A DNA stretch of 64,000 bases, taken from Eukaryota sp. TZLM1-RC (Eukaryota; Protista; Metamonada: BaSk clade). Position numbers and translations under genes: made by a program. The notes below the pieces were generated by a model. The model searched no databases and was not told the origin of the DNA. It was given only the letters and a program-made list of their open reading frames with translations. Numbering within the stretch: the stretch's first letter is position 1; each line of letters starts with the position of its first letter. This document shows positions 1 through 64,000 of this stretch, piece by piece. The DNA lies in NCBI GenBank assembly GCA_040285825.1, contig JAUPSS010000004.1:3142550-3206549 (forward strand). Reading direction: 5' to 3'.

Positions 1-59
1 TTTTGACATACAATAGAGTTGATCTCTTACCGCATCATGAACTTTTGATCGGAAAGTAA

Positions 60-418
60 TAAAATGTTTACAATTGAATAAATGATTTGGAGAAATTTTT
101 GATATACATTTATAATTCAAATTATGAGGCACGTTGTCAGGCAAAATGAAACAACGAAGGCGCATTGTACAAGAAAATTCGGTATCATTTAAAAGAAGAC
201 CATAAATTTGAGGAATCTGAGTAATTAAACACGAAGAGGAACTGTTTTGGGCATCTAACAAGAAATTTGCGAAAGCGGGATTATCTTTTTTGGCCGAGCC
301 AAGACGAACATTAAAATCCAAGCCTTCAAAAAATATGGTTAACTTTTGTTGCAATTTTTTAACACAATACCTCAAATTAACTAGTGCTCCAGATGGTATT
401 TCTTGCACATTGTCGGGA
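60..418 (+). mobile_element. Degenerate fragment of an RLE-type non-LTR retrotransposon (R2/NeSL/HERO-like C-terminus); repeated at 26715-27180 (-)
   Basis: Closely similar in reverse complement to 26715-27180. Broken translation HCTRKF..KRRxxL..AGLSFLAEPRRTLKSKP resembles the zinc-knuckle/RHN/EP region preceding an RLE. Confidence 0.45.
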
Positions 419-1074
419 AAACATTTACTCCAAATTTTTGAGGGCAAACAATCAAGAGCATTTTGTAGGTCTCTAAGAAAGTTATTGCTTGTAAAATTCA
501 ATAAATTAATATCATTGGGAAAACGGTTGCAAACTTCAAAAACAAAATTTTTCCCTCCACCAAGAAAAGCAGCCTGACAGAGAATAGACGATTAAGTGAA
601 ATTAATTCCACCAAAATTAGATGATGAAAATACATGACTTCGAATTAGTTCAGGATTGACATCAATCAAAGCTGCAAAAAATTTTGTTCTCAAATAGTTA
701 AATGAGCGGCAAAACTCACGTGAAATATCAGGAGATGTTGTTCTTAAAATGTGATTAATTTTACCGGAGTAGCAACTTTTTGAGATAAAAAACTTAATAT
801 GTTTCTCAATTTCAAATGACGAAATTGTATCAAGTTCAGAACCCAATTTCATTAAAAGATTATTCAATTCTTCAGTAATTTTTGGAACATTTCCAAGCCA
901 GCATCCTAGGAAACGAAAAGCATCTGATCAATAGTTAAGAAAAGGAATTTCAACTCCATCAATGGTTAATCTATCTTTTACTTTTCCTATAAAGAGACAT
1001 TTATCGGCATTAAGCAAAAGACCAATAGCTCTGTAATACAGTGAGGCTTCAGAAGCAATTTCATTTAAAACATT
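419..1074 (-). mobile_element. CRE-like non-LTR retrotransposon (family B), RT C-terminal fragment
   Basis: Translation includes IGLLLNADKC, FRFLGCWLG, KINHILRTTSP, SSNFGGINFT, AAFLGGGKNFVFE; homologous to the CRE-like ORF at 17668-19146. Confidence 0.75.
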
Positions 1075-1075
1075 C

Positions 1076-1248
1076 TTGGGCCATTACTTTTTTGTTTAGC
1101 AATTCACCAGTCTTTGATTCATTTCAGTAATCGTTATCCGATGTTGAAAATAGTAGGATACATGGATGAAATCTCAATTATTGGTCCATTAAATGTTTTA
1201 AATGAAATTGCTTCTGAAGCCTCACTGTGTTACAGAGATATTGGTCTT
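1076..1248 (+). mobile_element. CRE-like family B RT-core fragment, inverted relative to 419-1074
   Basis: GPLLFCLAIH..LKIVGYMDEISIIGP (YMDD-derived). 1192-1248 is an inverted copy of 1019-1074. Confidence 0.7.
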
Positions 1249-1714
1249 GAACATTCTGAGGAAAACAATGAATCCAGATATCACTGGGCACATTATCAAA
1301 TTGCTATTGAAGTTGATAACAAGAAAAGCAGTGATATTTTTTGGTCCAACAATTATGAAAAAATAGGAAAGTTCTTAGTGCAAAACCCAATTTTCAACAC
1401 TGTTATCTTTAGAGCAATACTATTTATTTCCTGTTTTTTTAACTGGAAATATTACTATCAATATTCAGTGTCCTCGTTGTGATCTGTTCCAATATTGAAA
1501 AGTTTTTCAGTAAAATTTTTACATCAAAAATTTATACATGTTCAACCTTATAAAGCTGTTCTAATTTTCGAACAAAAAGTAAATTGTTGCAATTCACAAT
1601 TAACGATTCTAAATAATCTCTACAAACAAAAATAATGATAAACCCAGCGGGCAAAGGCGTTACATTAATGAACAAAACCTAAAAAATAAAACAAATGAAA
1701 TGATTCTCGTTTTT

Positions 1715-1945
1715 TGCCCACATTGGAAAGTCTGCCTTGAATTTTCTCAATGATTTTGATAATTTATGTCGTTCAAGTGGTAAGAATTTTGCAGGGAATT
1801 TATGGAAGAATCGTATCATTTTCGCCTTGTACAGAAGTATTTCCAAGTACTTAAGATTAATGATGTCCAAACTTTATAAGGATTCATGAAGAGTTGGCGT
1901 GGAGAATTTTGTTTCTTATGTGTTTTAATTTGTTTTTTTTGTTTC
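1715..1945 (+). mobile_element. CRE-like family B 3' end
   Basis: Near-identical to 45155-45380 (GKNFAGNLWKNRIIFALYRS..., followed by a T-rich tail). Confidence 0.7.
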
Positions 1946-2001
1946 TTCGGAGAAAATAAAATCTTTAATAAAAAAAATAAAACATTGTTTATATCAATAA
2001 A

Positions 2002-2988
2002 TTAAGGAGAGTCTCCTAAATCAATCACAGAAAAGGAAGAGGTTTTTGGAAGAGGTGCACCAATCAAAGCTTCATAGTCCTCTTTCATCTTTTGTTCGGC
2101 CTTGAAAATCTTTTCTCTTTGCTTATTCTGTGTAATTTCTTCTTCTCTTCTCTTCTTCTCTTTGTAAACTGCACTATTTTCATCAAACTCTGGGTTCCTA
2201 CATTGACTCAACCTGTGCATTAGATTATCTACTAAATCATTGGTTAAACTACTCAAAACTGCGTTTAAATCCCGTAATTCTTGATCTATTGAGTCCAAAA
2301 TTCCGTTTGTGATGGAACTACTGCCATGATAGTAAGAATGAATCAGTTTATCCACCGTATCCTTTCCTAGAGTAATTCTTATGGCAGCCAATGCAATTTG
2401 AGATGGAGAGTTTGTTAAAGGAATTGAGTCTAGGCACAACGAAGTAATCACTTTCTCAATTGCTTCAGTATGAGATTGAATTTCAGAAATTAAATTTAAT
2501 TTTTTTAATTGATGTAAAAACCCTAATATTGGTTTTAAAGGTAAGTGTAAATAAAGATTGAATTTCAAAAGTGACATAACGAGAAATTCTTTGGATAATA
2601 TTAAATTCTTATTAAGATTAAAATTAACCGCACAATCTTCTACAGAAATCTTCACTTCCTCTACCTTCATGGAGAGAAAAATGATGGCAGGTACGATTTC
2701 GTGGGGAGGATACTCCATCACAGAGCATTGTGAATATATGCGATTATAGAAGTAAAGAGCAGTGATCATAACGTTCTTCATGGTTGGTCCACCTTTGGAT
2801 ACTGAGTGAACGATATAGTTGGCGAAATGAAGACGAATGATCTTTTCTTCAGAGAGGGAGAGTTTGGGTACTGGAATGCCATTAGAAGTAAGGGAAGGAA
2901 CTCTGTCTGATGATTGTTGTCGAAGGTTTTCAAGGTATTCAGAAGTGAACATCCAATTAAGATGCTGGGTTGACTCCTGGAAGGTCAT
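2002..2988 (-). CDS. CCNH: Cyclin H (Ccl1/Mcs2-like), TFIIH CAK subunit
   Basis: N-terminal MTFQESTQHLNWMFT, cyclin box TALYFYNRIY..SVMEYPP..AIIFLSMKVEE, EFLVMSLLKFNL.LH.P, SPSQIALAA, C-terminal CRNPE. Confidence 0.85.
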   Translation of the reverse strand: MTFQESTQHLNWMFTSEYLENLRQQSSDRVPSLTSNGIPVPKLSLSEEKIIRLHFANYIVHSVSKGGPTMKNVMITALYFYNRIYSQCSVMEYPPHEIVPAIIFLSMKVEEVKISVEDCAVNFNLNKNLILSKEFLVMSLLKFNLYLHLPLKPILGFLHQLKKLNLISEIQSHTEAIEKVITSLCLDSIPLTNSPSQIALAAIRITLGKDTVDKLIHSYYHGSSSITNGILDSIDQELRDLNAVLSSLTNDLVDNLMHRLSQCRNPEFDENSAVYKEKKRREEEITQNKQREKIFKAEQKMKEDYEALIGAPLPKTSSFSVIDLGDSP

Positions 2989-3502
2989 AGTCTGAGGGTA
3001 CTGAAATACAGAAAGGATCCCAATAAAGGTTCGAACACCGCAAAATTAACTAATCCTTTGACCAAATTCTACAAATCAACTTTTAAAAAAATTAATCTCT
3101 TCTGAAGTTCCTCGCAGTTGATGAAATGAACACTATCAGGAAGAGCAAGAAGAAAGAGTGATTCAATTGTCAAATCTTTAGGTTCAACATCAGTGAAGAC
3201 CATATTTCAATAAGTCTTTGACGAGATGCTGGTGATGGGCAATTTCATAAGAAAGTTGTATAGTTTTAACTTGTACTGTTGCACTGAACACAAAAATAGT
3301 TGACCAAAAAAATCTGCTCTGAATGGTCAAGTTTTGAAAATCTAAAATATGGTTTTTTGTAATAATTAGGAACAAGTCTAGTGAAATGTTCTTTCTACCC
3401 AACAGTTAATCTGCAACATCGGGAAGTGTGCAAAAGGAAGTTTTCGTTGCAAGTGATGTAAATAAAAAATTCCTTCAGTCAAATTCCTAACTGATCGTAC
3501 TA

Positions 3503-4948
3503 TTGATGAAGACCCCGAATGTTGCTCGCAAGCGACGAGGAGGTGGAAAATCCCCCTTCAAGAAACACAAACAATCTCATAAACAGCACATGACTCCCTT
3601 CCGTAGTCCAAAGCCTCGACCATGGTCGAAAACATCGCCACTTCCACCTCCACATCCATCTCCTTCACCAATACCTTCACAGCCTCCAGAAACGCCAAGT
3701 CTAACCATCGGTGACATATTGAGTGATGTCATTTTACAAGAGCTTATAAAAAGGCTTCCAAAGGGTCTAGCTGATGATTTTAACCAACGTTTGTTTAGAA
3801 TCAGGATAATGAACTTTATTCTAAACTTGCAAAATCTTCAATTCATCACTGAAATTGATACACTTTCTCCTATGGAAATTGAACAGTTGGAGAATGATAC
3901 AAAGAAGGAAGTCATTTTTTATTTTGAAATCTTTTACTTTGTGAATGAGCACTTTCCTTATACTGATTTAGTTCCAATATCACAAATTACTACCAAATTT
4001 TGGGAAAAATACAGACTGTATGCGGATTTTAACGATCGAATCAACCCAGACTCTGGAATTCTAAAGTCAACTCTTGCTGATTTTATTAAAAATGACGCTT
4101 CAGTGAGTCTTGAAGTTACAATTTTAACTCAAGAAGTAAAACAAAATGAAGCAGTTTTGGAATTTTTTCAGGAATTTGTACGTAAGAAGATTGAGGTTTC
4201 GTTCAATTTTCTGGCAACACAATTCACTGAGGTAAAATTTCGAAAATTTAGTGACATGCAGAATTGGTGGGACGAAAATTTTAAATATTTGGTCTCCACC
4301 CTCACCTCACATTTTTGGACTCTTTTTCATGGTCTCATCAAGATAAATAACCAGGAAATGGTGTTTTTAAATGATTTAATTGAAGAAAAAATATCAAGTT
4401 CATGTTCTGATTACATTGTAGAATTCAGAAGAGATAATTTAGTTGAGAAATTGGAAGAAAGTGATGCTTGGAAGGAGTTTTTAGAAGCAAAAGCTGCAGA
4501 ATTATCATTTGAGAAGGATCTATTTATTAAGAAGGAAAATGCAAATATTTTAAGCCCACCTGAAGCTCAAAAAGAAGTAAAGTTCTTTATTGAAGAATTT
4601 CTACGAAGATTTCAACATTTTTCAAACCAATTGACTGATGGAACACTCAAACAAGTTGGCTTTGTTATCAAAGATGTGTATTCAGAATTAAAATTTAATG
4701 ATTTTGAAACTCTTAATTGTTTATTAAAAGAAGTATCAGAGAATGTTTTTGGAGATTTTGCTAGTGATGATTATCCGAGACGAATCGTTGTCAATAGGCT
4801 GAGTTCAATAGTGGAAAGAGTATGTTCAAATTTTGGAGTTTCTTTATATCCAAATTTTGAAGGTTTTAAAGATTATTTTGCAGATGCTAACCGATTTTCT
4901 TTGCCAGATGCCCATGCTCTTGAAAATTTACAATTACAACATCTGTAG
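3503..4948 (+). CDS. Hypothetical protein with basic/Pro-rich N-terminus (NLS-like) and helical body; ATG at 3506
   Basis: 481-codon uninterrupted ORF; RKRRGGGKSPFKKHK; no recognised domain. Confidence 0.65.
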   Translation: MMKTPNVARKRRGGGKSPFKKHKQSHKQHMTPFRSPKPRPWSKTSPLPPPHPSPSPIPSQPPETPSLTIGDILSDVILQELIKRLPKGLADDFNQRLFRIRIMNFILNLQNLQFITEIDTLSPMEIEQLENDTKKEVIFYFEIFYFVNEHFPYTDLVPISQITTKFWEKYRLYADFNDRINPDSGILKSTLADFIKNDASVSLEVTILTQEVKQNEAVLEFFQEFVRKKIEVSFNFLATQFTEVKFRKFSDMQNWWDENFKYLVSTLTSHFWTLFHGLIKINNQEMVFLNDLIEEKISSSCSDYIVEFRRDNLVEKLEESDAWKEFLEAKAAELSFEKDLFIKKENANILSPPEAQKEVKFFIEEFLRRFQHFSNQLTDGTLKQVGFVIKDVYSELKFNDFETLNCLLKEVSENVFGDFASDDYPRRIVVNRLSSIVERVCSNFGVSLYPNFEGFKDYFADANRFSLPDAHALENLQLQHL

Positions 4949-5831
4949 AAAGTTTTTTTTATTTTTTTATTTTTATTTATTTTAAAACAGGTAGAATTGA
5001 TAAGAATGATTTTGTATCTAGTCAATTTTGTGTCTTGTTTTAGTCGACCCCAATAATAAATATTTCTTTAAAAAAATAAAAATAAATATAAGTTATCTTT
5101 CTATTTCTTTGAAAATAGCTGAACTTTTTTTGTAAGAAATAATTTTACATGTGGCTGGTTTTAATCGATCATAAATTAAGAGGGGTTGCATTACTGAATT
5201 TTTCATTAATTTAATTTAATTATTTTAATCAATATTGACAAGACCATAAATATATTTTGTTTTTCGAATTATGCTCCAATTCTCTCTGAAGATAGCAATC
5301 AATTTTCAAAACTTGATGACAAACACTGCTCACCAAATAATTCGAAGCTATTTTGTCTTTGAACTACAATCTCAGAGCGTCTTTTACTTCTTAACTACGT
5401 CGTATAGCTTTATACTAAAATAATTCAAAATCTATCATAAAAAATATCGCCGCTTCCAAAATTGATGCAGAAAAGCGTAATTCATGCTTTCCACATCTTT
5501 AATTGTTCATTTAGCTGAAAGCAATCATTTGAATGTAAAAAGCACGCTTCAAACCTTACAAAAACTAATGACTTTCTTCTCATCAATAGTTAACATTATA
5601 AATTTCTGTGAAATGAACAAAATCATGATAACAATATCATCTAATGATATTTTAAAATAACAATTATTATTTTTTATTAAATTATATTACTTAATTATGT
5701 TTTACTTTGTTTTACATTTACATTATGTTTTACATTGGGTTTTGTAAACTGATTTTTATATTACTTAATCATGTTTTATTTTCTACAAAGAATCAAAACA
5801 AATTAAGTTTTAAAAAAAGTACTTAATTATG

Positions 5832-5963
5832 TTTTTCAATCGAATTAGAGAAGCTTTAGCTAGACAGCAAGCAAATCAAGATTTTGTAGAGGAAATCTTG
5901 GTTTAATGATAGTCGTCCCATTAGTTATGATTTAATTTAATCAAGTGTGCAAATTCAATAAAT
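5832..5963 (+). mobile_element. CRE-like family A, extreme 3' end only
   Basis: Matches NRIREALARQQANQDFVEEILV* plus the conserved 3' UTR gatagtcgtcccattagttatg...caataaa of other copies. Confidence 0.85.
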
Positions 5964-6662
5964 ACGATATTATGTTTTTTTATTTTTTTTATTTTTTTTA
6001 TTTTTTTATTTTATAAATTTAATATATAGTATTCAGGATATAATATTGACTAACAAATAAAAATAAAATAAAAGAAAAACAAAGGTCTGTCGTTGCAAGT
6101 CCTATATGAAATCCGATATCTAAGTACTTGTTCAATTAAGATAAGACATATTAAAAGCAATATTGTGGATGAATTGAATGATTTTATCAATAAAAACACG
6201 TCATTTAAGTTGATTTCCTGGACCAACCGAATTCTCTGGAGGTTCTACAAAGGCCTTGGTGAAATGGTTGCGACTGTGGAACTTGCTCCTGCTCAAAGAG
6301 TGTTTCACAATGTACGTTGAGATTCCGCTTTTTTGGAGGAAGCAATAAATTGATGTTAAAATGAGGTAATTTCTCTCCTTAATCAATAGTTTTTTAGACA
6401 TGGTATCTGGAAATGGGGAGACTTCTGGAGGGATTGCCCCTTTGGTGAATTTGACAAGTAGAATCTTCTTATGTGGTTTTGTGATAATTGTACTGGTGTC
6501 GATGATATCATACGTAGACTTCTTTTTTATCTTTATTACCAGGTTTGTACACCAGCTTAAGGATTAACAAACTTGTTTGAATTCTTAAATCCCGGTTTCA
6601 CACAAATGATATCAAAACTGTTCTGTCTTCCTTTCGATTAGCACCACATCAACATCTTTCTC

Positions 6663-9600
6663 ATGGATGTCTTTGATGATTCTGTTGATTCTTTCTCTGA
6701 TGATGCTTCTTTGACACCCCAGACCTCCTTTCCTTTTGAACCCCATTCTCTAAGCCACCAGCTGTACGATCTCGCTTTTAGCCCCAACACTACCCCACAA
6801 GATTTTGCTACAATCTACCAGTTACTCTGCAATGAACCTACCTTATCGGATCTTGACGTGATATACTTCCAGAACCACGCCTCTCTATTGCTCCACTCTT
6901 TCCATGAATCACCTTCGTTGGTTTTATTATCCAGTGTTGTTGGCCTGTGCTTACCTTTCCTGATTCGAAATAATTCAAAGTCAACGCTGTTCTGGTCTAA
7001 TTTTGGCCTGATGGCGAAAACCCTCAACATTGAGGAAACTTCTATATATAGTGTTGTTATTGAGTTTATTCGGCTTTTTCCAAGTAATAGTAATGGTCTA
7101 ATAGATTTATTATCAAAAATAAGCCGAACGTCCTTAAATAATTTAGATATTTCCTTTCTTGAAAATATTTTCCAAATTTTTGTGTTTCTGTTTTTCCAAA
7201 TTTTTCCAGATATTGAAAATGCCAAACTCTATGAAAAATTAATTCATCATAAACAATCCAAATTTTCAAATATTGCTTTACTTGAATTTAAAAATTACTA
7301 TATTAACTTTGCACATGAGTTGATTTCCGGGAAAGTTGAATTGAACAATATCAGTTTTTCTTTATTTTCTGTAAAAATTTCGCATCTTTTGTTTCCAAAA
7401 ATCCAAAATTTGTGTTGTGATTCTGAATTTTTGAGTGTTTGTTCGCTTTATCTTTTCTGGGTTAGCTTATTAATTGATCCTGAAAAAAGAAATATCGAAT
7501 TAAGAAAACCCCTTAAAATTAATGACCCAATTCTCTCAAAAATCAAACAATCAATTTCTCAATCATTTCATTTTGATAGGATCTTCAAAATGATTTGGAA
7601 ACAAGAATTTCAATTATTAGATGATTTAGGAAGTAATTCACCAAATATTGAACCATTATTTCATTTTTGTATATGGTTTTTATTTTCACATATCATTGGG
7701 AATAAATTGCAAGATTTGCAATCGGATTTTCAGAATTTTTTACCCTCTCCATTTGCTGAATTAAATTTAGTCATTTTTAATTTCATATCTGCACTTTTTA
7801 AAACAAATCCTTTTAGTTTAGTTATTAATTCGTTGTTTCAAACCATTAATAGAGTAAAACCTGATGTCAAATTTAAAACAATTATCATCATTTCTATTTT
7901 TAAATTTATCTCTGCCAGTCAAGACGCAGTCAACAACTTTCAAATGACTTCAATTGACCCTGATTACCTTGATTTAAGTGATGATCCCTATTATTTTGCT
8001 TACCATAAACAATTTTTGTGGAATTCTCCTGGCTTTTTGGTTAAAATTTTGAGTTTCTGCCGTGGAATTTTTTTATCTTTACAAAGTCAATCTAGCGGAA
8101 GTCAATCAGAAATATCACGAGATTTTGATCGCTTTATAGAGGTTTCCCACCTGACTTTACTCAATTTATTGACTTTTGATTCCACTTTTCGTTCGTTTTC
8201 CTTGGATTTGTTTTGTTTAATTCTTGAAGTCTTTGGTTTTATACCGTCTGCAGATTTTTTCCTTTCTTTTTTCATTGATAATGCTTTTTATTTAGATTAT
8301 TTATCTAAATTTATATCAAATTTCATCAATTTTAGTAAGCGAAATATATTTCGTTCTTCTATATTGAAAGAGAAATTGCAAACCATAAAGTTATTTAAAT
8401 CTAATTATAATCAAGAATCAATCAGCCAGGGTTATTTAACCCCCAGTCAAGAATATCAGTTAGCTAAAACGGAAAGCAGTCAAGAACCTAGTCAATCTAT
8501 CAGTCGTGATGACGTTGCTGTTTTTGAAACACCGCCTAAAACAGGTTTTAAAGGTCCAAAAACATTACATCAACAGGTCTCCTTTATTTCATTTGAGTTA
8601 ACTCAATTTGATTTTTTTGACTTGTTTCCTGGTCTTCAGAATTCTATTGACTTTTTGTGTGGTGCTGAATCAGAGTTTCCTTTGCCAGACAGTTTTTCAG
8701 ACATAATTCATTATAAATCTATTTATAGAAAGTTTATTTCTAATTGTTTGTGCAATCAAATCATCGAACTGATTAGTAGAAGAGGTTTGTTTCATGGGTG
8801 GTTTTTTAATTTAGAATCAATTCAATCAATCAATCAACCAAAGTCGAGCCTCGCTAAGATCAATTTCGTGAAGTTTCCTGACAATTATGACCTTTGTTTT
8901 GACCAAACAAACCCATGTTCATTTTTAAACCCTTTTGATTTAGTTTTATTTTCTGAATATGAGAATATTCGGCTCTTTGTAAATGATTTACCATGTTCTA
9001 ATTGTTCTTTAGGAATAGTATCTGTCGTGAGTGAAAATTTGGCTGAAATTTTAGTGAGCTCATCACTAATGAAGAAGAGCTCAACTCTTTTTATGGTACG
9101 GTTGGGGTCAATTTACCAATATTTTGTGCAAATGAACAATCTCAGAGTTTTAGAACGAAATGTTTTTTTATCTCAAATCATTAACCCCAAAAAGTCATTG
9201 ACAATCCCAAATTTTGAGAAAATTTCCATTTCTTCTGAGTCTGCCCTACAAAGGGATCAACACCACGCCCTTGACAAAATTTTGCTCCTCGACGGTGGAT
9301 TTCTTCTCATTGATGGGGTCAAAAATAGTGGAAAAACCACGACTTTGATTGAAACTGTCAGGACATTGGTAAATTACAATAAAAAAGTGTTGATCTGTTG
9401 CCAAGATTCTCAGTTTGTTTTTCAATTCTTTTCTAATTTCTTTATTCATCCAGTTTGCATTTGTGAAGATTATGTACCTGAGGAGTCTTCAATGTTGGCG
9501 AATTTCTATATTGTTGTTTCCACTTTGACAATGACGAGTTCTGATTATTTTAAACCTCTCAGCAATCATTTTGATTACATTTTGATTGATGATTGCGATT

Positions 9601-10361
9601 GTTTTGATGAAGTTTCAGTTATTCTACCCTTCAAATTAGCTAAACCTGATGGTTGCGTTGTCCTGTTTGGAGATTCCCATCTCGCTAAAAATGGGTCAAT
9701 TATATCTCGTATTGGGTCAAATTTAAAAGACTCTGGAAGATGTGTTAAGCTTTCTGGCAATTTTTTTAATGTTTCTCAATTGATTAATTTAATGAAGCAC
9801 GTTTTTTACAAACATCAGCCCATTCCTGTCTTATTTCAACAACCAGAATTAAAAAAGGTCATTATTTCGAAATTCAAACCGTTCATGTTCTTCTCTGTTC
9901 TTTCGATTGGACATAAGATTAATAAATGTTTTAAAAACGAACAAGAAGCTTGTGAATTGGTCACTGTTTTGAATCATTTTAGTTTTCTATTAGAGCAGAG
10001 AATGAACGAATCAAATATTAAGGAAGTTTTTAACATTAGCATTCTTTCACCTTTTCAAAGTCAATTGGATTTGATTATGTCTAAACTAGCGAAATATTCT
10101 TTTGAATCTATTTCATTGGAACCTTTGCTATTTTCTGATATTAGAGAACAGAAGTTTCATTTTGCTTTTGTCTCGTTGGCAAAAGGCGATATCTATATCA
10201 ACTCGTGTGAATTTATCAAAATCTTGGGAATTGCAAAACTTAATTTATTTATATTTGGAAATACAAGCCAAGTGGAAATGATACCTGACACGTTTTTACA
10301 CGTCATCAAGACCTATGCAAGTGATAACTCGGTTTGTTTACCAACAACAAAATATGTGTAA
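6663..10361 (+). CDS. Sen1/Upf1-like (SF1B) helicase-domain protein, catalytic motifs degenerate
   Basis: C-terminal motifs in SF1B order: LLIDGVKNSGKTTT, KKVLIC, IVVSTL, FDYILIDDCD, VLFGD, NEQEA, ISILSPFQSQ, AKLNLFIFGN. Long helical N-terminus as in Sen1. Confidence 0.7.
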   Translation: MDVFDDSVDSFSDDASLTPQTSFPFEPHSLSHQLYDLAFSPNTTPQDFATIYQLLCNEPTLSDLDVIYFQNHASLLLHSFHESPSLVLLSSVVGLCLPFLIRNNSKSTLFWSNFGLMAKTLNIEETSIYSVVIEFIRLFPSNSNGLIDLLSKISRTSLNNLDISFLENIFQIFVFLFFQIFPDIENAKLYEKLIHHKQSKFSNIALLEFKNYYINFAHELISGKVELNNISFSLFSVKISHLLFPKIQNLCCDSEFLSVCSLYLFWVSLLIDPEKRNIELRKPLKINDPILSKIKQSISQSFHFDRIFKMIWKQEFQLLDDLGSNSPNIEPLFHFCIWFLFSHIIGNKLQDLQSDFQNFLPSPFAELNLVIFNFISALFKTNPFSLVINSLFQTINRVKPDVKFKTIIIISIFKFISASQDAVNNFQMTSIDPDYLDLSDDPYYFAYHKQFLWNSPGFLVKILSFCRGIFLSLQSQSSGSQSEISRDFDRFIEVSHLTLLNLLTFDSTFRSFSLDLFCLILEVFGFIPSADFFLSFFIDNAFYLDYLSKFISNFINFSKRNIFRSSILKEKLQTIKLFKSNYNQESISQGYLTPSQEYQLAKTESSQEPSQSISRDDVAVFETPPKTGFKGPKTLHQQVSFISFELTQFDFFDLFPGLQNSIDFLCGAESEFPLPDSFSDIIHYKSIYRKFISNCLCNQIIELISRRGLFHGWFFNLESIQSINQPKSSLAKINFVKFPDNYDLCFDQTNPCSFLNPFDLVLFSEYENIRLFVNDLPCSNCSLGIVSVVSENLAEILVSSSLMKKSSTLFMVRLGSIYQYFVQMNNLRVLERNVFLSQIINPKKSLTIPNFEKISISSESALQRDQHHALDKILLLDGGFLLIDGVKNSGKTTTLIETVRTLVNYNKKVLICCQDSQFVFQFFSNFFIHPVCICEDYVPEESSMLANFYIVVSTLTMTSSDYFKPLSNHFDYILIDDCDCFDEVSVILPFKLAKPDGCVVLFGDSHLAKNGSIISRIGSNLKDSGRCVKLSGNFFNVSQLINLMKHVFYKHQPIPVLFQQPELKKVIISKFKPFMFFSVLSIGHKINKCFKNEQEACELVTVLNHFSFLLEQRMNESNIKEVFNISILSPFQSQLDLIMSKLAKYSFESISLEPLLFSDIREQKFHFAFVSLAKGDIYINSCEFIKILGIAKLNLFIFGNTSQVEMIPDTFLHVIKTYASDNSVCLPTTKYV

Positions 10362-10518
10362 AAAAAGAAAAAAAAGTATAGTACAAGATATAAAAAGTAC
10401 GTTCTTTTAAGATATTAAAAAAATCAAAAAGAATGAAAAGAATGAACATTAAACATTCTATCTCTAACCCTTAAAAAAACTGTTTCTATTTTGATTGATT
10501 GATAAATTGGCTGATTGA

Positions 10519-12756
10519 TTAGCCATTTTTCTTCATAAACGCTGATATTTGTGATTTTAAATCTTTTAAAGCATTATTTTTCTGCACGACTAAATTTGAA
10601 AGTCTTTGGTTTTCCACCAATAAACTATCAATTTTTGACTGATCTTCTTGTTGATTTTGACCTATCGACTTTTCTAAATGTTCCAACTTATCAAGAAATG
10701 ACATCACACTACCAACGACTGGATTAACCTTTAATACATCCAATTCAGATTGTAATTCAAAAACCCTTTGTTCTGAGCGAGCCCTCGCAATTTGAGCCTC
10801 ATTAAGCTTCTTTCTCAGTAGAGACAACTCGTTTTTGACCTCTAGTTGCACGACTTCTGCTGAATTTTCCATTTCTGTTAATGTTTTCGCATGATGTTCC
10901 CTCAGTCTTTTGATTTCTTCACAATAATGCTCCTTCACTTGGTTAACCCGTTCATCATACCTCATTTCACAAAGTCGTAAATCTCGTGTCGTCTCAGCTG
11001 TCTGGCCCCCAATCTGCTCAGTTAGTGTTTTAATTTGCGTATTTAGCAAACTTATTTTTGAATTTAATCCAGATACTTCTGTTTCACGTTCTCCAAGAGC
11101 TTGTTCTAACGACTGAATCCTCCTTTTTGAGCGTTCGTTTACTGAGTGGTAAGCGGAGTGAAGTTCATCTAGATCTTGACGTAATCTTCGAACAGTCTCC
11201 GAATCATCAGATACTTGCAATTCATCCAATCCATAAACTTGACATTCTTGGTTAATTTTTGATGGGGCAATCGATTTTGATTGATTAATTTTTGATTGAT
11301 TGGGTCTAGAGGTGTCTCTTGGTTTTGAGGTACTTGGCGCAGGTTGGGTGGCAGGTCTTCGTATTGGTTTTTCTTTTTCAGATAATTTTTTCTTCAGCAT
11401 TACAATTTGTGAATTTGCCGCAGCTAATTTAGTTTCTAATTCTCGAATTCTTTTCACCGAATAATTTTGTGGCACGGGATGCGATACTGCAGCTGGATCA
11501 GAATTTTCAAGACTTTTCAACGCATTTCTGAGCGATTCAATCATTTTATTGAGCTCATGCTTCTCCAGTTTGTGTTGTTCACTATTAATTTTAACTTGTT
11601 TTTCTGCATCTACTGCCCTCTTTTGAGCAACATCTAACTTACTACTCAGAGTATGAATTTCCTTATTTAAAGATTCATATCTATTTGTTTTAGTGGTTTT
11701 AAATTCAGAAATATTTTGCAAGAGTTTAGAATTTTCGGTTTTGAGGGAATTAATCTGAGCATCAAAGCGCTCCCGTTCTTGTTCGAAGTTGTAATTCATT
11801 CTATCAATAGTTAATCTTAATAATTCTTCTGTTTGTTTTAATTTGTTTAATTCTGATACTAATTCAAGTCTTTCTGTTTCTGCATCTTTTTGACCTCCAT
11901 TTTGAGCTATTCTTGAATTTTCCGTTGAATAGTGTGGATTTTGAGCTTGGCTTACCACTTGTTCTTGGGGGTCGAGTTGTTGTGGATTACCACATAAATC
12001 TTCTTGACTGGCTACTTCTGGTTCTACATCCTTTTGCAACGAAACTTCCTCAAATGCTTGTGATTCATTTTGGAGATTAATGCCTTTTTGAGCTTCTTTG
12101 TGACCTCGTAAAGCAGAATGTACCCTTTTTCTTGGTGAAACTGACACAAGATCAGGTTTTTTAGCTTGTAGTTCTTTCAGTTTTTCCAGTCGTGAAACAT
12201 CAAAATCGTTAGCTTCTTGCATTGTTTTCTCCTCTCCTCTCTCTTCTTCCTCAATCAAAACTTGAGCTTCATTCAGTCCTTCCTTCGCATCAAAGTTAGA
12301 GTTAGGGTTAGGGTTGGTTTGTGGTTGCTCAACTGCTAAAAGATTGTACTGAGAGAGCGGCTGTGAATCCTGGGAGATCCTAGCTTTGGAAAAGTCAGCG
12401 ATGGATGCAGAGATACTTGGTAAGGATGAAAGATTATCAGATGAGCCAAAAGTAGAGTTGTTGATGGTTGAATCTTGGGAAAGTAGAAGTCTGCGTTTAG
12501 GTTTAGGGTTATGGTTGGGTGTTTTGGAAGTAGGTCCTTTTTGGAGATTAGGTTTGATTGGAGAGCCCATGTCTGTACCGTCCTTGAGAACAGCTTCTCT
12601 AGCAAGTTCACCAGAAAGTTTGGATTCACGTGGAAGCTCAAGACTTGCTTCGGAGAGGGAAAGGTCTCCATTTAAGTTTTGAATAAAGTCATCACCAACA
12701 GAATTCTGAGCTGGATTAAGACGTTTAATAGGAGAGCTTTCAACGGGATCCTGCAT
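10519..12756 (-). CDS. Long coiled-coil protein, possibly CEP162-like centriolar protein
   Basis: Disordered N-terminus and heptad-rich C-terminus. The C-terminal pattern (YCEEIKRL..H; NPVVGSVMSFLDKLEHLE; QKNNALKDLKSQI) resembles the CEP162 C-terminus. Confidence 0.6.
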   Translation of the reverse strand: MQDPVESSPIKRLNPAQNSVGDDFIQNLNGDLSLSEASLELPRESKLSGELAREAVLKDGTDMGSPIKPNLQKGPTSKTPNHNPKPKRRLLLSQDSTINNSTFGSSDNLSSLPSISASIADFSKARISQDSQPLSQYNLLAVEQPQTNPNPNSNFDAKEGLNEAQVLIEEEERGEEKTMQEANDFDVSRLEKLKELQAKKPDLVSVSPRKRVHSALRGHKEAQKGINLQNESQAFEEVSLQKDVEPEVASQEDLCGNPQQLDPQEQVVSQAQNPHYSTENSRIAQNGGQKDAETERLELVSELNKLKQTEELLRLTIDRMNYNFEQERERFDAQINSLKTENSKLLQNISEFKTTKTNRYESLNKEIHTLSSKLDVAQKRAVDAEKQVKINSEQHKLEKHELNKMIESLRNALKSLENSDPAAVSHPVPQNYSVKRIRELETKLAAANSQIVMLKKKLSEKEKPIRRPATQPAPSTSKPRDTSRPNQSKINQSKSIAPSKINQECQVYGLDELQVSDDSETVRRLRQDLDELHSAYHSVNERSKRRIQSLEQALGERETEVSGLNSKISLLNTQIKTLTEQIGGQTAETTRDLRLCEMRYDERVNQVKEHYCEEIKRLREHHAKTLTEMENSAEVVQLEVKNELSLLRKKLNEAQIARARSEQRVFELQSELDVLKVNPVVGSVMSFLDKLEHLEKSIGQNQQEDQSKIDSLLVENQRLSNLVVQKNNALKDLKSQISAFMKKNG

Positions 12757-12877
12757 CTAGTTGAAGATGCGTTGTTCAAAGATTGAATTTTGACAATTGA
12801 CAGCATCATCTTGACCTCTCCAACCTTCCTAATAGGCTTTCAGTAGTAGCACAAACTACACATCTCCACACCTTTCA

Positions 12878-14443
12878 ATGAGTACCTATAAAGATACTAC
12901 AGAATATTGGTTTTTTCGTCGACGTTTGAAACTAGAATTGCTTAAACAACGCTATAGTCCTGAATCTGTAGCAAGTGCTTACACCAAGTGTATCAACAAG
13001 ACACCAGAGGGGCTATCACTCATCAACAAAATCTATGACAATATCTCTCAATCAACGAAATCTAAAATCTCCACTCCAATCGAAACCCATCCAGTCATTC
13101 TTTCGGCACGTCGTCGTTGGGAACGCCATGTCGTCGCAGCCCTGGAAGATCTTCGCCGTGAAAGCAAACTCCCGCTTGTAGATTCTGTCACATCCTCATC
13201 CGTTGACTTTATGTCCCTTCGTTACGTGTGGGAGCCGGAGGAACTGTTCTCCGTTCTTCAGTCTCTCTCTTCTCCTAACCGTAACAATGAACCTTCCCTA
13301 TCACCATGGGGCCTTATCAAGCTCTCTATACACGTTCCTAGCTTAACGAATCTAGCTAATGAATTCACAGAGCTCTCGCCAAACAAGTATGTTCAGATAG
13401 GGGTTGACGATTTAACATTTAATAATTCAAATAATAATTCTGTTAATTCACGTATTAAATTAGCTGCTGACGTCGCAGGGAAGCACTACCCTCCCCAGTG
13501 CCGTCATTTTTGCCGGCAAGGTGTTCCTAGCGCTTTTAGGCCACATATTTGGGCGGGGGTTTTTAGTTTCAAATTGCAAAATATAAGGGAAATTAAAACT
13601 CAAATGACTCTTGATAAGTATGTTTTTGAGTGTTTGGTGGGTAATTCTGATTCTACCATTTATTTGGTGGATCATTTAATTCAAATGGATACAACTTTTA
13701 ATTCTCAAACCGATAGTTTTTTTCCTTTTGAAGAGAGAATCGTCAACATTTTAAGTGCTTTTAACAGAGATGGTAGAGTTGCCGAGAAGTGCCAGGAAGT
13801 AAAAACATCATTTATAGAGCAACCATGTTTGGTTAGAAATTCAAAAGACTCGCCCCGTGGAAAAATTTCAAAAATTTCCAACTTTGATAAAACCAATTCA
13901 GACCAGCAGAGTTTTAATTCTAATAAAGCTGAAACCATCAACTATCCACCAAGCGGAGTCATCCCTTTTAAGGGTATTTCACTGTTTGCGGCACCTTTCT
14001 GCTTTTTATCGTCAGAGGAAGGAATTTGTTATGAGCTGTTTAGAAACGTTTATTGCCATTATTTCAGCAAATTAACATGTATTTCTGGTAATTCACAGTG
14101 TATTCTGGGACTCTGTAAAGCCTTTGAATCTTTTTTGTTGGAAAAAGAGATTGAATTATTTACTTTTCTTTTAGAAAAAGAGATTCAGCCTTTAACTATT
14201 GCTTTTTCTTGGATGTTCTATGGTTTTGTTAACTACATTACCATTGATCAGTTTTTTCTACTTTGGGACAGGATTATTGGTTTTGATGATTTAATTTTCT
14301 TGCCTTTACTAGCTGCTGCCATATTTAGTTTTAGGAAGGAACGAATTTTAAAATGTTCAAATGATGAAGAAATTTATGAAATTTTCGAAGATGGGACACA
14401 GTTAATCGTTATTCCATTAATTCAAAATTTTATTTTTAATTAA
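12878..14443 (+). CDS. TBC1D19: TBC1 domain family member 19 (Rab-GAP-like)
   Basis: PWGLIKL..P.L..L..EF.EL.P..QIGVDD, GVPSAFRPHIW, FFPFEE, YPPSGVIPFKG..AAPFC, LLWDRIIGFDDL..LPLLAAAIF.FR. Confidence 0.85.
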   Translation: MSTYKDTTEYWFFRRRLKLELLKQRYSPESVASAYTKCINKTPEGLSLINKIYDNISQSTKSKISTPIETHPVILSARRRWERHVVAALEDLRRESKLPLVDSVTSSSVDFMSLRYVWEPEELFSVLQSLSSPNRNNEPSLSPWGLIKLSIHVPSLTNLANEFTELSPNKYVQIGVDDLTFNNSNNNSVNSRIKLAADVAGKHYPPQCRHFCRQGVPSAFRPHIWAGVFSFKLQNIREIKTQMTLDKYVFECLVGNSDSTIYLVDHLIQMDTTFNSQTDSFFPFEERIVNILSAFNRDGRVAEKCQEVKTSFIEQPCLVRNSKDSPRGKISKISNFDKTNSDQQSFNSNKAETINYPPSGVIPFKGISLFAAPFCFLSSEEGICYELFRNVYCHYFSKLTCISGNSQCILGLCKAFESFLLEKEIELFTFLLEKEIQPLTIAFSWMFYGFVNYITIDQFFLLWDRIIGFDDLIFLPLLAAAIFSFRKERILKCSNDEEIYEIFEDGTQLIVIPLIQNFIFN

Positions 14444-14649
14444 TTTTTTTCAATTAGTATATTTTAAAATCAAGAACGATGGCGACAAGTTTTTAGTCAA
14501 ATAAATTAATTTAAGTTTTTTTTATCAAATGAATTATTTTATCAAACTAAATCAAACCGTAATGGCGAAATTTTAAATTAAATTCATTTTAAATTCTTAA
14601 CTTTTTCACAACTTTTGAACACACAACATAATATAAGCAAAATTTTTCA

Positions 14650-14780
14650 ATTATATTGTTTTTAAGGGAATGGTAAAACTAATTTCTGATTCACTCTCTT
14701 CTTTTGGGAAATATTCTGAATCTTTGGCAATTAATAGTTTTGAAGTTGGGGAGGCAGGTTTTGAGGATGTCGAGTTTAAA
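14650..14780 (+). mobile_element. CRE-like 3' end (family F)
   Basis: Translates FKGMVKLISDSLSSFGKYSESLAINSFEVGEAGFEDVEF, homologous to the C-termini of families C/D. Confidence 0.5.
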
Positions 14781-14902
14781 TTGTATATATTATGTTTTCA
14801 TATTTGTTGTTGAATAAAATAATTGAAAAAATTTCCCAAAACATGATGTTTGACTGACACTGTAGTAGTTTTATCTACTGTATTTTTATTGAAAAAAAAA
14901 TT

Positions 14903-15025
14903 CTATCTAATATTCAATATCCTCCAAACAAGCATCACTATTACTAAACCTACTCACAGCATTTCGTTCATACTCTACACCAATAGCTAAAAGAGCTTTA
15001 AAAATCATTGTTGGAATAGACTTGA
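14903..15025 (-). mobile_element. CRE-like 3' end (family E), second copy at 48476-48596
   Basis: ~120-bp repeat; translates KSIPTMI..LLAIGV.YERNAVS...ACLEDIEY*. Confidence 0.55.
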
Positions 15026-15087
15026 AAATTCAAAAAACAACTGTAGTAGTTGTCACATAGAACTTTTTTTAAACTTACACATTTATA

Positions 15088-15901
15088 AAATTAATTCATA
15101 ACTAATGGGACGAAATTCATTGATCCAAGATTTCCTCTACAAAATCTTGATCTGCTTGCTGTCTAGCTAAAGCTTCTCTAATTCGATTGAAAAACCGAGG
15201 TAATCTATTAATAATGGCAAATTGAATTCGAGAGTGCCATAAAAAGATATCAAATCTTTCCATTGTTTTTTCTGTGATATCTCTGTCATATTTTCTATGT
15301 TTTTCTTTAGCTTTAAATTCCAGAGCACTTACAGGATTAAGTTTTCTTCTGTGAACCAAAGTGTCATTTACAACATTACATGAGACAAAGTCAACAATAG
15401 CTTTAGAATTATCAATCCAATCACAGTAATCATCACCTCTATCATCAGAACCGAAATTATTCAATGACAGTGTTTCGTTCAGCAGAGGCTCTTTGATAGA
15501 CGATATTCTTGCAGTTTGTGCCATATTGAAAACAGTGTCTCTAACAGCATCATGTAATGAAGAACGACAAGTTATCAATTTAGAGCAATTCAGAGCATGG
15601 CGTAAAGTGAGCTGAGGTGAATTCGAACAAATACATTTTTCTTTTGATAATAATTGATTAATGGGGATATTCAAATATAATCTCATTTTTGTTACAAATG
15701 CTTCATTAGTGGCACACAATCCAAATCTTCGTGATACAATAGTTACAAAAAGTGAAAAATCTGATGACTTGCTTTCACAAAAACCTTTTTCCAATAACAA
15801 TGAATGAAGAACTTGATTTAAAACAACCAAGCTGCATATATTATTATAAAGATCTTTTTTATACATTCCAGTCAATCGTTTCTGTAATGTTCCTCGTAAA
15901 T
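15088..15901 (-). mobile_element. CRE-like family A, 5'-truncated, internally deleted
   Basis: CICSNSPQLTLRHALNC zinc knuckle, HDAVRD, EP, RGD, KEKHRKY (RLE); lacks a segment present in other copies. Confidence 0.9.
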
Positions 15902-16056
15902 GTAATGTTGTCACATAAGAATCAACAAATTCACACACAGCCAAATCTATAACATTGTTAAAAAAGGTAAAAAACGATTTGATTCATTTATTAATAGCAA
16001 AAAAGCGTTGAAAAACACCAAAATAAATTAAATAAAATTAAATAAAACCAAATAAA

Positions 16057-17337
16057 TCAAGCAGTTGTGTTCATGCTTGTCTTACCATCACGAACACTAA
16101 ACTTACTAATAGTTAAAGGTTTATCTCCACTGACCAATGATTTGCCTGCAACTTGATTTTTACAGGCAAAGTTAAACCATTTAGTTCCTTCAAAAGCAGT
16201 GAAAATGACTTCAACATTGGAAAAACTTAATTTAAAACAAAATTGTTTATACATAAATGGAAATAAAAGACCTTCAAACGAATATTTAATACTTCGGATA
16301 ACGTTATTTGATTGAGCTTGATTGATTACTTTCCGATCGAATAGAACATGTCGGTTTAAAACACTATAATCAAAAATAAATTCATTTGAAGCAAAAAACA
16401 TGGGATAATACACTGAAAAGGAGTGACAAATTGATTCAAAAAATTGAGAGATTCCTTCTTGGTTAATCAAGTATAGTGAATGCTTATGGTTTGAAACAAG
16501 TTTTTCCACATAGTCTCCAGTTAAATTAAACTCACCAAAAACAAGTAATAAAAGTTCCATTTCCTTATTAGTATTCTTTCCAATTCTACAAATAATGGAA
16601 ACTTCCCTCGTACTAAATTTATAAAGGCACAAATAGCAATAAGAATTGCAAAAAACATTCTTTGATTGATTATTAATAATTGAATGCCAAACATTTTTGA
16701 ATTCCTGAATAACTAAATCTGGCAATTCATTCAAGGTGTTGAACACAGAGAATAACCCAGCTGATGGCCAAGATCTGAAGTGGAGTGGTTCTAGGAGGCC
16801 GGGTTCGTTAATAGCATCCAGGTCAATGTTTTTAATAACAACTACCATTCGTTTTTTAATGGAGAAATCATCATTAATTGAGAAATTAGGATGAAAATTG
16901 TTGAATTGAACAGGTTTCGGAGCCATAATTGGTGTAAATGACGAGTTTGACGATGGAAAAAGATGGGAAATCTTGCGGTCCACGGAAGGAGCAGGACTGC
17001 ATTGAACCGGGAGAGGTGCAGAGACTGGACGTGGGGAGGGAGAGTTGGCAACTATTTGTCTGTATTGAGAGGACAATGGGAGTGGACGTGAAATGGAGGC
17101 AGAGGGGGGTCTATTGTCAGGTTCATTGGGATATTCAGTGGTGTCAATTGGGCAAAAGGCAGAGGCAGCACGATCAGTGAAGGAAAGAGAAGCGAGAGTG
17201 AGAGGTGTGGGAGTTCGACTTGAGAATACTCGGGACGATGGGGAAGGAATAGGGGTCGCAGCTCTTACGGTGGGTGTTTGTACACATGACCTACGTTTAG
17301 CGGATGCAGTGACGAGCGGTGGTGGACTCTTGAACAT
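16057..17337 (-). CDS. DONSON-like replication factor (likely start ATG 17337)
   Basis: Ser/Pro-rich N-terminus, then blocks resembling DONSON: EFKNVWHSI..CNSYCYLC, SLYLI..EG, YPMFFASNEF, YSFEGLLFP, FEGTKWFN. Confidence 0.55.
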   Translation of the reverse strand: MFKSPPPLVTASAKRRSCVQTPTVRAATPIPSPSSRVFSSRTPTPLTLASLSFTDRAASAFCPIDTTEYPNEPDNRPPSASISRPLPLSSQYRQIVANSPSPRPVSAPLPVQCSPAPSVDRKISHLFPSSNSSFTPIMAPKPVQFNNFHPNFSINDDFSIKKRMVVVIKNIDLDAINEPGLLEPLHFRSWPSAGLFSVFNTLNELPDLVIQEFKNVWHSIINNQSKNVFCNSYCYLCLYKFSTREVSIICRIGKNTNKEMELLLLVFGEFNLTGDYVEKLVSNHKHSLYLINQEGISQFFESICHSFSVYYPMFFASNEFIFDYSVLNRHVLFDRKVINQAQSNNVIRSIKYSFEGLLFPFMYKQFCFKLSFSNVEVIFTAFEGTKWFNFACKNQVAGKSLVSGDKPLTISKFSVRDGKTSMNTTA

Positions 17338-17645
17338 TAAAAAACCCAGCAATTGAAGCTCAATTGAGACTCAATTTTAATTGATTATATATTTTAAGAA
17401 AAGTATACAATGCTAAACATACCAAAACTACTATTGTTGAATCAGTTTGTCCCTTGTATGATGAACTTTAATAAATTTATAAAATTTTCAATAACCTTCT
17501 ATAGAAGATTCTCATGCTGACAATTTACGGGACAAACTTAAAAATTGCAAAAGAAATGAAGATCTGTGGATCAAATCACTTGATCCTACAATTCAACCAG
17601 CGCACAAAATAAATTTAGCACTACAAAAACCAGGATTGGTCTCCG

Positions 17646-19250
17646 ACTTAATTTACTTAAATGTGTTTTGTTATCGAATTCTCCAGTTTCCACAATAATT
17701 GATGATATTGAAATTCAAGCCAAATTATATTCAATTGATGCTATTCGTCATTTGGGTTCGTTTTTAGGAAATAATGATGAAATTACCAAAAAATTGTTTG
17801 AAAAGTTGAACTCAATTTCTGACAAAATTGACCGAATGATGAATTTAGATATAAAAAAACACATCAAATTTACCATTATAAGACTGTGTTTTAGTTCCAT
17901 TTTTAATCATATATTTCGATCTACAAATCCTCTCGTCACTAGACCTTTGGCTCAAAAGTTTAATGAGTTACGTGCAAAAGTTCTGTCTCAATTACTGGGA
18001 TGTAAAATGTTTCAAATTCCAGTTCATGCTTACCTTAGTCCACATTATGGTGGTTTAGGGTGGACGAAGGCTTCTATTCTTACCTCGTGTGCTTTTGTTG
18101 GTGGATGCAGAAATGCAATCTTTGAGTTTTCTGAAAGATTTGCAGATTGGAAAGATTTATTGATGACAACGCAAAGTTCCACTGTTTTTGCATTAAATGA
18201 AGAAATTTCAAGAATTGATGTAGAAAAATGGGGTCGATGTTTTCCCCAATCATTCAATGGCAATATTCCAGAAAAAAATGTTTTAAATTTGAAGTACACT
18301 CTTCGAACATTACAGAAAAGATTGAATGGAATGTATGAAAAAGATCTTTATAATAATGTTTGCAGCTCGGCTGTTTTAAATCAAGATCTTCACTCATTGT
18401 TATTGGAAAAAGGTGTTTGTGAAAACAAGTCGTCAGATTCTTCACTTTTTGTAACAATTGTACCACGAAGATTTGGATTGTGTGCCACTAATGAAGCATT
18501 TGTAACAAAAATGAGATTATATTTGAACATCCCCATTAACCAATTATTATCAAAAGAAAAATGTATTTGTTCGAATTCACCTCAACTCACTTTGCGCCAT
18601 GCTCTAAATTGCTCTAAATTGATAACTTATCGTTCTTCATTACATGATGCTGTTAGAGACACTGTTTTCCATATGGCACAAACTGCAAGGATATCGTGTA
18701 TCAAAGAGCCTCTGCTGAAGGGAACACTTTCTCTGAATAATTTTGGTTCTGATGATAGAGGTGATGTGTACTGTGATTGGATTGATAATTCTGAAGCTAT
18801 TGTTGACTTTGTCTCATGTAATGTTGCAAATGATACTTTGGTTCACAGAAGAAAACTTAATCCGGTGGCTGCTCTGGATTTTAAAGCAAAAGAGAAACAT
18901 AGAAAATATGATAAAGATATTGAAGAGGCAAATGTCGATAGAAATACCCAGCTGGTTTTTATTGCTTTCCCATTTTCGATAAATGGAAGATTATCAGTTG
19001 AAGCAGAAACTTTTTTGGATGACTTCCAAAAAATGGTGCAAGAAAAAACAATGAAAAGATTTGATATTTTTTATGGCGTTCACGGATTCAATTTGCCATT
19101 ATTAATAGATTACCGCGGTCTTTCAATCGAATTAGAGAAGCTTTAGCTAGTCAGCAAGCAAATCAAGATTTTGTAGAGGAAATCTTGGTTCAATGATAGT
19201 CGTCCCATTAGTTATGATTTAATTTAATCAAGTGTGCAAATTCAATAAAT
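17646..19250 (+). mobile_element. CRE-like non-LTR retrotransposon family A, 5'-truncated (RT thumb, CCHC, RLE)
   Basis: ORF 17668-19146: RHLGSFLG, NHIFRS, P.YGGLG, CICS..H..C, HDAVRD, RGD, KEKHRKY. One-base loss in the T-run near 19070 shifts the C-terminus. 3' UTR ends in AATAAA. Confidence 0.9.
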
Positions 19251-19329
19251 ACAATATTGTTCAAAAACCAGGATTTGGAATAAATAAAAAAATTTGTATA
19301 AGATTATTTACAAAAAGATTATTTATAAT

Positions 19330-19900
19330 TGAATCATGTCTAGAATTTTAGATCTATTGTGTATTTCGTGGATTTGATAACTTCAACAACTGCATCAAAT
19401 GTGGCACAATGTAGTAGATCCAGATTGAGTTAATGAGCACACAGAAGACAATAGTTCAGATCCATCAGGAATTTTCCGACAGCTTTTCCATCTAAAAATA
19501 TTGCCAGCAGTTATTACGCAGAATTAATTGCAAATTTAATGAATCTAGGAGGTAGCTTAATCCAGATGGACAGCCAATGATAATCATTGTGCAATTTTTT
19601 CGGAGTTTGATCTGAGTTATAGCATATGGCATTATTCATTGAGGATTGTACTTTGCACTCCATGAATGTTTTGATTCTTCTTTGAATTTCGTCATTTTTG
19701 AATTTGGAAAAAATTTTTCTACGAATTTGGGTATTTGTCAATCGAATGATCTCTTCATCCGGTAAAGCATATTTCAAAAATTTTTTGTTTGAAATTTTGT
19801 TTTCATATAGATATTCATCAATATTTCAATAACACCTCTCAAATCAGGATCGATCAAAATTATACAGAATTTGACACCAGAGTTTCTTATGAGAATAATG
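19330..19900 (-). mobile_element. Degenerate NeSL/HERO-like non-LTR retrotransposon fragment (pre-zinc-knuckle region)
   Basis: HWLSIWIKLPPRFIKFAINSA followed by broken NYCLLC..H pattern, typical of RLE elements. Confidence 0.45.
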
Positions 19901-20024
19901 TTCAAGTATGGTTTAAGTGAAAAAAACATTTAAAAAAATTTAACCAAAACACCAAAAACCAAACTTTCGAGCAAACAAAAAAAATTAAACTCAAAAATAT
20001 CAAAACATTATCAAAAATTATAAA

Positions 20025-20818
20025 TCAACTACTCATACTATCATTACAAGTGTTAAACAAATCTGTAATCACCCTAGTTCCCAAAACAACTAAATCACAA
20101 AAAGAATCCACTCCAAATGAAGAACTTCCTCTTTTCTGAATCATGCTCAACCCTCCCTTCTCTACACCCACACACACTACACTTCCCATGACTTCATCTA
20201 GCTCTTCCTCCAATGGATCAGCAATGAATACATTCTGATAGTGATACAATGTACAGCTGAGCGGTATGCTACTACAGTCAAGGGTCATTGGAGGGGAACC
20301 TTGACTGAGGACTGGAGTGTTCAAAGACGATAAATGAACTACTGGAAGCTTGGTATTCTGAAGGGCGAATCGACTTGCCAGAAAGCAACCATCTTCCAAT
20401 GACCCATCTATTGACAATACACAAATGTCAATGTACAAATCCCAAACAGTAGACTCATCAATGATTAAACTAGTAGAGTGGAGGGAGGAGAAAAAGGAAT
20501 CCGAGTTGGTTCCACAATAAGACGATGTTATGAGTGACTCCAGGTCTCTTTCCCGCTGTTTGTACATTATGTTACGACCAGCATAAGCTTGATCACTGAG
20601 GTGAGGAAAGAATAGACAAACAAGTTGACATTGACATGAAGTGATCCTGATTGGTAACCTGTAGTTGGAGAGCCTATTTCACCTTTAACAGAAGCTAATA
20701 TTTCTGTATTGCCCAGGCAAAGTCGACAAGATCCCATTGATACTGGAAGGACGTTAAAAGAATAGTGAAACGGTCTAAAATCAAGAGGATTACGTCCATC
20801 ATTACGAATAAGAGCCAT
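20025..20818 (-). CDS. RRP42: Exosome RNase PH subunit Rrp42/EXOSC7-like; two exons, intron 20596-20621
   Basis: RNDGRNPLDFRP, GSCRLCLGNTEILASVKGEIGSP, WDLYIDICVLSIDGSL.D, ALQNTKLP, IADP.EEE. A 26-nt GTTTGT...CTCACCTCAG intron restores the frame. Confidence 0.8.
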
Positions 20819-20879
20819 TCTTACAGATTTTGTCTATAACAATGGAAGATGTAGAGGAACTGAGTTTCTTTGAAGTGAA

Positions 20880-21362
20880 TTCGTTCCTTAAACCTTAAAT
20901 GTTAGTTAAACCTTCCTTTTTGAATCTTCAACAACATTGTCTCTTTGTGGGAATATTGGTCCATCTTCACCATTTGGCTTTAACATACTGGTGATAAAAT
21001 TCTCACAATGTTCCTTATCGAGCTCTATGTAATTCTTCTTGTGTCATCAGCATAAGTGAACTTTCCCCTCAATTTAAGAAGTTACCACCAGTTAAGTGAT
21101 TTGTTTGAAGGTATCGTCAGGATTTAACTCAAAAAGGTGTCAACAAAACCCACACACAACACAAATATTCCAATCCAATTGTAGAAATTTCCTGATTTTC
21201 TCTCTCATCCATCAGATCAATCATTTTGGATTTATTTTTGACATTTTTTACTGCCCTGTCAACCCGTTTAACATAGGACAGATTTTTGAAGGTACGACCA
21301 TCATTACTGATTGAGACCAACTGATGTGTGTAATAATTCTTTTGAACCATTAGCTCAGTCAT
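20880..21362 (-). pseudogene. Possible decayed LRAT/NC-domain (permuted NlpC/P60) gene
   Basis: YTHQLVSISNDG near the start and NYIELDKEHCENF (NCEHF-like) in another frame; several stops and frameshifts. Confidence 0.25.
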
Positions 21363-21725
21363 AATATAAAAACCCTTTATCTTTTGCCGAAAGTTCTAAA
21401 ATTGATAAATATAAAGCAAAGTTGCTATCCTTGAATGTTGAATCTCACACTCATTGAGTCCTTTATACATTCGCTTTTTGCTTAAAATAGCACGCTTGGA
21501 CCACTTGCTTTATCTTTCTTGGATGATTTCGTTGAAATTGTAAAACAACAACCAGAATGAATTTTTGACAAAATGTTTTGGCAGAACAGAATTGTATTTT
21601 CTATTTTTAAAGGTGTTGTTCCCTTATTGTCTTCTGCTTTATTATTTCTGGGTCGTTTTTATGAAGGAAAAAGTTCCAGTCAATTCTTTTTGGCTGATTT
21701 GGAATATGAAAATTTAGAATTTTAA
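21360..21725 (+). mobile_element. CRE-like family C 3' end
   Basis: LGPLALSFLDDF.EIVK..FDKMFWQNRIVFSIFKG..; repeated at 27440-27800 and 28040-28100. Confidence 0.65.
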
Positions 21726-21948
21726 TTTTGTTGTTGTGTTTTTTTAAATCAATTTGTATAAAGAACCTGCCAACTATCATAAGCTGTTTGCTTAACTGTT
21801 TCCCCGACTTTGTGATTTCAAAAGTGTCCCTGAGATAATCACATCAACCTCGGTTGTTTTTGGGGACAGAACAAATCTGAGAAGAAGTGAATTTCCCTTC
21901 TATATCTAATTCTATTCCTCTGAGCTATCAGCTCAATTTTAGTTTAGC

Positions 21949-24900
21949 ATGGATGGTCTCTCTCAAATAGGGTCTCAACTCTCTCGTTTTCTTAATATTG
22001 AATATGATAAACTTATCTTAATCCTGTCATCAGGCTCTCTTCACAGAGCTATCATAGACTTTCTCAAATCGCCATCTACATCTGTTTTATTTCTCTCAAT
22101 CACAGAAGAACCCTCCATAACTCCCGTATTTACTTCCCAAGATACCCCAACCCCTCAGATTGCTCACCTCACCTTGCCATACACCATCAACCCAATAACA
22201 GATCGTCTCATAACAACCCGTAATGTTTTTTGTTTCATCAAGACAAACTCTATTCACTTTTACCCCCTTCCTGCCTCTATAACTTCTCTTCACAGTCTCT
22301 TCTCTGAACTTCTTCTCCAGTTGTCCCTCTCGTTGCCATTATCGTCACCGCAAGAGTCTGTAAATCTTTTCAAATCACTCTTTGTTTTTCTTTCACGTCT
22401 TTCGACCCCCATTCAAGGGTCAGGTTTCCCTTTACCATCTGTGGAAACATCATCCATCACGTCTTCGGTTGCCAATCTTCACGATATCACCACAGTGCTA
22501 GATTCAACTGAAAATGCTATAAAAGAGTGGATTATTATTATCAATGATTTAATTAAATCCGATGGTAATTCATTGGTGAAATCAGTATTAGAAAGAGAAC
22601 CTGGCCCCTTGGGAGAAGTTCAATATTGGAAGAGACGGTCAATAATCGCTCAGACTTTGTGTGACCAGCTTCGTGAACGGGAAGTTAAATCTTTACTAGC
22701 AATACTAAACACACACAAATCCAAAATTTTGAAGGAATGGAAACTTGCTGAATCAACTTTACAAGACTTTCTCACAGAGTCAAAGGAAGTCTGTCGAATT
22801 ATGACCCTTTTGGAGAAAAATTTAAATTTGTATTACTCACTTGATCCTTCCAAAATTTCAAGTATTTCAGATTCTTTCAGCAGCTTGTTTTCTTGTCTCC
22901 GCTCTTTAGCACTTCAGACCAGTTCGTATAGCAATTCGGATTCTTTGACCGAATTTTGCCATAGAATTGTTCATCAAGTAATACAATGGTGCAAAAATTT
23001 GGTATTTCATATTCAAATTGACGAAAATTTCAATTTATTGACAAGTAATTCAATGACGAGTGTCCATTATTTCTTATATTCTAACCCCCCTACCACCATT
23101 TTCGGAAGGTTATTATCGATCCAATCTGACCATGTTATTCAATCATTCAATGTAATCAATCAGACTTTTCAAGACTTTAAAAATTCGTTTGAACATTTTA
23201 AAAACAAGGAATCCACAGCAAAATCACTCATCTCTATCAGTGACTCTATTTTAATTCCATTTGAATCATTCAATGATAGATGTGGTCAAATTGCAAATTT
23301 TATTAATATAATGTCACAATTGCTCACTTTTGTAGGAGAAAATTCTGAACTCTCTAGTCTTTGCCAGTCATTTTTTGATTGGGTCAAAATTAATATGATA
23401 TCACGTGATTATGACCCCTTTTTTGAACCAGTTCAATTCGATTTGGATTACTCTTGTTTTTTGGGCGAGGTCGAATCTTTGTCAGAAGTTGTTGCTGATT
23501 TTATCTCTAACAAATTCTTCAAGTCTCCTGTTTTCAGTCAAAAAGTTGAATTTTTACTCAGTTTGGAACCTTTTCTGAATGGAAATTTTTGTAAGGACAT
23601 CATTGACACGTGTAAACAAGTTATTTCAGAGCTTTTTTTGAGCTCTATTTCGATTGTGGAGGAAGAATTTGAAAATTTCAAGTCGTCACCACCCCCTTGC
23701 AGAGATGTATCACCTCTGACAAGTGCAATTATTTGGTGTAGGAGTCTTATTTCCAGAATTGAAACTCCAATGATCCTTTTTCAAAAGCTTTCAAAATTTT
23801 ACACTTCCTCAGAGTTTTCATATTTGGTCAAAAAATATAATCGTGTAGGAAAATCTCTTACTTCCTTTGAAACTTACCATGAAGTTAATTGGAATAATAT
23901 TTCCCAAAATTTCAAAATTAATTTGCACATACCCATTTTGAAACTTTCTGATGACAACTCTCGACTGATGGTCAATCTTGGTGGTCAAGAACGAGCTCTT
24001 CTAAGGGACACACAAATTTTGGGAGATTCACCATTCCTAATCAACAAGGCATCAGTTATTAGGGAACAAAAAGAAGTTTTAAGTGAACTTTTAACTAAAA
24101 GAGAGTCAGTTTTGCTAAAAATTCCTACTTTTTTAGCTGATTTGTTTAAAAATTTGCTTGTAAATTTAGATTTACATTGTTCAACTGGCCTATCTCATGT
24201 GACTTGGGTCTCTCTAAGTGTCGAGTCTTTCTTGGTCCAGCTTGATAGGCTCATCAATCAAATTGATGACGTGGCATCACGTGTCGTTGATGAGTTGAGT
24301 AGGGGAAGCTCAATTGTTCTCACAATTTGTACTGATTTCCCTCTTAATTGTGATAATTTAACTGAAACTATTGAGAATATGGATGTAAAATTTTCAAATT
24401 TTCAGTCTTCCATCAACTCATTGCATGAGCTTTCTAATCGTTTATCAACATCAATATTTGAAATCTTTACCTCAAAATCTGCTGAATACGGTTATGAATT
24501 CAATGTTGCTGATTACGAATCCATTCAGGCCAATATTTTGAAGTATTTTAAATCCGAAATAGCATCTGGATTGGAACATTTTATAGCTAATTTGATTGAA
24601 AAATTGAATAATAATTCGTTAATCACCATTGATTTGGTTTACAATTTTTCGAATAATTCTATCGTTCCACATGTTAACACATCAAATTTGATTGGTGATC
24701 TTTATGCAAAAATTTCAGAATGTTTGTCACTTGTTAATCATAATGACCCGGTCAATATTTTAGATTTGTTCAATCAATCATTAATTGATTGGAAAAACCG
24801 TGTCGATTGTGCAGTACAAGTAGCGATTCAAAATTTTGATTCATTTACCTCAAAGCTAGAAAACCTCAAGAACTTACCAAATTTTGATGTCAAAGCTCTT

Positions 24901-26526
24901 AATCAATCAAATTTGATTGAAAGTGTTCAGGAACATGCTTCCGTTATCTATAATCTTAAACAAGATATGACAATGAAATCTATGTTTTCCCAGAATGGGG
25001 TTGATGTTGATTTATCTTTTTTGTTGTTTGTTTTTGATTCAAGGTTATCTGCAATTAACCAATCATTTTTAAATTCTATTATTGATTATATAGCTAATGA
25101 AATAATGTTATTGGAGTCTTTTGTTTCTAAATATTTAAAAATTTTGGCTTGGGAAAATGACGATGACTCAAATTTTCAAAATTTGTATGTTTTTTGCGAC
25201 TTGATCTCTTCATGTCAGCAGTTTAAAAAGGATCATGATCAATTTAAGTCACAGTTTAGTCAAAATTTTAGACTTTTTGAAATTTTTGGAATAGATCATC
25301 TCAAAAGTCGGTACAATGAGCTTTACTCGCAATTTTTAAAAATCAACACTTACACTCATAAAATTTATATCCAAAATTCTAGCCTTGTTCATGCCCATCT
25401 TGCTGATTGCCAATCAAAAATAATTGATTTTCACATGAAAATTTTGGAAATTTCTGACACTTTTGATTTGAGTGATTTCTCCATTACAAAAAGGCCCGAA
25501 TCTCCCTTTTATTTCAAAAATTCAATGACTCAGTCATATCATCAAATAAGATCATTCTGGGAAGTTTTCCAACTACTTTTGATTGATTTTGACCTAGTTC
25601 AAAACTGTGTACTGATTTTGTCTGGTAAAAAAGTGGAATTTATTGGTGATCAAAATATTTCTGAATTGTTTATTAATTACGAGAATATAGTTTCTCTTTT
25701 GGTTTCTTTTTTTCAGTCTGCTTCTAAAGTTGAAAATTTGAGAAATTCTCTAAATATTTCGATTCTTGATCCCAATGTGTCGACTGTTCTCGCTGACTCA
25801 ATTCAAATTATTGACGAATTTTTCAAATATTTCACTCGAATAGCACCTGAAATAGCCAAAATGAGCCATTTTGTCGAATTCAAGGATCATGTTACTAATT
25901 TTAGAAATCTTTTACGAAAATTTGTCATATTTTTTGATTCAAACCCAAATTCAGTATTTTTTTCATTCTTATTTTCTAAATTGAACATATCTCTTCCAAT
26001 TGTCGATTGTAATCTAATGTTTATTCTTGATGTTTTGCTTTTTAATTCCAAATTAATTCCAATTTTTGATGGAATAATAGAATCAACGCGCACGTTTTAC
26101 TTAATTAATAGAACAAAAACAGAGGTTATTGAATTTTTAAAATATTTGTTCATCACCATCGACACCAATCATTGTGGAGTACACAATATTCAAGATTCGA
26201 TTGATTTAGCTTTAATTAAATCATTTATTAAAGATCGTCAATCAAAATTGATTGGGTATCTTAGGAATCACGTACAGTTTCCGATACTTTGTCATGAGTC
26301 TATCAGAAAAATCACAATGAATTTTATTCACAATTTATCCAAAAGATATAGCTACTTGGAAAAAATATATCAAATTAATTCTGATTTAGTTCCATTGTTG
26401 AGTTTGTCGGAAAATCCTAAATTTGTAAGTATGTGGAATACAGCCGTGGAAAATTTATCTAAATTCAATATTTTAGAAACAAATTTTGAATCTTTTCTAG
26501 ACAAAATTGGTCCACTTTTAGTGTAA
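21949..26526 (+). CDS. Axonemal dynein heavy chain N-terminal tail-like protein (DHC_N1), no motor domain
   Basis: EPGPLGEVQYWKRR, L.E.KE..R....LEK, PPPCRDVSPLTSAIIWCRSLISRIETPM, YNRVGKSL..FE. No P-loop in 1525 aa. Confidence 0.75.
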   Translation: MDGLSQIGSQLSRFLNIEYDKLILILSSGSLHRAIIDFLKSPSTSVLFLSITEEPSITPVFTSQDTPTPQIAHLTLPYTINPITDRLITTRNVFCFIKTNSIHFYPLPASITSLHSLFSELLLQLSLSLPLSSPQESVNLFKSLFVFLSRLSTPIQGSGFPLPSVETSSITSSVANLHDITTVLDSTENAIKEWIIIINDLIKSDGNSLVKSVLEREPGPLGEVQYWKRRSIIAQTLCDQLREREVKSLLAILNTHKSKILKEWKLAESTLQDFLTESKEVCRIMTLLEKNLNLYYSLDPSKISSISDSFSSLFSCLRSLALQTSSYSNSDSLTEFCHRIVHQVIQWCKNLVFHIQIDENFNLLTSNSMTSVHYFLYSNPPTTIFGRLLSIQSDHVIQSFNVINQTFQDFKNSFEHFKNKESTAKSLISISDSILIPFESFNDRCGQIANFINIMSQLLTFVGENSELSSLCQSFFDWVKINMISRDYDPFFEPVQFDLDYSCFLGEVESLSEVVADFISNKFFKSPVFSQKVEFLLSLEPFLNGNFCKDIIDTCKQVISELFLSSISIVEEEFENFKSSPPPCRDVSPLTSAIIWCRSLISRIETPMILFQKLSKFYTSSEFSYLVKKYNRVGKSLTSFETYHEVNWNNISQNFKINLHIPILKLSDDNSRLMVNLGGQERALLRDTQILGDSPFLINKASVIREQKEVLSELLTKRESVLLKIPTFLADLFKNLLVNLDLHCSTGLSHVTWVSLSVESFLVQLDRLINQIDDVASRVVDELSRGSSIVLTICTDFPLNCDNLTETIENMDVKFSNFQSSINSLHELSNRLSTSIFEIFTSKSAEYGYEFNVADYESIQANILKYFKSEIASGLEHFIANLIEKLNNNSLITIDLVYNFSNNSIVPHVNTSNLIGDLYAKISECLSLVNHNDPVNILDLFNQSLIDWKNRVDCAVQVAIQNFDSFTSKLENLKNLPNFDVKALNQSNLIESVQEHASVIYNLKQDMTMKSMFSQNGVDVDLSFLLFVFDSRLSAINQSFLNSIIDYIANEIMLLESFVSKYLKILAWENDDDSNFQNLYVFCDLISSCQQFKKDHDQFKSQFSQNFRLFEIFGIDHLKSRYNELYSQFLKINTYTHKIYIQNSSLVHAHLADCQSKIIDFHMKILEISDTFDLSDFSITKRPESPFYFKNSMTQSYHQIRSFWEVFQLLLIDFDLVQNCVLILSGKKVEFIGDQNISELFINYENIVSLLVSFFQSASKVENLRNSLNISILDPNVSTVLADSIQIIDEFFKYFTRIAPEIAKMSHFVEFKDHVTNFRNLLRKFVIFFDSNPNSVFFSFLFSKLNISLPIVDCNLMFILDVLLFNSKLIPIFDGIIESTRTFYLINRTKTEVIEFLKYLFITIDTNHCGVHNIQDSIDLALIKSFIKDRQSKLIGYLRNHVQFPILCHESIRKITMNFIHNLSKRYSYLEKIYQINSDLVPLLSLSENPKFVSMWNTAVENLSKFNILETNFESFLDKIGPLLV

Positions 26527-26714
26527 TTTAATTTATATTTCGACAGTTTCTTTTCTAATTCTTGTACCATACTCTTGTGTCTTGGTTTGTCAATTGAGTA
26601 CACAACGAAATAAAATTCTTTTTATTTTCTTTTAGTTTATTTTGATTTTTTCAATTTCTTAGCAGTAGCTGTACATATTTTTCATTCTCAGAAATTCATG
26701 TTCGTTCCATTTGG

Positions 26715-27180
26715 GCTTTCCCTGACAAAGTACAGGAATTACCATCTAGAGCACTAGTTAATTTGAGGTATTGTGTTAAAAGTTGCAACAAAAGTTAACA
26801 ATGATTTTTGAAGGCTTGGATTTTAATGTTCGTCTTGGCTTGGCCAAAAAAGATGATTTGGTTTTCGCAAATTTTTTGTTTATTCGGGTTAAATCTCCCA
26901 AACAAAAACACTAGATGCAACTCTCATAGTGAAATCCAAAATCTAAACACTTTCTATTCTTTTTTTCACAAATTTTTTTGTTAGATGCTCAAAATAGTTC
27001 TTCATCTTGTTTTATTTCTTAAATTCCTCAAATTTATGGTCTTCTTTAAAGACGATACGGAATTTTCTTGTACAATGCGCATTCAATGTTTCATTTGACC
27101 TAATACCGTGTATCTTTATTTGATTTGCAAATGTGGATCAAAAATATCTCCGAATCTTCCTTTTTTGATTGTAAACACTT
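26715..27180 (-). mobile_element. Degenerate RLE-type non-LTR fragment, copy of 60-418
   Basis: Reverse-complement similarity to 60-418; a related piece lies at 27920-28010. Confidence 0.5.
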
Positions 27181-27800
27181 TATTACTTTCCCATCAAAAG
27201 TCGATGATGCAGTTAGCAATCAACTTTATTGTATGTCAAAGTCACAAAAAATTGTTTCCTATTTAGAACCTTTACTCTATCGTTTGGTTGATGAAGATAC
27301 TTTGAATTTTTTTGGTTGGAATAGAGGAGATTTAATCCTTGAAGGTCTTGAAGGAACCACTATCATTACCTATCATTACTGATGTGAGATTTAATGATGT
27401 GTGTAATATTTCTTTCATACCATTAGCTCAGTCAAAATACAGGAATCCGCTGTTTATTGCCGAAAGTTTTAAACTTGCTGAATATACAGCAAACTTGCTC
27501 TCCTTGAATGCTGAATCTCACATACATTAGGTCCTTTGTCCATTTGCTTTTTCCTTACATGGTGCGCTTGGAACACTTGCTTTATCTTTTTTGGATGATT
27601 TTGTTGAAATTGTAAAACAACGTCCAGGAAGAATTTTTGACAAAACGTTTCAGCAGAATAGAATTGTATTTTCAATTTTCAAAGATGTTGTCCCATTATT
27701 GTCTTCTATTTTATTATCTCTTGGTCGCTTTTATTAAGGAAAAAGTTCCAGTCAATTTTTGTTTGCTGACTTGGGTCATGAAGACATAGAATTTTAACCT
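27165..27800 (+). mobile_element. CRE-like family C, RLE domain plus 3' end, frameshifted
   Basis: LEPLL..NRGDLIL..TIITDV..K..Y..LGTLALSFLDDF..NRIVFSIFK. Confidence 0.65.
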
Positions 27801-28890
27801 GGTCGTATAGTTTATTTTTTATTGGAATAAATAAAAAAGATTCTTTCAAAAAAAAGAATGTTCAAGAAATTCCCAACCGATCACTCCCAAATTGACGTTT
27901 TTGCCTGAACACATTTCAGCACCATCTGCTTAAATTGTTTGAAAGCTTGGATTATAAAGTCAGACTTGGCTTGGCCAGAACTGAAAATCCCGCTTTCGGA
28001 ATTTTTTCAAAAAACATTCCTAATAGTCCTGATGCTTTATTAAAAAAAGTTCCAGTCATTTTTTGTTGGCTGATTTTGGATACTAAGATTTAGAATTTCA
28101 ATTTTTGTGTTTAGTTTTTTGAAAGTAATAAATGAAAAATTTAAAAAAATACAGTTTTCTTTTAATAGTTGGTCAATTAATTGTCGTTCCTCTTTAGCTT
28201 TTGATTTTCTAAAAATTGCGCTTATCATTTCGTCCAAGCTTTTTGCCGTATCCATCTGAAGCACTTTAGGACAAGAAGCATTATCATTCTTGGAGTTTAG
28301 GCACACTGTCAAGATAACGTGGACTTAATTTTTATCCTCGATCTTAGAAATATCAAATATCAATATCATTATCTCAATATAATTTAATTTTTAATTTAAT
28401 TGAATTTCCTTGTTTTAATTTTCATTTGCACAGATTGACTGAATTTAATGTTCAGCTGTTGAAAAAAGGATGGTATTGGTAAATACTTTACTTAATGGAT
28501 GTAATCTAAGGTTTTCGTTTTTAGGTTTATGATTTTTCATTAAAACGATTGATTATACATAAACAAATAAGCTATTTTTAACTTAATTTAAATAAAAAAT
28601 TATTCAAAAAGATCAGTTTTCAAACAGAATCATTGACATTCATAACTAACTAATATGGGTGATTTTGTACCAAAGTTAGACCCTTTTTAGATTAATCTTG
28701 AATTATTACGTGTGAATAGATTGAACACAAGTTCCAGACATAGCTATTTGCGGGTTTTGAAACATATATCAGCCTCCCCATGGATTATCATCTCCAGTCC
28801 AGAGTTTGATTTAGTTTTCTTTCAATGCTCAAATGATGATGATCAGTGTTCAATAATATTGACTCGAAACAAGTTTGCCTTAGTCTGTTC

Positions 28891-28944
28891 CAGTGTTCAG
28901 ATCGGACACGTGTTGACACGTGTAAAGGGTAAATCCGAACACTG
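28891..28944. mobile_element. 54-bp hAT-type MITE
   Basis: TIRs CAGTGTTCAGAT / ATCCGAACACTG (11/12 match); exact 8-bp TSD GTCTGTTC at 28883-28890 and 28945-28952. Confidence 0.8.
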
Positions 28945-29277
28945 GTCTGTTCTCTTCAAGACCACCATTATTATAGCTTCTTCATTTTTTTCTCTTTCTT
29001 TTTTTCTCTTTCTTTTTTTCTTTTTTTTTCAATTTGAGTAAGATTATTTTCCTAAATCAATTACAATGTCATAATAAAAAAACTAACACTAACTGATGGT
29101 ACCTTTTTTTCCTATTTCACCTTTTTTTCTTTTGGTTCTTTTTTTTCTTTTTGTTATCGTTTCTCATGACAAAAGGGTTTCTCATAACAACTAATAGACA
29201 ATCTTTTGAAAAAATGTTGATACAATAATACAATTTTTTATGATACATAAATACAAATGAATTACAAAATCCAAAAC

Positions 29278-30369
29278 CTAAATTATTCGAATTTTCTCCA
29301 ACTTCTCAGGCTTTCGCTGACTTATTCTCTTTTGTAACGAACTTCGTGTCTGTAACGCTTGAACAGGCGACGGACTGGAAAATTTCTGCTTCTTCAAATG
29401 TAAGCCCATATAACTGTTAGGTGTTGCTGCAATTTCTTCATTTAATTCATTTAGATTGCTCAAATTATTGTTATTCAAAGGTGGAAGTTTTTGGGCTTGG
29501 GGATTCTTAGGTAGCTGACCTTTTCTAATGCCAGGCGTGACATTTGAATATGCTGGCAATGGTGTTTTTAACTGGTCTTTCTGTTTCAATCCATTTTTGA
29601 CCTCTTTCTGACCTCCATCCAAGCTCTTTGGCACTGTAGCCTTCGTAAATACCCTTGCTTCAGGAGAAGATTGTTTAACGTTCTTACTACCACTATTACC
29701 CTTGCTATTACTTGGCTTGAATAGCTTAAAAGTAGCTTCATCCAAGACTGCCAAAACTTTATCGTCTTCTTGAAAAGGTTGTTGGGTTTTCATCACCTCT
29801 GCGGGAATTTCAAAGCATTGTTGAGATATAGCTTCAATGTCGAGGCTGAGCACGTCAGACCAGGTGGGAAGATACGTGGAATAGGGGACGTTATCAGTAG
29901 AGGTGTCATCAAGGTCAGAGAGATCATTAAAGGAAAGTGCATCGTCATCAAACACGTCATCCTCCTCAAGGGACACGTCATCCTCCTCAAGGGACACGTC
30001 ATCATGATCAAGTGATGCGTCATCAAAAGAAGGGTCATTTGATGGGACGACTTCTTCCTCTTGATCGGAATCTTCTTCAGGGTGTTCTTCAGCAGTGTCA
30101 AGCAAAGTTTGTTGATGGTCTTCCTGGGGTCGTGGGGATTCTGGTGGGTGAGATTCAGTGTGTGGAGATGTCAAAGAAGGTTCAGATTGTGGTGGTTGTT
30201 GTGTAGTTGGAACATCATCTAGAGCATTGGGAATGGATTGTGGAGACTTATTGTTAGAAAGATGTCGTCTCATATGTGATTGAATAGTACGAACAGCTCT
30301 GGACCGTAAGAGAAAATGTCTGGCATGGTACTGAATGACTCTTGCAGCATCTTCCGGGGTAATGGACAT
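29278..30369 (-). CDS. IQ-motif protein with acidic low-complexity region
   Basis: Two IQ-like motifs (AARVIQYHARHFLLR; AVRTIQSHMRRHL); 21-nt tandem repeat encoding DDVSLEE. Confidence 0.6.
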   Translation of the reverse strand: MSITPEDAARVIQYHARHFLLRSRAVRTIQSHMRRHLSNNKSPQSIPNALDDVPTTQQPPQSEPSLTSPHTESHPPESPRPQEDHQQTLLDTAEEHPEEDSDQEEEVVPSNDPSFDDASLDHDDVSLEEDDVSLEEDDVFDDDALSFNDLSDLDDTSTDNVPYSTYLPTWSDVLSLDIEAISQQCFEIPAEVMKTQQPFQEDDKVLAVLDEATFKLFKPSNSKGNSGSKNVKQSSPEARVFTKATVPKSLDGGQKEVKNGLKQKDQLKTPLPAYSNVTPGIRKGQLPKNPQAQKLPPLNNNNLSNLNELNEEIAATPNSYMGLHLKKQKFSSPSPVQALQTRSSLQKRISQRKPEKLEKIRII

Positions 30370-31123
30370 AGGCTAGCAGCACAAAAATGTCAAATAGTTG
30401 TAACCCGTTGAAATTACTGGAAGATGAAGGTGAAATGAATTCTGGTTTTTGATCAGAATTTCTCGTTTTCTTTGAGCAGCAGTGAGCGTCTTCGATGTGA
30501 TTTCCTGTAGTTTTGTGTTCTTGCTTCCGTTCAGCGGAGGAGGATTTTGTTGTGAAGTCTAGCTTCTTTGTTTAGAATGTTTTTGTTTTTTTATTATGTT
30601 AATAAAACCTCTATTTCTGCCTTTCTTTATTCATGACGCCATTCGTCCCATTCTAATCTTGAATCTGTTGGGGTTGAATGTTGTGCGGTGAAGCTGTTGA
30701 AAATTTGGGCAATTTAATTTTCGTTTCCCAGCCATCAATTGGTCCCTAATGCCAGGGTCAATTACTGTGAAGGTAATATTGATCAGCTCAATTTGTGGAA
30801 GATTAGTCAAGTATGGATCTTTTTCACCTTTTTGGGGCTTCTTAAGGCGACTCTTCCAGGCTTTCTTTTTTCGTATAAGGTGTAAGGAGCAACTTACACC
30901 ATCAGTCCTTAAGGAAAAATTCTACTTTTGGAAAACCTTTTACCTGTTCGAAAAATCCATTTCCAATATTGATGTTGGAATTGTCCAATATTTTCTCTAA
31001 GAAGAGTTTCAGAATTTTTCGGGTAGTTGAATTGATCAGGGGTGAACATTCTTCATTCAGGGATCAACATTGGATTTGGTAACCAAGTTACAATGTAAAG
31101 TTTGGAACATTTTGTTTTTCAAC

Positions 31124-33700
31124 TTGCACACTTAATAAAATTAATTCATAACTAATGGGACGACTATCATTGAACCAAGATTTCCTCTACAAAATCTTGA
31201 TTTGCTTGCTGTCTAGTTAAAGCTTCTCTAATTGGATTGAAAAACCGAGGTAATCTATTAATAATGGGAAATTGAATCCGATAGCGCCTCAAAATAATAT
31301 CAAATCTTTTCATTGTTTTTTCTTTAACCATTTTTTGGAAATCATTCAAAAATGTTCCAACTTCTACTAATAGTCTTTCGTTTATCGAAAATGGGAATGC
31401 AATAAAAACAAGTGGTCTATTTCTATCAGCATTAGCTTCTTAGATATCTTTGTCATATTTTCTATGTTTGTCTTTAGCTTTAAATTCAAGAGCACTTGCA
31501 GGATTAAGTTTTTTCTTTGAACCAAAGTGTCATTTGCAACATTACAGGAAACAAAGTCAACAATACCTTCAGAGTTGTCAATCCAATCACAGTATACATC
31601 ACCTCTATCATCAGAACCAAAATTATTCAATGACAGTGTTTCCTTCGACAGAGGCTCTTTGATACACGATATTCTTGCAGTTTGTGCCATATTGAAAACA
31701 GTGTCTCTAACAGCATCATGTAATAAAGAACGATGAATTATCAATTTGGAACAATTCAGAGCATGACGTAAAGTGAGTTGAGGTGAATTTGAACAAATAC
31801 ATTGATCAATTGGCATATTCAAATATAATCTCATTTTTGTTACAGACGCTTCATTTGTAGCACACAGTCCAAATGTTCGTGATACAATGGTTACAAACAG
31901 TGAAGAATCTGATGACTGGTTTTCACAAACACCCATTTCCAATAACAATGAGTGAAGATCTTGATTTGAAACAGCCGAGCTGCATGTATTTTTATAAAGA
32001 TCATTTTCATACCTTCCTGTCAATCGTTTCTGATGTTCGAAGAGTGTATTTTAAATTTAAAAATTCTTTTCAGGATTATTACCATTGAATGATTGGAGAA
32101 AGCATCGACTCCACTTCAAATTATAATTGAAAATACTGCACTGAAAATTCAATTTTTGAAATTTCTTCATTTAATGCAAAAAAAAGTAGAAATTTGCGTT
32201 GTTATTAATAAATTTTCCGAATCGAAAAATCTTTCAGAAAACTCAAATATGGCATTTCATGAATGGCCAAACAAAACAAAAGATGTCCTAAAGGATCTTC
32301 TTGCTTTACACTACTTGATGATTTCAAAATAGAATTACCAACACGCAACTTAGAATTTGTGCAATATGCTGTTTGAAAATAAGGCATTAATTCTGGCAAA
32401 TGTTGTAACAAAGCACCTTGGATACTGCAACGACTATTTGAATTGATTGCATTGCTAAAATCCAACGACATACAAACAGTGGATTCATTTTGATGAAATA
32501 AAACATCTGTAGCAAATACTGCTGAAGAAACTCCATCTGTGGTATTAATTCCATATTGAAAGGGCAACAAATTTTTGCTTTTTCATTGAATCTATTTTTT
32601 AAGCAGCAAGCAGAAAAAATATTGTTTAAACTTTCAGAGACCACAATTAAACAAACATTCATTTTTGAGTTCTTTACAAGTGCCATCAAACGTGTATATC
32701 TTAATCCTTGAGGATATTTCAGATGACCAGTTGAAATTCTATTAAAAAATTTGGTGGATAAAACAAGACAATCCTAATGAAATAACCGTGGCTTTGATAT
32801 GATCAATCGAAAGCCCAGAAAGAACAGCAGACTTTCCGCGTGGTCTCCTTTTGATCACTGAAAACACCTCTGATGTCATCAATGGATGGCTTTCCCAATA
32901 GTCTCCATAATAACTTTGATCCATTATTGGGTTTTCAAATGGATGAAGAAGCTTGAGTTTATCTACAGTTTGTTGATTATTGGGAGCCTTGACTCCTGGA
33001 TTTCAAGTAGACAAAGCATTAGACCACTTGTTATCAAAGCATTTATCTTCAAAAATTTTGCTCAATTTCTCAGATGACAGTTTTCTTTGGCGCATTAGTA
33101 GTTATCTACAACATTTTCAACAAAATGATATTCAAAAGGAGCACAAAAAGTACCAAAAAATTCCCAAATATTGATAGCATACTTTCCCTTTCATAATTAA
33201 TGCAAAAATCTTTCAAAAACGAAGGCAAATTCATTGCATTTTGACGGATGTATTTCTTGTGGGGTTTTTATGGGAGAATGGTAATGATCGACTATTCGGC
33301 ATTTCAAACAAACCAACGATCAGCTGTTTTACCTTTTGAATTATTTCTGAAAGAAACATCGCATTTGTTACAAACTTTGTGTTTGATTCGATTGTTGACT
33401 GGTTTTGCAACAACTTGCGGAGGATAATTTATTGATTTTTCTTTATATTCTGTCCTTCTAGTAAATTTTTTTTGCATTATGTTCAGAATTTGCAACATCA
33501 TTATTTCCAACAGTCGTTCGAGCATCATGTCAACATAGCATAAAACTGATGTCTAACTGTTATCTAATATTAAATTTGCAATTAAAGAAATGGTTCAAAT
33601 TGATCAGCTGTTCACAACAACAAATCAAATCATTTGACACACTGCATGACCACAGAAAACACCTCATTCTTAGGGCAGTTGTCCATTAATGGTCATTGAA
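31124..33700 (-). mobile_element. Near full-length, heavily decayed CRE-like family A element
   Basis: Fragments in order: Cys-rich N-terminus, PRGKSA.LSGLSIDH (RT0), PFQYGI, SLDFSNA.NS, VKQEDPLG, CCHC, RLE and conserved 3' UTR; many stops and indels. Confidence 0.8.
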
Positions 33701-34065
33701 CAATAGAACTTAAACACTGAAAATATGGGAAATGAGATAACTTGAGCTACTTTCCTTAAGACCATTTGAAATCTAAGAAGATACGGGATTCTATTCTTTA
33801 GCCAAGCTTAGACGAACATTTGTTGGCGCCCTCAGGCTTATATAATATGAACAAAAAATATATAAACTTTTTCTAACCATTAGGACTTAAGGGTACAATA
33901 TTTCGTGGCCATTTAAAACATACTCAGCAAAGTAATCAAAGTCACAAATCTTGGAACGAGGCCTTCTTTTTAGCTATTGTTAACTACCAAATAAGACACT
34001 ATTATCAAAGAGACATAGTACATCAATTATGGAACTTAAAAGTGCAAACCCAGTGTTTGTGTAAA

Positions 34066-35168
34066 TGATGCCGTTAGGCAGATGAACACACGAAGGAGAG
34101 AGAGAAATCTCTTGTTTATTAATAAAACTGATTCATAAATGAGTATCACGTCATCAGTCGAAATACAAAGAAACCTACTAATTCAATTTGAGTTCAACAA
34201 CAACACTACTTTTTCCCACTTTTCTGAGGACAAATACAGTACTGGCTCAATAGAGGGAAGATATGGGGTTTGTTAAACTCTTTGGTGCATCGTTTGTGTG
34301 ACACAAATAATTTACCTCATGTTTGATTTTAGATGGACAATCACGGGAGATGTGTCCAGGCTTGTGGCACTTGAAGCACAATTGATTTTTTAAATCCTGA
34401 AAGCGCCAAGAGGACCTCGTTTTAGTGCCAGCCGTACGTTCCACATCATTCACTGAGGTTTTGAAACCACGAGTCCATGAAGCAACCCTAGAGCAGTCCA
34501 ACAGCTCATCAGTAGTGGTTTCGACAAGAGAGTGAAGATCTGGGAATACATCATCTCGAATTCTCGCTAGTAGAGAACGTTGAAGACCTACGGGAAGAAT
34601 TCCTCTGGCAAATCGATTCAGAAAAGCTGTGTCTGGTAACTTCAGTCCGGAAGCCCTACTCTTTACCTGGAGGAAACGTCGCAGGTAACAGGACATACGT
34701 TCTCGGACGTCACCAATACGGACATCAAGCTTCAGTTCTGACATAGCCAGACTAAAATCTTCGTACGTGGCGAACGATACGACAGATTGTAGATGTCTGA
34801 GAAGAACATCGTCACTGGAAGAGACGTCGGATTTCTGGAGAGATAGGGACTCTAACAGAAAAGAATCGACCAAGAGTCTTGCTGGAACAAGCTCTTTCTT
34901 AGAAGTCACAGAAGAATAGATCTTCCACTCTTGTAGGAACAAGAGAACACTTTCAACTTTCATGGAAGAAAGAGACGGGAGGTTGACAGAAGGAACAGTC
35001 ATCTGAAATAAGAAGGGCCAATAATTATTGATGCCGTTAGGCAGATGAACACACGAAGGAGAGAGAGAAATCTCTTGTTTATTAATAAAACTGATTCATA
35101 AATGAGTATCACGTCATCAGTCGAAATACAAAGAAACCTACTAATTCAATTTGAGTTCAACAACAACA
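34066..35168 (-). mobile_element. Gag-only LTR mini-retrotransposon, family 1, intact copy
   Basis: Identical 140-bp TG...CA LTRs (34066-34205, 35029-35168), 4-bp TSD TAAA, PPT GGGAAAAAGTAG, single ORF. Confidence 0.93.
34247..35002 (-). CDS. gag: Gag-like protein with CCHC zinc knuckle (Ty3/gypsy-like)
   Basis: 251 aa; capsid-like MSCYLRRF...RFARGI; CFKCHKPGHISRDC. No PR/RT/IN follows. Confidence 0.85.
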   Translation of the reverse strand: MTVPSVNLPSLSSMKVESVLLFLQEWKIYSSVTSKKELVPARLLVDSFLLESLSLQKSDVSSSDDVLLRHLQSVVSFATYEDFSLAMSELKLDVRIGDVRERMSCYLRRFLQVKSRASGLKLPDTAFLNRFARGILPVGLQRSLLARIRDDVFPDLHSLVETTTDELLDCSRVASWTRGFKTSVNDVERTAGTKTRSSWRFQDLKNQLCFKCHKPGHISRDCPSKIKHEVNYLCHTNDAPKSLTNPISSLY

Positions 35169-36035
35169 TAAATCTCAATCAGCGCAGAGATAATAGGGAA
35201 CCATAAAACACATCAGTATTTAGTCTATAGCATTTTGTACATTTATACTTTTCATAGTTAGTTTCTTGAGTTAAAGTTGATTAATTTAGAAAAAGGGAAG
35301 AAGCAGTGTTGGCGCCTTTAGGCTTAAATAAAATAACGGCAAAAAGATCAACTTTACCTCCTTCAAATTATCTCACACTTTATCCTAACCCCCAAGATTC
35401 AAGGCAACAACATTCTATTTATCAATCTCTCTCCTAAATTTGTCAACATTCTTTTTCCCAAAGGTAGCATCTACAATAACAAGCAAGGTTTTGCATTGAT
35501 GATTCTATAGAATTACCCCTTAATGGGTCTTGTTCTTCGAATTGTCCTTCCTCATAAATTCCTATATTTGGAAAAATATCAGTTCAAATAATACGACGAC
35601 TTCTCATTATTAAAGACAAAAAAGTGCAACTGAAGCACGTTGGTAGTTAAAGAAGGGGTCTGACACTTGCTAATATTATTTATTGATATTTTACATTTCA
35701 ATGATGAAGTAATTGAATCATGCTGAGATGTTGTCAATACTTTGTTCTAAGAAATGAATGAGGCTGATGGATTCTCTTCCTTGTTTCCAAGCTGCCGTTG
35801 AATCATGAACGATACATTAAGTTAGAATTGTCTGTGCCAGCCGTTTTTTTGAACACAGAAATCAAAAGGGTAAAAAGATCATATTCAAAATTACAAGAAA
35901 TTTCCTTTTGAACACGAATTATACCTGTTGGGGTAATCATCATGGTTGATTCCAAGCAAAATCGTGTAGACAAATCAAAACAATTCTGTGTATGTAACAA
36001 TCAAAAAATACTAAAAATGAGAATAGATAACATTG

Positions 36036-36380
36036 TCAACAACTTGCGGTGATCCTACAGTTACGTGTAGTGTGTTCTCTTACAACACAATTACAACCTC
36101 TACATAGACAAACGTTGTGTCCAAAATCGACAACAAAGCGCTCTCTCTGGTAAGCAACTCTAGCCAACTGGGAAGTTGTTGTTGCAAATGTGGTCCTCTG
36201 TGGAAGTATTTCGTAATCAGGAAGCTTGTACCACGAAGAAGGAGGCATTGATCTAGAGTGGAGAATCATTGTCTTCTGTTGAGACTGGTTCTCGATTGAC
36301 AAAAAGTAATATTCTTTTGCCGAACAACTGAGCATAAACCAAAAGAGCACAAAGAGTAGAATAACCGTTTGTTTGAACAT
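36036..36380 (-). CDS. Small secreted Cys-rich protein (114 aa), weak aegerolysin/ET79-like pattern
   Basis: Signal-peptide-like MFKQTVILLFVLFWFMLSCSA; LSIENQS..ILHS..W..P..I.P; Cys-rich C-terminus. Confidence 0.45.
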   Translation of the reverse strand: MFKQTVILLFVLFWFMLSCSAKEYYFLSIENQSQQKTMILHSRSMPPSSWYKLPDYEILPQRTTFATTTSQLARVAYQRERFVVDFGHNVCLCRGCNCVVREHTTRNCRITASC

Positions 36381-37577
36381 TGCTGATGTGATTGGATTGA
36401 TCGGATTGCGCAAATTCAGAAAGTATAATGCTACTGTGAATTTCACATATTCCCCTGTGAAGTTCACTCCTGTTTTCCACTTTCTCAGTCTCTACTCACA
36501 GACTGTAAGAGACATGTAGCGTCATTTGACAAAGACAATCATGATCTTCATCGTGATTCGCTTCTGTCCCTAGCGTTTTACTTGGGTTGAAGCTTTCTAA
36601 TGGCATCTCGAAGGAAAATGTTAACATTGAGCTGAACGAACGAGAGCTGGAAGCCCTTTTCAATACTGTTGACGATATCTCTGTTCATTTAGACAATCTG
36701 TAATAAAGTAAGTTATTTTGTAAGTAAATAGTTGATGTTTTTTGTTGTTTATTTGAACATTATTGGCACTTTATTGTGCTGAGAAGCTCCAGAACTGTGT
36801 GTTCTAGGTTTTCTGTGTTTTATGTCTACATTATTAAGTAAAAGTTGAAAACTAAGGCCCACAGATGTCGTAGGGAGAAACCAGACATTGGTGCAAGATC
36901 AAAATGCTAAATTAAATTATGAAAGAATTTAATCTTTTATAATCTTTTTTTAATTATAACTGAATCAAGCTGGGTTACCCAATACAGCTGTGTAGTTTTC
37001 GGTTCACTGGCTTAATGAACAAACATTCAAGAACAGGTTTTGTGAGTTATTCGCCACACGAGCATAAGTCAACACCATCCCAATTGAGCTGTTTATATTC
37101 CACGTAAAGTTAAAACACATTGCTTCATCTACTGTTCTGTACAACGTTCTTCAAGGTTTATGACGTTGATCAAATTGATTTTCTTGACTTTGAACTTCAA
37201 GCTATGCTTTGTAGTATATTGGAGCTTCCAAAACATCAATTTGAACTGATTTATTGATCACTTCTGATTTAATTAATTTTTTATGATGAATGACTCAGTC
37301 AATTTGTTGGCTGAATAGCAACAAAATGTCAATAATGACTCAAATTTTTACCTTTTTATATACAATTTTCAAAACAACTACTCCTTTAAATTGTAACAAT
37401 TTCGTTCTGGCAGATTGGAAATCCATTTTTGGATAATGATAATTAATGCAATTCACTGGTATTTAAAACTCAATATCCCCATTTTGATAAAGTTTAGTAT
37501 CTCTCTCTTATCCGAGACCAAGATTAAGTACTTGTTACATACTTGTATCCAGTGTCTGTGAGAACATATTCCCTTGT

Positions 37578-38315
37578 ATGACGCAAGCATTACCAACTCT
37601 TCATGATGTAGTATCCTTTCACAAAAATAATTCTTTCGTCATACCTACAGGCTGGACCAGCCTTGATGATTTCATTGGTGGTGGTGTTTTCGCAGGCGAG
37701 CTGACAGAGTTTTTTGGTCCCTCTGGGTCCCATAAAACACTTTTAGCAATGCAGACTAGCCTTCACGCTGCAGTAAGTGGCAAGTCTGTCTTAGTCATCG
37801 ATGTTTTACATTCCTGGTCTCCTCATCAAATCTCTCTTATTTTAACCAGTCTGTTCCCATCCATAACCCTGAACTCACCTCGTTTTAAGGAAGTTTTAGC
37901 ATGTATTTCTCTTCGTAGACCTACCACAGCAGAACTTGAAGACTTTGGAACCATATATAGATGGCTTCATTACGTTTTGTTCAAGCTCACCACTTCTCCT
38001 CCTGAGTCGCACCCCAAAGTGGTTATTATTGATTCTATCAGCGGTGCACTTCTACCTTGCGTCACATCCGGCTCCCCATCTGTTCTTTTCGAGATGACCT
38101 GTATTATCTCCTTGTTGAAAGGAATTGCTGATAGTGGTAAAGTTGTGCTGGCTATCAACTCTGCTGTCTCTAATAACTCTGGGCTTGTTCCTTCTCTTGG
38201 TAATTTATGGTCTCCTCCTCTTAGGGTTAGGGTTAGGGTTAGTGAGGGTAGGGTTATTGGAAGTGTTCATCAAGCACAGCCTTTTAGGTGTAGGTTGGAT
38301 GTTGATTTTGAATGA
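37578..38315 (+). CDS. RAD51 paralog (RAD51D/XRCC3-like), lacking the N-terminal domain
   Basis: IPTGWTSLDDFIGGGVFAGELTEFFGPSGSHKT; Walker B VVIIDSIS; VLAIN; PSLGNLW. Confidence 0.8.
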   Translation: MTQALPTLHDVVSFHKNNSFVIPTGWTSLDDFIGGGVFAGELTEFFGPSGSHKTLLAMQTSLHAAVSGKSVLVIDVLHSWSPHQISLILTSLFPSITLNSPRFKEVLACISLRRPTTAELEDFGTIYRWLHYVLFKLTTSPPESHPKVVIIDSISGALLPCVTSGSPSVLFEMTCIISLLKGIADSGKVVLAINSAVSNNSGLVPSLGNLWSPPLRVRVRVSEGRVIGSVHQAQPFRCRLDVDFE

Positions 38316-38459
38316 ACTTGCCAGTTTTTGAGTATAATACAAAATAAAGAATGATAATAAAAATAATGATAATGAAGAAATACAACAAAATTTTACATGA
38401 TTTCAGATTAATTTTGGGGTTTTGACAATTACACAACGAGTTGATGGTTCTCTAACATA

Positions 38460-38915
38460 AAAAAAGCCTTACTACATCATGAATTTCTGCTTCGTGCATT
38501 CACTACATCAAACTAATTTGAAGAGGGCATCTTTTCTATAGAAAACATTTGTTATTAATAACATGATAAAAAATCTTAGTGTGACTAAGATTAATAATCC
38601 CGTCTTTGCTGCCTTTTTATCAGACATTCAGAACTGTACTGGTTTAATATATCAGCAACAAGGCCATTTGGTCTTCACTTAACAAATGAACCATGGAAAC
38701 AAAACATGCGGTTGAGATTGGGGCTGTATCCAAGTGGTCTTTTGGATAATTCTGTTTGTACTTGTAACGAAAAACCTACTGCCAATTTCCGTCATATTGT
38801 TAGTTCTAAGAAATTCCTTCAATATCGGTCAGTTCTTCATGATGCCGTTCGTGATGTGACATATGAGATGTTCAAGTGTTACAATTTTAGTTGCAAAGTA
38901 GAACCGTTGTTGAAA
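38460..38915 (+). mobile_element. CRE-like family B fragment (CCHC region)
   Basis: MRLRLGLYPSG..CTC..HIVS..HDAVRD..EPLL; near-identical to 44683-44890. Confidence 0.75.
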
Positions 38916-39492
38916 AAGCTTTCCTAATTCGATTGAAAATCCGAAGCAATTTATTAATCATGGCAAATTGAATCTGAAAGCGCCACAAAAAGATATCAAA
39001 TCTTTTCATTGTTGTTCTTGAACCATTGTTTGGAAATCATTCAAAAAAGTTCCTGCTTGTACTGATAGTCTTCCGTTTATAGAAAATCCGAAAGAAATAA
39101 AATCAAGTGGTCTATTTCTATCAGCATTACATTCTTCAATTTCTTTGTCATATTTTCAATGTTTTTCTTTGGCTTTAAATTCGAGAACGTCTACAGGATT
39201 AAGTTTTCTTCTTTGAACCAAAGTGTCATTTGCAACATTGCAGGAGAAACAGTCAACAACTGCTTAAAAGTACTCAATCCAATCACAGTATTCATCAGCT
39301 CTCTCATTAGAACCAAAATTATTCAATGACAGTGTTTCCTTCAGCAGAGGCTCTTTGATACATGAGATTCTTCCAGTTTGTGCCATATTAAAAACAGTGT
39401 CTCAAACAGCATTATGTAATAAAGAACTTTAAGTTACCAATTTAAAACAATTAAGAGCATGGCGGAAAGTGAACTGAGGTGAATTCAAACAA
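38916..39492 (-). mobile_element. CRE-like family A fragment (RLE), decayed
   Basis: Nucleotide similarity to 40485-41050. Confidence 0.8.
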
Positions 39493-40371
39493 ATTTTGTT
39501 ATTTAAAGTTTACACTACTAATAAATTTTCCACTATAGCTTTATTGGACAAAAATAATAAAATAAAATTAACAAAAATAAGTGAAATTGAACAATGTTTA
39601 TGGAAAGTATTCAGCAGAATATGAATGAACTTATAATGAAAGAGACATATGAACGTCTAATCCTTATACTGATTGCTTTTAATGTTCTTTTCATTACACA
39701 ATATATTTATTAGAGAATCCATGTAAATTTTAAATGAAATTGGTAGTAAACTTAAAGGTAACTTATCTTTTTCAGAATTAAAAAAATATCAATTTTAAAT
39801 TTATTGTTATCTTTATATATGTATATTAATTGTTGATAAGATGATTTAATATTTGATATTTAAATCTAAAATCTAAAAATCTAAAAGTATCAACTTCTTC
39901 TCCTAATTTTTATATATTAAAAAGTTTAGTGGGGTAATGTATATGGAGATTTTTACAAAAGCAACTTTCAATATAAGTGAACAATTTTCAGCTTTGAAAG
40001 TGATCCATCAAGATCAAGAAGATATTGATTAAAGATTATAGCTGATTATATTATTCAGAATTTTCAATTCTGTAAATCTTAACCTTTTTCTAAAATTCAA
40101 TCACCGGAAGTATGATTTGTGATTTACAGAACAACCAAACTTTGTACACAATGAGCCAAAGTGATTAATAGAACAAGCAATTATTTTATTTATTTATTGA
40201 ATTAAAAAGTGTATTGATTGGATACAATATTGTTATTCAAAGGTGTTTTTGAAAGTGTATTCCGTAGAGTTCCTTCTGATATTTTTATCAACACCATTAG
40301 ACGAGCTACATATATTTTGTTCATCTTCATGCACTTTAGTTATTCGTTTTTTAATGTTTGAAGTGTGTATG

Positions 40372-43300
40372 TTTATTGAATTTGCACACTTGATTAAATT
40401 AAATCATAACTAATGGGACGACTATCATTAAACCAAGATTTCCTCTACAAAATCTTGATTTGCTTGCTGTCTAGCTAAAGCTTCTCAAATTCGATTGAAA
40501 AACCGCGGTAATCTATTAATAATGGCAAATTGAATCCGTGAACGCCATAAAAAAATATCAAATCTTTTCATTGTTTTTTCTTTCACCATTTTTTGGAAGT
40601 CATCCAAAAAAGTTTCTGCTTCAACTGATAATCTTCCATTTATCGAAAATGGGAAAGCAATAAAAACCAGCTGTGTATTTCTATCGACATTTGCATCTTC
40701 AATTTCTTTATCATATTTTCTATGTTTTTCTTTTGCTTTAAAATCAAGAACATTCACAGGATTAAGTGTTCTTCTGTGAACCAAAGTATCATTTGCAACA
40801 TTACATGAGACAAAGTCAACAATAGCTTCAGAATTATCAATCCAATCACAGTATACATCACCTCTATCATCAGAACCAAAATTATTCAGAGAAAGGGTTT
40901 CCTTCAGCAGGGGCTCTTTGATACACGATATCCTTGCAGTTTGTGCCATATTGAAAACAGTGTCTCTAACAGCATCATGTAATGAAGAAACTTAAGTTAT
41001 CAATTTAGAGCAATTTAGAGCATGGCGCAAAGTGAGTTGAGGTGAATTCGAACAAATACATTTTTCTTTTGATAATAATTGGTTAATGGGGATGTTCAAA
41101 TATAATCTCATTTTTGTTACAAATACTTCATTAGTGGCACACAATCCAAATCTTCGTGATACAATAGTTACAAAAAGTGAAGAATCTGACGTCTTGTTTT
41201 CACAAACACCCTTTTCCAATAACAATGAGTGAAGATCTTGATTTAAAACAGCCGAGCTGCAAATATTATTATAAAGATCTTTTTCATACATTCCAGTCAA
41301 TCTTTTCTGTAATGTTCGAAGAGTGTACTTCAAATTCAAAAGATTCTTTTCTAGAATATTGCCATTGTGATGCCGTTAGGCAGATGAACACACGAAGGGG
41401 AGAGAGAGAAATCTGAGTTTATTAATAAAACTGATTCATAAACGAGTATCACGTCATCAGTCAAAATACAATGAAACCTACTAATTCAATTTAAGTTCGA
41501 CAACAACACTACTTTTTCCCATTTTTCTGAGGACAAATACAGTACTGGCTCAATAGAGGGAAGATATGGGGTTTGTTAAACTCTTTGGTGCATCGTTTGT
41601 GTGACACAAATAATTTACCTCATGTTTGATTTTAGATGGACAATCACGGGAGATGTGTCCAGGCTTGTGGCACTTGAAGCACAATTGATTTTTTAAATCC
41701 TGAAAGCGCCAAGAGGACCTCGTTTTAGTGCCAGCCGTACGTTCCACATCATTCACTGAGGTTTTGAAACCACGAGTCCATGAAGCAACCCTAGAGCAGT
41801 CCAACAGCTCATCAGTAGTGGTTTCGACAAGAGAGTGAAGATCTGGGAATACATCATCTCGAATTCTCGCTAGTAGAGAACGTTGAAGACCTACGGGAAG
41901 AATTCCTCTGGCAAATCGATTCAGAAAAGCTGTGTCTGGTAATTTCAGTCCGGAAGCCCTACTCTTTACCTGGAGGAAACGTCGCAGGTAACAGGACATA
42001 CGTTCTCGGACGTCACCAATACGGACATCAAGCTTCAGTTCTGACATAGCCAGACTAAAATCTTCGTACATGGCGAACGATACGACAGATTGTAGATGTC
42101 TGAGAAGAACATCGTCACTGGAAGAGACGTCGGATTTCTGGAGAGATAGGGACTCTAACAGAAAAGAATCGACCAAGAGTCTTGCTGGAACAAGCTCTTT
42201 CTTAGAAGTCACAGAAGAATAGATCTTTCACTCCTATAGGAACAAGAGAACACTTTCAACTTTCATGGAAGAAAGAGACGGGAGGTTGACAGAAGGAACA
42301 GTCATCTGAAATAAGAAGGGCCAATAATTATTGATGCCGTTAGGCAGATGAACACACGAAGGAGAGAGAGAAATCTCTTGTTTATTAATAAAACTGATTC
42401 ATAAATGAGTATCACGTCATCAGTCGAAATACAATGAAACCTACTAATTCAATTTAAGTTCGACAACAACAATTGAATGATTGGGGAAAACATCGACCCC
42501 ATTTTTCTACATCAATTCTTGAAATTTCTTCATTTAATGCAAAAACAGTGGAACTTTGCATTGTCATCAATAAATCTTCCCAATCTGCAAATCTTTCGGA
42601 AAACTCAAAGATTGCATTTCTGCATCCACCAACAAAAGCACACGAGGTAAGAATAGAAGCCTTCGTCCACCCTAAACCACCATAATGTGGACTAAGGTAA
42701 GCATGATCTGGAATTTGAAACATTTTACATCCCAGTAATTGAGACAGAACTTTTGCACGTAACTCATTAAACTTTTGAGCCAAAGGTCTAGTGACGAGAG
42801 GTTTTGTAGATCGAAATATATGATTAAAATTGGAATTAAAACACAGTCTTATAATGGTAAATTTGATGTGTTTTTCATATCTAAATTCATCATTCGGTCA
42901 ATTTTGTCAGAAATTGAGTTCAACTTTTCAAACAATTTTTTGGTAATTTCATCATTATTTCCTAAAAACGAACCCAAATGACGAATAGCATCAATTGAAT
43001 ATAATTTGGCTTGAATTTCAATATCATCAATTATTGTGAAAACTGGAGAATTCGATAACAAAACACATTTAAGTAAATTAATTCGGAGACCAATTTTGGT
43101 AAATAATTCTTTAAAACATACAGTTGCTTTTTTCACAATATTTAAATCACCAATAAGCACAACCTTATCCATATATGCAATCATTTTTAGTGAAGGAAAC
43201 ATCTCTTGAATTTGCAGTAGAATAGGATGAATGGCCAAACAAAACAAAAGAGGTCCTAACGGATCTCCTTGCTTTACGCCACTTGAGGAACTCAAAATGT

Positions 43301-43452
43301 TGTTACCAAAATGTAAATTAGAATATGTGCAATAAGTTGATTGAAAATATGGTATTAATTCCGGCATATATTGCAATAGAGCACCATGGATACTGCGACG
43401 ACTTAGTGAATTGAAAGCATTACTAAAATCCAATGACATGCAAACATTGGAT
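40372..43452 (-). mobile_element. CRE-like family A, 5'-truncated within RT, interrupted by the LTR element at 41368-42471
   Basis: SLDFSNAFNSLSR, GVKQGDPLGPLLFCLAIH, AYMDK, YGGLG, CCHC, RLE and 3' UTR. The sequence resumes exactly across the insertion. Confidence 0.92.
41368..42471 (-). mobile_element. Gag-only LTR mini-retrotransposon, family 1, copy 2 (gag has two nonsense changes near 42230)
   Basis: LTRs 41368-41508 and 42332-42471 (a few differences), TSD ATTG, same PPT; internal region near-identical to copy 1. Confidence 0.93.
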
Positions 43453-43489
43453 GTAGAGTGTGTATGTTAAATTCAAATATCTTTTTAAT

Positions 43490-43725
43490 ATTTCAAATAT
43501 TTTTTTTCAGGAAGATTACCATTGAGTGATTGTGAAAGCATCAATTCTATATTTCTGTATCAGTCTTTTGACATTTTTTTCATTTAATGCTAAAGTAGTT
43601 GAACTTTGGGTTGCCATTTATAAATCTCCCTGAGTAGTTCAATATAACATTATTACGTCGACCAACAAAAGCACATGAAGTAACAATAGGGTCTTTAATC
43701 CAACCTAAACAACCATATTGTGGAC
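43490..43725 (-). mobile_element. Older CRE-like family A fragment
   Basis: Diverged match to 18040-18300 (YGCLGWIK..CAFVG..SSTTLALNE..SLNGNLPEK). Confidence 0.6.
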
Positions 43726-44677
43726 ATTTCTGTTGCACATCAACGAATGTGTATCAATGAAGGGAAATTTTCTTCATCTTCTTTTTCCAAGTTATCGGTA
43801 TATTATAGAGGGAGTTGTGGGTAGATTCCGCACCATTGTAATATATTCTTTAGTATAATGTCACATTGGTTCATATTATAAACTTTATGACAATTTCCAT
43901 ATTCTGACATTTTTCATTCGTAATTCAAATTTTACATTTATTGTACAGGTTAAATTCCTTCCATTAGGAAAAATGGTGACGGAACTACATTTTTGCAGAA
44001 AGAATGTAGTGAATGTTCACAATGCAATGAAAGAAAACTCAAGTCGAGTCAAGGAACACATGGAGTATGAGTCAGATACTATAAAGATTACGGGTGGTGT
44101 GCCTGATTTTGAGAAAGGTTCAAATTTATTGACAGTGTTGATGTTAGAAGGATATACAATCACAATTTCAAGAAGGTTAATAGTGGACCAATTATCACTG
44201 GTACATAGCTTATTAACACTAATTATTACAACCCAAGCCATCTCATTTGGATCTATCATCGAAATTAATAATAATAATAAAAACCACGCAGAAAAATTTA
44301 GTTTCTTATGTGTTTTAGTTTGTTTTGTTTTAATTTGATTCTTTATATAAATGGTTTAATGAAAACCACGCAGAAAATAAATTTATGATAAACAAAAAAC
44401 AAAAAACTAACTAATCACCTTCATGAAGCTCCGAGGTTCTCTCATATTGAACAACCTCTTCTTCTCGCATATCAATAGTAATATGTTCTATAGATAATGG
44501 TATTTTATTGAAATATGACTAACAGTGGACCAATGCAATAGGAATATTTGAAACAAATAATTCAAACGGGTTCTATAGATTATAATTGGTGGAAAACTGG
44601 AAATCATTACAGAGACCATGAATAGCAGTTAATTCATAATTTAAAAATCAATAATACAAATAATTAAAATTAAAATC

Positions 44678-45380
44678 AAAACATGCGGTTGAGATTAGGG
44701 ATGTATCCAAGTGGTCTTTTGGATAATTCTGTTTGTATTTGTAACGAAAAACCTACTGCCAATTTCCGTCATATTGTTAGTTCTAAGAAATTTCTTCAAT
44801 ATTGGTCAGATCTTCATAATGCCGTTCGTGATGTGACATATGAGATGTTCAAGTGTTACACTTTTAGTTGCAAAGTAGAACCGTTGTTGAAGCATTATAG
44901 CGATAATAATCTGTTTAATTCCCGTCGAGGTGATTTAATTGCTCCTTTTGTGGATTCCTCTCAAGTTGTTGTTGATTTTACTACAGTTGATTTCTTTGCT
45001 TTTATTTATCGTGATGATGTTTTACTTAGTTTTGATGGTCATTTAAACAAGCCTGAAGATCGTAAGAGAGATAAATATACTGAGATATTAAATGATTTAA
45101 ATAAGAATCTTTACTCGAAGTTTTCGTTTGTTCCTTTTGCCTTTTCGATTTTTGGCAACATTGGACAGTCCGCCTTGAATTTTATCAATGATTTTGGTAA
45201 TTTATCTCGTTCAAGTGGTAAGAATTTTGCAGGGAATTTATGGAAGAATCGTATCATTTTCGCTTTGTACAGAAGTGTTCCCAAGTACTTGAGTTTAATG
45301 ATGTAGAAGCTGTATAAAGATTCATCAAGAGTTGGCGTGGAGAATTTTGTTTCTTATGTGTTTTGTTATGTTTTGTTATT
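44678..45380 (+). mobile_element. CRE-like family B, 5'-truncated (CCHC + RLE + 3' end)
   Basis: CIC..H..HNAVRD, EPLL, RRGDL, VVVDFT, KRDKY, FVPFAFSIFG. Confidence 0.85.
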
Positions 45381-46014
45381 TTTTTTAATTTTGGAATTAA
45401 TATACATGATAAAAAACAATATTCTGAAGAACAATCACTTTCATCAACGAATTGGTGTTCAATACAACATCGTATCCCAGGCAAAATACCCTTTTGAGAC
45501 TTTGATGATAAAGTGATGAGAATCATGTGATTGATGGGAAAATTCGCCATACTAGTATCGCAAAGAGAAAATTAACAGAAAAAATTAAATGAAATGAAAT
45601 TTCTTGACTGGACTTATTAATTGTTTCATTATTGATGAGGGAAATTTATTGACTACTAAGCAAAACAACTGATCAAGAGCAGCAGTTGCTGGAGCTATTT
45701 ATAATTGGTGTTTCTCGAAATCTCTTCTGCTATGAAGAACCATTATTGGGCTAATTCTACAATAGACTTTGTTTGGTTATTCATAAATGAAAGCTGGTGA
45801 GTTATCTGAACAATTCTCAGTTAATGTGAAGGGTTTTAACAGAATCCATTCTGCAAATTTTCTTTGATCATTGTGTTTCATTGTGGAATCGTGCATAGGG
45901 GTTCAGTAATCATGTGTAGAGGAAACTATGTAGAAACTTGACCGCTTTCAGGAGAGAAATAAAATGTGACATATCAAAAGTACAATGAATAGAAGAAACA
46001 ACAAAACTAAATAT

Positions 46015-47506
46015 TTATACAAAGAAAATGTCTCTAATTAAAGAATTTGCAGTGACTACAGACGCAACAATAGCAATATAAATAATTAAATAAGCAAAAA
46101 TAGGTTTTGAAAAGAAAGAAGAAAATCTATTCTTCCCAGTAATTTTTGAATTCCACAAAGAAATACAACGTTCCCTGCTACTTAAATGGAGCATGGCAGG
46201 AATTGCCAAAGCTATAAAAAAACCCGTAAGTCCCCCAAATGATAAAATTGTTGACAACTTTCTTGCAAATACAGCAATAGCCAGAGCAGGAATGGAAAAA
46301 GCCAATAAACAGAAAACGCGAATTTTCTTCATTCTAGATTCAGCCATATACTCCCGCTTATGAGGAGGACATACGCTCTCGTAAATATTGTTCCCCAAAG
46401 TGATTGCGTTGATAGGGAAGGCACTCAGACAGACTATTGGGACAAATAAAACCACTAATTGTCTAACAACACTCCCCCACCAAGGAGTGGTATCATACCC
46501 CCAAGGATAAGATTTCCACATTAGAGAGAGTAGTTCACCTGTATCCTTACCAAAATAGAGGACAGAGGTTGTACAGAGGAGGATATAAGTGACTGTGAGC
46601 AAAATAACTACACTACGAAGGGCCTTCCTGATCTTTTTCTTATTGTTGAGAGGTGCGACTAAACCAGGAAGGGAGTGATGGCCAATGTTTGCAAAGAAAA
46701 GTGTGGGAATAAGCACACCTAGGTTCTGAAACTGCCAATCCGGAACGGTTTGCACATGGGGAGAGATCGACACTGGGAAGGGTTTCATGAAGATAGCAAT
46801 GGTGACAGTAATAATACATATAATGAGTACGAGGTAACGGTAGACTGTGAAGGCGGATTGAATTAATCCCTGTCCACTGAGACCTACAAGGGTGAGAATA
46901 ATGACGAGCACGGCGTAAATGGAAAGGAAAACAAGGTAAGCATGGAAACAATTTGAAGACCAAGTGGAGTTGTTGGAATTACATTCTCCCCAGTCAGTAA
47001 GATATGGAACAGCAAAGTTAGTCATGAGAGAACCGGCACTTGTGCTCGCATAAGAAATTAAAGCTGAGATCATGTACATAGATATGGCTATTTGGTAACA
47101 AAACTTCCACTTAGAACCAAGAAAGAGTTCTACAAGATGAGGCAGCTCAATAAGGTTAGATGACAGTGGTAACATACTATTTACGAGAACCAATTTCAAA
47201 TTTGACACGCGAGTCAACGAGACTAGAAGAAAGTTGACCCTCTAGAATATCATTTAAGGCATCAGCACGTGCCATGGCTTCAGCAAGATACATAAAGGCG
47301 ATGTACGAGATGAGTCCAACCAATACACATGTGATGATAGAAAGGCGAATACCCGCGATAGAGAAGCTATGAGGAAGGCCAAGAACACCAGTTCCTATAA
47401 TGTAATTAGTGGTTAAGCATCCAAAGACGAACGCAGAATAAGACTGCTTTTTCGATTTGTCCACGATGGTGCCATCAAAGATGAGACGTTCATCGTTGAC
47501 TGACAT
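46015..47506 (-). CDS. Amino-acid transporter (Aa_trans/AAAP, TMEM104-like); two exons, intron 47150-47177
   Basis: NYIIGTGVLGLP.SF, EAMARA, FEI..K.EL..LVELFLG, HHSLPGLV.P, SAFPINAITLGNN; many hydrophobic segments. A 28-nt intron restores the frame. Confidence 0.8.
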
Positions 47507-47599
47507 GTTGGCGCCGTTAGGTGAAATTCGGATAAACAGACTAATTTGTTGAATTAAGACTTTCGAAGAACTAACAGAAATTTCAACTGATTGTTTTGG

Positions 47600-47745
47600 T
47601 AAAATGGAATTGTGTTTTCTATTTTTAAGGGGATGTTGAAGATGGTTTCTGATGCTTTGCTTTCTCTTGGATCTCACTATGCGAAAGTTGCATTTAGTTG
47701 TTTTGTTTTGGGAGAGATGGATTATTTAGATGTTGATTTATAAGT
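47600..47745 (+). mobile_element. CRE-like 3' end (family D), second copy at 50585-50712 (-)
   Basis: IVFSIFKGMLKMVSDALLSLGSHYAKVAFSCFVLGEMDYLDVDL*. Confidence 0.6.
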
Positions 47746-47793
47746 TTTCGAATAAATAAATATATTCAAAAAAATTTGTTAAATTATAGTCAA

Positions 47794-48408
47794 TTTATTG
47801 AATTTGCACACTTGATTAAATTAAATCATAACTAATGGGACGACTATCATTAAACCAAGATTTCCTCTACAAAATCTTGATTTGCTTGCTGTCTAGCTAA
47901 AGCTTCTCTAATTCGATTGAAAAACCGCGGTAATCTATTAATAATGGCAAATTGAATCCGTGAACGCCATAAAAAAATATCAAATCTTTTCATTGTTTTT
48001 TCTTTCACCATTTTTTGGAAGTCATCCAAAAAAGTTTCTGCTTCAACTGATAATCTTCCATTTATCGAAAATGGGAAAGCAATAAAAACCAGCTGTGTAT
48101 TTCTATCGACATTTGCATCTTCAATTTCTTTATCATATTTTCTATGTTTTTCTTTTGCTTTAAAATCCAGAGCAGCCACAGGATTAAGTTTTCTTCTGTG
48201 AACCAAAGTATCGTTTGCAACATTACATGAGACAAAGTCAACAATAGCTTCAGAATTATCAATCCAATCACAGTATACATCACCTCTATCATCAGAACCA
48301 AAATTATTCAGAGAAAGTGTTTCTTTCAGCAGGGGCTCTTTGATACACGATATCCTTGTAGTTTGTGCCATATTGAAAACAGTGTCTCTAACAGCATCAT
48401 GTAATGAA
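47794..48408 (-). mobile_element. CRE-like family A, 5'-truncated (RLE + 3' UTR)
   Basis: Near-identical to 40372-40985. Confidence 0.9.
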
Positions 48409-48475
48409 TTTGAATACTTTTTAGCAAAAAGAAGAATCACCTTTCTTCTGGATGAATTTTTATTGATCTAAAATA

Positions 48476-48596
48476 CTATCTAATATTCAATATCCTCCAA
48501 ACAAGCATAACAATTACTTAACCTACTCACTGCATTTCGTTCATATTGTACACCAATAGCTAACAGAAGTTTAGAAATCATTGTTGGAATAGACTG
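48476..48596 (-). mobile_element. CRE-like 3' end (family E)
   Basis: Repeat of 14903-15025. Confidence 0.55.
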
Positions 48597-49480
48597 GATT
48601 TTTTAACCATTTTATTCCACCAGGAAAATAAACAACAAAATTAAAATTCTAAATCTTTATATCCCAAATAAGCCAAAACCAATTGAATGGTAGTTTTCCC
48701 TTTATAAAAACGACTCAGAAATTAAGGGACAACACCTTTAAAGATTGGAAAAAAAGACTAAGAATGCAAACAAAAATTCTATTTAACCTGAAAGCAAAAG
48801 TCAATCTTTTACGAGATCTGTTTTGAGTATTTGAATTGTTGAAGAAACCTTACAGTAAATTTTACTCCATGTGTGGTAGTTTTCATGATACAAATTTGAG
48901 AATGGAAAAGCAGAAAAAATGAATGATACCAAAAGCAACCATAGTGAAAAACCCAAATAATACATTGTTGTTGACTAGCAAACAACAAATACGAAACGAA
49001 AATATATACGAAATTCACACTGAAGAGTATTCACAGTATGAAAACATTGGTTACGCCTGAAATCGGCTCATTCATTCAAATACCAAGAGTCACAGACCAT
49101 AAGTGCAACACTTTGTTCTGTTATTCAATCACACCATCATGTCACAGCAATTATTTGAAGTAGAACTAATGAAAATCACTTCTGTTCTTTTGAATGATCT
49201 TAGTATCAGCCTACTATAGCAGCAATTGTTGTATTTTTGTTTGTTAGATTGCGAAATATGCATAAATTCTGTAGATCACGCCACATTAATTGCTGCAAAC
49301 ATTCACACTGTGTTGTCACCTTTCTCCCACAGAAAACCATTCTGCAATGGTGGATGATGTGCTTGAAATACAAAGTGTTTAATGGAGGGCAGAGGTAAAT
49401 TCTTCTCTTTTTTCGATCTCTGATTTATATGTATGTCTCTCAACCACTCTTATCAGAGTAGTCTCCTTCATTATTAAGAA

Positions 49481-50407
49481 ATGAGTCAGGAATCATCTGT
49501 TTTAGCTTGCTCTCCCGAAGATATGCAAAAGTTTTTGATGTGTGACACCCATCTCGGTGCCAAAAACCTTGGTAAGGGAATGGAATCATACATCTATACC
49601 CGTGCTCCCTCCGGTCATCACATCATCAACCTTGCCGACACCTGGGACAAGTTAATCCTTGCTGCCAAAATCATTGTTGCCGTTGACAACCCAAAAGATG
49701 TAGTCATTGTGTCTAGCTCTGAATACGGCCAACGTGCTGCTCATAAGTTTGCCAGATTCACTGGTGCTTCCGCCATTGCTGGACGTTGGACCCCTGGTTC
49801 TCTTACTAACTATGTTCAAAAAGAATTTATCGAACCCCGTGTAATTGTTGTCACCGATCCTATTCAAGATCATCAAGCTATTACTGAGGGATCCTATGTC
49901 AATATTCCTGTTATAGCTCTTTGCAACACCGATACTCCCCTTCGCTTTGTTGATGTTGCTGTTCCTTGCAATAACAGAAGTCAGAAGTCGGTTGGTTTCA
50001 TGTACTGGCTTTTGTGCCGTGAAGTTTTAAGAATGAGAGGTGCCATTGCTAGAACCGCTGAGTGGGAAATCATGCCTGATCTCTTCTTCCATCGTGGTGA
50101 AGCCGAAAAGGAACAAGAAGAACTCCAGAGACTTTCCGCAGAAGCAGTTCACGATCAACCCACCGCTATGCCCGATGCTCCTGTTGTTGGATCAGAAGGT
50201 TTCGCTTTAGCTGCACCTGAAGAATTCGACTTTGGTGCCGCTAACACTGGTAACTGGGCTCCTGATACCTCTGCTGGATGGGGTGAGGCTCCCACTGAAC
50301 AACCATCTGCTTGGGATGAGGCTCCCACTGAACAACCATCTGCTTGGGGTGAAGCTCCCACTGAACAACCATCTGCTTGGGGTGACTCATCTACTGCTTG
50401 GCAATAA
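49481..50407 (+). CDS. RPSA: 40S ribosomal protein SA (uS2/Rps0)
   Basis: [73 protein letters not shown]. Confidence 0.97.
50279..50385 (+). repeat. 33-nt tandem repeat (3 copies) encoding W(G/D)EAPTEQPSA in the RPSA tail
   Basis: Directly visible in the sequence. Confidence 0.9.
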
Positions 50408-50584
50408 ATTTCCAACTAGTTCTAGTTTGCTTTAAGTATTGACTTTCCCTTCACACTTTAATTTTTCAGTCATTCTGAAATAAAAATCTTGACTATCATT
50501 TGTTTCTGTCACACCGTAAGATATCATTAACGTGATCATTTACAGAAGTTTTTTTGAAAAAAAAACTAAATTTATTAAACAACT

Positions 50585-50712
50585 TATAATTCAACATTTA
50601 AATAATACATCTCTCCCAAAACAAAACAACTAGATACAACATTCCCATAGTGAGATCCAAGAGAAAGCAGAGCATCAGAAACAATTTTCATCATCCCCTT
50701 AAAAATAGAATA
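50585..50712 (-). mobile_element. CRE-like 3' end (family D)
   Basis: Reverse-complement repeat of 47600-47745. Confidence 0.6.
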
Positions 50713-50830
50713 CAATACTGATGATGCTAATACTAAGGAAATATGTCAAACGAACAGTGAGATTGCTGTTTATTTTGTTCATTCTCAAATAACACCTTCA
50801 TTGCAAATAACACCTTGTTATAGAGAATAT

Positions 50831-51807
50831 ATTTATTGAACATGTACACTTAATTAAATTAACTCATAACTAATGGGACGACTATCATTGAACCAAGATT
50901 TCCTCTACAAAATCTTGATCTGCTTGCTGTCTAGCTAAAGCTTCTCTTATTCGATTGAAAAACCGAGGTAATCTATTAATAATGGCAAATTGAATCCGAG
51001 AACGCCATAAAAAAATATCAAATCTTTTCATTGTATTTTCTTGCACCATTTTTGGAAGTCATTCAAAAAAGTTTCTGCTTCATCTGATAATCTTCCATTT
51101 ATCGAAAATGGGAAAGCAATAAAAACCAGCTGTGTATTTCTATCGGCATTAGCCTCATCAATATATTTATCATACTTTCTATGTTTGTCTTTTGCTTAAA
51201 AATCAAGAGCAGCCACAGGATTAAGTTTTCTTCTGTGAACCAAAATATCATTTGCAACATTACATGAGTCAAAGTCAACAATAGGTTCATAACTATCAAT
51301 CCAATCACATTAATCATCACCTCTATCATCAGAAGCAAAATTATTCAATGACAGTGTTTCGTTCGGCAGAGGCTCTTTGATACACGATATTCTTGCAGTT
51401 TGTGCCATATTGAAACAGTGTCACTAACCGCATCATGTAATGAAGAACGATAAGTTATCAATTTCGAACAATTCAGAGCATGACGTAAAGTGAGCAGAGG
51501 TGAATTCGAACAAATACATTGATTAACGGGGATATTTCAATATAATCTCAATTTTGTTACAAATGCTTCATTAGTGGCACACAATCCAAATCTTCGTGGT
51601 ACAATGGTTACAAAAAGTGAAGAATCTGATGACTTGTTTTCACAAACACCCTTTTCCAATAACAATGAGTGAAGATCTTGATTTTAAACAGCCGGGCTGC
51701 TTATATTATTATAAAGATCATTTTCATACATTCCAGTCAATCGTTTCTATAATGTTCGAAGAGTGTATATTAAATTTAAAAGATTCGTTTCTGGAATTTT
51801 GCCATTA
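50831..51807 (-). mobile_element. CRE-like family A, decayed, ending at the LTR element insertion
   Basis: Collinear with 40372-41367, with frameshifts. Confidence 0.88.
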
Positions 51808-52896
51808 TGATGCCGTTAGGCAGAAATACCAAAGAAGTAAAGAGAGAAAAGCCTTTGTTAATAGAAATACTTGTTTTTGAACAAGTGCCACGTCATCATG
51901 TAAATTCCTCATCTGTCTAGCAAGTTAGTTAATCAGTAACAACAACACTACTTCTTCCAATTTTCTTTCAACAGTTTCGTGAACCATTCAGCAAAATGAA
52001 GAAAGGGGATTTGTGAGATACTGAGGCACGTGGCGTAAATGATTGACTTCGTGCTTAACTTTTGAGGGGCAATCACGAGCTAGATGACCTTTCTGGTGAC
52101 ATTTGAAACATGTTCATTCAGTCAAATTGCGAGACCTATGGGATGAACGAGACTTCATACCAGCTTGACGCACAGAGTCGGTATTTTCAGAAACAGTCTA
52201 TGAAGACCTGTTCCAAGAAGCTACCCGCATGCAATCAAGTAGTTCATCCTCTGCGGTATTTACCAATGTAGGAAAATCGGGGAATACCTCATCCCGAATT
52301 CGAGAAATCAGAGATTTCTGCAATCCTAATGGAAGAATACCCTTGGCGAATCTGATCATAAAGGCTGAGTCAGGCAGTTTCAGTCCGGAAGCCCTGCTTT
52401 TCGCCTGAAGAAAACGTCTCAGGTAGCAAGACATACGTCGCCCTTACGGACATCAACCTTCAACTCAGACATCACCAAGTTGAATTCCTCGTACGAGGGA
52501 AACAAGGTGGAGGATCTTAAATGATCCAGAAACACCTCATCGGATGAATCGACCCCAGGTCTTGTGAGAACCAATGATTCTAACAAGAAGGGGTCAACGA
52601 GGAGCCTTGCTGGAACAAGGTCCTTTTTCAGTGTAACAGAAGAGTACACCTTCCACTGTTGTAGGAACAACAGAACATCATCCACTTCCATAGAAGCAAG
52701 GGACGGATGTAGTACGTGTGTAGATATCATCTGCAATGAGGGCCAATAATTATTGATGCCGTTAGGCAGAAATACCAAAGAAGTAAAGAGAGAAAAGCCT
52801 TTATACTTAATAGAAATACTTGTTCTTGAACAAGTGCCACGTGATCATGTAAATTCCTCATCTGTCTAGCAAGTTAGTTAATCAGTAACAACAACA
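51808..52896 (-). mobile_element. Gag-only LTR mini-retrotransposon, family 2 (gag frameshifted, with stops)
   Basis: LTRs 51808-51947 and 52754-52896 (TG...CA), TSD ATTA, PPT GGAAGAAGTAG. Gag is homologous to family 1, including CFKCHQKGHLARDC and LTNPLSSFC*. Confidence 0.9.
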
Positions 52897-53060
52897 ATTA
52901 AAAATAGAGAATGTATTAAATCATGTATTGGAATTCAAGCCGAACGCAAATCATAAAAATATGATGTAACGAAATTGATAGCTAATACTGATAGAAAGAG
53001 GCAACCCATCATCTTTTATTTATTTTATTATATTTTATTATCTAAATTCCCCCAGTAATC

Positions 53061-55319
53061 CTAACTAAGAAATAGTATTTGATCAGCCAGTATTAATGAA
53101 TCTTTCAGTCCATTCCGTACTGAATACTTACCAACATCCCCAACAAAAGCAAGCTCTGTGTCAAAGTCTTCAATGGAAAATGGTCCTGAATCACGAGCTA
53201 ATTCGTTCAGCTTTTGCCTACACTGGGACACTAAATCTGCCAATAAATTAATAAAAAAACGACTCATTCTAGTAGTTCGTTTGGTTAAAGTAGTCACACA
53301 TGAGTTCCAACTAGATAAATGCCTTACAACTTCAAACAATTTTTGTTCAAAATCTTGTATTTGTGTAACAGAAAAAGATTGGGAATAGCGGTGTAATGAT
53401 TCATACAGCTCCAGTAATGTTAATATTACAAAACCGCCATTATTCCATGAATCAATTTTGTTGGAATATGCGGATAATAAATTTAAAGCAGCTTGCTGAA
53501 TACTAATTTGTTTGGCCGACAATAGTTCCGCTCCAAGACTTCCAATGAGAAGTGAGTGGACGGTAGAGAATTCTGAAGCAAGAAAGAGCGAGGTGGCATA
53601 GACTAAAAATGAACCAAGTTTGAGATCACTCGTGTAGATAGATCGGGCCTTGACTGAGATTGATTTAAAAACAAATTCTTTTGAAATATTTAATTTTTTG
53701 GTTAAGAAGAGAATATCATCATTTTCTGAAAACCTACCAAATTCAATTACCTCAGGAATCTTGACATTTCTGGATATAAGTAGACCAACAATCCTAGATC
53801 TACAAGAATCATTTGGATGAAAAAGAGCGGCACAAACCGCCCATCGCCACAAACCTAGTTTCTCTAGGTTAAAACAAACTTCTAAAGGAATTTCTTGATT
53901 TAATATTCCTAATCCTGATAATAAAATATGAGTAACAAATACTGAAAAGAAATTACGAGGTTCATCATTAAAAGACCAGGGGTTGTGTAATTTTTGAATA
54001 GTGATTGGTTCCCCCGAGAATGATTTAATTAAATTAAAGATAATGTCTATGCTGTGATTCTCCTCGTTTTTAGGCGAATTAATAATTCCTTGGTCTATTA
54101 AAGTACAAAATTCAGAAACTAAATCAACAATTTTGGTACCAGGTTCAATGTTATACCATAGATAACAGGCAAAGGCAACTAACCAATCATTCCCGACTGT
54201 CATTGACACGTCACCAGCCAAAATTGCCAGAATAGGAAAGAGGTCAAAAAGTGGATGACTGTCGGTCATATTATTGACTGCTGACACTATTAACGGTCGA
54301 GATTCCCCTGACCTTGATGACGTGATCAGAGGGGCAATTTCAGGAAACTTCTCAAGACTCAATGCTGTAGCTTTCAATATATTACCACGCAAAATGTTGG
54401 TAAAAATATTAGCCAAAACAGAATTATTCCTGACCGTCTCATCATCAATCACAATTGATTGATTGCTTAACACATCACCACACCAACTGGACAAATCTCG
54501 TATTCTCTGATGGTAAAGTCTATAATCATTAGCAGTATAGTCGTTCTCATTGAACAAAACCCGAGAATTTTCGCTTGATATTCCCCACAAAGTAGATATC
54601 AAAGAAATAACTTTGGGGAGTCTTGTTGAATAACTTGTTCCTTTAAACATTAAACTGAGGGATTTGCAGAGATTGCTGGTGACAAATGGGGATTTTAGCA
54701 TGGCTAAGGGTACGGGATGAGAACTAAAGTCAACGCTGGATAGTATCGAATCACAAATACAAGTAATTAAATGATTTTCTATTTCGTCCTTTTTAGGAAT
54801 CACTTCTGGCTCAGGTTCTGGGTAGGGTGGTGCAGATTCCATTGCCTCCATCATTGGTTCTTCTACTTCCACATCCTCTTCCCCTTGTTCTTGGGGAGGA
54901 GAAGGGGCATGGAAAAGTTGGGATGTGGAGGGAACTGCAGGTTCAGGAGACACAGACTCCGAAAACATGGAGAAGGAAGGAATAGGTGAATATTGGAGTG
55001 GTGGGACAGGTTCATCAAGGGAATGATCGCTATCTTCTTCCTCTTCAAAAAGATGAGATGACGTAATAGGGTGTCGTGATGGTGGAGGAAAAATGCGAGA
55101 AGTGGGGGGACGGTCAGATTGGGGTGGCGAAGGTCCTCGATGCTGAGCAGGAACTTGATGCAGAGAAGAAGTGATTGGTGCTTTAGGACCAAAAACAGTA
55201 GGGGATGCTCTGTAGGCAGGTGGTAGTCTTTCCGTTGAAAGCTCTGTTGTAGGAATTTGTTCAGGAATAGACTCATCTTCCGATTCCGATTCATCAAAGG
55301 CAAATGTGACAGGAGACAT
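53061..55319 (-). CDS. Nucleoporin Nup96 (Nup145C)-like, stand-alone
   Basis: LSSWC, IF..IL.G.I.KA..L, LAILAG, DWLVAFACYLWY, DIIFNLIK, LEKLGLWRWAVCAALF, L..KL.I..E.V..S..VKAR: Nup96 domain pattern. Confidence 0.7.
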   Translation of the reverse strand: MSPVTFAFDESESEDESIPEQIPTTELSTERLPPAYRASPTVFGPKAPITSSLHQVPAQHRGPSPPQSDRPPTSRIFPPPSRHPITSSHLFEEEEDSDHSLDEPVPPLQYSPIPSFSMFSESVSPEPAVPSTSQLFHAPSPPQEQGEEDVEVEEPMMEAMESAPPYPEPEPEVIPKKDEIENHLITCICDSILSSVDFSSHPVPLAMLKSPFVTSNLCKSLSLMFKGTSYSTRLPKVISLISTLWGISSENSRVLFNENDYTANDYRLYHQRIRDLSSWCGDVLSNQSIVIDDETVRNNSVLANIFTNILRGNILKATALSLEKFPEIAPLITSSRSGESRPLIVSAVNNMTDSHPLFDLFPILAILAGDVSMTVGNDWLVAFACYLWYNIEPGTKIVDLVSEFCTLIDQGIINSPKNEENHSIDIIFNLIKSFSGEPITIQKLHNPWSFNDEPRNFFSVFVTHILLSGLGILNQEIPLEVCFNLEKLGLWRWAVCAALFHPNDSCRSRIVGLLISRNVKIPEVIEFGRFSENDDILFLTKKLNISKEFVFKSISVKARSIYTSDLKLGSFLVYATSLFLASEFSTVHSLLIGSLGAELLSAKQISIQQAALNLLSAYSNKIDSWNNGGFVILTLLELYESLHRYSQSFSVTQIQDFEQKLFEVVRHLSSWNSCVTTLTKRTTRMSRFFINLLADLVSQCRQKLNELARDSGPFSIEDFDTELAFVGDVGKYSVRNGLKDSLILADQILFLS

Positions 55320-55439
55320 TTGTTAAAAGAACAAAAAAGATGTAAAATAGTTGCAACTTGATGTGAAGAATGAATTTCTATCAAAACGCACTTCTGGCTT
55401 TTGACCAATTCAAGCAATCTTGATAGATGTTAAGCATAC

Positions 55440-55537
55440 TTTAGTTCTATCACTATATGATATCACGATCAAATGATAGTTAAAGCAGCAACAGCACAAT
55501 ACGCGTACAGGTACGCAATACATGGAAAAACACTTGT
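55440..55537 (-). ncRNA. Candidate Fanzor omega-RNA scaffold region
   Basis: Lies immediately 3' of the Fanzor RPEAFGR motif; two hairpins (55503-55516 and 55447-55479). Boundaries unknown. Confidence 0.35.
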
Positions 55538-57446
55538 CTATGGGGTCTCCCGAACGCCTCAGGTCTTTCATTGTAGTAGTGCTCACTTATGGCATTCTCC
55601 AGTTGGTTTCTGGAAGCTGAGATGTCCCTCGACCAGAGTGTCTGACATTTAGGGCAAACAAACTTATCATTGTTTACCCTCCCATCATCGTGATACAACT
55701 TTTGATTGAATACCTTACAGCAATTCGTTTTGGCAGATGTGTAGAATTCATCTCCATTAGGCTTCACATATGTAAAATGTTTCTGAATCTCCTTCAAAAA
55801 GCGCTTCCTTGGGGTTTTCACAGATTGTCTTGATGGCCCATCACCTCCACTACCAAACCAAATTATGGTTTCTCTTCCATTAGCCATTAGTTTAATTTTT
55901 TCAATAAATCCCATTATTCTATTTTGCCTTCTTATAAAAAAATCAAACTTGTTGCGGCGCAGGGCTCGGCGATCTCCATTTATCAGCAGTTGGTCTAGTA
56001 TAGTTCTCGGACGGAAGTCGGGATTGCTGATTTCTTCCTGTGTCGGTACCCACATCAAAGGCATTGCTACTTCATTAAGATATTTGTGTAAATTCTTAGC
56101 AAAATAGCAATTTGGTGATGCATGGGTCAGGACCGGTGGGTGAATGATCTTCCTTGCCTTTGGATTGAGAACAAGGTCCGAAAGTTGATGATCAACATTG
56201 TTATTATCAATTCTTGATCCAATTGAATAACCACACAAATTTTTGTGATTAGGATCAATTGCACAAAATGAATATTCACATGGATCAACTGGCGGAGGCT
56301 CATAGGCGTCGTCAGATCTTCGGCGTTGCCTTGGACGGACCTGTTGTTGAAGTCTAGCGTTTCGCTTCCGACTCTTTGCAGGTATATCGAGTTCCCCACT
56401 GGCTATGGTGGTTGCCAATTCTCTGGCTGTCCGGCGATTCTTATTTTTTTGGGGGCAAAAGAAAAAGTGAAGAGGACTGAAACAGCATCTGACGTGATTG
56501 TGTAAGTGAGATACTTCTTTTTTCTGAAAAAGGCAAACGGATCTTTCAGCAGACAGTGGTTGGCATTAAAAAAGAGAAAATGCTTTTCCAGTTGTTGACC
56601 AAAAGGGATAAAGCCAGGAGAATAACTGGCGGATGGGCACACGGCATTTCTTCGCATGGTGTCAGATGCAATATTTTCCAGAAAGGATAAAGAAGTTAGC
56701 CCAGCAGTGAATAAGAAGGTGATGTTGTTTGGATTGAGATCAACATTGTCCAGCATCAACATAGTGTCAAAACGATGAGGGTCGGCAACTTGCTCAGTAA
56801 ATAGGTCCATTATGTACTCATGGTGATCATCATCATACCATGTGCGCAAAGAGTCAGGAATAGTGGCTGCAGTCGTGTTCACCACCAATGAAGCATATTT
56901 CTTTGGGCAAGGGCACTCAAAGAAGGTAGCCATTGTCCGGAAGAAGTTCAGCTTCCAGGAGACAGGGCCATCAGTAAGTATTTGACAAAAGCTGTTCGCC
57001 ATTCGCAGTGCGCGAAAGCTTTTGATGTCAGAGTGGCACCAGTTGTCGGTTCCCTTCTAAAAGCCAATTTGAGAAAACGGCCAGCCAGGTCGGAAAGAGA
57101 CATCATTGAGTGCGCGGTACATTTCCATATGATTCTCGAATGGGCATCTCACAGTCGGATGAGGTACCATTACAATGTCTTGCCATTGATACCAAAACTG
57201 TTGTTGATATAGCCAGAAAGCCATTTCCGGATATTGCAAGACGAACAGCTGTGCTAACTGGGCAGTAAGCACAGTGACAGTTCGAATATAGCGAAACTGT
57301 CTTTCCATTAAAACAAGAGCTGCAGTAGAGAAGAACTGAGCAGCACTTGCTGGAACTGTCGTCTTGCTGTCGTTTATTGGTTGCTCACGACGGTTAACCT
57401 CCCAGGGGAGTACACGCCCTCGACGTGGCAACTCTGGATTTGCCAT
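55480..57446 (-). pseudogene. Fanzor: Fanzor1 (eukaryotic TnpB-family RNA-guided nuclease), ~655 aa after repairing one in-frame TAG (57057-57059) and one 1-nt deletion (56444-56455)
   Basis: RuvC-I CAIDPN; IIWFGSG..P; rearranged RuvC-II DEFYTSAKTNCC; CPKC; RuvC-III WSRDISASRN; terminal RPEAFGR. Upstream WED-like motifs CPSASYSPGFIPF and TITSDAVSVLF; N-terminal KTTVPAS..FF. Confidence 0.85.
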
Positions 57447-57577
57447 TGGGGTGAATTTGTCATTTGAGAAAAGATCAGACAGTCAACAATAAAAATTTGA
57501 TTTATTCACAACTTCTTACATCTATACAAATAAAAAGCCTGAGCAAAATGATAACTAAACACTATAATACGTGATAT

Positions 57578-58547
57578 TTAAGCTGCCTTAACTATTTTCT
57601 TTGTTGAAAGGGTTACAGTTGAAGGAGTTTTCTCGGTGATAACAGTAGCATATCCAATCAAGAAAACGTGTTGTTTTAATGAGTCCGTATAAAGTTTTTT
57701 TGGGGCATTGACAAAACAGGTCCACCTGAGTTTTTCATTTTGCAGATTTGGGTCCATCCATAAACGCTTTTGCATAAATTGGGCCCTTGTTCTCATTCTC
57801 ACTGGTGTTATCTTCTCCATCACTGTCCTATTGTTCTTTTAATAAACTTTGTCACTTCTGTCACTGATTCTGATATTCTCTATCAATGCTAAATATACAC
57901 TTTTATTATGAACATGAACATTTATACATATCGAAAACTCAACCTCAATACTTCAACAGCTCATCCAATGGAGACAATCCAGATACATGGATGTCAAAGT
58001 GGATGTCAAAGCGCTTACCCAATGATCTGGTCCAATTTTTGCCAAATAATCACTGGCTTTTGGAGAGACAATACAGATCTCTTCACAGTGGGATTGGTAT
58101 TCTGCAACTGTCAAAGCCCTAGCTGTTTCCCACACTTTAATCAATAAAGCTTTGTTTCTAAATCGTTTTGCTACATTATCTGCAAGATGCTTCACACAAT
58201 AACCATGATACTGATTGGGGAAAATGTAGCTCACAGCATCAATCAGACCCTTCTGCCGGTCAGATAAGAAAGTCCAATTACTTGTTCTCAACAAAGCATG
58301 CAGATGTTGCAAGAAAAAACGCCATTCTCTACCGTTTTCTATTTCACAAATACCAAAGGCAATGGGATAAATTCTACCTAACGCATCTACTGTGCAAGCA
58401 GCCAGCAATACACCACCAAAATCACCAGTTAAGTGTGTTCCATCCAAAGTGATCAGAGGCCTACAGAAGCGAATACTATGTAAAGTAGAGTTAAACGAGA
58501 GGAATAGGCGTTGAAATCGTGAGGTTTGTGGACAAGTTTGTAGACGT
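57578..58547 (-). pseudogene. MULE/MuDR (Mutator) transposase, N-terminally deleted and frameshifted
   Basis: RFQRLFL..FCRPLITLDGTHLTG.FGGVLL.A..VDA....PIAFG..E.EN..EW.FFL..L..FLSDRQKGL..AV..FP...H.YC..HL..N: classic MULE domain. Confidence 0.9.
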
Positions 58548-58584
58548 CATTGGTAAGAAGTTTACTGGTGGAAGGTTGAATCGG

Positions 58585-58642
58585 AGAAGGTCCCGTTTTT
58601 GCAAATTTATGTTGACAAGAGGTCCTTTTTTGTCAATTTCTC
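58585..58642 (-). repeat. Putative MULE left terminus
   Basis: Minus strand begins GAGAAATTGACAAAAAAGGACC, with a second copy CAAAAACGGGACC, just upstream of the transposase remnant. No matching right TIR or TSD found. Confidence 0.5.
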
Positions 58643-58788
58643 AGTTTTTTTTCATAATGAGGATCAACTTGACACTTCTTCAATCCTAAAATAGAAACCA
58701 CTCAACCTAACCATGACTCTTGACAGGACAACATTCACAACTTCCTTCGTGACCATGGTACCTCTACCATCCTGTCAATTACCATCCT

Positions 58789-59121
58789 GTGAATTCCAAT
58801 AGAAATTACAATAATACTCTATTCGGAATTGTTGTGTTGATAACCAATGTCCGCAGACCAGTATCTGCTTCCTTTCAAAACTCTCGTCGATATTCATCTG
58901 TCGATAACTTTCTCTCATCTGGATCTTTTCGCTCTGATGAAGACCCTTCCAAGCTTCAGACACGTCTCAACCAAGTCCAACAAGAACTGATTGATCTGAC
59001 GAAACGCTATGCTTCTTATAACGCGTACGCCAGAGTCAAGGAGTTTCAACTCGCTCTGGAAGAAAGAGATTCCATTATTTCATCTCTCCACAACGATATA
59101 ACTCTTGAGTTAATTTTATAA
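58789..59121 (+). other. Short ORF with coiled-coil-like C-terminus, unknown (possibly a gene fragment)
   Basis: LQTRLNQVQQELIDLTKRY..ALEERDSII; followed by AATAAA; no in-frame ATG. Confidence 0.25.
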
Positions 59122-60137
59122 CATCAACTAAAATAAACTTTCTTTCTTGAAAGAATTTTATGTAAGACCCAAAATTGATACCAATTATTATTTACTATTT
59201 TCACTATGTAAATCAACCACTTGATTCAAAGTTGAAGAAACATTTTTAATAATAAAATGGCTGACCCTTTTTTTATTTTGATAAATAAGGGATAAGACAA
59301 AAATTCTCAATCGACTGCACTGGTTCCAATACAGATTGTTTTTTTTTTGATTTCACCAAATTGGTACATGACGAATCGTTCCCTTATTCCTGATTGGCAA
59401 AGGACTGCTCTTTGGCGCAAATTTCAATTGCCAGAAACAGTGAAGAATGTTTAAAAATCAAAAAGGTGATGTGAAATTCACTCAAGGATTCCCCTATTCA
59501 TCCCTTTTTTGTCATTTATAGAAGATACATACATACAGTGTGATGTGAACTCTTCTACAAATCCATTAAGAAACAATTCAATCAATTTTCCACTACTTTT
59601 CGACAACCAAAAGCTCTTTATTTTCATCATTTCTATAAGTTTGTTCACCTCTAAGTTGGGTGGAGTCCAGTTTTCCTCGATTTTAAATAAGTATATCTTT
59701 AATTTCTCATAATGAATTTAGATTTGCTGAAGGAGGTGATGAATGCGACCTTTCTAATTTCGGATTAATTAAGTTCAATTAATTTCTAGGCAAATGAATA
59801 TATTGAATTTCATTTAAATCCCAATAAATTTTTTTATGATTGGTTATTGTCCCAGATCTTTGTGATAAAGGATTTTGCTGTTCTTTTCACTAACTATAGT
59901 AGTGATGCTTTTAAATTTCTTGGTTCCTGGTTAAAAAAATGGGCCTCAAATTGTGCAATAATTACAATGTATCTTTAACAAATTGAAAATTGAACATGAA
60001 TCAATTTCTTCTTTGGATTTAGAATAAAATATTAAATTCCTGATGCTTCAAATTTATTAAACTTAGGGAATAACCCAGATTTTTGGATCTTGTGCTCCTT
60101 GTACAACAATGGATTTTTGTCGAGCCTTTTATTCAAC

Positions 60138-60493
60138 CATACCTGGGCATGACACCCACCCTCGTTTGTCATGACACTGTCATGACACGTTTGTCATGAC
60201 AATTCCGTCATGACAATCATGACACTCATGACAAAATGTTAATTTATTTTTTTTAGAAAATTTTATTTTTTTATTTTTAAAACTGGAATAATTATTGAGA
60301 TAAAAAAAATGTTAATTTATTGGTTGCTAATAAGGTCAAAACAGTTTTCATTCAATAAATGAGGGTGGGTGTCATGCCCAGGTATGTTTTATTGTGATGT
60401 TCAACTATTATAACAAGTGACTGAACTACTAAAATCAGACTGTCATAAACCATGACAAAAAGGCTGTTTGTCATGACGTCATGCCCAGGTATG
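60138..60493. mobile_element. 356-bp hAT-type MITE with an extra internal right TIR
   Basis: 16-bp perfect TIR CATACCTGGGCATGAC; exact 8-bp TSD TATTCAAC (60130-60137, 60494-60501); internal 26-bp perfect TIR at 60361-60386; subterminal TCATGAC repeats. Confidence 0.88.
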
Positions 60494-61339
60494 TATTCAA
60501 CTAAGTCAGAATCCTTTGCTGTTTTATTGATTGACAAAAATGTTTAAACAATCAAGTTTTTGTTCCACAAATTTAAGAATGGATGGTATTACAAAGTCGT
60601 CGATTTTGTGCTATCAGCTTGTTTGACTGAAGGAAAAACTTTTCTTTATGAATATTTCCATAGAATTCTGGAAGTTTTTAAATTGTTAGATCGTAATACT
60701 AAATTATATTTGAATGACTTATCTTTGAACTTGAAAGATTGACATCTCAAATTTGAACCAAATGCTTTTCTCATTCAACTCAATCAATTTTCCACCTTTG
60801 TCATTAGAATTTGAATTTTTTTGTAGCAAAAATAGTCACAAATTGAATATTCTATGAAAAAATAGAAGAGATCAGTTACTGGATTCTTGTGATAAAACAT
60901 TTATAACAAAAATTGCCTAACAGTTTGGTACTCCTTTAGAAGATTCTGGCTGGACTTCAAAGATGAAACTTTGCTCATTAATCAGGCGTGATGAATTACC
61001 CCATAATAACTCGGAGATGTTGTCGAAACATCAAAATTACTCATTAGTTGACATTTGTTGCAAACATTGTATTACCTTCAGAAGCAAGGTAAATGATGCT
61101 GCAGGAGACTAATTATGTTGTAAGCGCAAGTCTCATACATTTGAATCATTTTCGGAACCTCCTTTGGCAAAATCTTGAAGTTGAGGGGATCTTGGCTACT
61201 CACTTGATGTTTTGCTATTTATATTTTATTTTTGTCCACAATATTCGCACGTCTAATTGTAAGTCTACTGTTCTGGAATGTGAAAATTCTGTTTATGAAA
61301 GTGTAATTCATTTTTCTGTTGGTGGTATTATTTGCTCAA

Positions 61340-61470
61340 TTTAATTGAAAATGAATTTATTTTAAAATTTCGCCATTACGGTTTGCTTTAATTTGATGAA
61401 ATAATTCATTTGATAAAAAAACTTAAATTAATTTATTTGAATAAAAACTTGTCGCCATCGTTCTTGATTG
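61340..61470 (-). repeat. ~130-bp dispersed repeat shared with 14465-14595 (+)
   Basis: aatcaagaacgatggcgacaagtttt...aaaccgtaatggcgaaattttaaa occurs at both places. Confidence 0.75.
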
Positions 61471-62485
61471 TCAGTTCTTGATTGTCAATTGTCGTTGATA
61501 TCGACTCCATATCTTTAAGAAAATGAACTCCTAGTCCATGGATCAACTCTCTCCAATTCCAACAATTTCTCTCTTTTTGCAATGGCCTCTCGGGAAGTGC
61601 TGTCGGATGTATCTCGCCAATCCATTCCAACAACCACGGAACTCTCCTCTACTGCTGAAGAATCACTTTCTCCTCCTCTTCGCTCTATCAACCACCAATT
61701 GTTGTCATCCGTGTCATACACTGCTTCTCAATGGCCCTCTCCTTCCCATCCTAACAAACCTCAATCCGACTCAAAACGAGATTAAATTAGGTCTGATGGA
61801 TGTTCTTTTCAAAGACCCTCTCCAGAACCTGCAATAGATGACATCTCCTCATTTGAAAAGGACTTGACACCATTTCCCGATCGATCGGAAAAAAATGATT
61901 GATATTACTTCAGTTCGCGTGATATGGCAAAAGCTTCATGTAAGGAGGACCTTTGCAACCAGAAGTGAGAATGGAGGCATAGAGATTGGATGAAACATTG
62001 GAAGTGGAAAGACGTGATCCTAAATAAGAGCAGAAACCTTTATGGAGATCAACAACTTCACGTGCACAGGTAAAAACTACTTCCAGAACAGGCTAAGTAA
62101 AAGAAAAAGCCTCCACTCTGATGTTAATGAATTCAAGAATAGCCGAAAACTTTCCAAGGGAGAAGAAAAAACCAGAAGGGAGAGAAGTAGATGTTGACGT
62201 TGCAGTAAGTGGAGTTGGATTGAACTTGCAAGTGATTTCCCGGTTTTGTGGTTAGCAGAGCTTAGCCTAAAGTCACATCTAACAGAGTTGACTCTTAAAA
62301 GTTTCCATGAACGGTTGGAGTGACTGCCATCCAATCATGCTCAAAACCTAATTCAGCAAAAGATGGCGAAGAAAAAAAGGACGCATCGTGAACATCAGGA
62401 AGGACCGATGGAGTTCAGGCGCCAAGAATCGGGGTAAAATGAGACATTGAATATAATGAGAATATAAAATGCTTATGAAATGCGT

Positions 62486-63000
62486 TTAGGTTCTCGATTT
62501 TGAAAAAGCAAAGAATTTGTCCCAATTTCTTCTCTCCCATGGTTGATCATCCAGGTAGTTTCTTGTGTATGTTACACAGAGGGTTGCTCCTTGAGCCTCG
62601 TGCTCTTCCGTGTGGTCATTACTTTTGCCGTTCGTGCCTTGATGAGTAGTTGAGTTTGAACAAACTTGTTCTTCCTGTCCTCTGACGTTCTTAGTGTTCG
62701 TTTGAGACAAGAAAACTTCCCAAGATCGACCGAATGAATAACATAGGGCTTCAGCACATCCTTCATTAGGTCTTCCAACTGATAGTTCCGTGATACTTCA
62801 TGCGGAGATACTGCAGGATGGACAAGTTTGATTTAAACCCAACCACTCATCAAAACACTAACGGCAAAAGGAATGACCACACGGAAGAGTACGGAGCTCA
62901 AGGAGCAACCCTCTGTGTACCATAAACAAGAAACTATATGGATGATCACCCATGGGAGAAAAGAAATTTGGACCAATTTTCTGCTTGGGTCAAAAGCAGA
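62486..63000. repeat. Diverged inverted duplication (~190-bp arms, 62486-62680 and 62815-63000)
   Basis: Both arms encode NGK.NDHTEE..AQGATLCV..TRNY(L/M)DD.PWE.RN.D.F. Confidence 0.7.
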
Positions 63001-63088
63001 TCAAGATTGTGTAGATGAAATCTTGGTTCAATGATAGTCGTTTCATCAGTTATGAATTAATTTAATTAAGTGTGCATGTTCAATAAAT
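63000..63088 (+). mobile_element. CRE-like family A, extreme 3' end
   Basis: caagattgtgtagatgaaatcttggttcaatgatagtcg...caataaa. Confidence 0.8.
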
Positions 63089-63235
63089 ATCAGTTTTTTG
63101 TTTCATTTTTAATTTGTTTGAAAAACTTTTGAGACCAATCTACAAATGCCTTAGTAGCATTTGGTAGATCCACTTAGATACATCAAGGCTTTGTTCTGTG
63201 AAAGCAGTAGGTGTATTCAAGTGAGGTAGCCCATT

Positions 63236-63362
63236 GATGAAGATCATGATCTTCTTTGTCAAATGACGATACATGTCTCTTACAGCCTGTGAGTAGACAT
63301 TGAGAAAGTGGAAAACTGGAGTGAATTTCACAGGGGAATGCATGGTATGTGAAATTCACAAT
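63236..63362 (-). repeat. ~125-bp dispersed repeat shared with 36433-36552 (+)
   Basis: Both read SPVKFTPVFHFL..YSQ.VRDM.RHLTK.IMIFI. Confidence 0.7.
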
Positions 63363-63387
63363 ATGCTCTCCAGGTGAATCCACAATT

Positions 63388-64000
63388 ATGTCCTCATCGG
63401 TACCCAAAACTCCCCGTTCTATTCCTGTTGATACATCAAGAAAGGTTCGCAAGACTACATCTGATGCTCCTAAAAAAATACGTCTAGAACCACCGTCGAT
63501 GTCCCAGAAGCGCTCTTGGGCACCAAGTGAACCCTCTGCTCGCTTAGCTGATCTTGGTGGTCTTGAATGTGTCAGTGACATAACAAAACTTGTACTTAAC
63601 CCGTTTAAACATAATGACCTCTACTCTTCTCTCCAAGTCACTCCTCCTAAAGGTATACTATTAACTGGACCTCCCGGTTGTGGGAAAACAGCTCTCGCTA
63701 ATGCTATTGGAGGAGAACTTGTAGATCTCAAAGTTAAATTCTACAAAGTTGCTGCTCCTGAAATTGTATCTGGGATGAGCGGGGAATCAGAGTCCAACAT
63801 TCGTTCTCTATTCGAGGAAGCCGTGTCCTCAGCCCCTTCTTTAATTTTCATTGATGAGGTAGATGCTATCGCCCCCAAGAGAGAATCCACTCCTCGAGAA
63901 ATGGAGAAGAGAATTGTTTCACAACTCTTGTCTTCTATTGATTCATTAGAGGACGTTCCTGTTGATAAGTCAGTAATAATTATCGCTGCTACGTCTAGAC
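63388..64000 (+). CDS. NVL: AAA+ ATPase NVL/Rix7 (ribosome biogenesis), partial, runs off the window
   Basis: Not in the ORF track because it has no stop in the window. LADLGGL, PPKGILLTGPPGCGKT, APEIVSGMSGESE, LIFIDEVDAIAPKRE, REMEKRIVSQLL. Confidence 0.85.
   Translation, partial: MSSSVPKTPRSIPVDTSRKVRKTTSDAPKKIRLEPPSMSQKRSWAPSEPSARLADLGGLECVSDITKLVLNPFKHNDLYSSLQVTPPKGILLTGPPGCGKTALANAIGGELVDLKVKFYKVAAPEIVSGMSGESESNIRSLFEEAVSSAPSLIFIDEVDAIAPKRESTPREMEKRIVSQLLSSIDSLEDVPVDKSVIIIAATSR

Follow-up and report, generated by a model that had tools for sequence, protein, structure and literature searches.

Two families of gag-only LTR elements inserted at the same nucleotide and in the same orientation in two copies of an abundant LINE of the protist Skoliomonas

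Is one retrotransposon guided to a fixed coordinate of another, or can two insertions meet at one nucleotide by other means? The question is raised by a DNA stretch of 64,000 nucleotides (hereafter the window) from the metamonad protist Skoliomonas, which has a compact genome of 32 Mb. In the window, two LTR elements of different families, A2 and B, occupy the identical nucleotide of two LINE copies, H40 and H50. Further insertions of the same families were taken from the same genome (GCA_040285825.1).

A2 (41368-42471, minus strand) is a gag-only LTR element of family A with TG...CA termini and a zf-CCHC motif. Its LTRs (41368-41508 and 42332-42471) are 95% identical to each other, its Gag is shortened by a premature stop to a 220-aa ORF (41550-42212), and its target site duplication (TSD), ATTG, lies at 41364-41367 on the left and 42472-42475 on the right. 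B (51808-52896, minus strand), likewise gag-only, belongs to family B; its LTRs (51808-51947 and 52754-52896) are 96% identical, its Gag is broken into pieces of 119, 78 and 42 aa, and its TSD, ATTA, is found at 51804-51807 and 52897-52900. A third element, A1 (34066-35168, minus strand), is a young member of family A: its LTRs are identical, its 251-aa Gag is intact and its TSD is TAAA. No LINE homology was found in its surroundings, in agreement with the preliminary description, which had placed this copy at an unrelated site. The overall identity of A2 and B is 64%, and the two represent two families. As had been claimed, they are diverged and have only the LTR termini in common (10 and 17 bp), to which a common block at the primer site is to be added. 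Each is 97-99% identical to family mates located at unrelated sites, and B is 96-97% identical to the family-B copies at loci L009, L010, L011 and L018.

The LTR pairs are 140-143 bp long and run from TGTTGTTG to GGCATCA in the gag sense in all 19 elements of the genome sample described below, and the 4-bp TSD is identical on both sides in 18 of the 19 insertions, L014 having one mismatch. The internal region of 823 bp contains a 251-aa ORF with zf-CCHC (PF00098, E 4e-6); a Pfam search of this region matched no further family, and so no protease, reverse transcriptase (RT) or integrase. A2 and B are bona fide gag-only LTR elements and resemble TR-GAG, the plant non-autonomous LTR retrotransposons that encode only Gag (PMC4350172). 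The likeness is one of layout: a short LTR element with TG...CA LTRs, a target duplication and a single Gag ORF with a CCHC zinc knuckle. Unlike plant TR-GAG, the elements of families A and B are much smaller (1.1 kb, with 140-bp LTRs) and occur in a metamonad protist. As in TR-GAG, pol is lacking, and thus the enzymes must come from another element. Since LTR termini and the primer-site block are common to A and B, the two families probably borrow the same integrase and RT. A Gypsy element in L008 was rejected as the partner, because its LTR ends differ from those of A and B and the locus contains no LTR pair. In L018, the sequence after the pol stop of another Gypsy, present in one copy, starts with TGTTAG and ends with GTCATCA, similar but not identical to the ends of A and B. 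The pol genes of these two Gypsy elements, of which the one in L018 is at most a candidate partner, have no match to a Pfam chromodomain in their C-terminal tails.

The host of both elements, referred to as CRE-like in the preliminary description, is placed by sequence features as an R2-like (RLE-type) non-LTR retrotransposon family. H40 is present in two parts on the minus strand: a 3' part (40372-41367, with the LINE 3' end at 40372), which corresponds to residues 295-606 of the LINE protein P0070 (92%), and a 5' part (42472-43460), which corresponds to residues 160-408 of P0098 and extends into the RT domain, where a 5' truncation ends it at ~43460. H50 (50830-51811, minus strand) is a 5'-truncated copy of 982 bp from the same LINE family. 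H17 (17629-19258, plus strand) is 5'-truncated and contains a 492-aa ORF (17668-19146). The host copies had been described as closely similar, which is the case for H40 and H17 (96-98% identity) but less so for H50, which is ~90% identical to either. A single 5' truncation point for H17 and H40, which would have implied a segmental duplication, was rejected, since H17 is the only one of the two truncated at that point, H40 running on into the RT domain. Resemblance to R2, CRE and NeSL is seen in the single ORF with RVT_1 (PF00078 matches P0068 and P0098, and R2 proteins are the top PDB hits, E 3e-5), in a putative C-terminal Cys/His motif with an endonuclease-like region after the RT, in frequent 5' truncation and in target duplications of 9-14 bp. 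The C-terminal motifs of the 492-aa ORF (CxCx11Hx3C, RGD...D-x-V and KxxKY) were recognised by eye, and Pfam models gave no match to its CCHC/endonuclease region. At the eight LINE 3' junctions in the window, the neighbouring DNA is A/T-rich and unrelated. Because its copies lie at many such sites with no single target, the family is not site-specific, unlike R2 and CRE. It is very abundant: its ORF clusters have 148, 94, 80, 52, 49, 37 and 34 members, and its 3' 1.63 kb accounts for 12% of the window and for 5.4% of the neighbourhoods that were sampled.

To the left of A2 and of B, the flanking sequences line up base by base as far as the point of insertion (...GAATATTGCC-ATTG versus ...GAATTTTGCC-ATTA), and at A2 as well as at B the minus strand encodes both Gag and the LINE ORF. 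The identity of nucleotide and orientation, together with the coordinates of the elements and their TSDs, is thus as first reported. The site corresponds to residue 295 of P0070 (..FPQSFN|GNIPEK..), in the stretch that separates the RT from the CCHC/endonuclease part, and what the two sites have in common is limited to the flank on the LINE 3' side. Unoccupied counterparts had been noted at ~18255, ~32093 and ~43521, and all three were recovered. In H17, the empty site (18255-18258) carries a single CAAT, and the arms I1 and I5 overlap by exactly the 4-bp TSD. The site is also unoccupied in H31 (31106-32966, minus strand), an older copy (84%), at ~32087-32093, and in H43 (43490-43725, minus strand), a diverged fragment (72%), at ~43518-43521.

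Did the two elements arrive separately? A single ancestral insertion would require that a LINE copy already filled was itself duplicated or retrotransposed, and that the resident element was later converted to A in one descendant and to B in the other. Some material for such a process exists. The identical blocks at the LTR ends and the primer site of A and B could seed recombination, a clustered patch of differences between the A2 LTRs hints at some recombination or conversion, and the LINE target duplication that encloses B together with its LINE piece makes the two copyable, in principle, as one unit. Against this, H40 and H50 differ both in their flanks and in their 5' ends, and H50 carries a LINE target duplication of its own. 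A tree built from 14 LINE copies unites H40 with three empty ones, H17, L010 and L011, its nearest relatives at 96-98%, and leaves H50 outside (support 94/92), so that the filled copies are not monophyletic. The elements are 64% identical, compared with 90% for the LINE flanks, and each TSD pair is internally identical and differs between the sites (ATTG versus ATTA). The tree and the empty paralogue already largely refute a common ancestral insertion, which we regard as very improbable. The H40 and H50 LINE copies were inserted independently and are not sisters, and A2 and B are independent events of two families at the identical nucleotide and in the identical orientation. On this point, the earlier proposal of independent insertions is upheld by flanks, 5' ends, tree, divergence and the empty H17.

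The more far-reaching proposal was that insertion at this coordinate is sequence- or protein-guided: the integrase, or a tethering protein, would recognise this stretch of the LINE as a safe harbour. Two families with common LTR termini at the same nucleotide and in the same orientation would be expected from such a system, about 25-30% of the insertions lie in the LINE family, and a common flank on the LINE 3' side only would fit a factor bound there. The genome sample adds 16 independent insertions of the two families to A1, A2 and B, for a total of 19. A tandem array in L015 was not counted because its flanks mismatch (CCAG versus TGAG), and neither L016, which is the window itself, nor L012, which overlaps L003, adds an insertion. 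None of the 16 further insertions is at the residue-295 site (95% upper bound 17%), so the concentration at this coordinate that the proposal implies is largely absent genome-wide. Four of them hit the LINE family, in either orientation and at three positions away from residue 295, and 12 of the 19 are outside the family, which takes about one quarter to one third of the total. No target motif was found by a k-mer test, in which the commonest 7-mer was present in 4 of 16 sites, a level reached by the null in 33% of trials. The symmetrised target profile has at most 0.3 bit at any position, and the A/T-rich preference is no more than weak. A 12-nt match, ATCATTCAATGG, between the site shared by A2 and B and the L019 target, at an offset of 7 nt, appeared suggestive but was dismissed, as the k-mer permutation test showed no enrichment.

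LINE proteins give the same picture. None of the 252 LINE proteins has an ORF ending in an LTR, 113 of the 252 read uninterrupted through the site, and no read-through from LINE into LTR (..SFNCCC, or ..SFN followed by a stop) was detected in 29 short ORF representatives. Relative to its local density, the LINE is only weakly enriched as a target (3 of 16 versus 5.4%, P = 0.05), and P rises to 0.25 if selection bars insertion into half of the DNA. In addition, no chromodomain or other Pfam targeting domain was detected in the two Gypsy integrase tails. The LINE copies that were hit were 5'-truncated beforehand, H50 being 982 bp long and H40 ending inside the RT domain. Both were therefore dead on arrival, and nothing active was inactivated, contrary to the suggestion of a hyperparasite that inactivates CRE copies. 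Taken as a system dedicated to this coordinate, targeting is improbable; the 16 further insertions elsewhere point instead to a local hot spot or to a collision on a common landing pad.

Pure chance would mean that insertions are spread evenly over LINE DNA and that two of them collided because the LINE absorbs many. The missing motif and the absence of the 16 other insertions from the site fit this, and the case was chosen post hoc from a whole-genome scan. In a uniform model with ~25 LINE-borne insertions genome-wide, a pair at the identical nucleotide and in the same orientation arises with P = 0.11, so that chance is a possible cause of the first pair taken alone; the probability of a pair within 3 nt is 0.8. 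However, A2 and B lie within 10 kb of one window, which is far rarer than 0.11 under the uniform genome-wide model. Moreover, a second pair was sampled independently: the family-A insertion in L008 (LINE orientation, TSD ATGG) and the family-B insertion in L009 (opposite orientation, TSD TTTA in the LINE sense) are 3 bp apart, ~180 bp from the LINE 3' end, at the KRFDIF codons. In simulations, a pair like this among three random insertions has P = 0.016, and two pairs within 3 nt from five insertions have P = 0.0009. The replicate pair (p ~0.02) disfavours a uniform choice of site within the LINE, and chance as the whole explanation appears rather unlikely. With only five to six LINE-family insertions sampled, the inference of hot spots rests on two pairs. 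The earlier proposal thus survives in part, in that the choice of position is probably not uniform, and fails in part, in that there is no dedicated coordinate. A LINE ORF that ends at ..KRFDIF (P0100) was considered as a third insertion at the second position and rejected, since it ends by a point mutation to TGA and its site is empty.

It is possible, although we hold this only tentatively, that the integrase serving A and B has at least two genuine nucleotide-level hot spots in the 3' half of the LINE, at residue 295 and at the KRFDIF codons, which would be set by the shape of the LINE DNA, by nucleosome positioning or by a protein bound to the LINE. The broader reading, which we consider somewhat better than evenly supported, is ordinary integrase-mediated nesting with local hot spots in a multi-copy LINE target. 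A and B are sister families of 1.1-kb non-autonomous elements, whose borrowed integrase and RT are probably common to both. Members of each integrated separately into two dead, 5'-truncated copies of a very abundant LINE, where nucleotide and orientation happen to coincide. Integration occurs all over the genome with 4-bp duplications, and the coordinate itself would go unrecognised. The LINE share of the surviving insertions may be due to the LINE being the commonest harmless DNA, possibly also a preferred one. Within the LINE, integration would be uneven, with a few locally favoured positions. As the LINE exists in hundreds of near-identical copies, all with these positions, recurrent hits at homologous nucleotides can be seen. 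Hot spots rather than pure chance would then account for the coincidence, and their physical cause may be, for example, DNA shape, nucleosome position or a bound protein.

Position-specific integration is well known among LTR retrotransposons, with Ty3 at Pol III start sites, Tf1 beside Sap1-bound sites, and Ty5 and chromoviruses in heterochromatin. There, chromatin marks or bound proteins can direct an integrase with a precision of a few nucleotides, and hits at one nucleotide can recur. Targeting to Pol III genes has been reviewed (PMC5911963). In systems of the Ty3, Tf1 and chromovirus type, most insertions are at the defined target, whereas 2 of the 19 A/B insertions are at the coordinate, most of the others lie outside the LINE family, and no tethering domain was found. 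Closer is the non-random nesting of plant LTR elements in particular regions of other retroelements, with a weak sequence preference, positions harmless to the host element and a proposed effect of chromatin or nucleosomes (Jedlicka et al. 2019, PMC6911290). Weak sequence preference and harmless positions, and probably regional favouring, are likewise features of A and B. The hosts in that study are, however, LTR elements of large plant genomes and the favouring is regional (3' UTR), whereas here the host is a LINE of a compact protist genome and the resolution is a nucleotide, with few events. Skoliomonas is a little-studied metamonad, and its genome paper (PMC11316075), in which neither 'retrotransposon' nor 'LTR' occurs, does not describe its transposons.

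If the hot spots are real, the hundreds of near-identical LINE copies would constitute a natural multi-copy reporter of LTR integrase preference, and a simple system for studying what sets integration sites without a strong motif. In this compact protist genome, one retroelement would then offer another a docking site that is both recurrent and predictable. If chance is responsible, the case calls for caution: where one repeat absorbs many insertions, hits at an identical site are expected occasionally and are by themselves no proof of targeting.

The 5' end of H50 deserves separate mention. The target duplication of this LINE copy, ATAGAGAAT, lies at 50820-50828 and 52904-52912 and encloses B, which places the H50 5' end 0-3 nt past the B insertion point. 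The remark in the preliminary description that CRE sequence does not clearly resume after 52900 is accounted for in this way. LTR-LTR recombination or deletion as the cause was excluded by the same duplication. The position of B, at most 3 nt from the 5' end of its LINE copy, is a second coincidence, one that lies outside the reach of the hot-spot model.

Three gag-only LTR elements are present in the window, namely A1 (34066-35168), A2 (41368-42471) and B (51808-52896), flanked by the 4-bp duplications TAAA, ATTG and ATTA, respectively. Each is about 1.1 kb long, with LTRs of 140-143 bp that start with TG and end with CA, and an interior of about 820 bp in which the sole ORF encodes a Gag protein with a CCHC zinc knuckle. 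A1 and A2 are 98% identical and constitute family A, and B, the representative of family B, is 64% identical to them. Sequence common to the two families is limited to the outermost LTR bases, 10 at the start and 17 at the end (TGTTGTTG...GGCATCA), and to a block adjoining the 5' LTR (primer block ATAATTATTGGCCC). The gag of A2, as read from the sequence, contains a premature stop, and that of B is split into three pieces. The LTR pairs are 95% (A2) and 96% (B) identical, as against 99-100% for most family mates, indicating that the A2 and B insertions are older than most of these. The two A2 LTRs (41368-41508 and 42332-42471) share three lineage-specific changes, and the one adjoining the 3' part of the interrupted LINE shows seven extra differences, mostly clustered in a single patch, while the interior (823 bp) matches that of A1 at 99.3% identity. 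This pattern points to recombination, conversion or template switching rather than simple ageing.

A2 and B lie in a repeat with at least 10 copies within the window. Its ORF extends upstream into a reverse transcriptase (RT; Pfam RVT_1 in the LINE proteins P0068 and P0098). Downstream of the RT, a Cys/His motif and a stretch resembling an endonuclease were recognized by eye where no Pfam model matched. The closest solved relatives are R2 proteins. The copies have one common 3' end, varied 5'-truncation points and unrelated A/T-rich surroundings, and 9-14 bp target duplications were found at several of them. Judged from the shared 3' end, the varied truncation, the unrelated A/T-rich sites and the kinship with R2, the host is an R2-like, restriction-like-endonuclease LINE without site specificity. 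"CRE-like", the term used in the preliminary description, is acceptable as a label, the clade placement being putative. The LINE ORFs form clusters of 148, 94, 80, 52, 49, 37 and 34 sequences, and the last 1.63 kb of the LINE accounts for 12% of the window and for 5.4% of 330 kb fetched from elsewhere in the genome. Gag and LINE proteins akin to these are also present in Skoliomonas sp. GEM-RC1 and TZLM3-RCL. At another locus (L008:11124-14403), a small tandem array consists of three head-to-tail units of 5'-truncated LINE, 1.09 kb each (positions 536-1627; LINE positions are numbered from the first base of the window copy H17).

The preliminary description held that two LTR families had independently entered the identical nucleotide in the same orientation, and this was borne out. 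On the left side, the flank of A2 aligns base by base with that of B as far as the insertion point, at residue 295 of the LINE protein P0070 (..FPQSFN|GNIPEK..; site 1), and A2 and B are oriented like the LINE ORF. In H17 (17629-19258), which is 96-98% identical to the A2 host H40, the site is unoccupied and the 4-bp duplication is present as a single copy, the repeat arms overlapping at 18255-18258. The site is also empty in two older LINE copies, near 32090 and 43520, so that all three empty sites claimed previously (~18255, ~32093 and ~43521) were found unoccupied. The spans of the two hosts differ, as H40 extends from 40372 to about 43460, reaching into the RT, and H50, the host of B, covers only 50830-51811. 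The target duplication belonging to H50 itself, ATAGAGAAT (50820-50828 and 52904-52912), surrounds B. In a maximum-likelihood tree of 14 LINE copies, H40 belongs to a young group with the empty H17 and the copies at loci L010 and L011, and H50 falls outside this group with a support of 94/92; the filled copies are thus not monophyletic. H40 and H50 are therefore separate LINE insertions, and a single ancestral insertion with later duplication of the filled copy is rejected. The failure of the LINE to resume after 52900, noted earlier as a caveat, is real, and is explained by the 5' end of H50, which lies 0-3 nt past the insertion point of B. The LINE duplication encloses both the truncated host and B, and sampled LINE 5' ends cluster at positions 516-725, which gives the coincidence of B with the 5' end a probability of perhaps a few per cent.

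The source organism, Eukaryota sp. TZLM1-RC, is a free-living metamonad, with an assembly (GCA_040285825.1) of 16 contigs totalling about 32 Mb; the window belongs to contig JAUPSS010000004.1. Further copies of families A and B were retrieved via annotated Gag proteins, and flanks were taken for every element, which added 16 independent insertions, 10 by family-A and 6 by family-B elements. The sample is confined to elements with an annotated Gag gene and hence lacks solo LTRs and decayed copies; a tandem array at locus L015 was excluded from the counts. The 4-bp duplications are perfect in nearly all 16 cases. None of the 16 insertions uses site 1 (95% upper bound, 17%), and no motif common to the targets was detected, the top 7-mer occurring in 4/16 sites and being matched by random sites in one-third of trials. 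The symmetrised target profile shows only a weak A/T preference in the middle of the duplication. Among 252 LINE family proteins, 113 read through site 1, and no LTR-terminated ORF was found except the window's own 89-aa ORF ending ..SFNCCCRT. The absence of site 1 from this sample, the lack of a shared motif and the read-through proteins argue against the earlier proposal that one CRE coordinate is targeted. The accompanying idea of a hyperparasite that inactivates CRE copies also fails, because both struck copies had been truncated beforehand and no active LINE was disabled.

Four of the 16 unbiased insertions fall in the host LINE family. The family-A element at L008 lies at LINE position about 1449 in the orientation of the LINE, and family-B elements lie at about 1446 (L009, opposite orientation), at about 341 (L014, opposite orientation) and within the RT, some 1.2 kb upstream of position 1 (L010, same orientation). 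The insertions at L003 and L005 are within other LINE families. Those at L008 and L009 are 3 bp apart, with duplications (ATGG and TTTA in the LINE sense) that overlap by one base, and mark a putative second hot spot at the ..KRFDIF.. codons, some 180 bp short of the LINE 3' end. In simulations using the observed LINE copy coverage, a pair within 3 nt among three random insertions had P = 0.016, and two such pairs from five insertions had P = 0.0009. For one identical-nucleotide, same-orientation pair among ~25 LINE-borne insertions genome-wide, P was 0.11, a value that disregards the A2-B spacing of only 10 kb, which lowers the chance further. Given these probabilities and this proximity, an even spread of insertions inside the LINE is disfavoured, the case consisting of two pairs. 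Enrichment in the LINE as a whole over local density is weak (3/16 vs 5.4%, P = 0.05) and vanishes if selection closes half of the DNA to insertion.

At this putative hot spot (LINE position about 1446-1452), the family-A insertion (L008:8874-10936) comprises two tandem units, and the family-B element occupies L009:9797-10895. LINE copies also differ here in the length of a T-run, which shifts the C-terminal reading frame (..DIFLWRSRIQ.. vs ..DIFYGVHGFN..). The LINE ORF of P0256 (P9112_004122, on JAUPSS010000003.1) ends in ..KRFDIFL and a stop, as in the LTR-interrupted L009 copy, and could represent either a third insertion here or a TGG-to-TGA mutation.

The findings are best read as ordinary integrase-mediated nesting, in which the gag-only elements would insert widely and their insertions would persist in harmless repeat DNA, of which the host LINE would be the largest target. 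A few LINE positions may be locally favoured, and with hundreds of near-identical copies the repeated use of such positions would become visible. Repeated integration at the same nucleotide, with bound proteins as the guide, is known for Tf1 and Ty3. Among plants, gag-only LTR elements occur as TR-GAG (PMC4350172), and LTR elements nest non-randomly in particular parts of other retroelements (PMC6911290). Targeting of LTR elements to Pol III sites has also been described (PMC5911963). Pfam detected no chromodomain on the tails of two Gypsy integrases, which are at most candidate partners of families A and B. Right after the stop of a Gypsy pol (L018:6389-6446), a short sequence starts with TGTTAG and ends with CACGTCATCA, resembling the gag-only LTR ends (TGTTGTTG...CGGCATCA); this Gypsy element, with its putative LTR, may point towards the source of the integrase. 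The antisense strand of the LINE (window 40965-40977, 18645-18657 and other copies) reads TCTAACAGCATCA followed by TG, matching the LTR end CCTAACGGCATCA at 11/13 bases, a likeness probably due to chance.

Arrays and duplications of the elements were also observed. A family-A insertion within another LINE family has been duplicated along with some 5 kb of its surroundings (L003:2652-3754 and 7909-10937; L012), and one copy has expanded to a three-unit tandem with shared LTRs. The array at L015:4417-11851 contains at least nine family-A units, with internal LTRs devoid of the last 18 nt and mismatched outer flanks (CCAG vs TGAG). At L006, two copies of a solo LTR (6801-6942 and 11736-11879) that represents a third family resembling B (78% identical) are inverted relative to each other and have the same flanks. 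Between them lie a family-A element and an RT fragment; the arrangement is a segmental duplication, in inverted form, within a nest of transposons.

Follow-up and report, generated by a model that had tools for sequence, protein, structure and literature searches.

A putative dead Fanzor1 copy with a later MULE insertion in Skoliomonas litria

Fanzor proteins share with TnpB the motif D-X(125,275)-[TS]-[TS]-X-X-[C4 zinc finger]-X(5,50)-RD (PMC3627910), and their signature is the exchange of the canonical RuvC-II Glu for Gly or Pro together with an alternative conserved Glu further downstream (PMC10530073). In SPu-1-1p, the replacement and the alternative Glu are G500 and E536 (PMC3627910). Structures have been solved for the Fanzor1 enzymes of Spizellomyces punctatus (SpuFz1; 8GKH, 9CEU-9CEZ), Parasitella parasitica (PpFz; 9CF0/1), and Guillardia theta (GtFz; 9CER). 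Fanzor1 genes that lie within MuDR-type ends bordered by 9-bp duplications have been published (PMC3627910). Here we describe a Fanzor1-type locus in the window, a 64,000-nucleotide stretch of the genome of Skoliomonas litria (Metamonada, BaSk clade). We consider it very likely that this locus is a dead copy of a Fanzor1 family of S. litria, whose members are TIR-less, single-gene elements of ~2.9 kb, that a MULE later inserted into this copy, and that the family itself is alive.

Reading frames and lesions of the locus gene

The initial annotation had joined three minus-strand open reading frames into one gene, and comparison with intact relatives bears this out. The ORFs at 57446-57060 and 57056-56406 are in one frame, interrupted by a lone TAG at 57059-57057, and the ORF at 56418-55483 is in a different frame, with the two frames overlapping from ~56575 to 56403. 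The three pieces tile P0007 (604 aa), P0008 (592 aa), and both P0101 and P0104 (637 aa) from end to end. Where the window copy has TAG, L009 and L010 also have CAG, in addition to the copies cited in the table, and the P0101 and P0104 proteins read IGFQKGTDNW. The third ORF had been reached by adding one base in the C5/A7 run, and intact paralogs do carry C5A8 at the frame-switch site, where they read ..FSFAPKK-NKNRRTARELATTIASG... The C5A8 run and a continuous frame are found in L009, L011, and L012, the C5A7 run in the window, L001, and L004, and C4A8 in L010; the A7 state common to the window, L001, and L004 may be either inherited or recurrent. That the A run is the true frameshift site is shown by paralogs P0009, P0010, P0025, P0080, P0101, and P0104. 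A 5-bp difference at 56409, through which the P0016 gene model reads, was considered as the frameshift and rejected as a private deletion of copy L001, and an intron bridging the frames of pieces B and C was rejected because no GT follows the conserved ..FTFSF before the stop. At the 3' end, the loss of the native stop at 55536-55534 adds 18 codons, and the ORF runs on to a TAA at 55482-55480; all homolog alignments end at 55537-55546. The length of ~655 aa first given for the repaired protein includes these final 18 codons, and the native gene, judged from intact paralogs, has 637.

Table 1. Features of the Fanzor1 locus and its surroundings (positions in the window)
Feature	Position	Strand	Evidence or context
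Host Nup96 gene (co-oriented)	53061..55319	-	Pfam PF12110, E 6.2e-20
Putative dead, 5'-truncated, TIR-less Fanzor1 element, MULE-interrupted	55368..58776	-	blastn, six paralogous loci, 89-96% identity
3' non-coding tail to right end	55368..55533	-	homology to all copies stops at right end
Stop-loss CAA	55534..55536	-	TAA in L001, L004, L005, L009
Fanzor1 piece C: basic linker, split RuvC, zinc ribbon, native end ..AFGRPHR	55537..56443	-	94% identity to P0101
RPEAFGRP	55566-55543	-	piece C
SRDISASRN (RuvC-III)	55632-55606	-	piece C
Zinc-ribbon CPKC	55656-55645	-	piece C
Zinc-ribbon CC	55725-55714	-	piece C
GDEFYTS (relocated Glu)	55755-55735	-	piece C
WFGSGG (Gly at old RuvC-II site)	55860-55843	-	piece C
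AIDPNH (RuvC-I Asp)	56262-56245	-	piece C
C5A7 homopolymer run with frameshift	56444..56455	-	one A fewer than C5A8 in intact copies
Fanzor1 piece B, same frame as A as far as ..FSFAPKK	56445..57056	-	alignment of P0101, P0104, P0007
Nonsense TAG	57057..57059	-	CAG (Gln) in paralogs; DNA alignment with L001, L004
Fanzor1 piece A, N-terminal helical part, 129 codons	57060..57446	-	92% identity to P0101 residues 1-129
9-bp target-site duplication AAAAAAACT, right copy	57693..57701	-	
Non-autonomous nested MULE, 941 bp	57702..58642	-	Pfam PF10551, E 1.9e-16; PF00872, E 1e-5
MULE transposase-core remnant	58447-57956	-	
9-bp target-site duplication AAAAAAACT, left copy	58643..58651	-	

A live gene, with readthrough or recoding of the TAG, a frame that is kept by a programmed -1 slip or was broken only by an assembly error in the A run, and a native long C terminus, would be in keeping with coding lesions that are few (only three) and all small. 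We nevertheless regard this explanation as quite improbable. A genetic code with TAR as Gln occurs in some other metamonads, and under such a code the change from CAG to TAG would be silent; here, however, TAG, TAA, and TGA all end well-supported genes, and the stop codon of Nup96 is itself a TAG. The intact copies have CAG, A8, and TAA at the three sites and thus do without recoding, and any GT..AG intron that bridged the frames would remove conserved residues. The C5A7 run that holds the frameshift is indeed slippery, and Nanopore R9.4 reads polished with Illumina reads underlie the assembly (PMC11316075), so that a homopolymer miscall is possible, but the same assembly calls A8 in L009, L011, and L012. 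Furthermore, substitutions are flat across codon positions (34/41/39 in comparison with L004 and 54/35/54 in comparison with L001), ~416 bp of the 5' end has been lost, and a MULE sits in the leader. By its sequence, then, the window copy is a neutrally decaying pseudogene. Given the ~416-bp 5' loss, the 941-bp MULE, the TAG, the missing A, and the CAA stop-loss, it cannot act as a nuclease, and the suggestion that this truncated locus holds a potential nuclease has to be given up. Because intact copies exist in the same genome, the nuclease candidates are instead the two 637-aa copies, P0101 and P0104, and since these are natural, no reconstruction of the window protein is needed.

Extent of the element and the nested MULE

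Comparison with further copies in the genome, as the initial annotation had proposed, gave both the extent of the element and two intact copies. The full element, defined by comparing L011 4209-7081 with L012 4205-7081 (97.9% identity), is 2,873 bp long; the window copy corresponds to L011 4625-7077. At the right end, the window copy finishes with ..TTTTGATAGAAATTCA, in which the last bases are damaged, and intact copies end ..GAAATTCACAGT. Apart from a 13-nt repeated flank at L003, nothing convincing in the way of inverted ends or a target-site duplication was found around the Fanzor element, and no transposase was found within it. Within the window, neither tblastn nor blastn detected any second copy of a Fanzor or a remnant of one. 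Elsewhere in the S. litria genome, intact copies lie in the L011 and L012 regions, and P0101 and P0104 both read as 637-aa ORFs with no interruption; with two such copies, the family appears to be alive in this species. Intact Fanzor1 copies were also found in other Skoliomonas, namely, those of the P0007, P0008, and P0079 families in strain RCL and P0086 in GEM-RC1.

The remnant of a MULE transposase and the MULE left end that had been noted directly upstream of the gene, on its strand, are confirmed by the PF10551 match and by an inverted repeat that starts at 58642. The inverted ends of this piece, 58642-58621 and 57723-57702, match at 17/22 positions. With its imperfect TIRs, its 9-bp target duplication, and its transposase-core remnant, the piece is like other non-autonomous MULEs; as a MULE it is internally deleted, with ~164 transposase codons left, and it is unrelated to the nuclease. 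It lies wholly inside the 5' leader of the Fanzor element, the Fanzor ATG being at 57446. Six copies (L001, L004, L009, L010, L011, and L012) have an uninterrupted site that lacks the 941-bp piece, and in L001 and L004 the empty site reads ..ATTATGAAAA(A/T)AAACTTTA...

These findings bear on the association of the MULE with Fanzor1 that had been proposed for this locus. If a Mutator-like element carried Fanzor1 as cargo, its ends and transposase would mobilize the gene, as in the MuDR-type Fanzor1 of Mucorales. The remnant and the inverted end upstream on the same strand would suit such an arrangement, as would the published Fanzor1 genes within MuDR-type ends (PMC3627910), with which this locus shares a Fanzor1 gene, MULE ends, and a 9-bp duplication at one place. 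In the MuDR-type elements, however, the Fanzor gene sits between the MULE ends, whereas the ends found here enclose nothing but a 941-bp transposase remnant in the Fanzor leader. The second MULE inverted repeat, at 57723-57702, is upstream of the Fanzor ATG, and therefore the MULE does not enclose the nuclease. Indeed, both MULE ends and both copies of the duplication (58651 to 57693) lie upstream of that ATG, and there is no MULE end near the Fanzor right end. The six paralogs with the uninterrupted site include two intact ones, and the loci of related intact families in strain RCL are also free of any MULE. We accordingly hold the cargo explanation to be less probable still than a live gene, and the empty sites in the other copies refute it on the terms that the initial annotation itself had set. 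The MULE, which has its own ends and its own 9-bp duplication, is a later nested insertion and not the carrier of Fanzor1.

Relation to Fanzor1, Fanzor2, and TnpB

All of the Fanzor motifs listed in the initial annotation (RuvC-I, Gly at the RuvC-II position, the relocated Glu, the C4 zinc ribbon, RuvC-III, and RP..F.R) were located in piece C. The TnpB-type motif runs through this piece from D55 (AIDPNH) to T227-S228, CC, CPKC, and R264-D265. When distant homologs are aligned with it, the RuvC-I D, G189, E224, the zinc-ribbon cysteines, R264, D265, and N271 are invariant. G189 (WFGSGG) and E224 (GDEFYTS), 35 residues apart, are invariant in 18 homologs and align to the matching positions of SpuFz1. 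In common with the solved Fanzor1s, the Skoliomonas protein has Gly for the RuvC-II Glu and an alternative Glu within D-E-[FY]-x-T-S; its zinc ribbon is of the C4 type, its RuvC-III reads RD..A..N, and its tail reads RP..F.R. Like SpuFz1, it has its RuvC-I Asp within I-D-P-N; DPN in place of DPG, which had been taken as a distinguishing mark, is thus present at the same site in SpuFz1.

Sequence searches and structure models were run with the separate window pieces or with natural intact paralogs, and the full-length fold is that of P0007 rather than of a joined window protein. Piece C matched Pfam PF07282 (Cas12f1/TnpB zinc-ribbon domain) at 28.1 bits (cutoff, 26.3; E 2.3e-6), and alone it had no phmmer match among PDB sequences. 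A profile built from Skoliomonas sequences only found nothing significant in the PDB, its best match being a TnpB-like "Transposase" chain at E 0.86. Because this profile fails to reach the solved Fanzors, a direct sequence link to them needs intermediate sequences, and a profile that included bridging metagenome homologs found SpuFz1 at 2.6e-17 and PpFz1 at 9.4e-17, compared with ~1e-2 for TnpB. The AF2 model of P0007 (pLDDT 83), an intact Skoliomonas relative, was matched by Foldseek to SpuFz, PpFz, and GtFz over ~500 residues (E 5.7e-13; TM 0.57-0.59), and VIA gave Z scores of 18.4-21.1 over 454-509 residues for Fanzor1, with Cas12 and TnpB at 10-13.5 or below. In full-length fold, Fanzor1 structures stand well above Fanzor2, TnpB, and Cas12f. 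For window piece C (AF2 model, pLDDT 72), the best Foldseek match was SpuFz1 at E 9.5e-6. The fold comparison that had been called for thus supports Fanzor1 with both the full-length P0007 and window piece C, and the view of a divergent clade from a poorly sampled lineage agrees with the failure of the Skoliomonas-only profile in the PDB, even though the fold search is unambiguous. These searches and models identify the locus gene as a Fanzor1-type RuvC nuclease of a sequence-divergent clade.

The architecture of full-length P0007 resembles that of the solved Fanzor1s (~500 residues aligned; Z, 18-21), although the identity of the Skoliomonas protein to them in sequence is only 13-15%. In the Skoliomonas protein, a disordered Arg/Lys-rich linker separates the WED and RuvC halves, whereas other Fanzors have an N-terminal disordered region. 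Like the IS200/IS605 TnpB-omegaRNA elements (e.g., ISDra2), with which it has the TnpB core (RuvC and zinc ribbon) in common, the Skoliomonas element is compact and TIR-less, and its gene points toward a conserved right end at which the guide is predicted to start. Unlike them, it has no TnpA, it encodes a much larger protein that has a REC part of the eukaryotic type and a rearranged RuvC-II site, and its right ends are found a short way before the start codons of co-oriented host genes. The least probable of the explanations that we weighed, that the gene is a prokaryotic TnpB, either a contaminant or recently transferred, or else a gene of the Fanzor2/IS607 type, could draw on the generic zinc-ribbon domain as the sole Pfam match and on the TnpB-like chain as the best, nonsignificant PDB match of the Skoliomonas-only profile, but the full-length fold is nearer to Fanzor1 than to Fanzor2, TnpB, or Cas12f, neither TnpA nor a serine recombinase lies within the element, the copies are on multimegabase eukaryotic contigs beside Nup96, CRM1, VPS51, and similar genes, and no relative of piece C is present in 185,579 bacterial and archaeal genomes (40 pattern matches, 0 confirmed), a collection that cannot hold the protist, so that this null scan argues only against a prokaryotic origin.

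Right ends, candidate omegaRNA region, and proposed mechanism

The ATG of Nup96 is ~47 nt (47-55) downstream of the right end of the window element. In 9/13 copies, from three families and two strains, the right end is 8-62 nt before a same-strand ATG. The genes downstream of these nine are Nup96, DUF383, VPS51, DnaJ-like, CRM1, a kinase, RBBP4-like, and two unnamed genes of 163 aa (L003) and 446 aa (L004). The gaps between right end and ATG are variable and do not represent an exact fusion to the ATG. The terminus ..GAAATYCNCAG(T) is common to families that are only ~40% identical in protein. As a general promoter element, the right-end motif was rejected, with no enrichment in the window (26 matches versus 21 expected). 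We tentatively suggest, with a confidence that falls a little short of even, that Skoliomonas Fanzor1 elements may insert themselves a few dozen bases or fewer ahead of the start codons of host genes that run in the same direction.

The ~165-nt 3' tail and the terminal motif are conserved among copies, and it is in this tail that the scaffold of a Fanzor omegaRNA would be expected. Folded as a single sequence, the tail has a z-score of -1.56. It had no match in Rfam at a permissive threshold, and RNAalifold across eight right-end regions from different families gave 0 consensus pairs. None of these three analyses detected an omegaRNA structure.

The intact 637-codon gene encodes a helical REC/WED part at the N terminus, then a disordered basic linker that is probably a nuclear localization signal, and then a split RuvC nuclease with its Asp (AIDPN), the Gly, the relocated Glu (GDEFYTS), the C4 zinc ribbon, and RuvC-III (SRDISASRN). 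By analogy with the solved Fanzor1 enzymes, this protein would bind an omegaRNA made from the 3' end of the element. The predicted guide would be the flank just past the right end, which at the window locus is the Nup96 leader, and the guided protein would cut matching DNA. In the window copy, the MULE entered the 5' leader later, and the copy has since drifted neutrally.

The window locus itself is ordinary: it is a further transposon copy in decay, into which another transposon has inserted. The Fanzor literature that we searched does not mention Skoliomonas or the Metamonada BaSk clade, and the Skoliomonas genome paper does not mention Fanzor. The Nup96 locus adds one case to the Fanzor right ends found just upstream of host start codons. 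Should this placement stem from RNA-guided or transposase-guided targeting rather than from survivorship, Fanzor/TnpB elements would have a new insertion rule, and the predicted guide would be the leader of a host gene. Taken together, the sequences indicate that Skoliomonas holds a divergent Fanzor1 clade with natural intact copies, and these copies are ready-made candidates for compact RNA-guided nucleases.

Reconstruction of the broken gene

The initial annotation proposed that three minus-strand ORFs make up one Fanzor1 gene, repairable at an in-frame TAG and by the addition of one base in a C5/A7 run. All three ORFs are present where it placed them. For our searches, pieces A, B, and C were queried singly or natural intact paralogs were used. 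In alignments, the pieces together cover intact relatives end to end, and piece C exceeds the Pfam threshold for the Cas12f1/TnpB zinc-ribbon domain.

Features of the window Fanzor1 copy, its MULE insert, and the right-end-like repeats (L numbers are other genomic loci holding Fanzor copies)
Feature	Position	Strand	Remarks
Piece A of Fanzor1 gene	57446-57060	-	ORF scan
Piece B of Fanzor1 gene	57056-56406	-	frame common with piece A across a single TAG
Piece C of Fanzor1 gene	56418-55483	-	frame differs from A/B
Nonsense codon TAG	57059-57057	-	CAG in L001, L004, L009, L010
Frameshift run C5A7	56455-56444	-	C5A8 in L009, L011, L012; C4A8 in L010
Stop loss CAA	55536-55534	-	TAA after ..RPHR in L001, L004, L005, L009
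MULE insert, 941 bp	58642-57702	-	interrupts Fanzor element's 5' leader; inverted ends
9-bp flank AAAAAAACT	58651-58643 and 57701-57693	-	on each side of MULE insert
MULE transposase core	58447-57956	-	ORF with Pfam match
Right-end-like repeat	36433-36565	-	52 nt upstream of co-oriented 114-aa ORF
Right-end-like repeat	63230-63362	+	25 nt upstream of co-oriented ORF of at least 204 aa

At the site of the TAG, intact proteins read IGFQKGTDNW. Because TAG, TAA, and TGA all end well-supported genes in this genome, the TAG is a nonsense mutation rather than a case of codon recoding. Across ~56575-56403, the frames of pieces B and C are both open. In subfamily proteins and in the intact S. litria proteins P0101 and P0104, the junction reads ..FSFAPKKNKNRRTARELATTIASG.., which is window frame B to APKK and then window frame C. 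Given this continuous junction and the C5A8 run of L009, L011, and L012, the site proposed for the one-base addition is correct. The A7 state is common to the window, L001, and L004 and is therefore inherited or recurrent. The L001 gene model, P0016, suggested 56409 as the site of the frame change; this was rejected because a 5-bp deletion private to L001 rejoins the frames by chance at that position. A stop loss that the initial annotation missed lengthens the window ORF by 18 hydrophobic codons, and every homolog alignment to the window gene stops at 55537-55546. The native gene is 129 + 1 + 204 + 9 + 294 = 637 codons, the same length as P0101 and P0104. Both repairs proposed by the initial annotation are right.

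The window locus is a pseudogene, a dead copy. Its differences at codon positions 1, 2, and 3 number 34, 41, and 39 against L004 and 54, 35, and 54 against L001, an even spread that indicates neutral drift.

Fanzor1 identity and divergence

In alignments with distant homologs, the RuvC-I Asp, G189 (WFGSGG), E224 (GDEFYTS), the zinc-ribbon cysteines, R264, D265, and N271 are invariant. In the published Fanzor signature, the old RuvC-II site is Gly or Pro and a compensating Glu lies downstream (PMC10530073); Bao and Jurka recorded the same two residues as Fanzor1 specific (PMC3627910). A profile that included bridging metagenome homologs matched the solved Fanzor1 enzymes SpuFz1 (2.6e-17) and PpFz1 (9.4e-17), with TnpB chains at ~1e-2, and a profile of Skoliomonas sequences only gave no significant match (E, 0.86). 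Judged from its sequences, the Skoliomonas Fanzor1 clade is truly divergent. The AF2 model of P0007, an intact relative from strain RCL (pLDDT, 83.4), matched SpuFz, PpFz, and GtFz with Foldseek E values as low as 5.7e-13, TM scores of 0.57-0.59, and VIA-align Z scores of 18.4-21.1 across 454-509 residues; the next-best VIA-align group (Cas12o, Cas12j, Cas12f, and TnpB) had Z scores of 10-13.5. Window piece C, in its own model (pLDDT, 72), has SpuFz1 as its top structural match. The residue pattern, the bridged profile, the P0007 fold, and the piece C match together uphold the Fanzor1 identification. DPN in place of DPG, offered earlier as a distinguishing mark, is not distinctive because SpuFz1 also has DPN.

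Our literature search found no paper linking Fanzor with Metamonada or Skoliomonas. The genome paper, which describes Illumina-polished Nanopore R9.4 assemblies for S. litria and two sister strains, nowhere mentions Fanzor or TnpB (PMC11316075).

The element and its MULE insert

Paralogs of the window locus lie on multi-megabase contigs of GCA_040285825.1. The full element is defined by L011 4209-7081 and L012 4205-7081, which share 97.9% identity along 2,873 bp, diverge beyond it, and carry one uninterrupted 637-codon gene apiece. The window copy aligns only to L011 4625-7077, and therefore ~416 bp of the element's 5' end is absent from it. No inverted ends, convincing target duplication, or transposase gene was found for the Fanzor element.

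The MULE insert starts GAGAAATTGACAAAA.. and finishes ..TTTTGTCAATGCCCC, with an inverted-repeat match between its ends at 17/22 positions. It is a later passenger in the Fanzor element, not the carrier, and the MULE association first proposed is wrong: in six paralogs (L001, L004, L009, L010, L011, and L012) the site is uninterrupted and the 9-mer single, and the Fanzor ATG is downstream of both MULE ends. The initial annotation had itself named such a lack of linkage in other copies as refuting evidence.

Several smaller features accompany these elements. An open 74-codon ORF (MLAEHILDGRERSEVF..) is retained in the 5' region of both intact elements (L011 4234-4458 and L012 4230-4454), a region that the window copy lacks; this ORF may be a small additional gene or may have arisen by chance. 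At the window copy's truncation point is a tandem 15-nt duplication (58765-58794; plus strand, TACCATCCTGTCAAT / TACCATCCTGTGAAT), whose outer unit on the minus strand, GGAATTCACAGG, resembles the Fanzor right end. Insertions in two paralogs (L001 7243-7944 and L005 6250-6827) have ends matching a short repeat at window 60257-60308, where a MITE was initially marked.

Right ends, placement, and sister strains

By analogy with solved Fanzor1 complexes, an intact protein would bind an omegaRNA overlapping the element's 3' end, and the guide would be the sequence directly beyond the right end. The 3' tail of the window copy folded no better than shuffles (z, -1.56) and had no Rfam match, and eight right-end regions from several families had no consensus base pairs in common. 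The conserved terminus is ..TTTTGATAGAAATTCACAGT in the window's family, ..TTTTTTGAAATCCACAGTA in the P0007 family, and ..GTGTGAAATTCTCAG in the P0001 family; its final few bases are gone from the window copy. With 26 matches in the window versus 21 expected, the terminal motif shows no enrichment there and was rejected as a general promoter element.

For 13 copies, we measured how far the right end lies from the next start codon on the same strand. The distance was at most 62 nt in 9 of the 13; by a rough estimate, random intergenic placement, with orientation counted, would put only ~3% that close. The gaps vary in length, and the right ends are not fused exactly to the ATG. The window copy lies ~47 nt from Nup96, and its paralogs lie 47 nt from a DUF383 protein gene (L011), 10 nt from a VPS51-like gene (L010), 62 nt from a DnaJ-like gene (L009), and 8 and 124 nt from the next start codon (L004 and L005); L001 and L012 have no same-strand gene next to the right end. 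Distances for four intact RCL copies were 43, 43, 10, and 548 nt, with L003 43 nt from a gene of 163 aa that has no Pfam match, L007 43 nt from CRM1, and L008 10 nt from a kinase gene. At L002, the distance is ~25 nt, to an RBBP4-like gene.

The annotated start of that gene (10286) appears to omit a first exon beginning ~25 nt past the Fanzor right end. L002 3531-3899 (-) and 9427-9795 (+), with flanks, form an inverted segmental duplication of a P0001-type Fanzor copy and the start of this WD40 gene. The window also holds two copies of a ~110-nt repeat (table) ending ..ATGTGAAATTCACA(G/A)T, the Fanzor right-end terminus, with no detectable adjoining Fanzor coding sequence. At L003 (5380-5420 and 7889-7905), an older, diverged right-end-like motif (GGAATCCACAGCAGTA) precedes the intact P0007-family copy, and the 13-nt CTTATTTGACT(G/A)A stands directly before the left end and directly after the right end, which suggests one site hit repeatedly or duplication upon insertion. 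Adjoining this copy (51-4733 and 10935-11966, both minus strand) are a 526-aa protein with DUF8286 and a TnpB zinc ribbon, a 991-aa Peptidase_C48 protein, and a PolB-exonuclease protein.

Intact families occur in many copies in TZLM3-RCL (P0007, P0008, and P0079; four of 604-605 aa, eight of 592 aa, and at least five of 596 aa), and GEM-RC1 (P0086) has at least four intact copies of 589 aa and one of 590 aa. Across their 5' regions, four aligned RCL copies share ~99% identity, an indication of recent activity. The window's Fanzor1 family is alive, or was alive until very recently, and the interest lies in this family and its placement pattern, not in the window locus.
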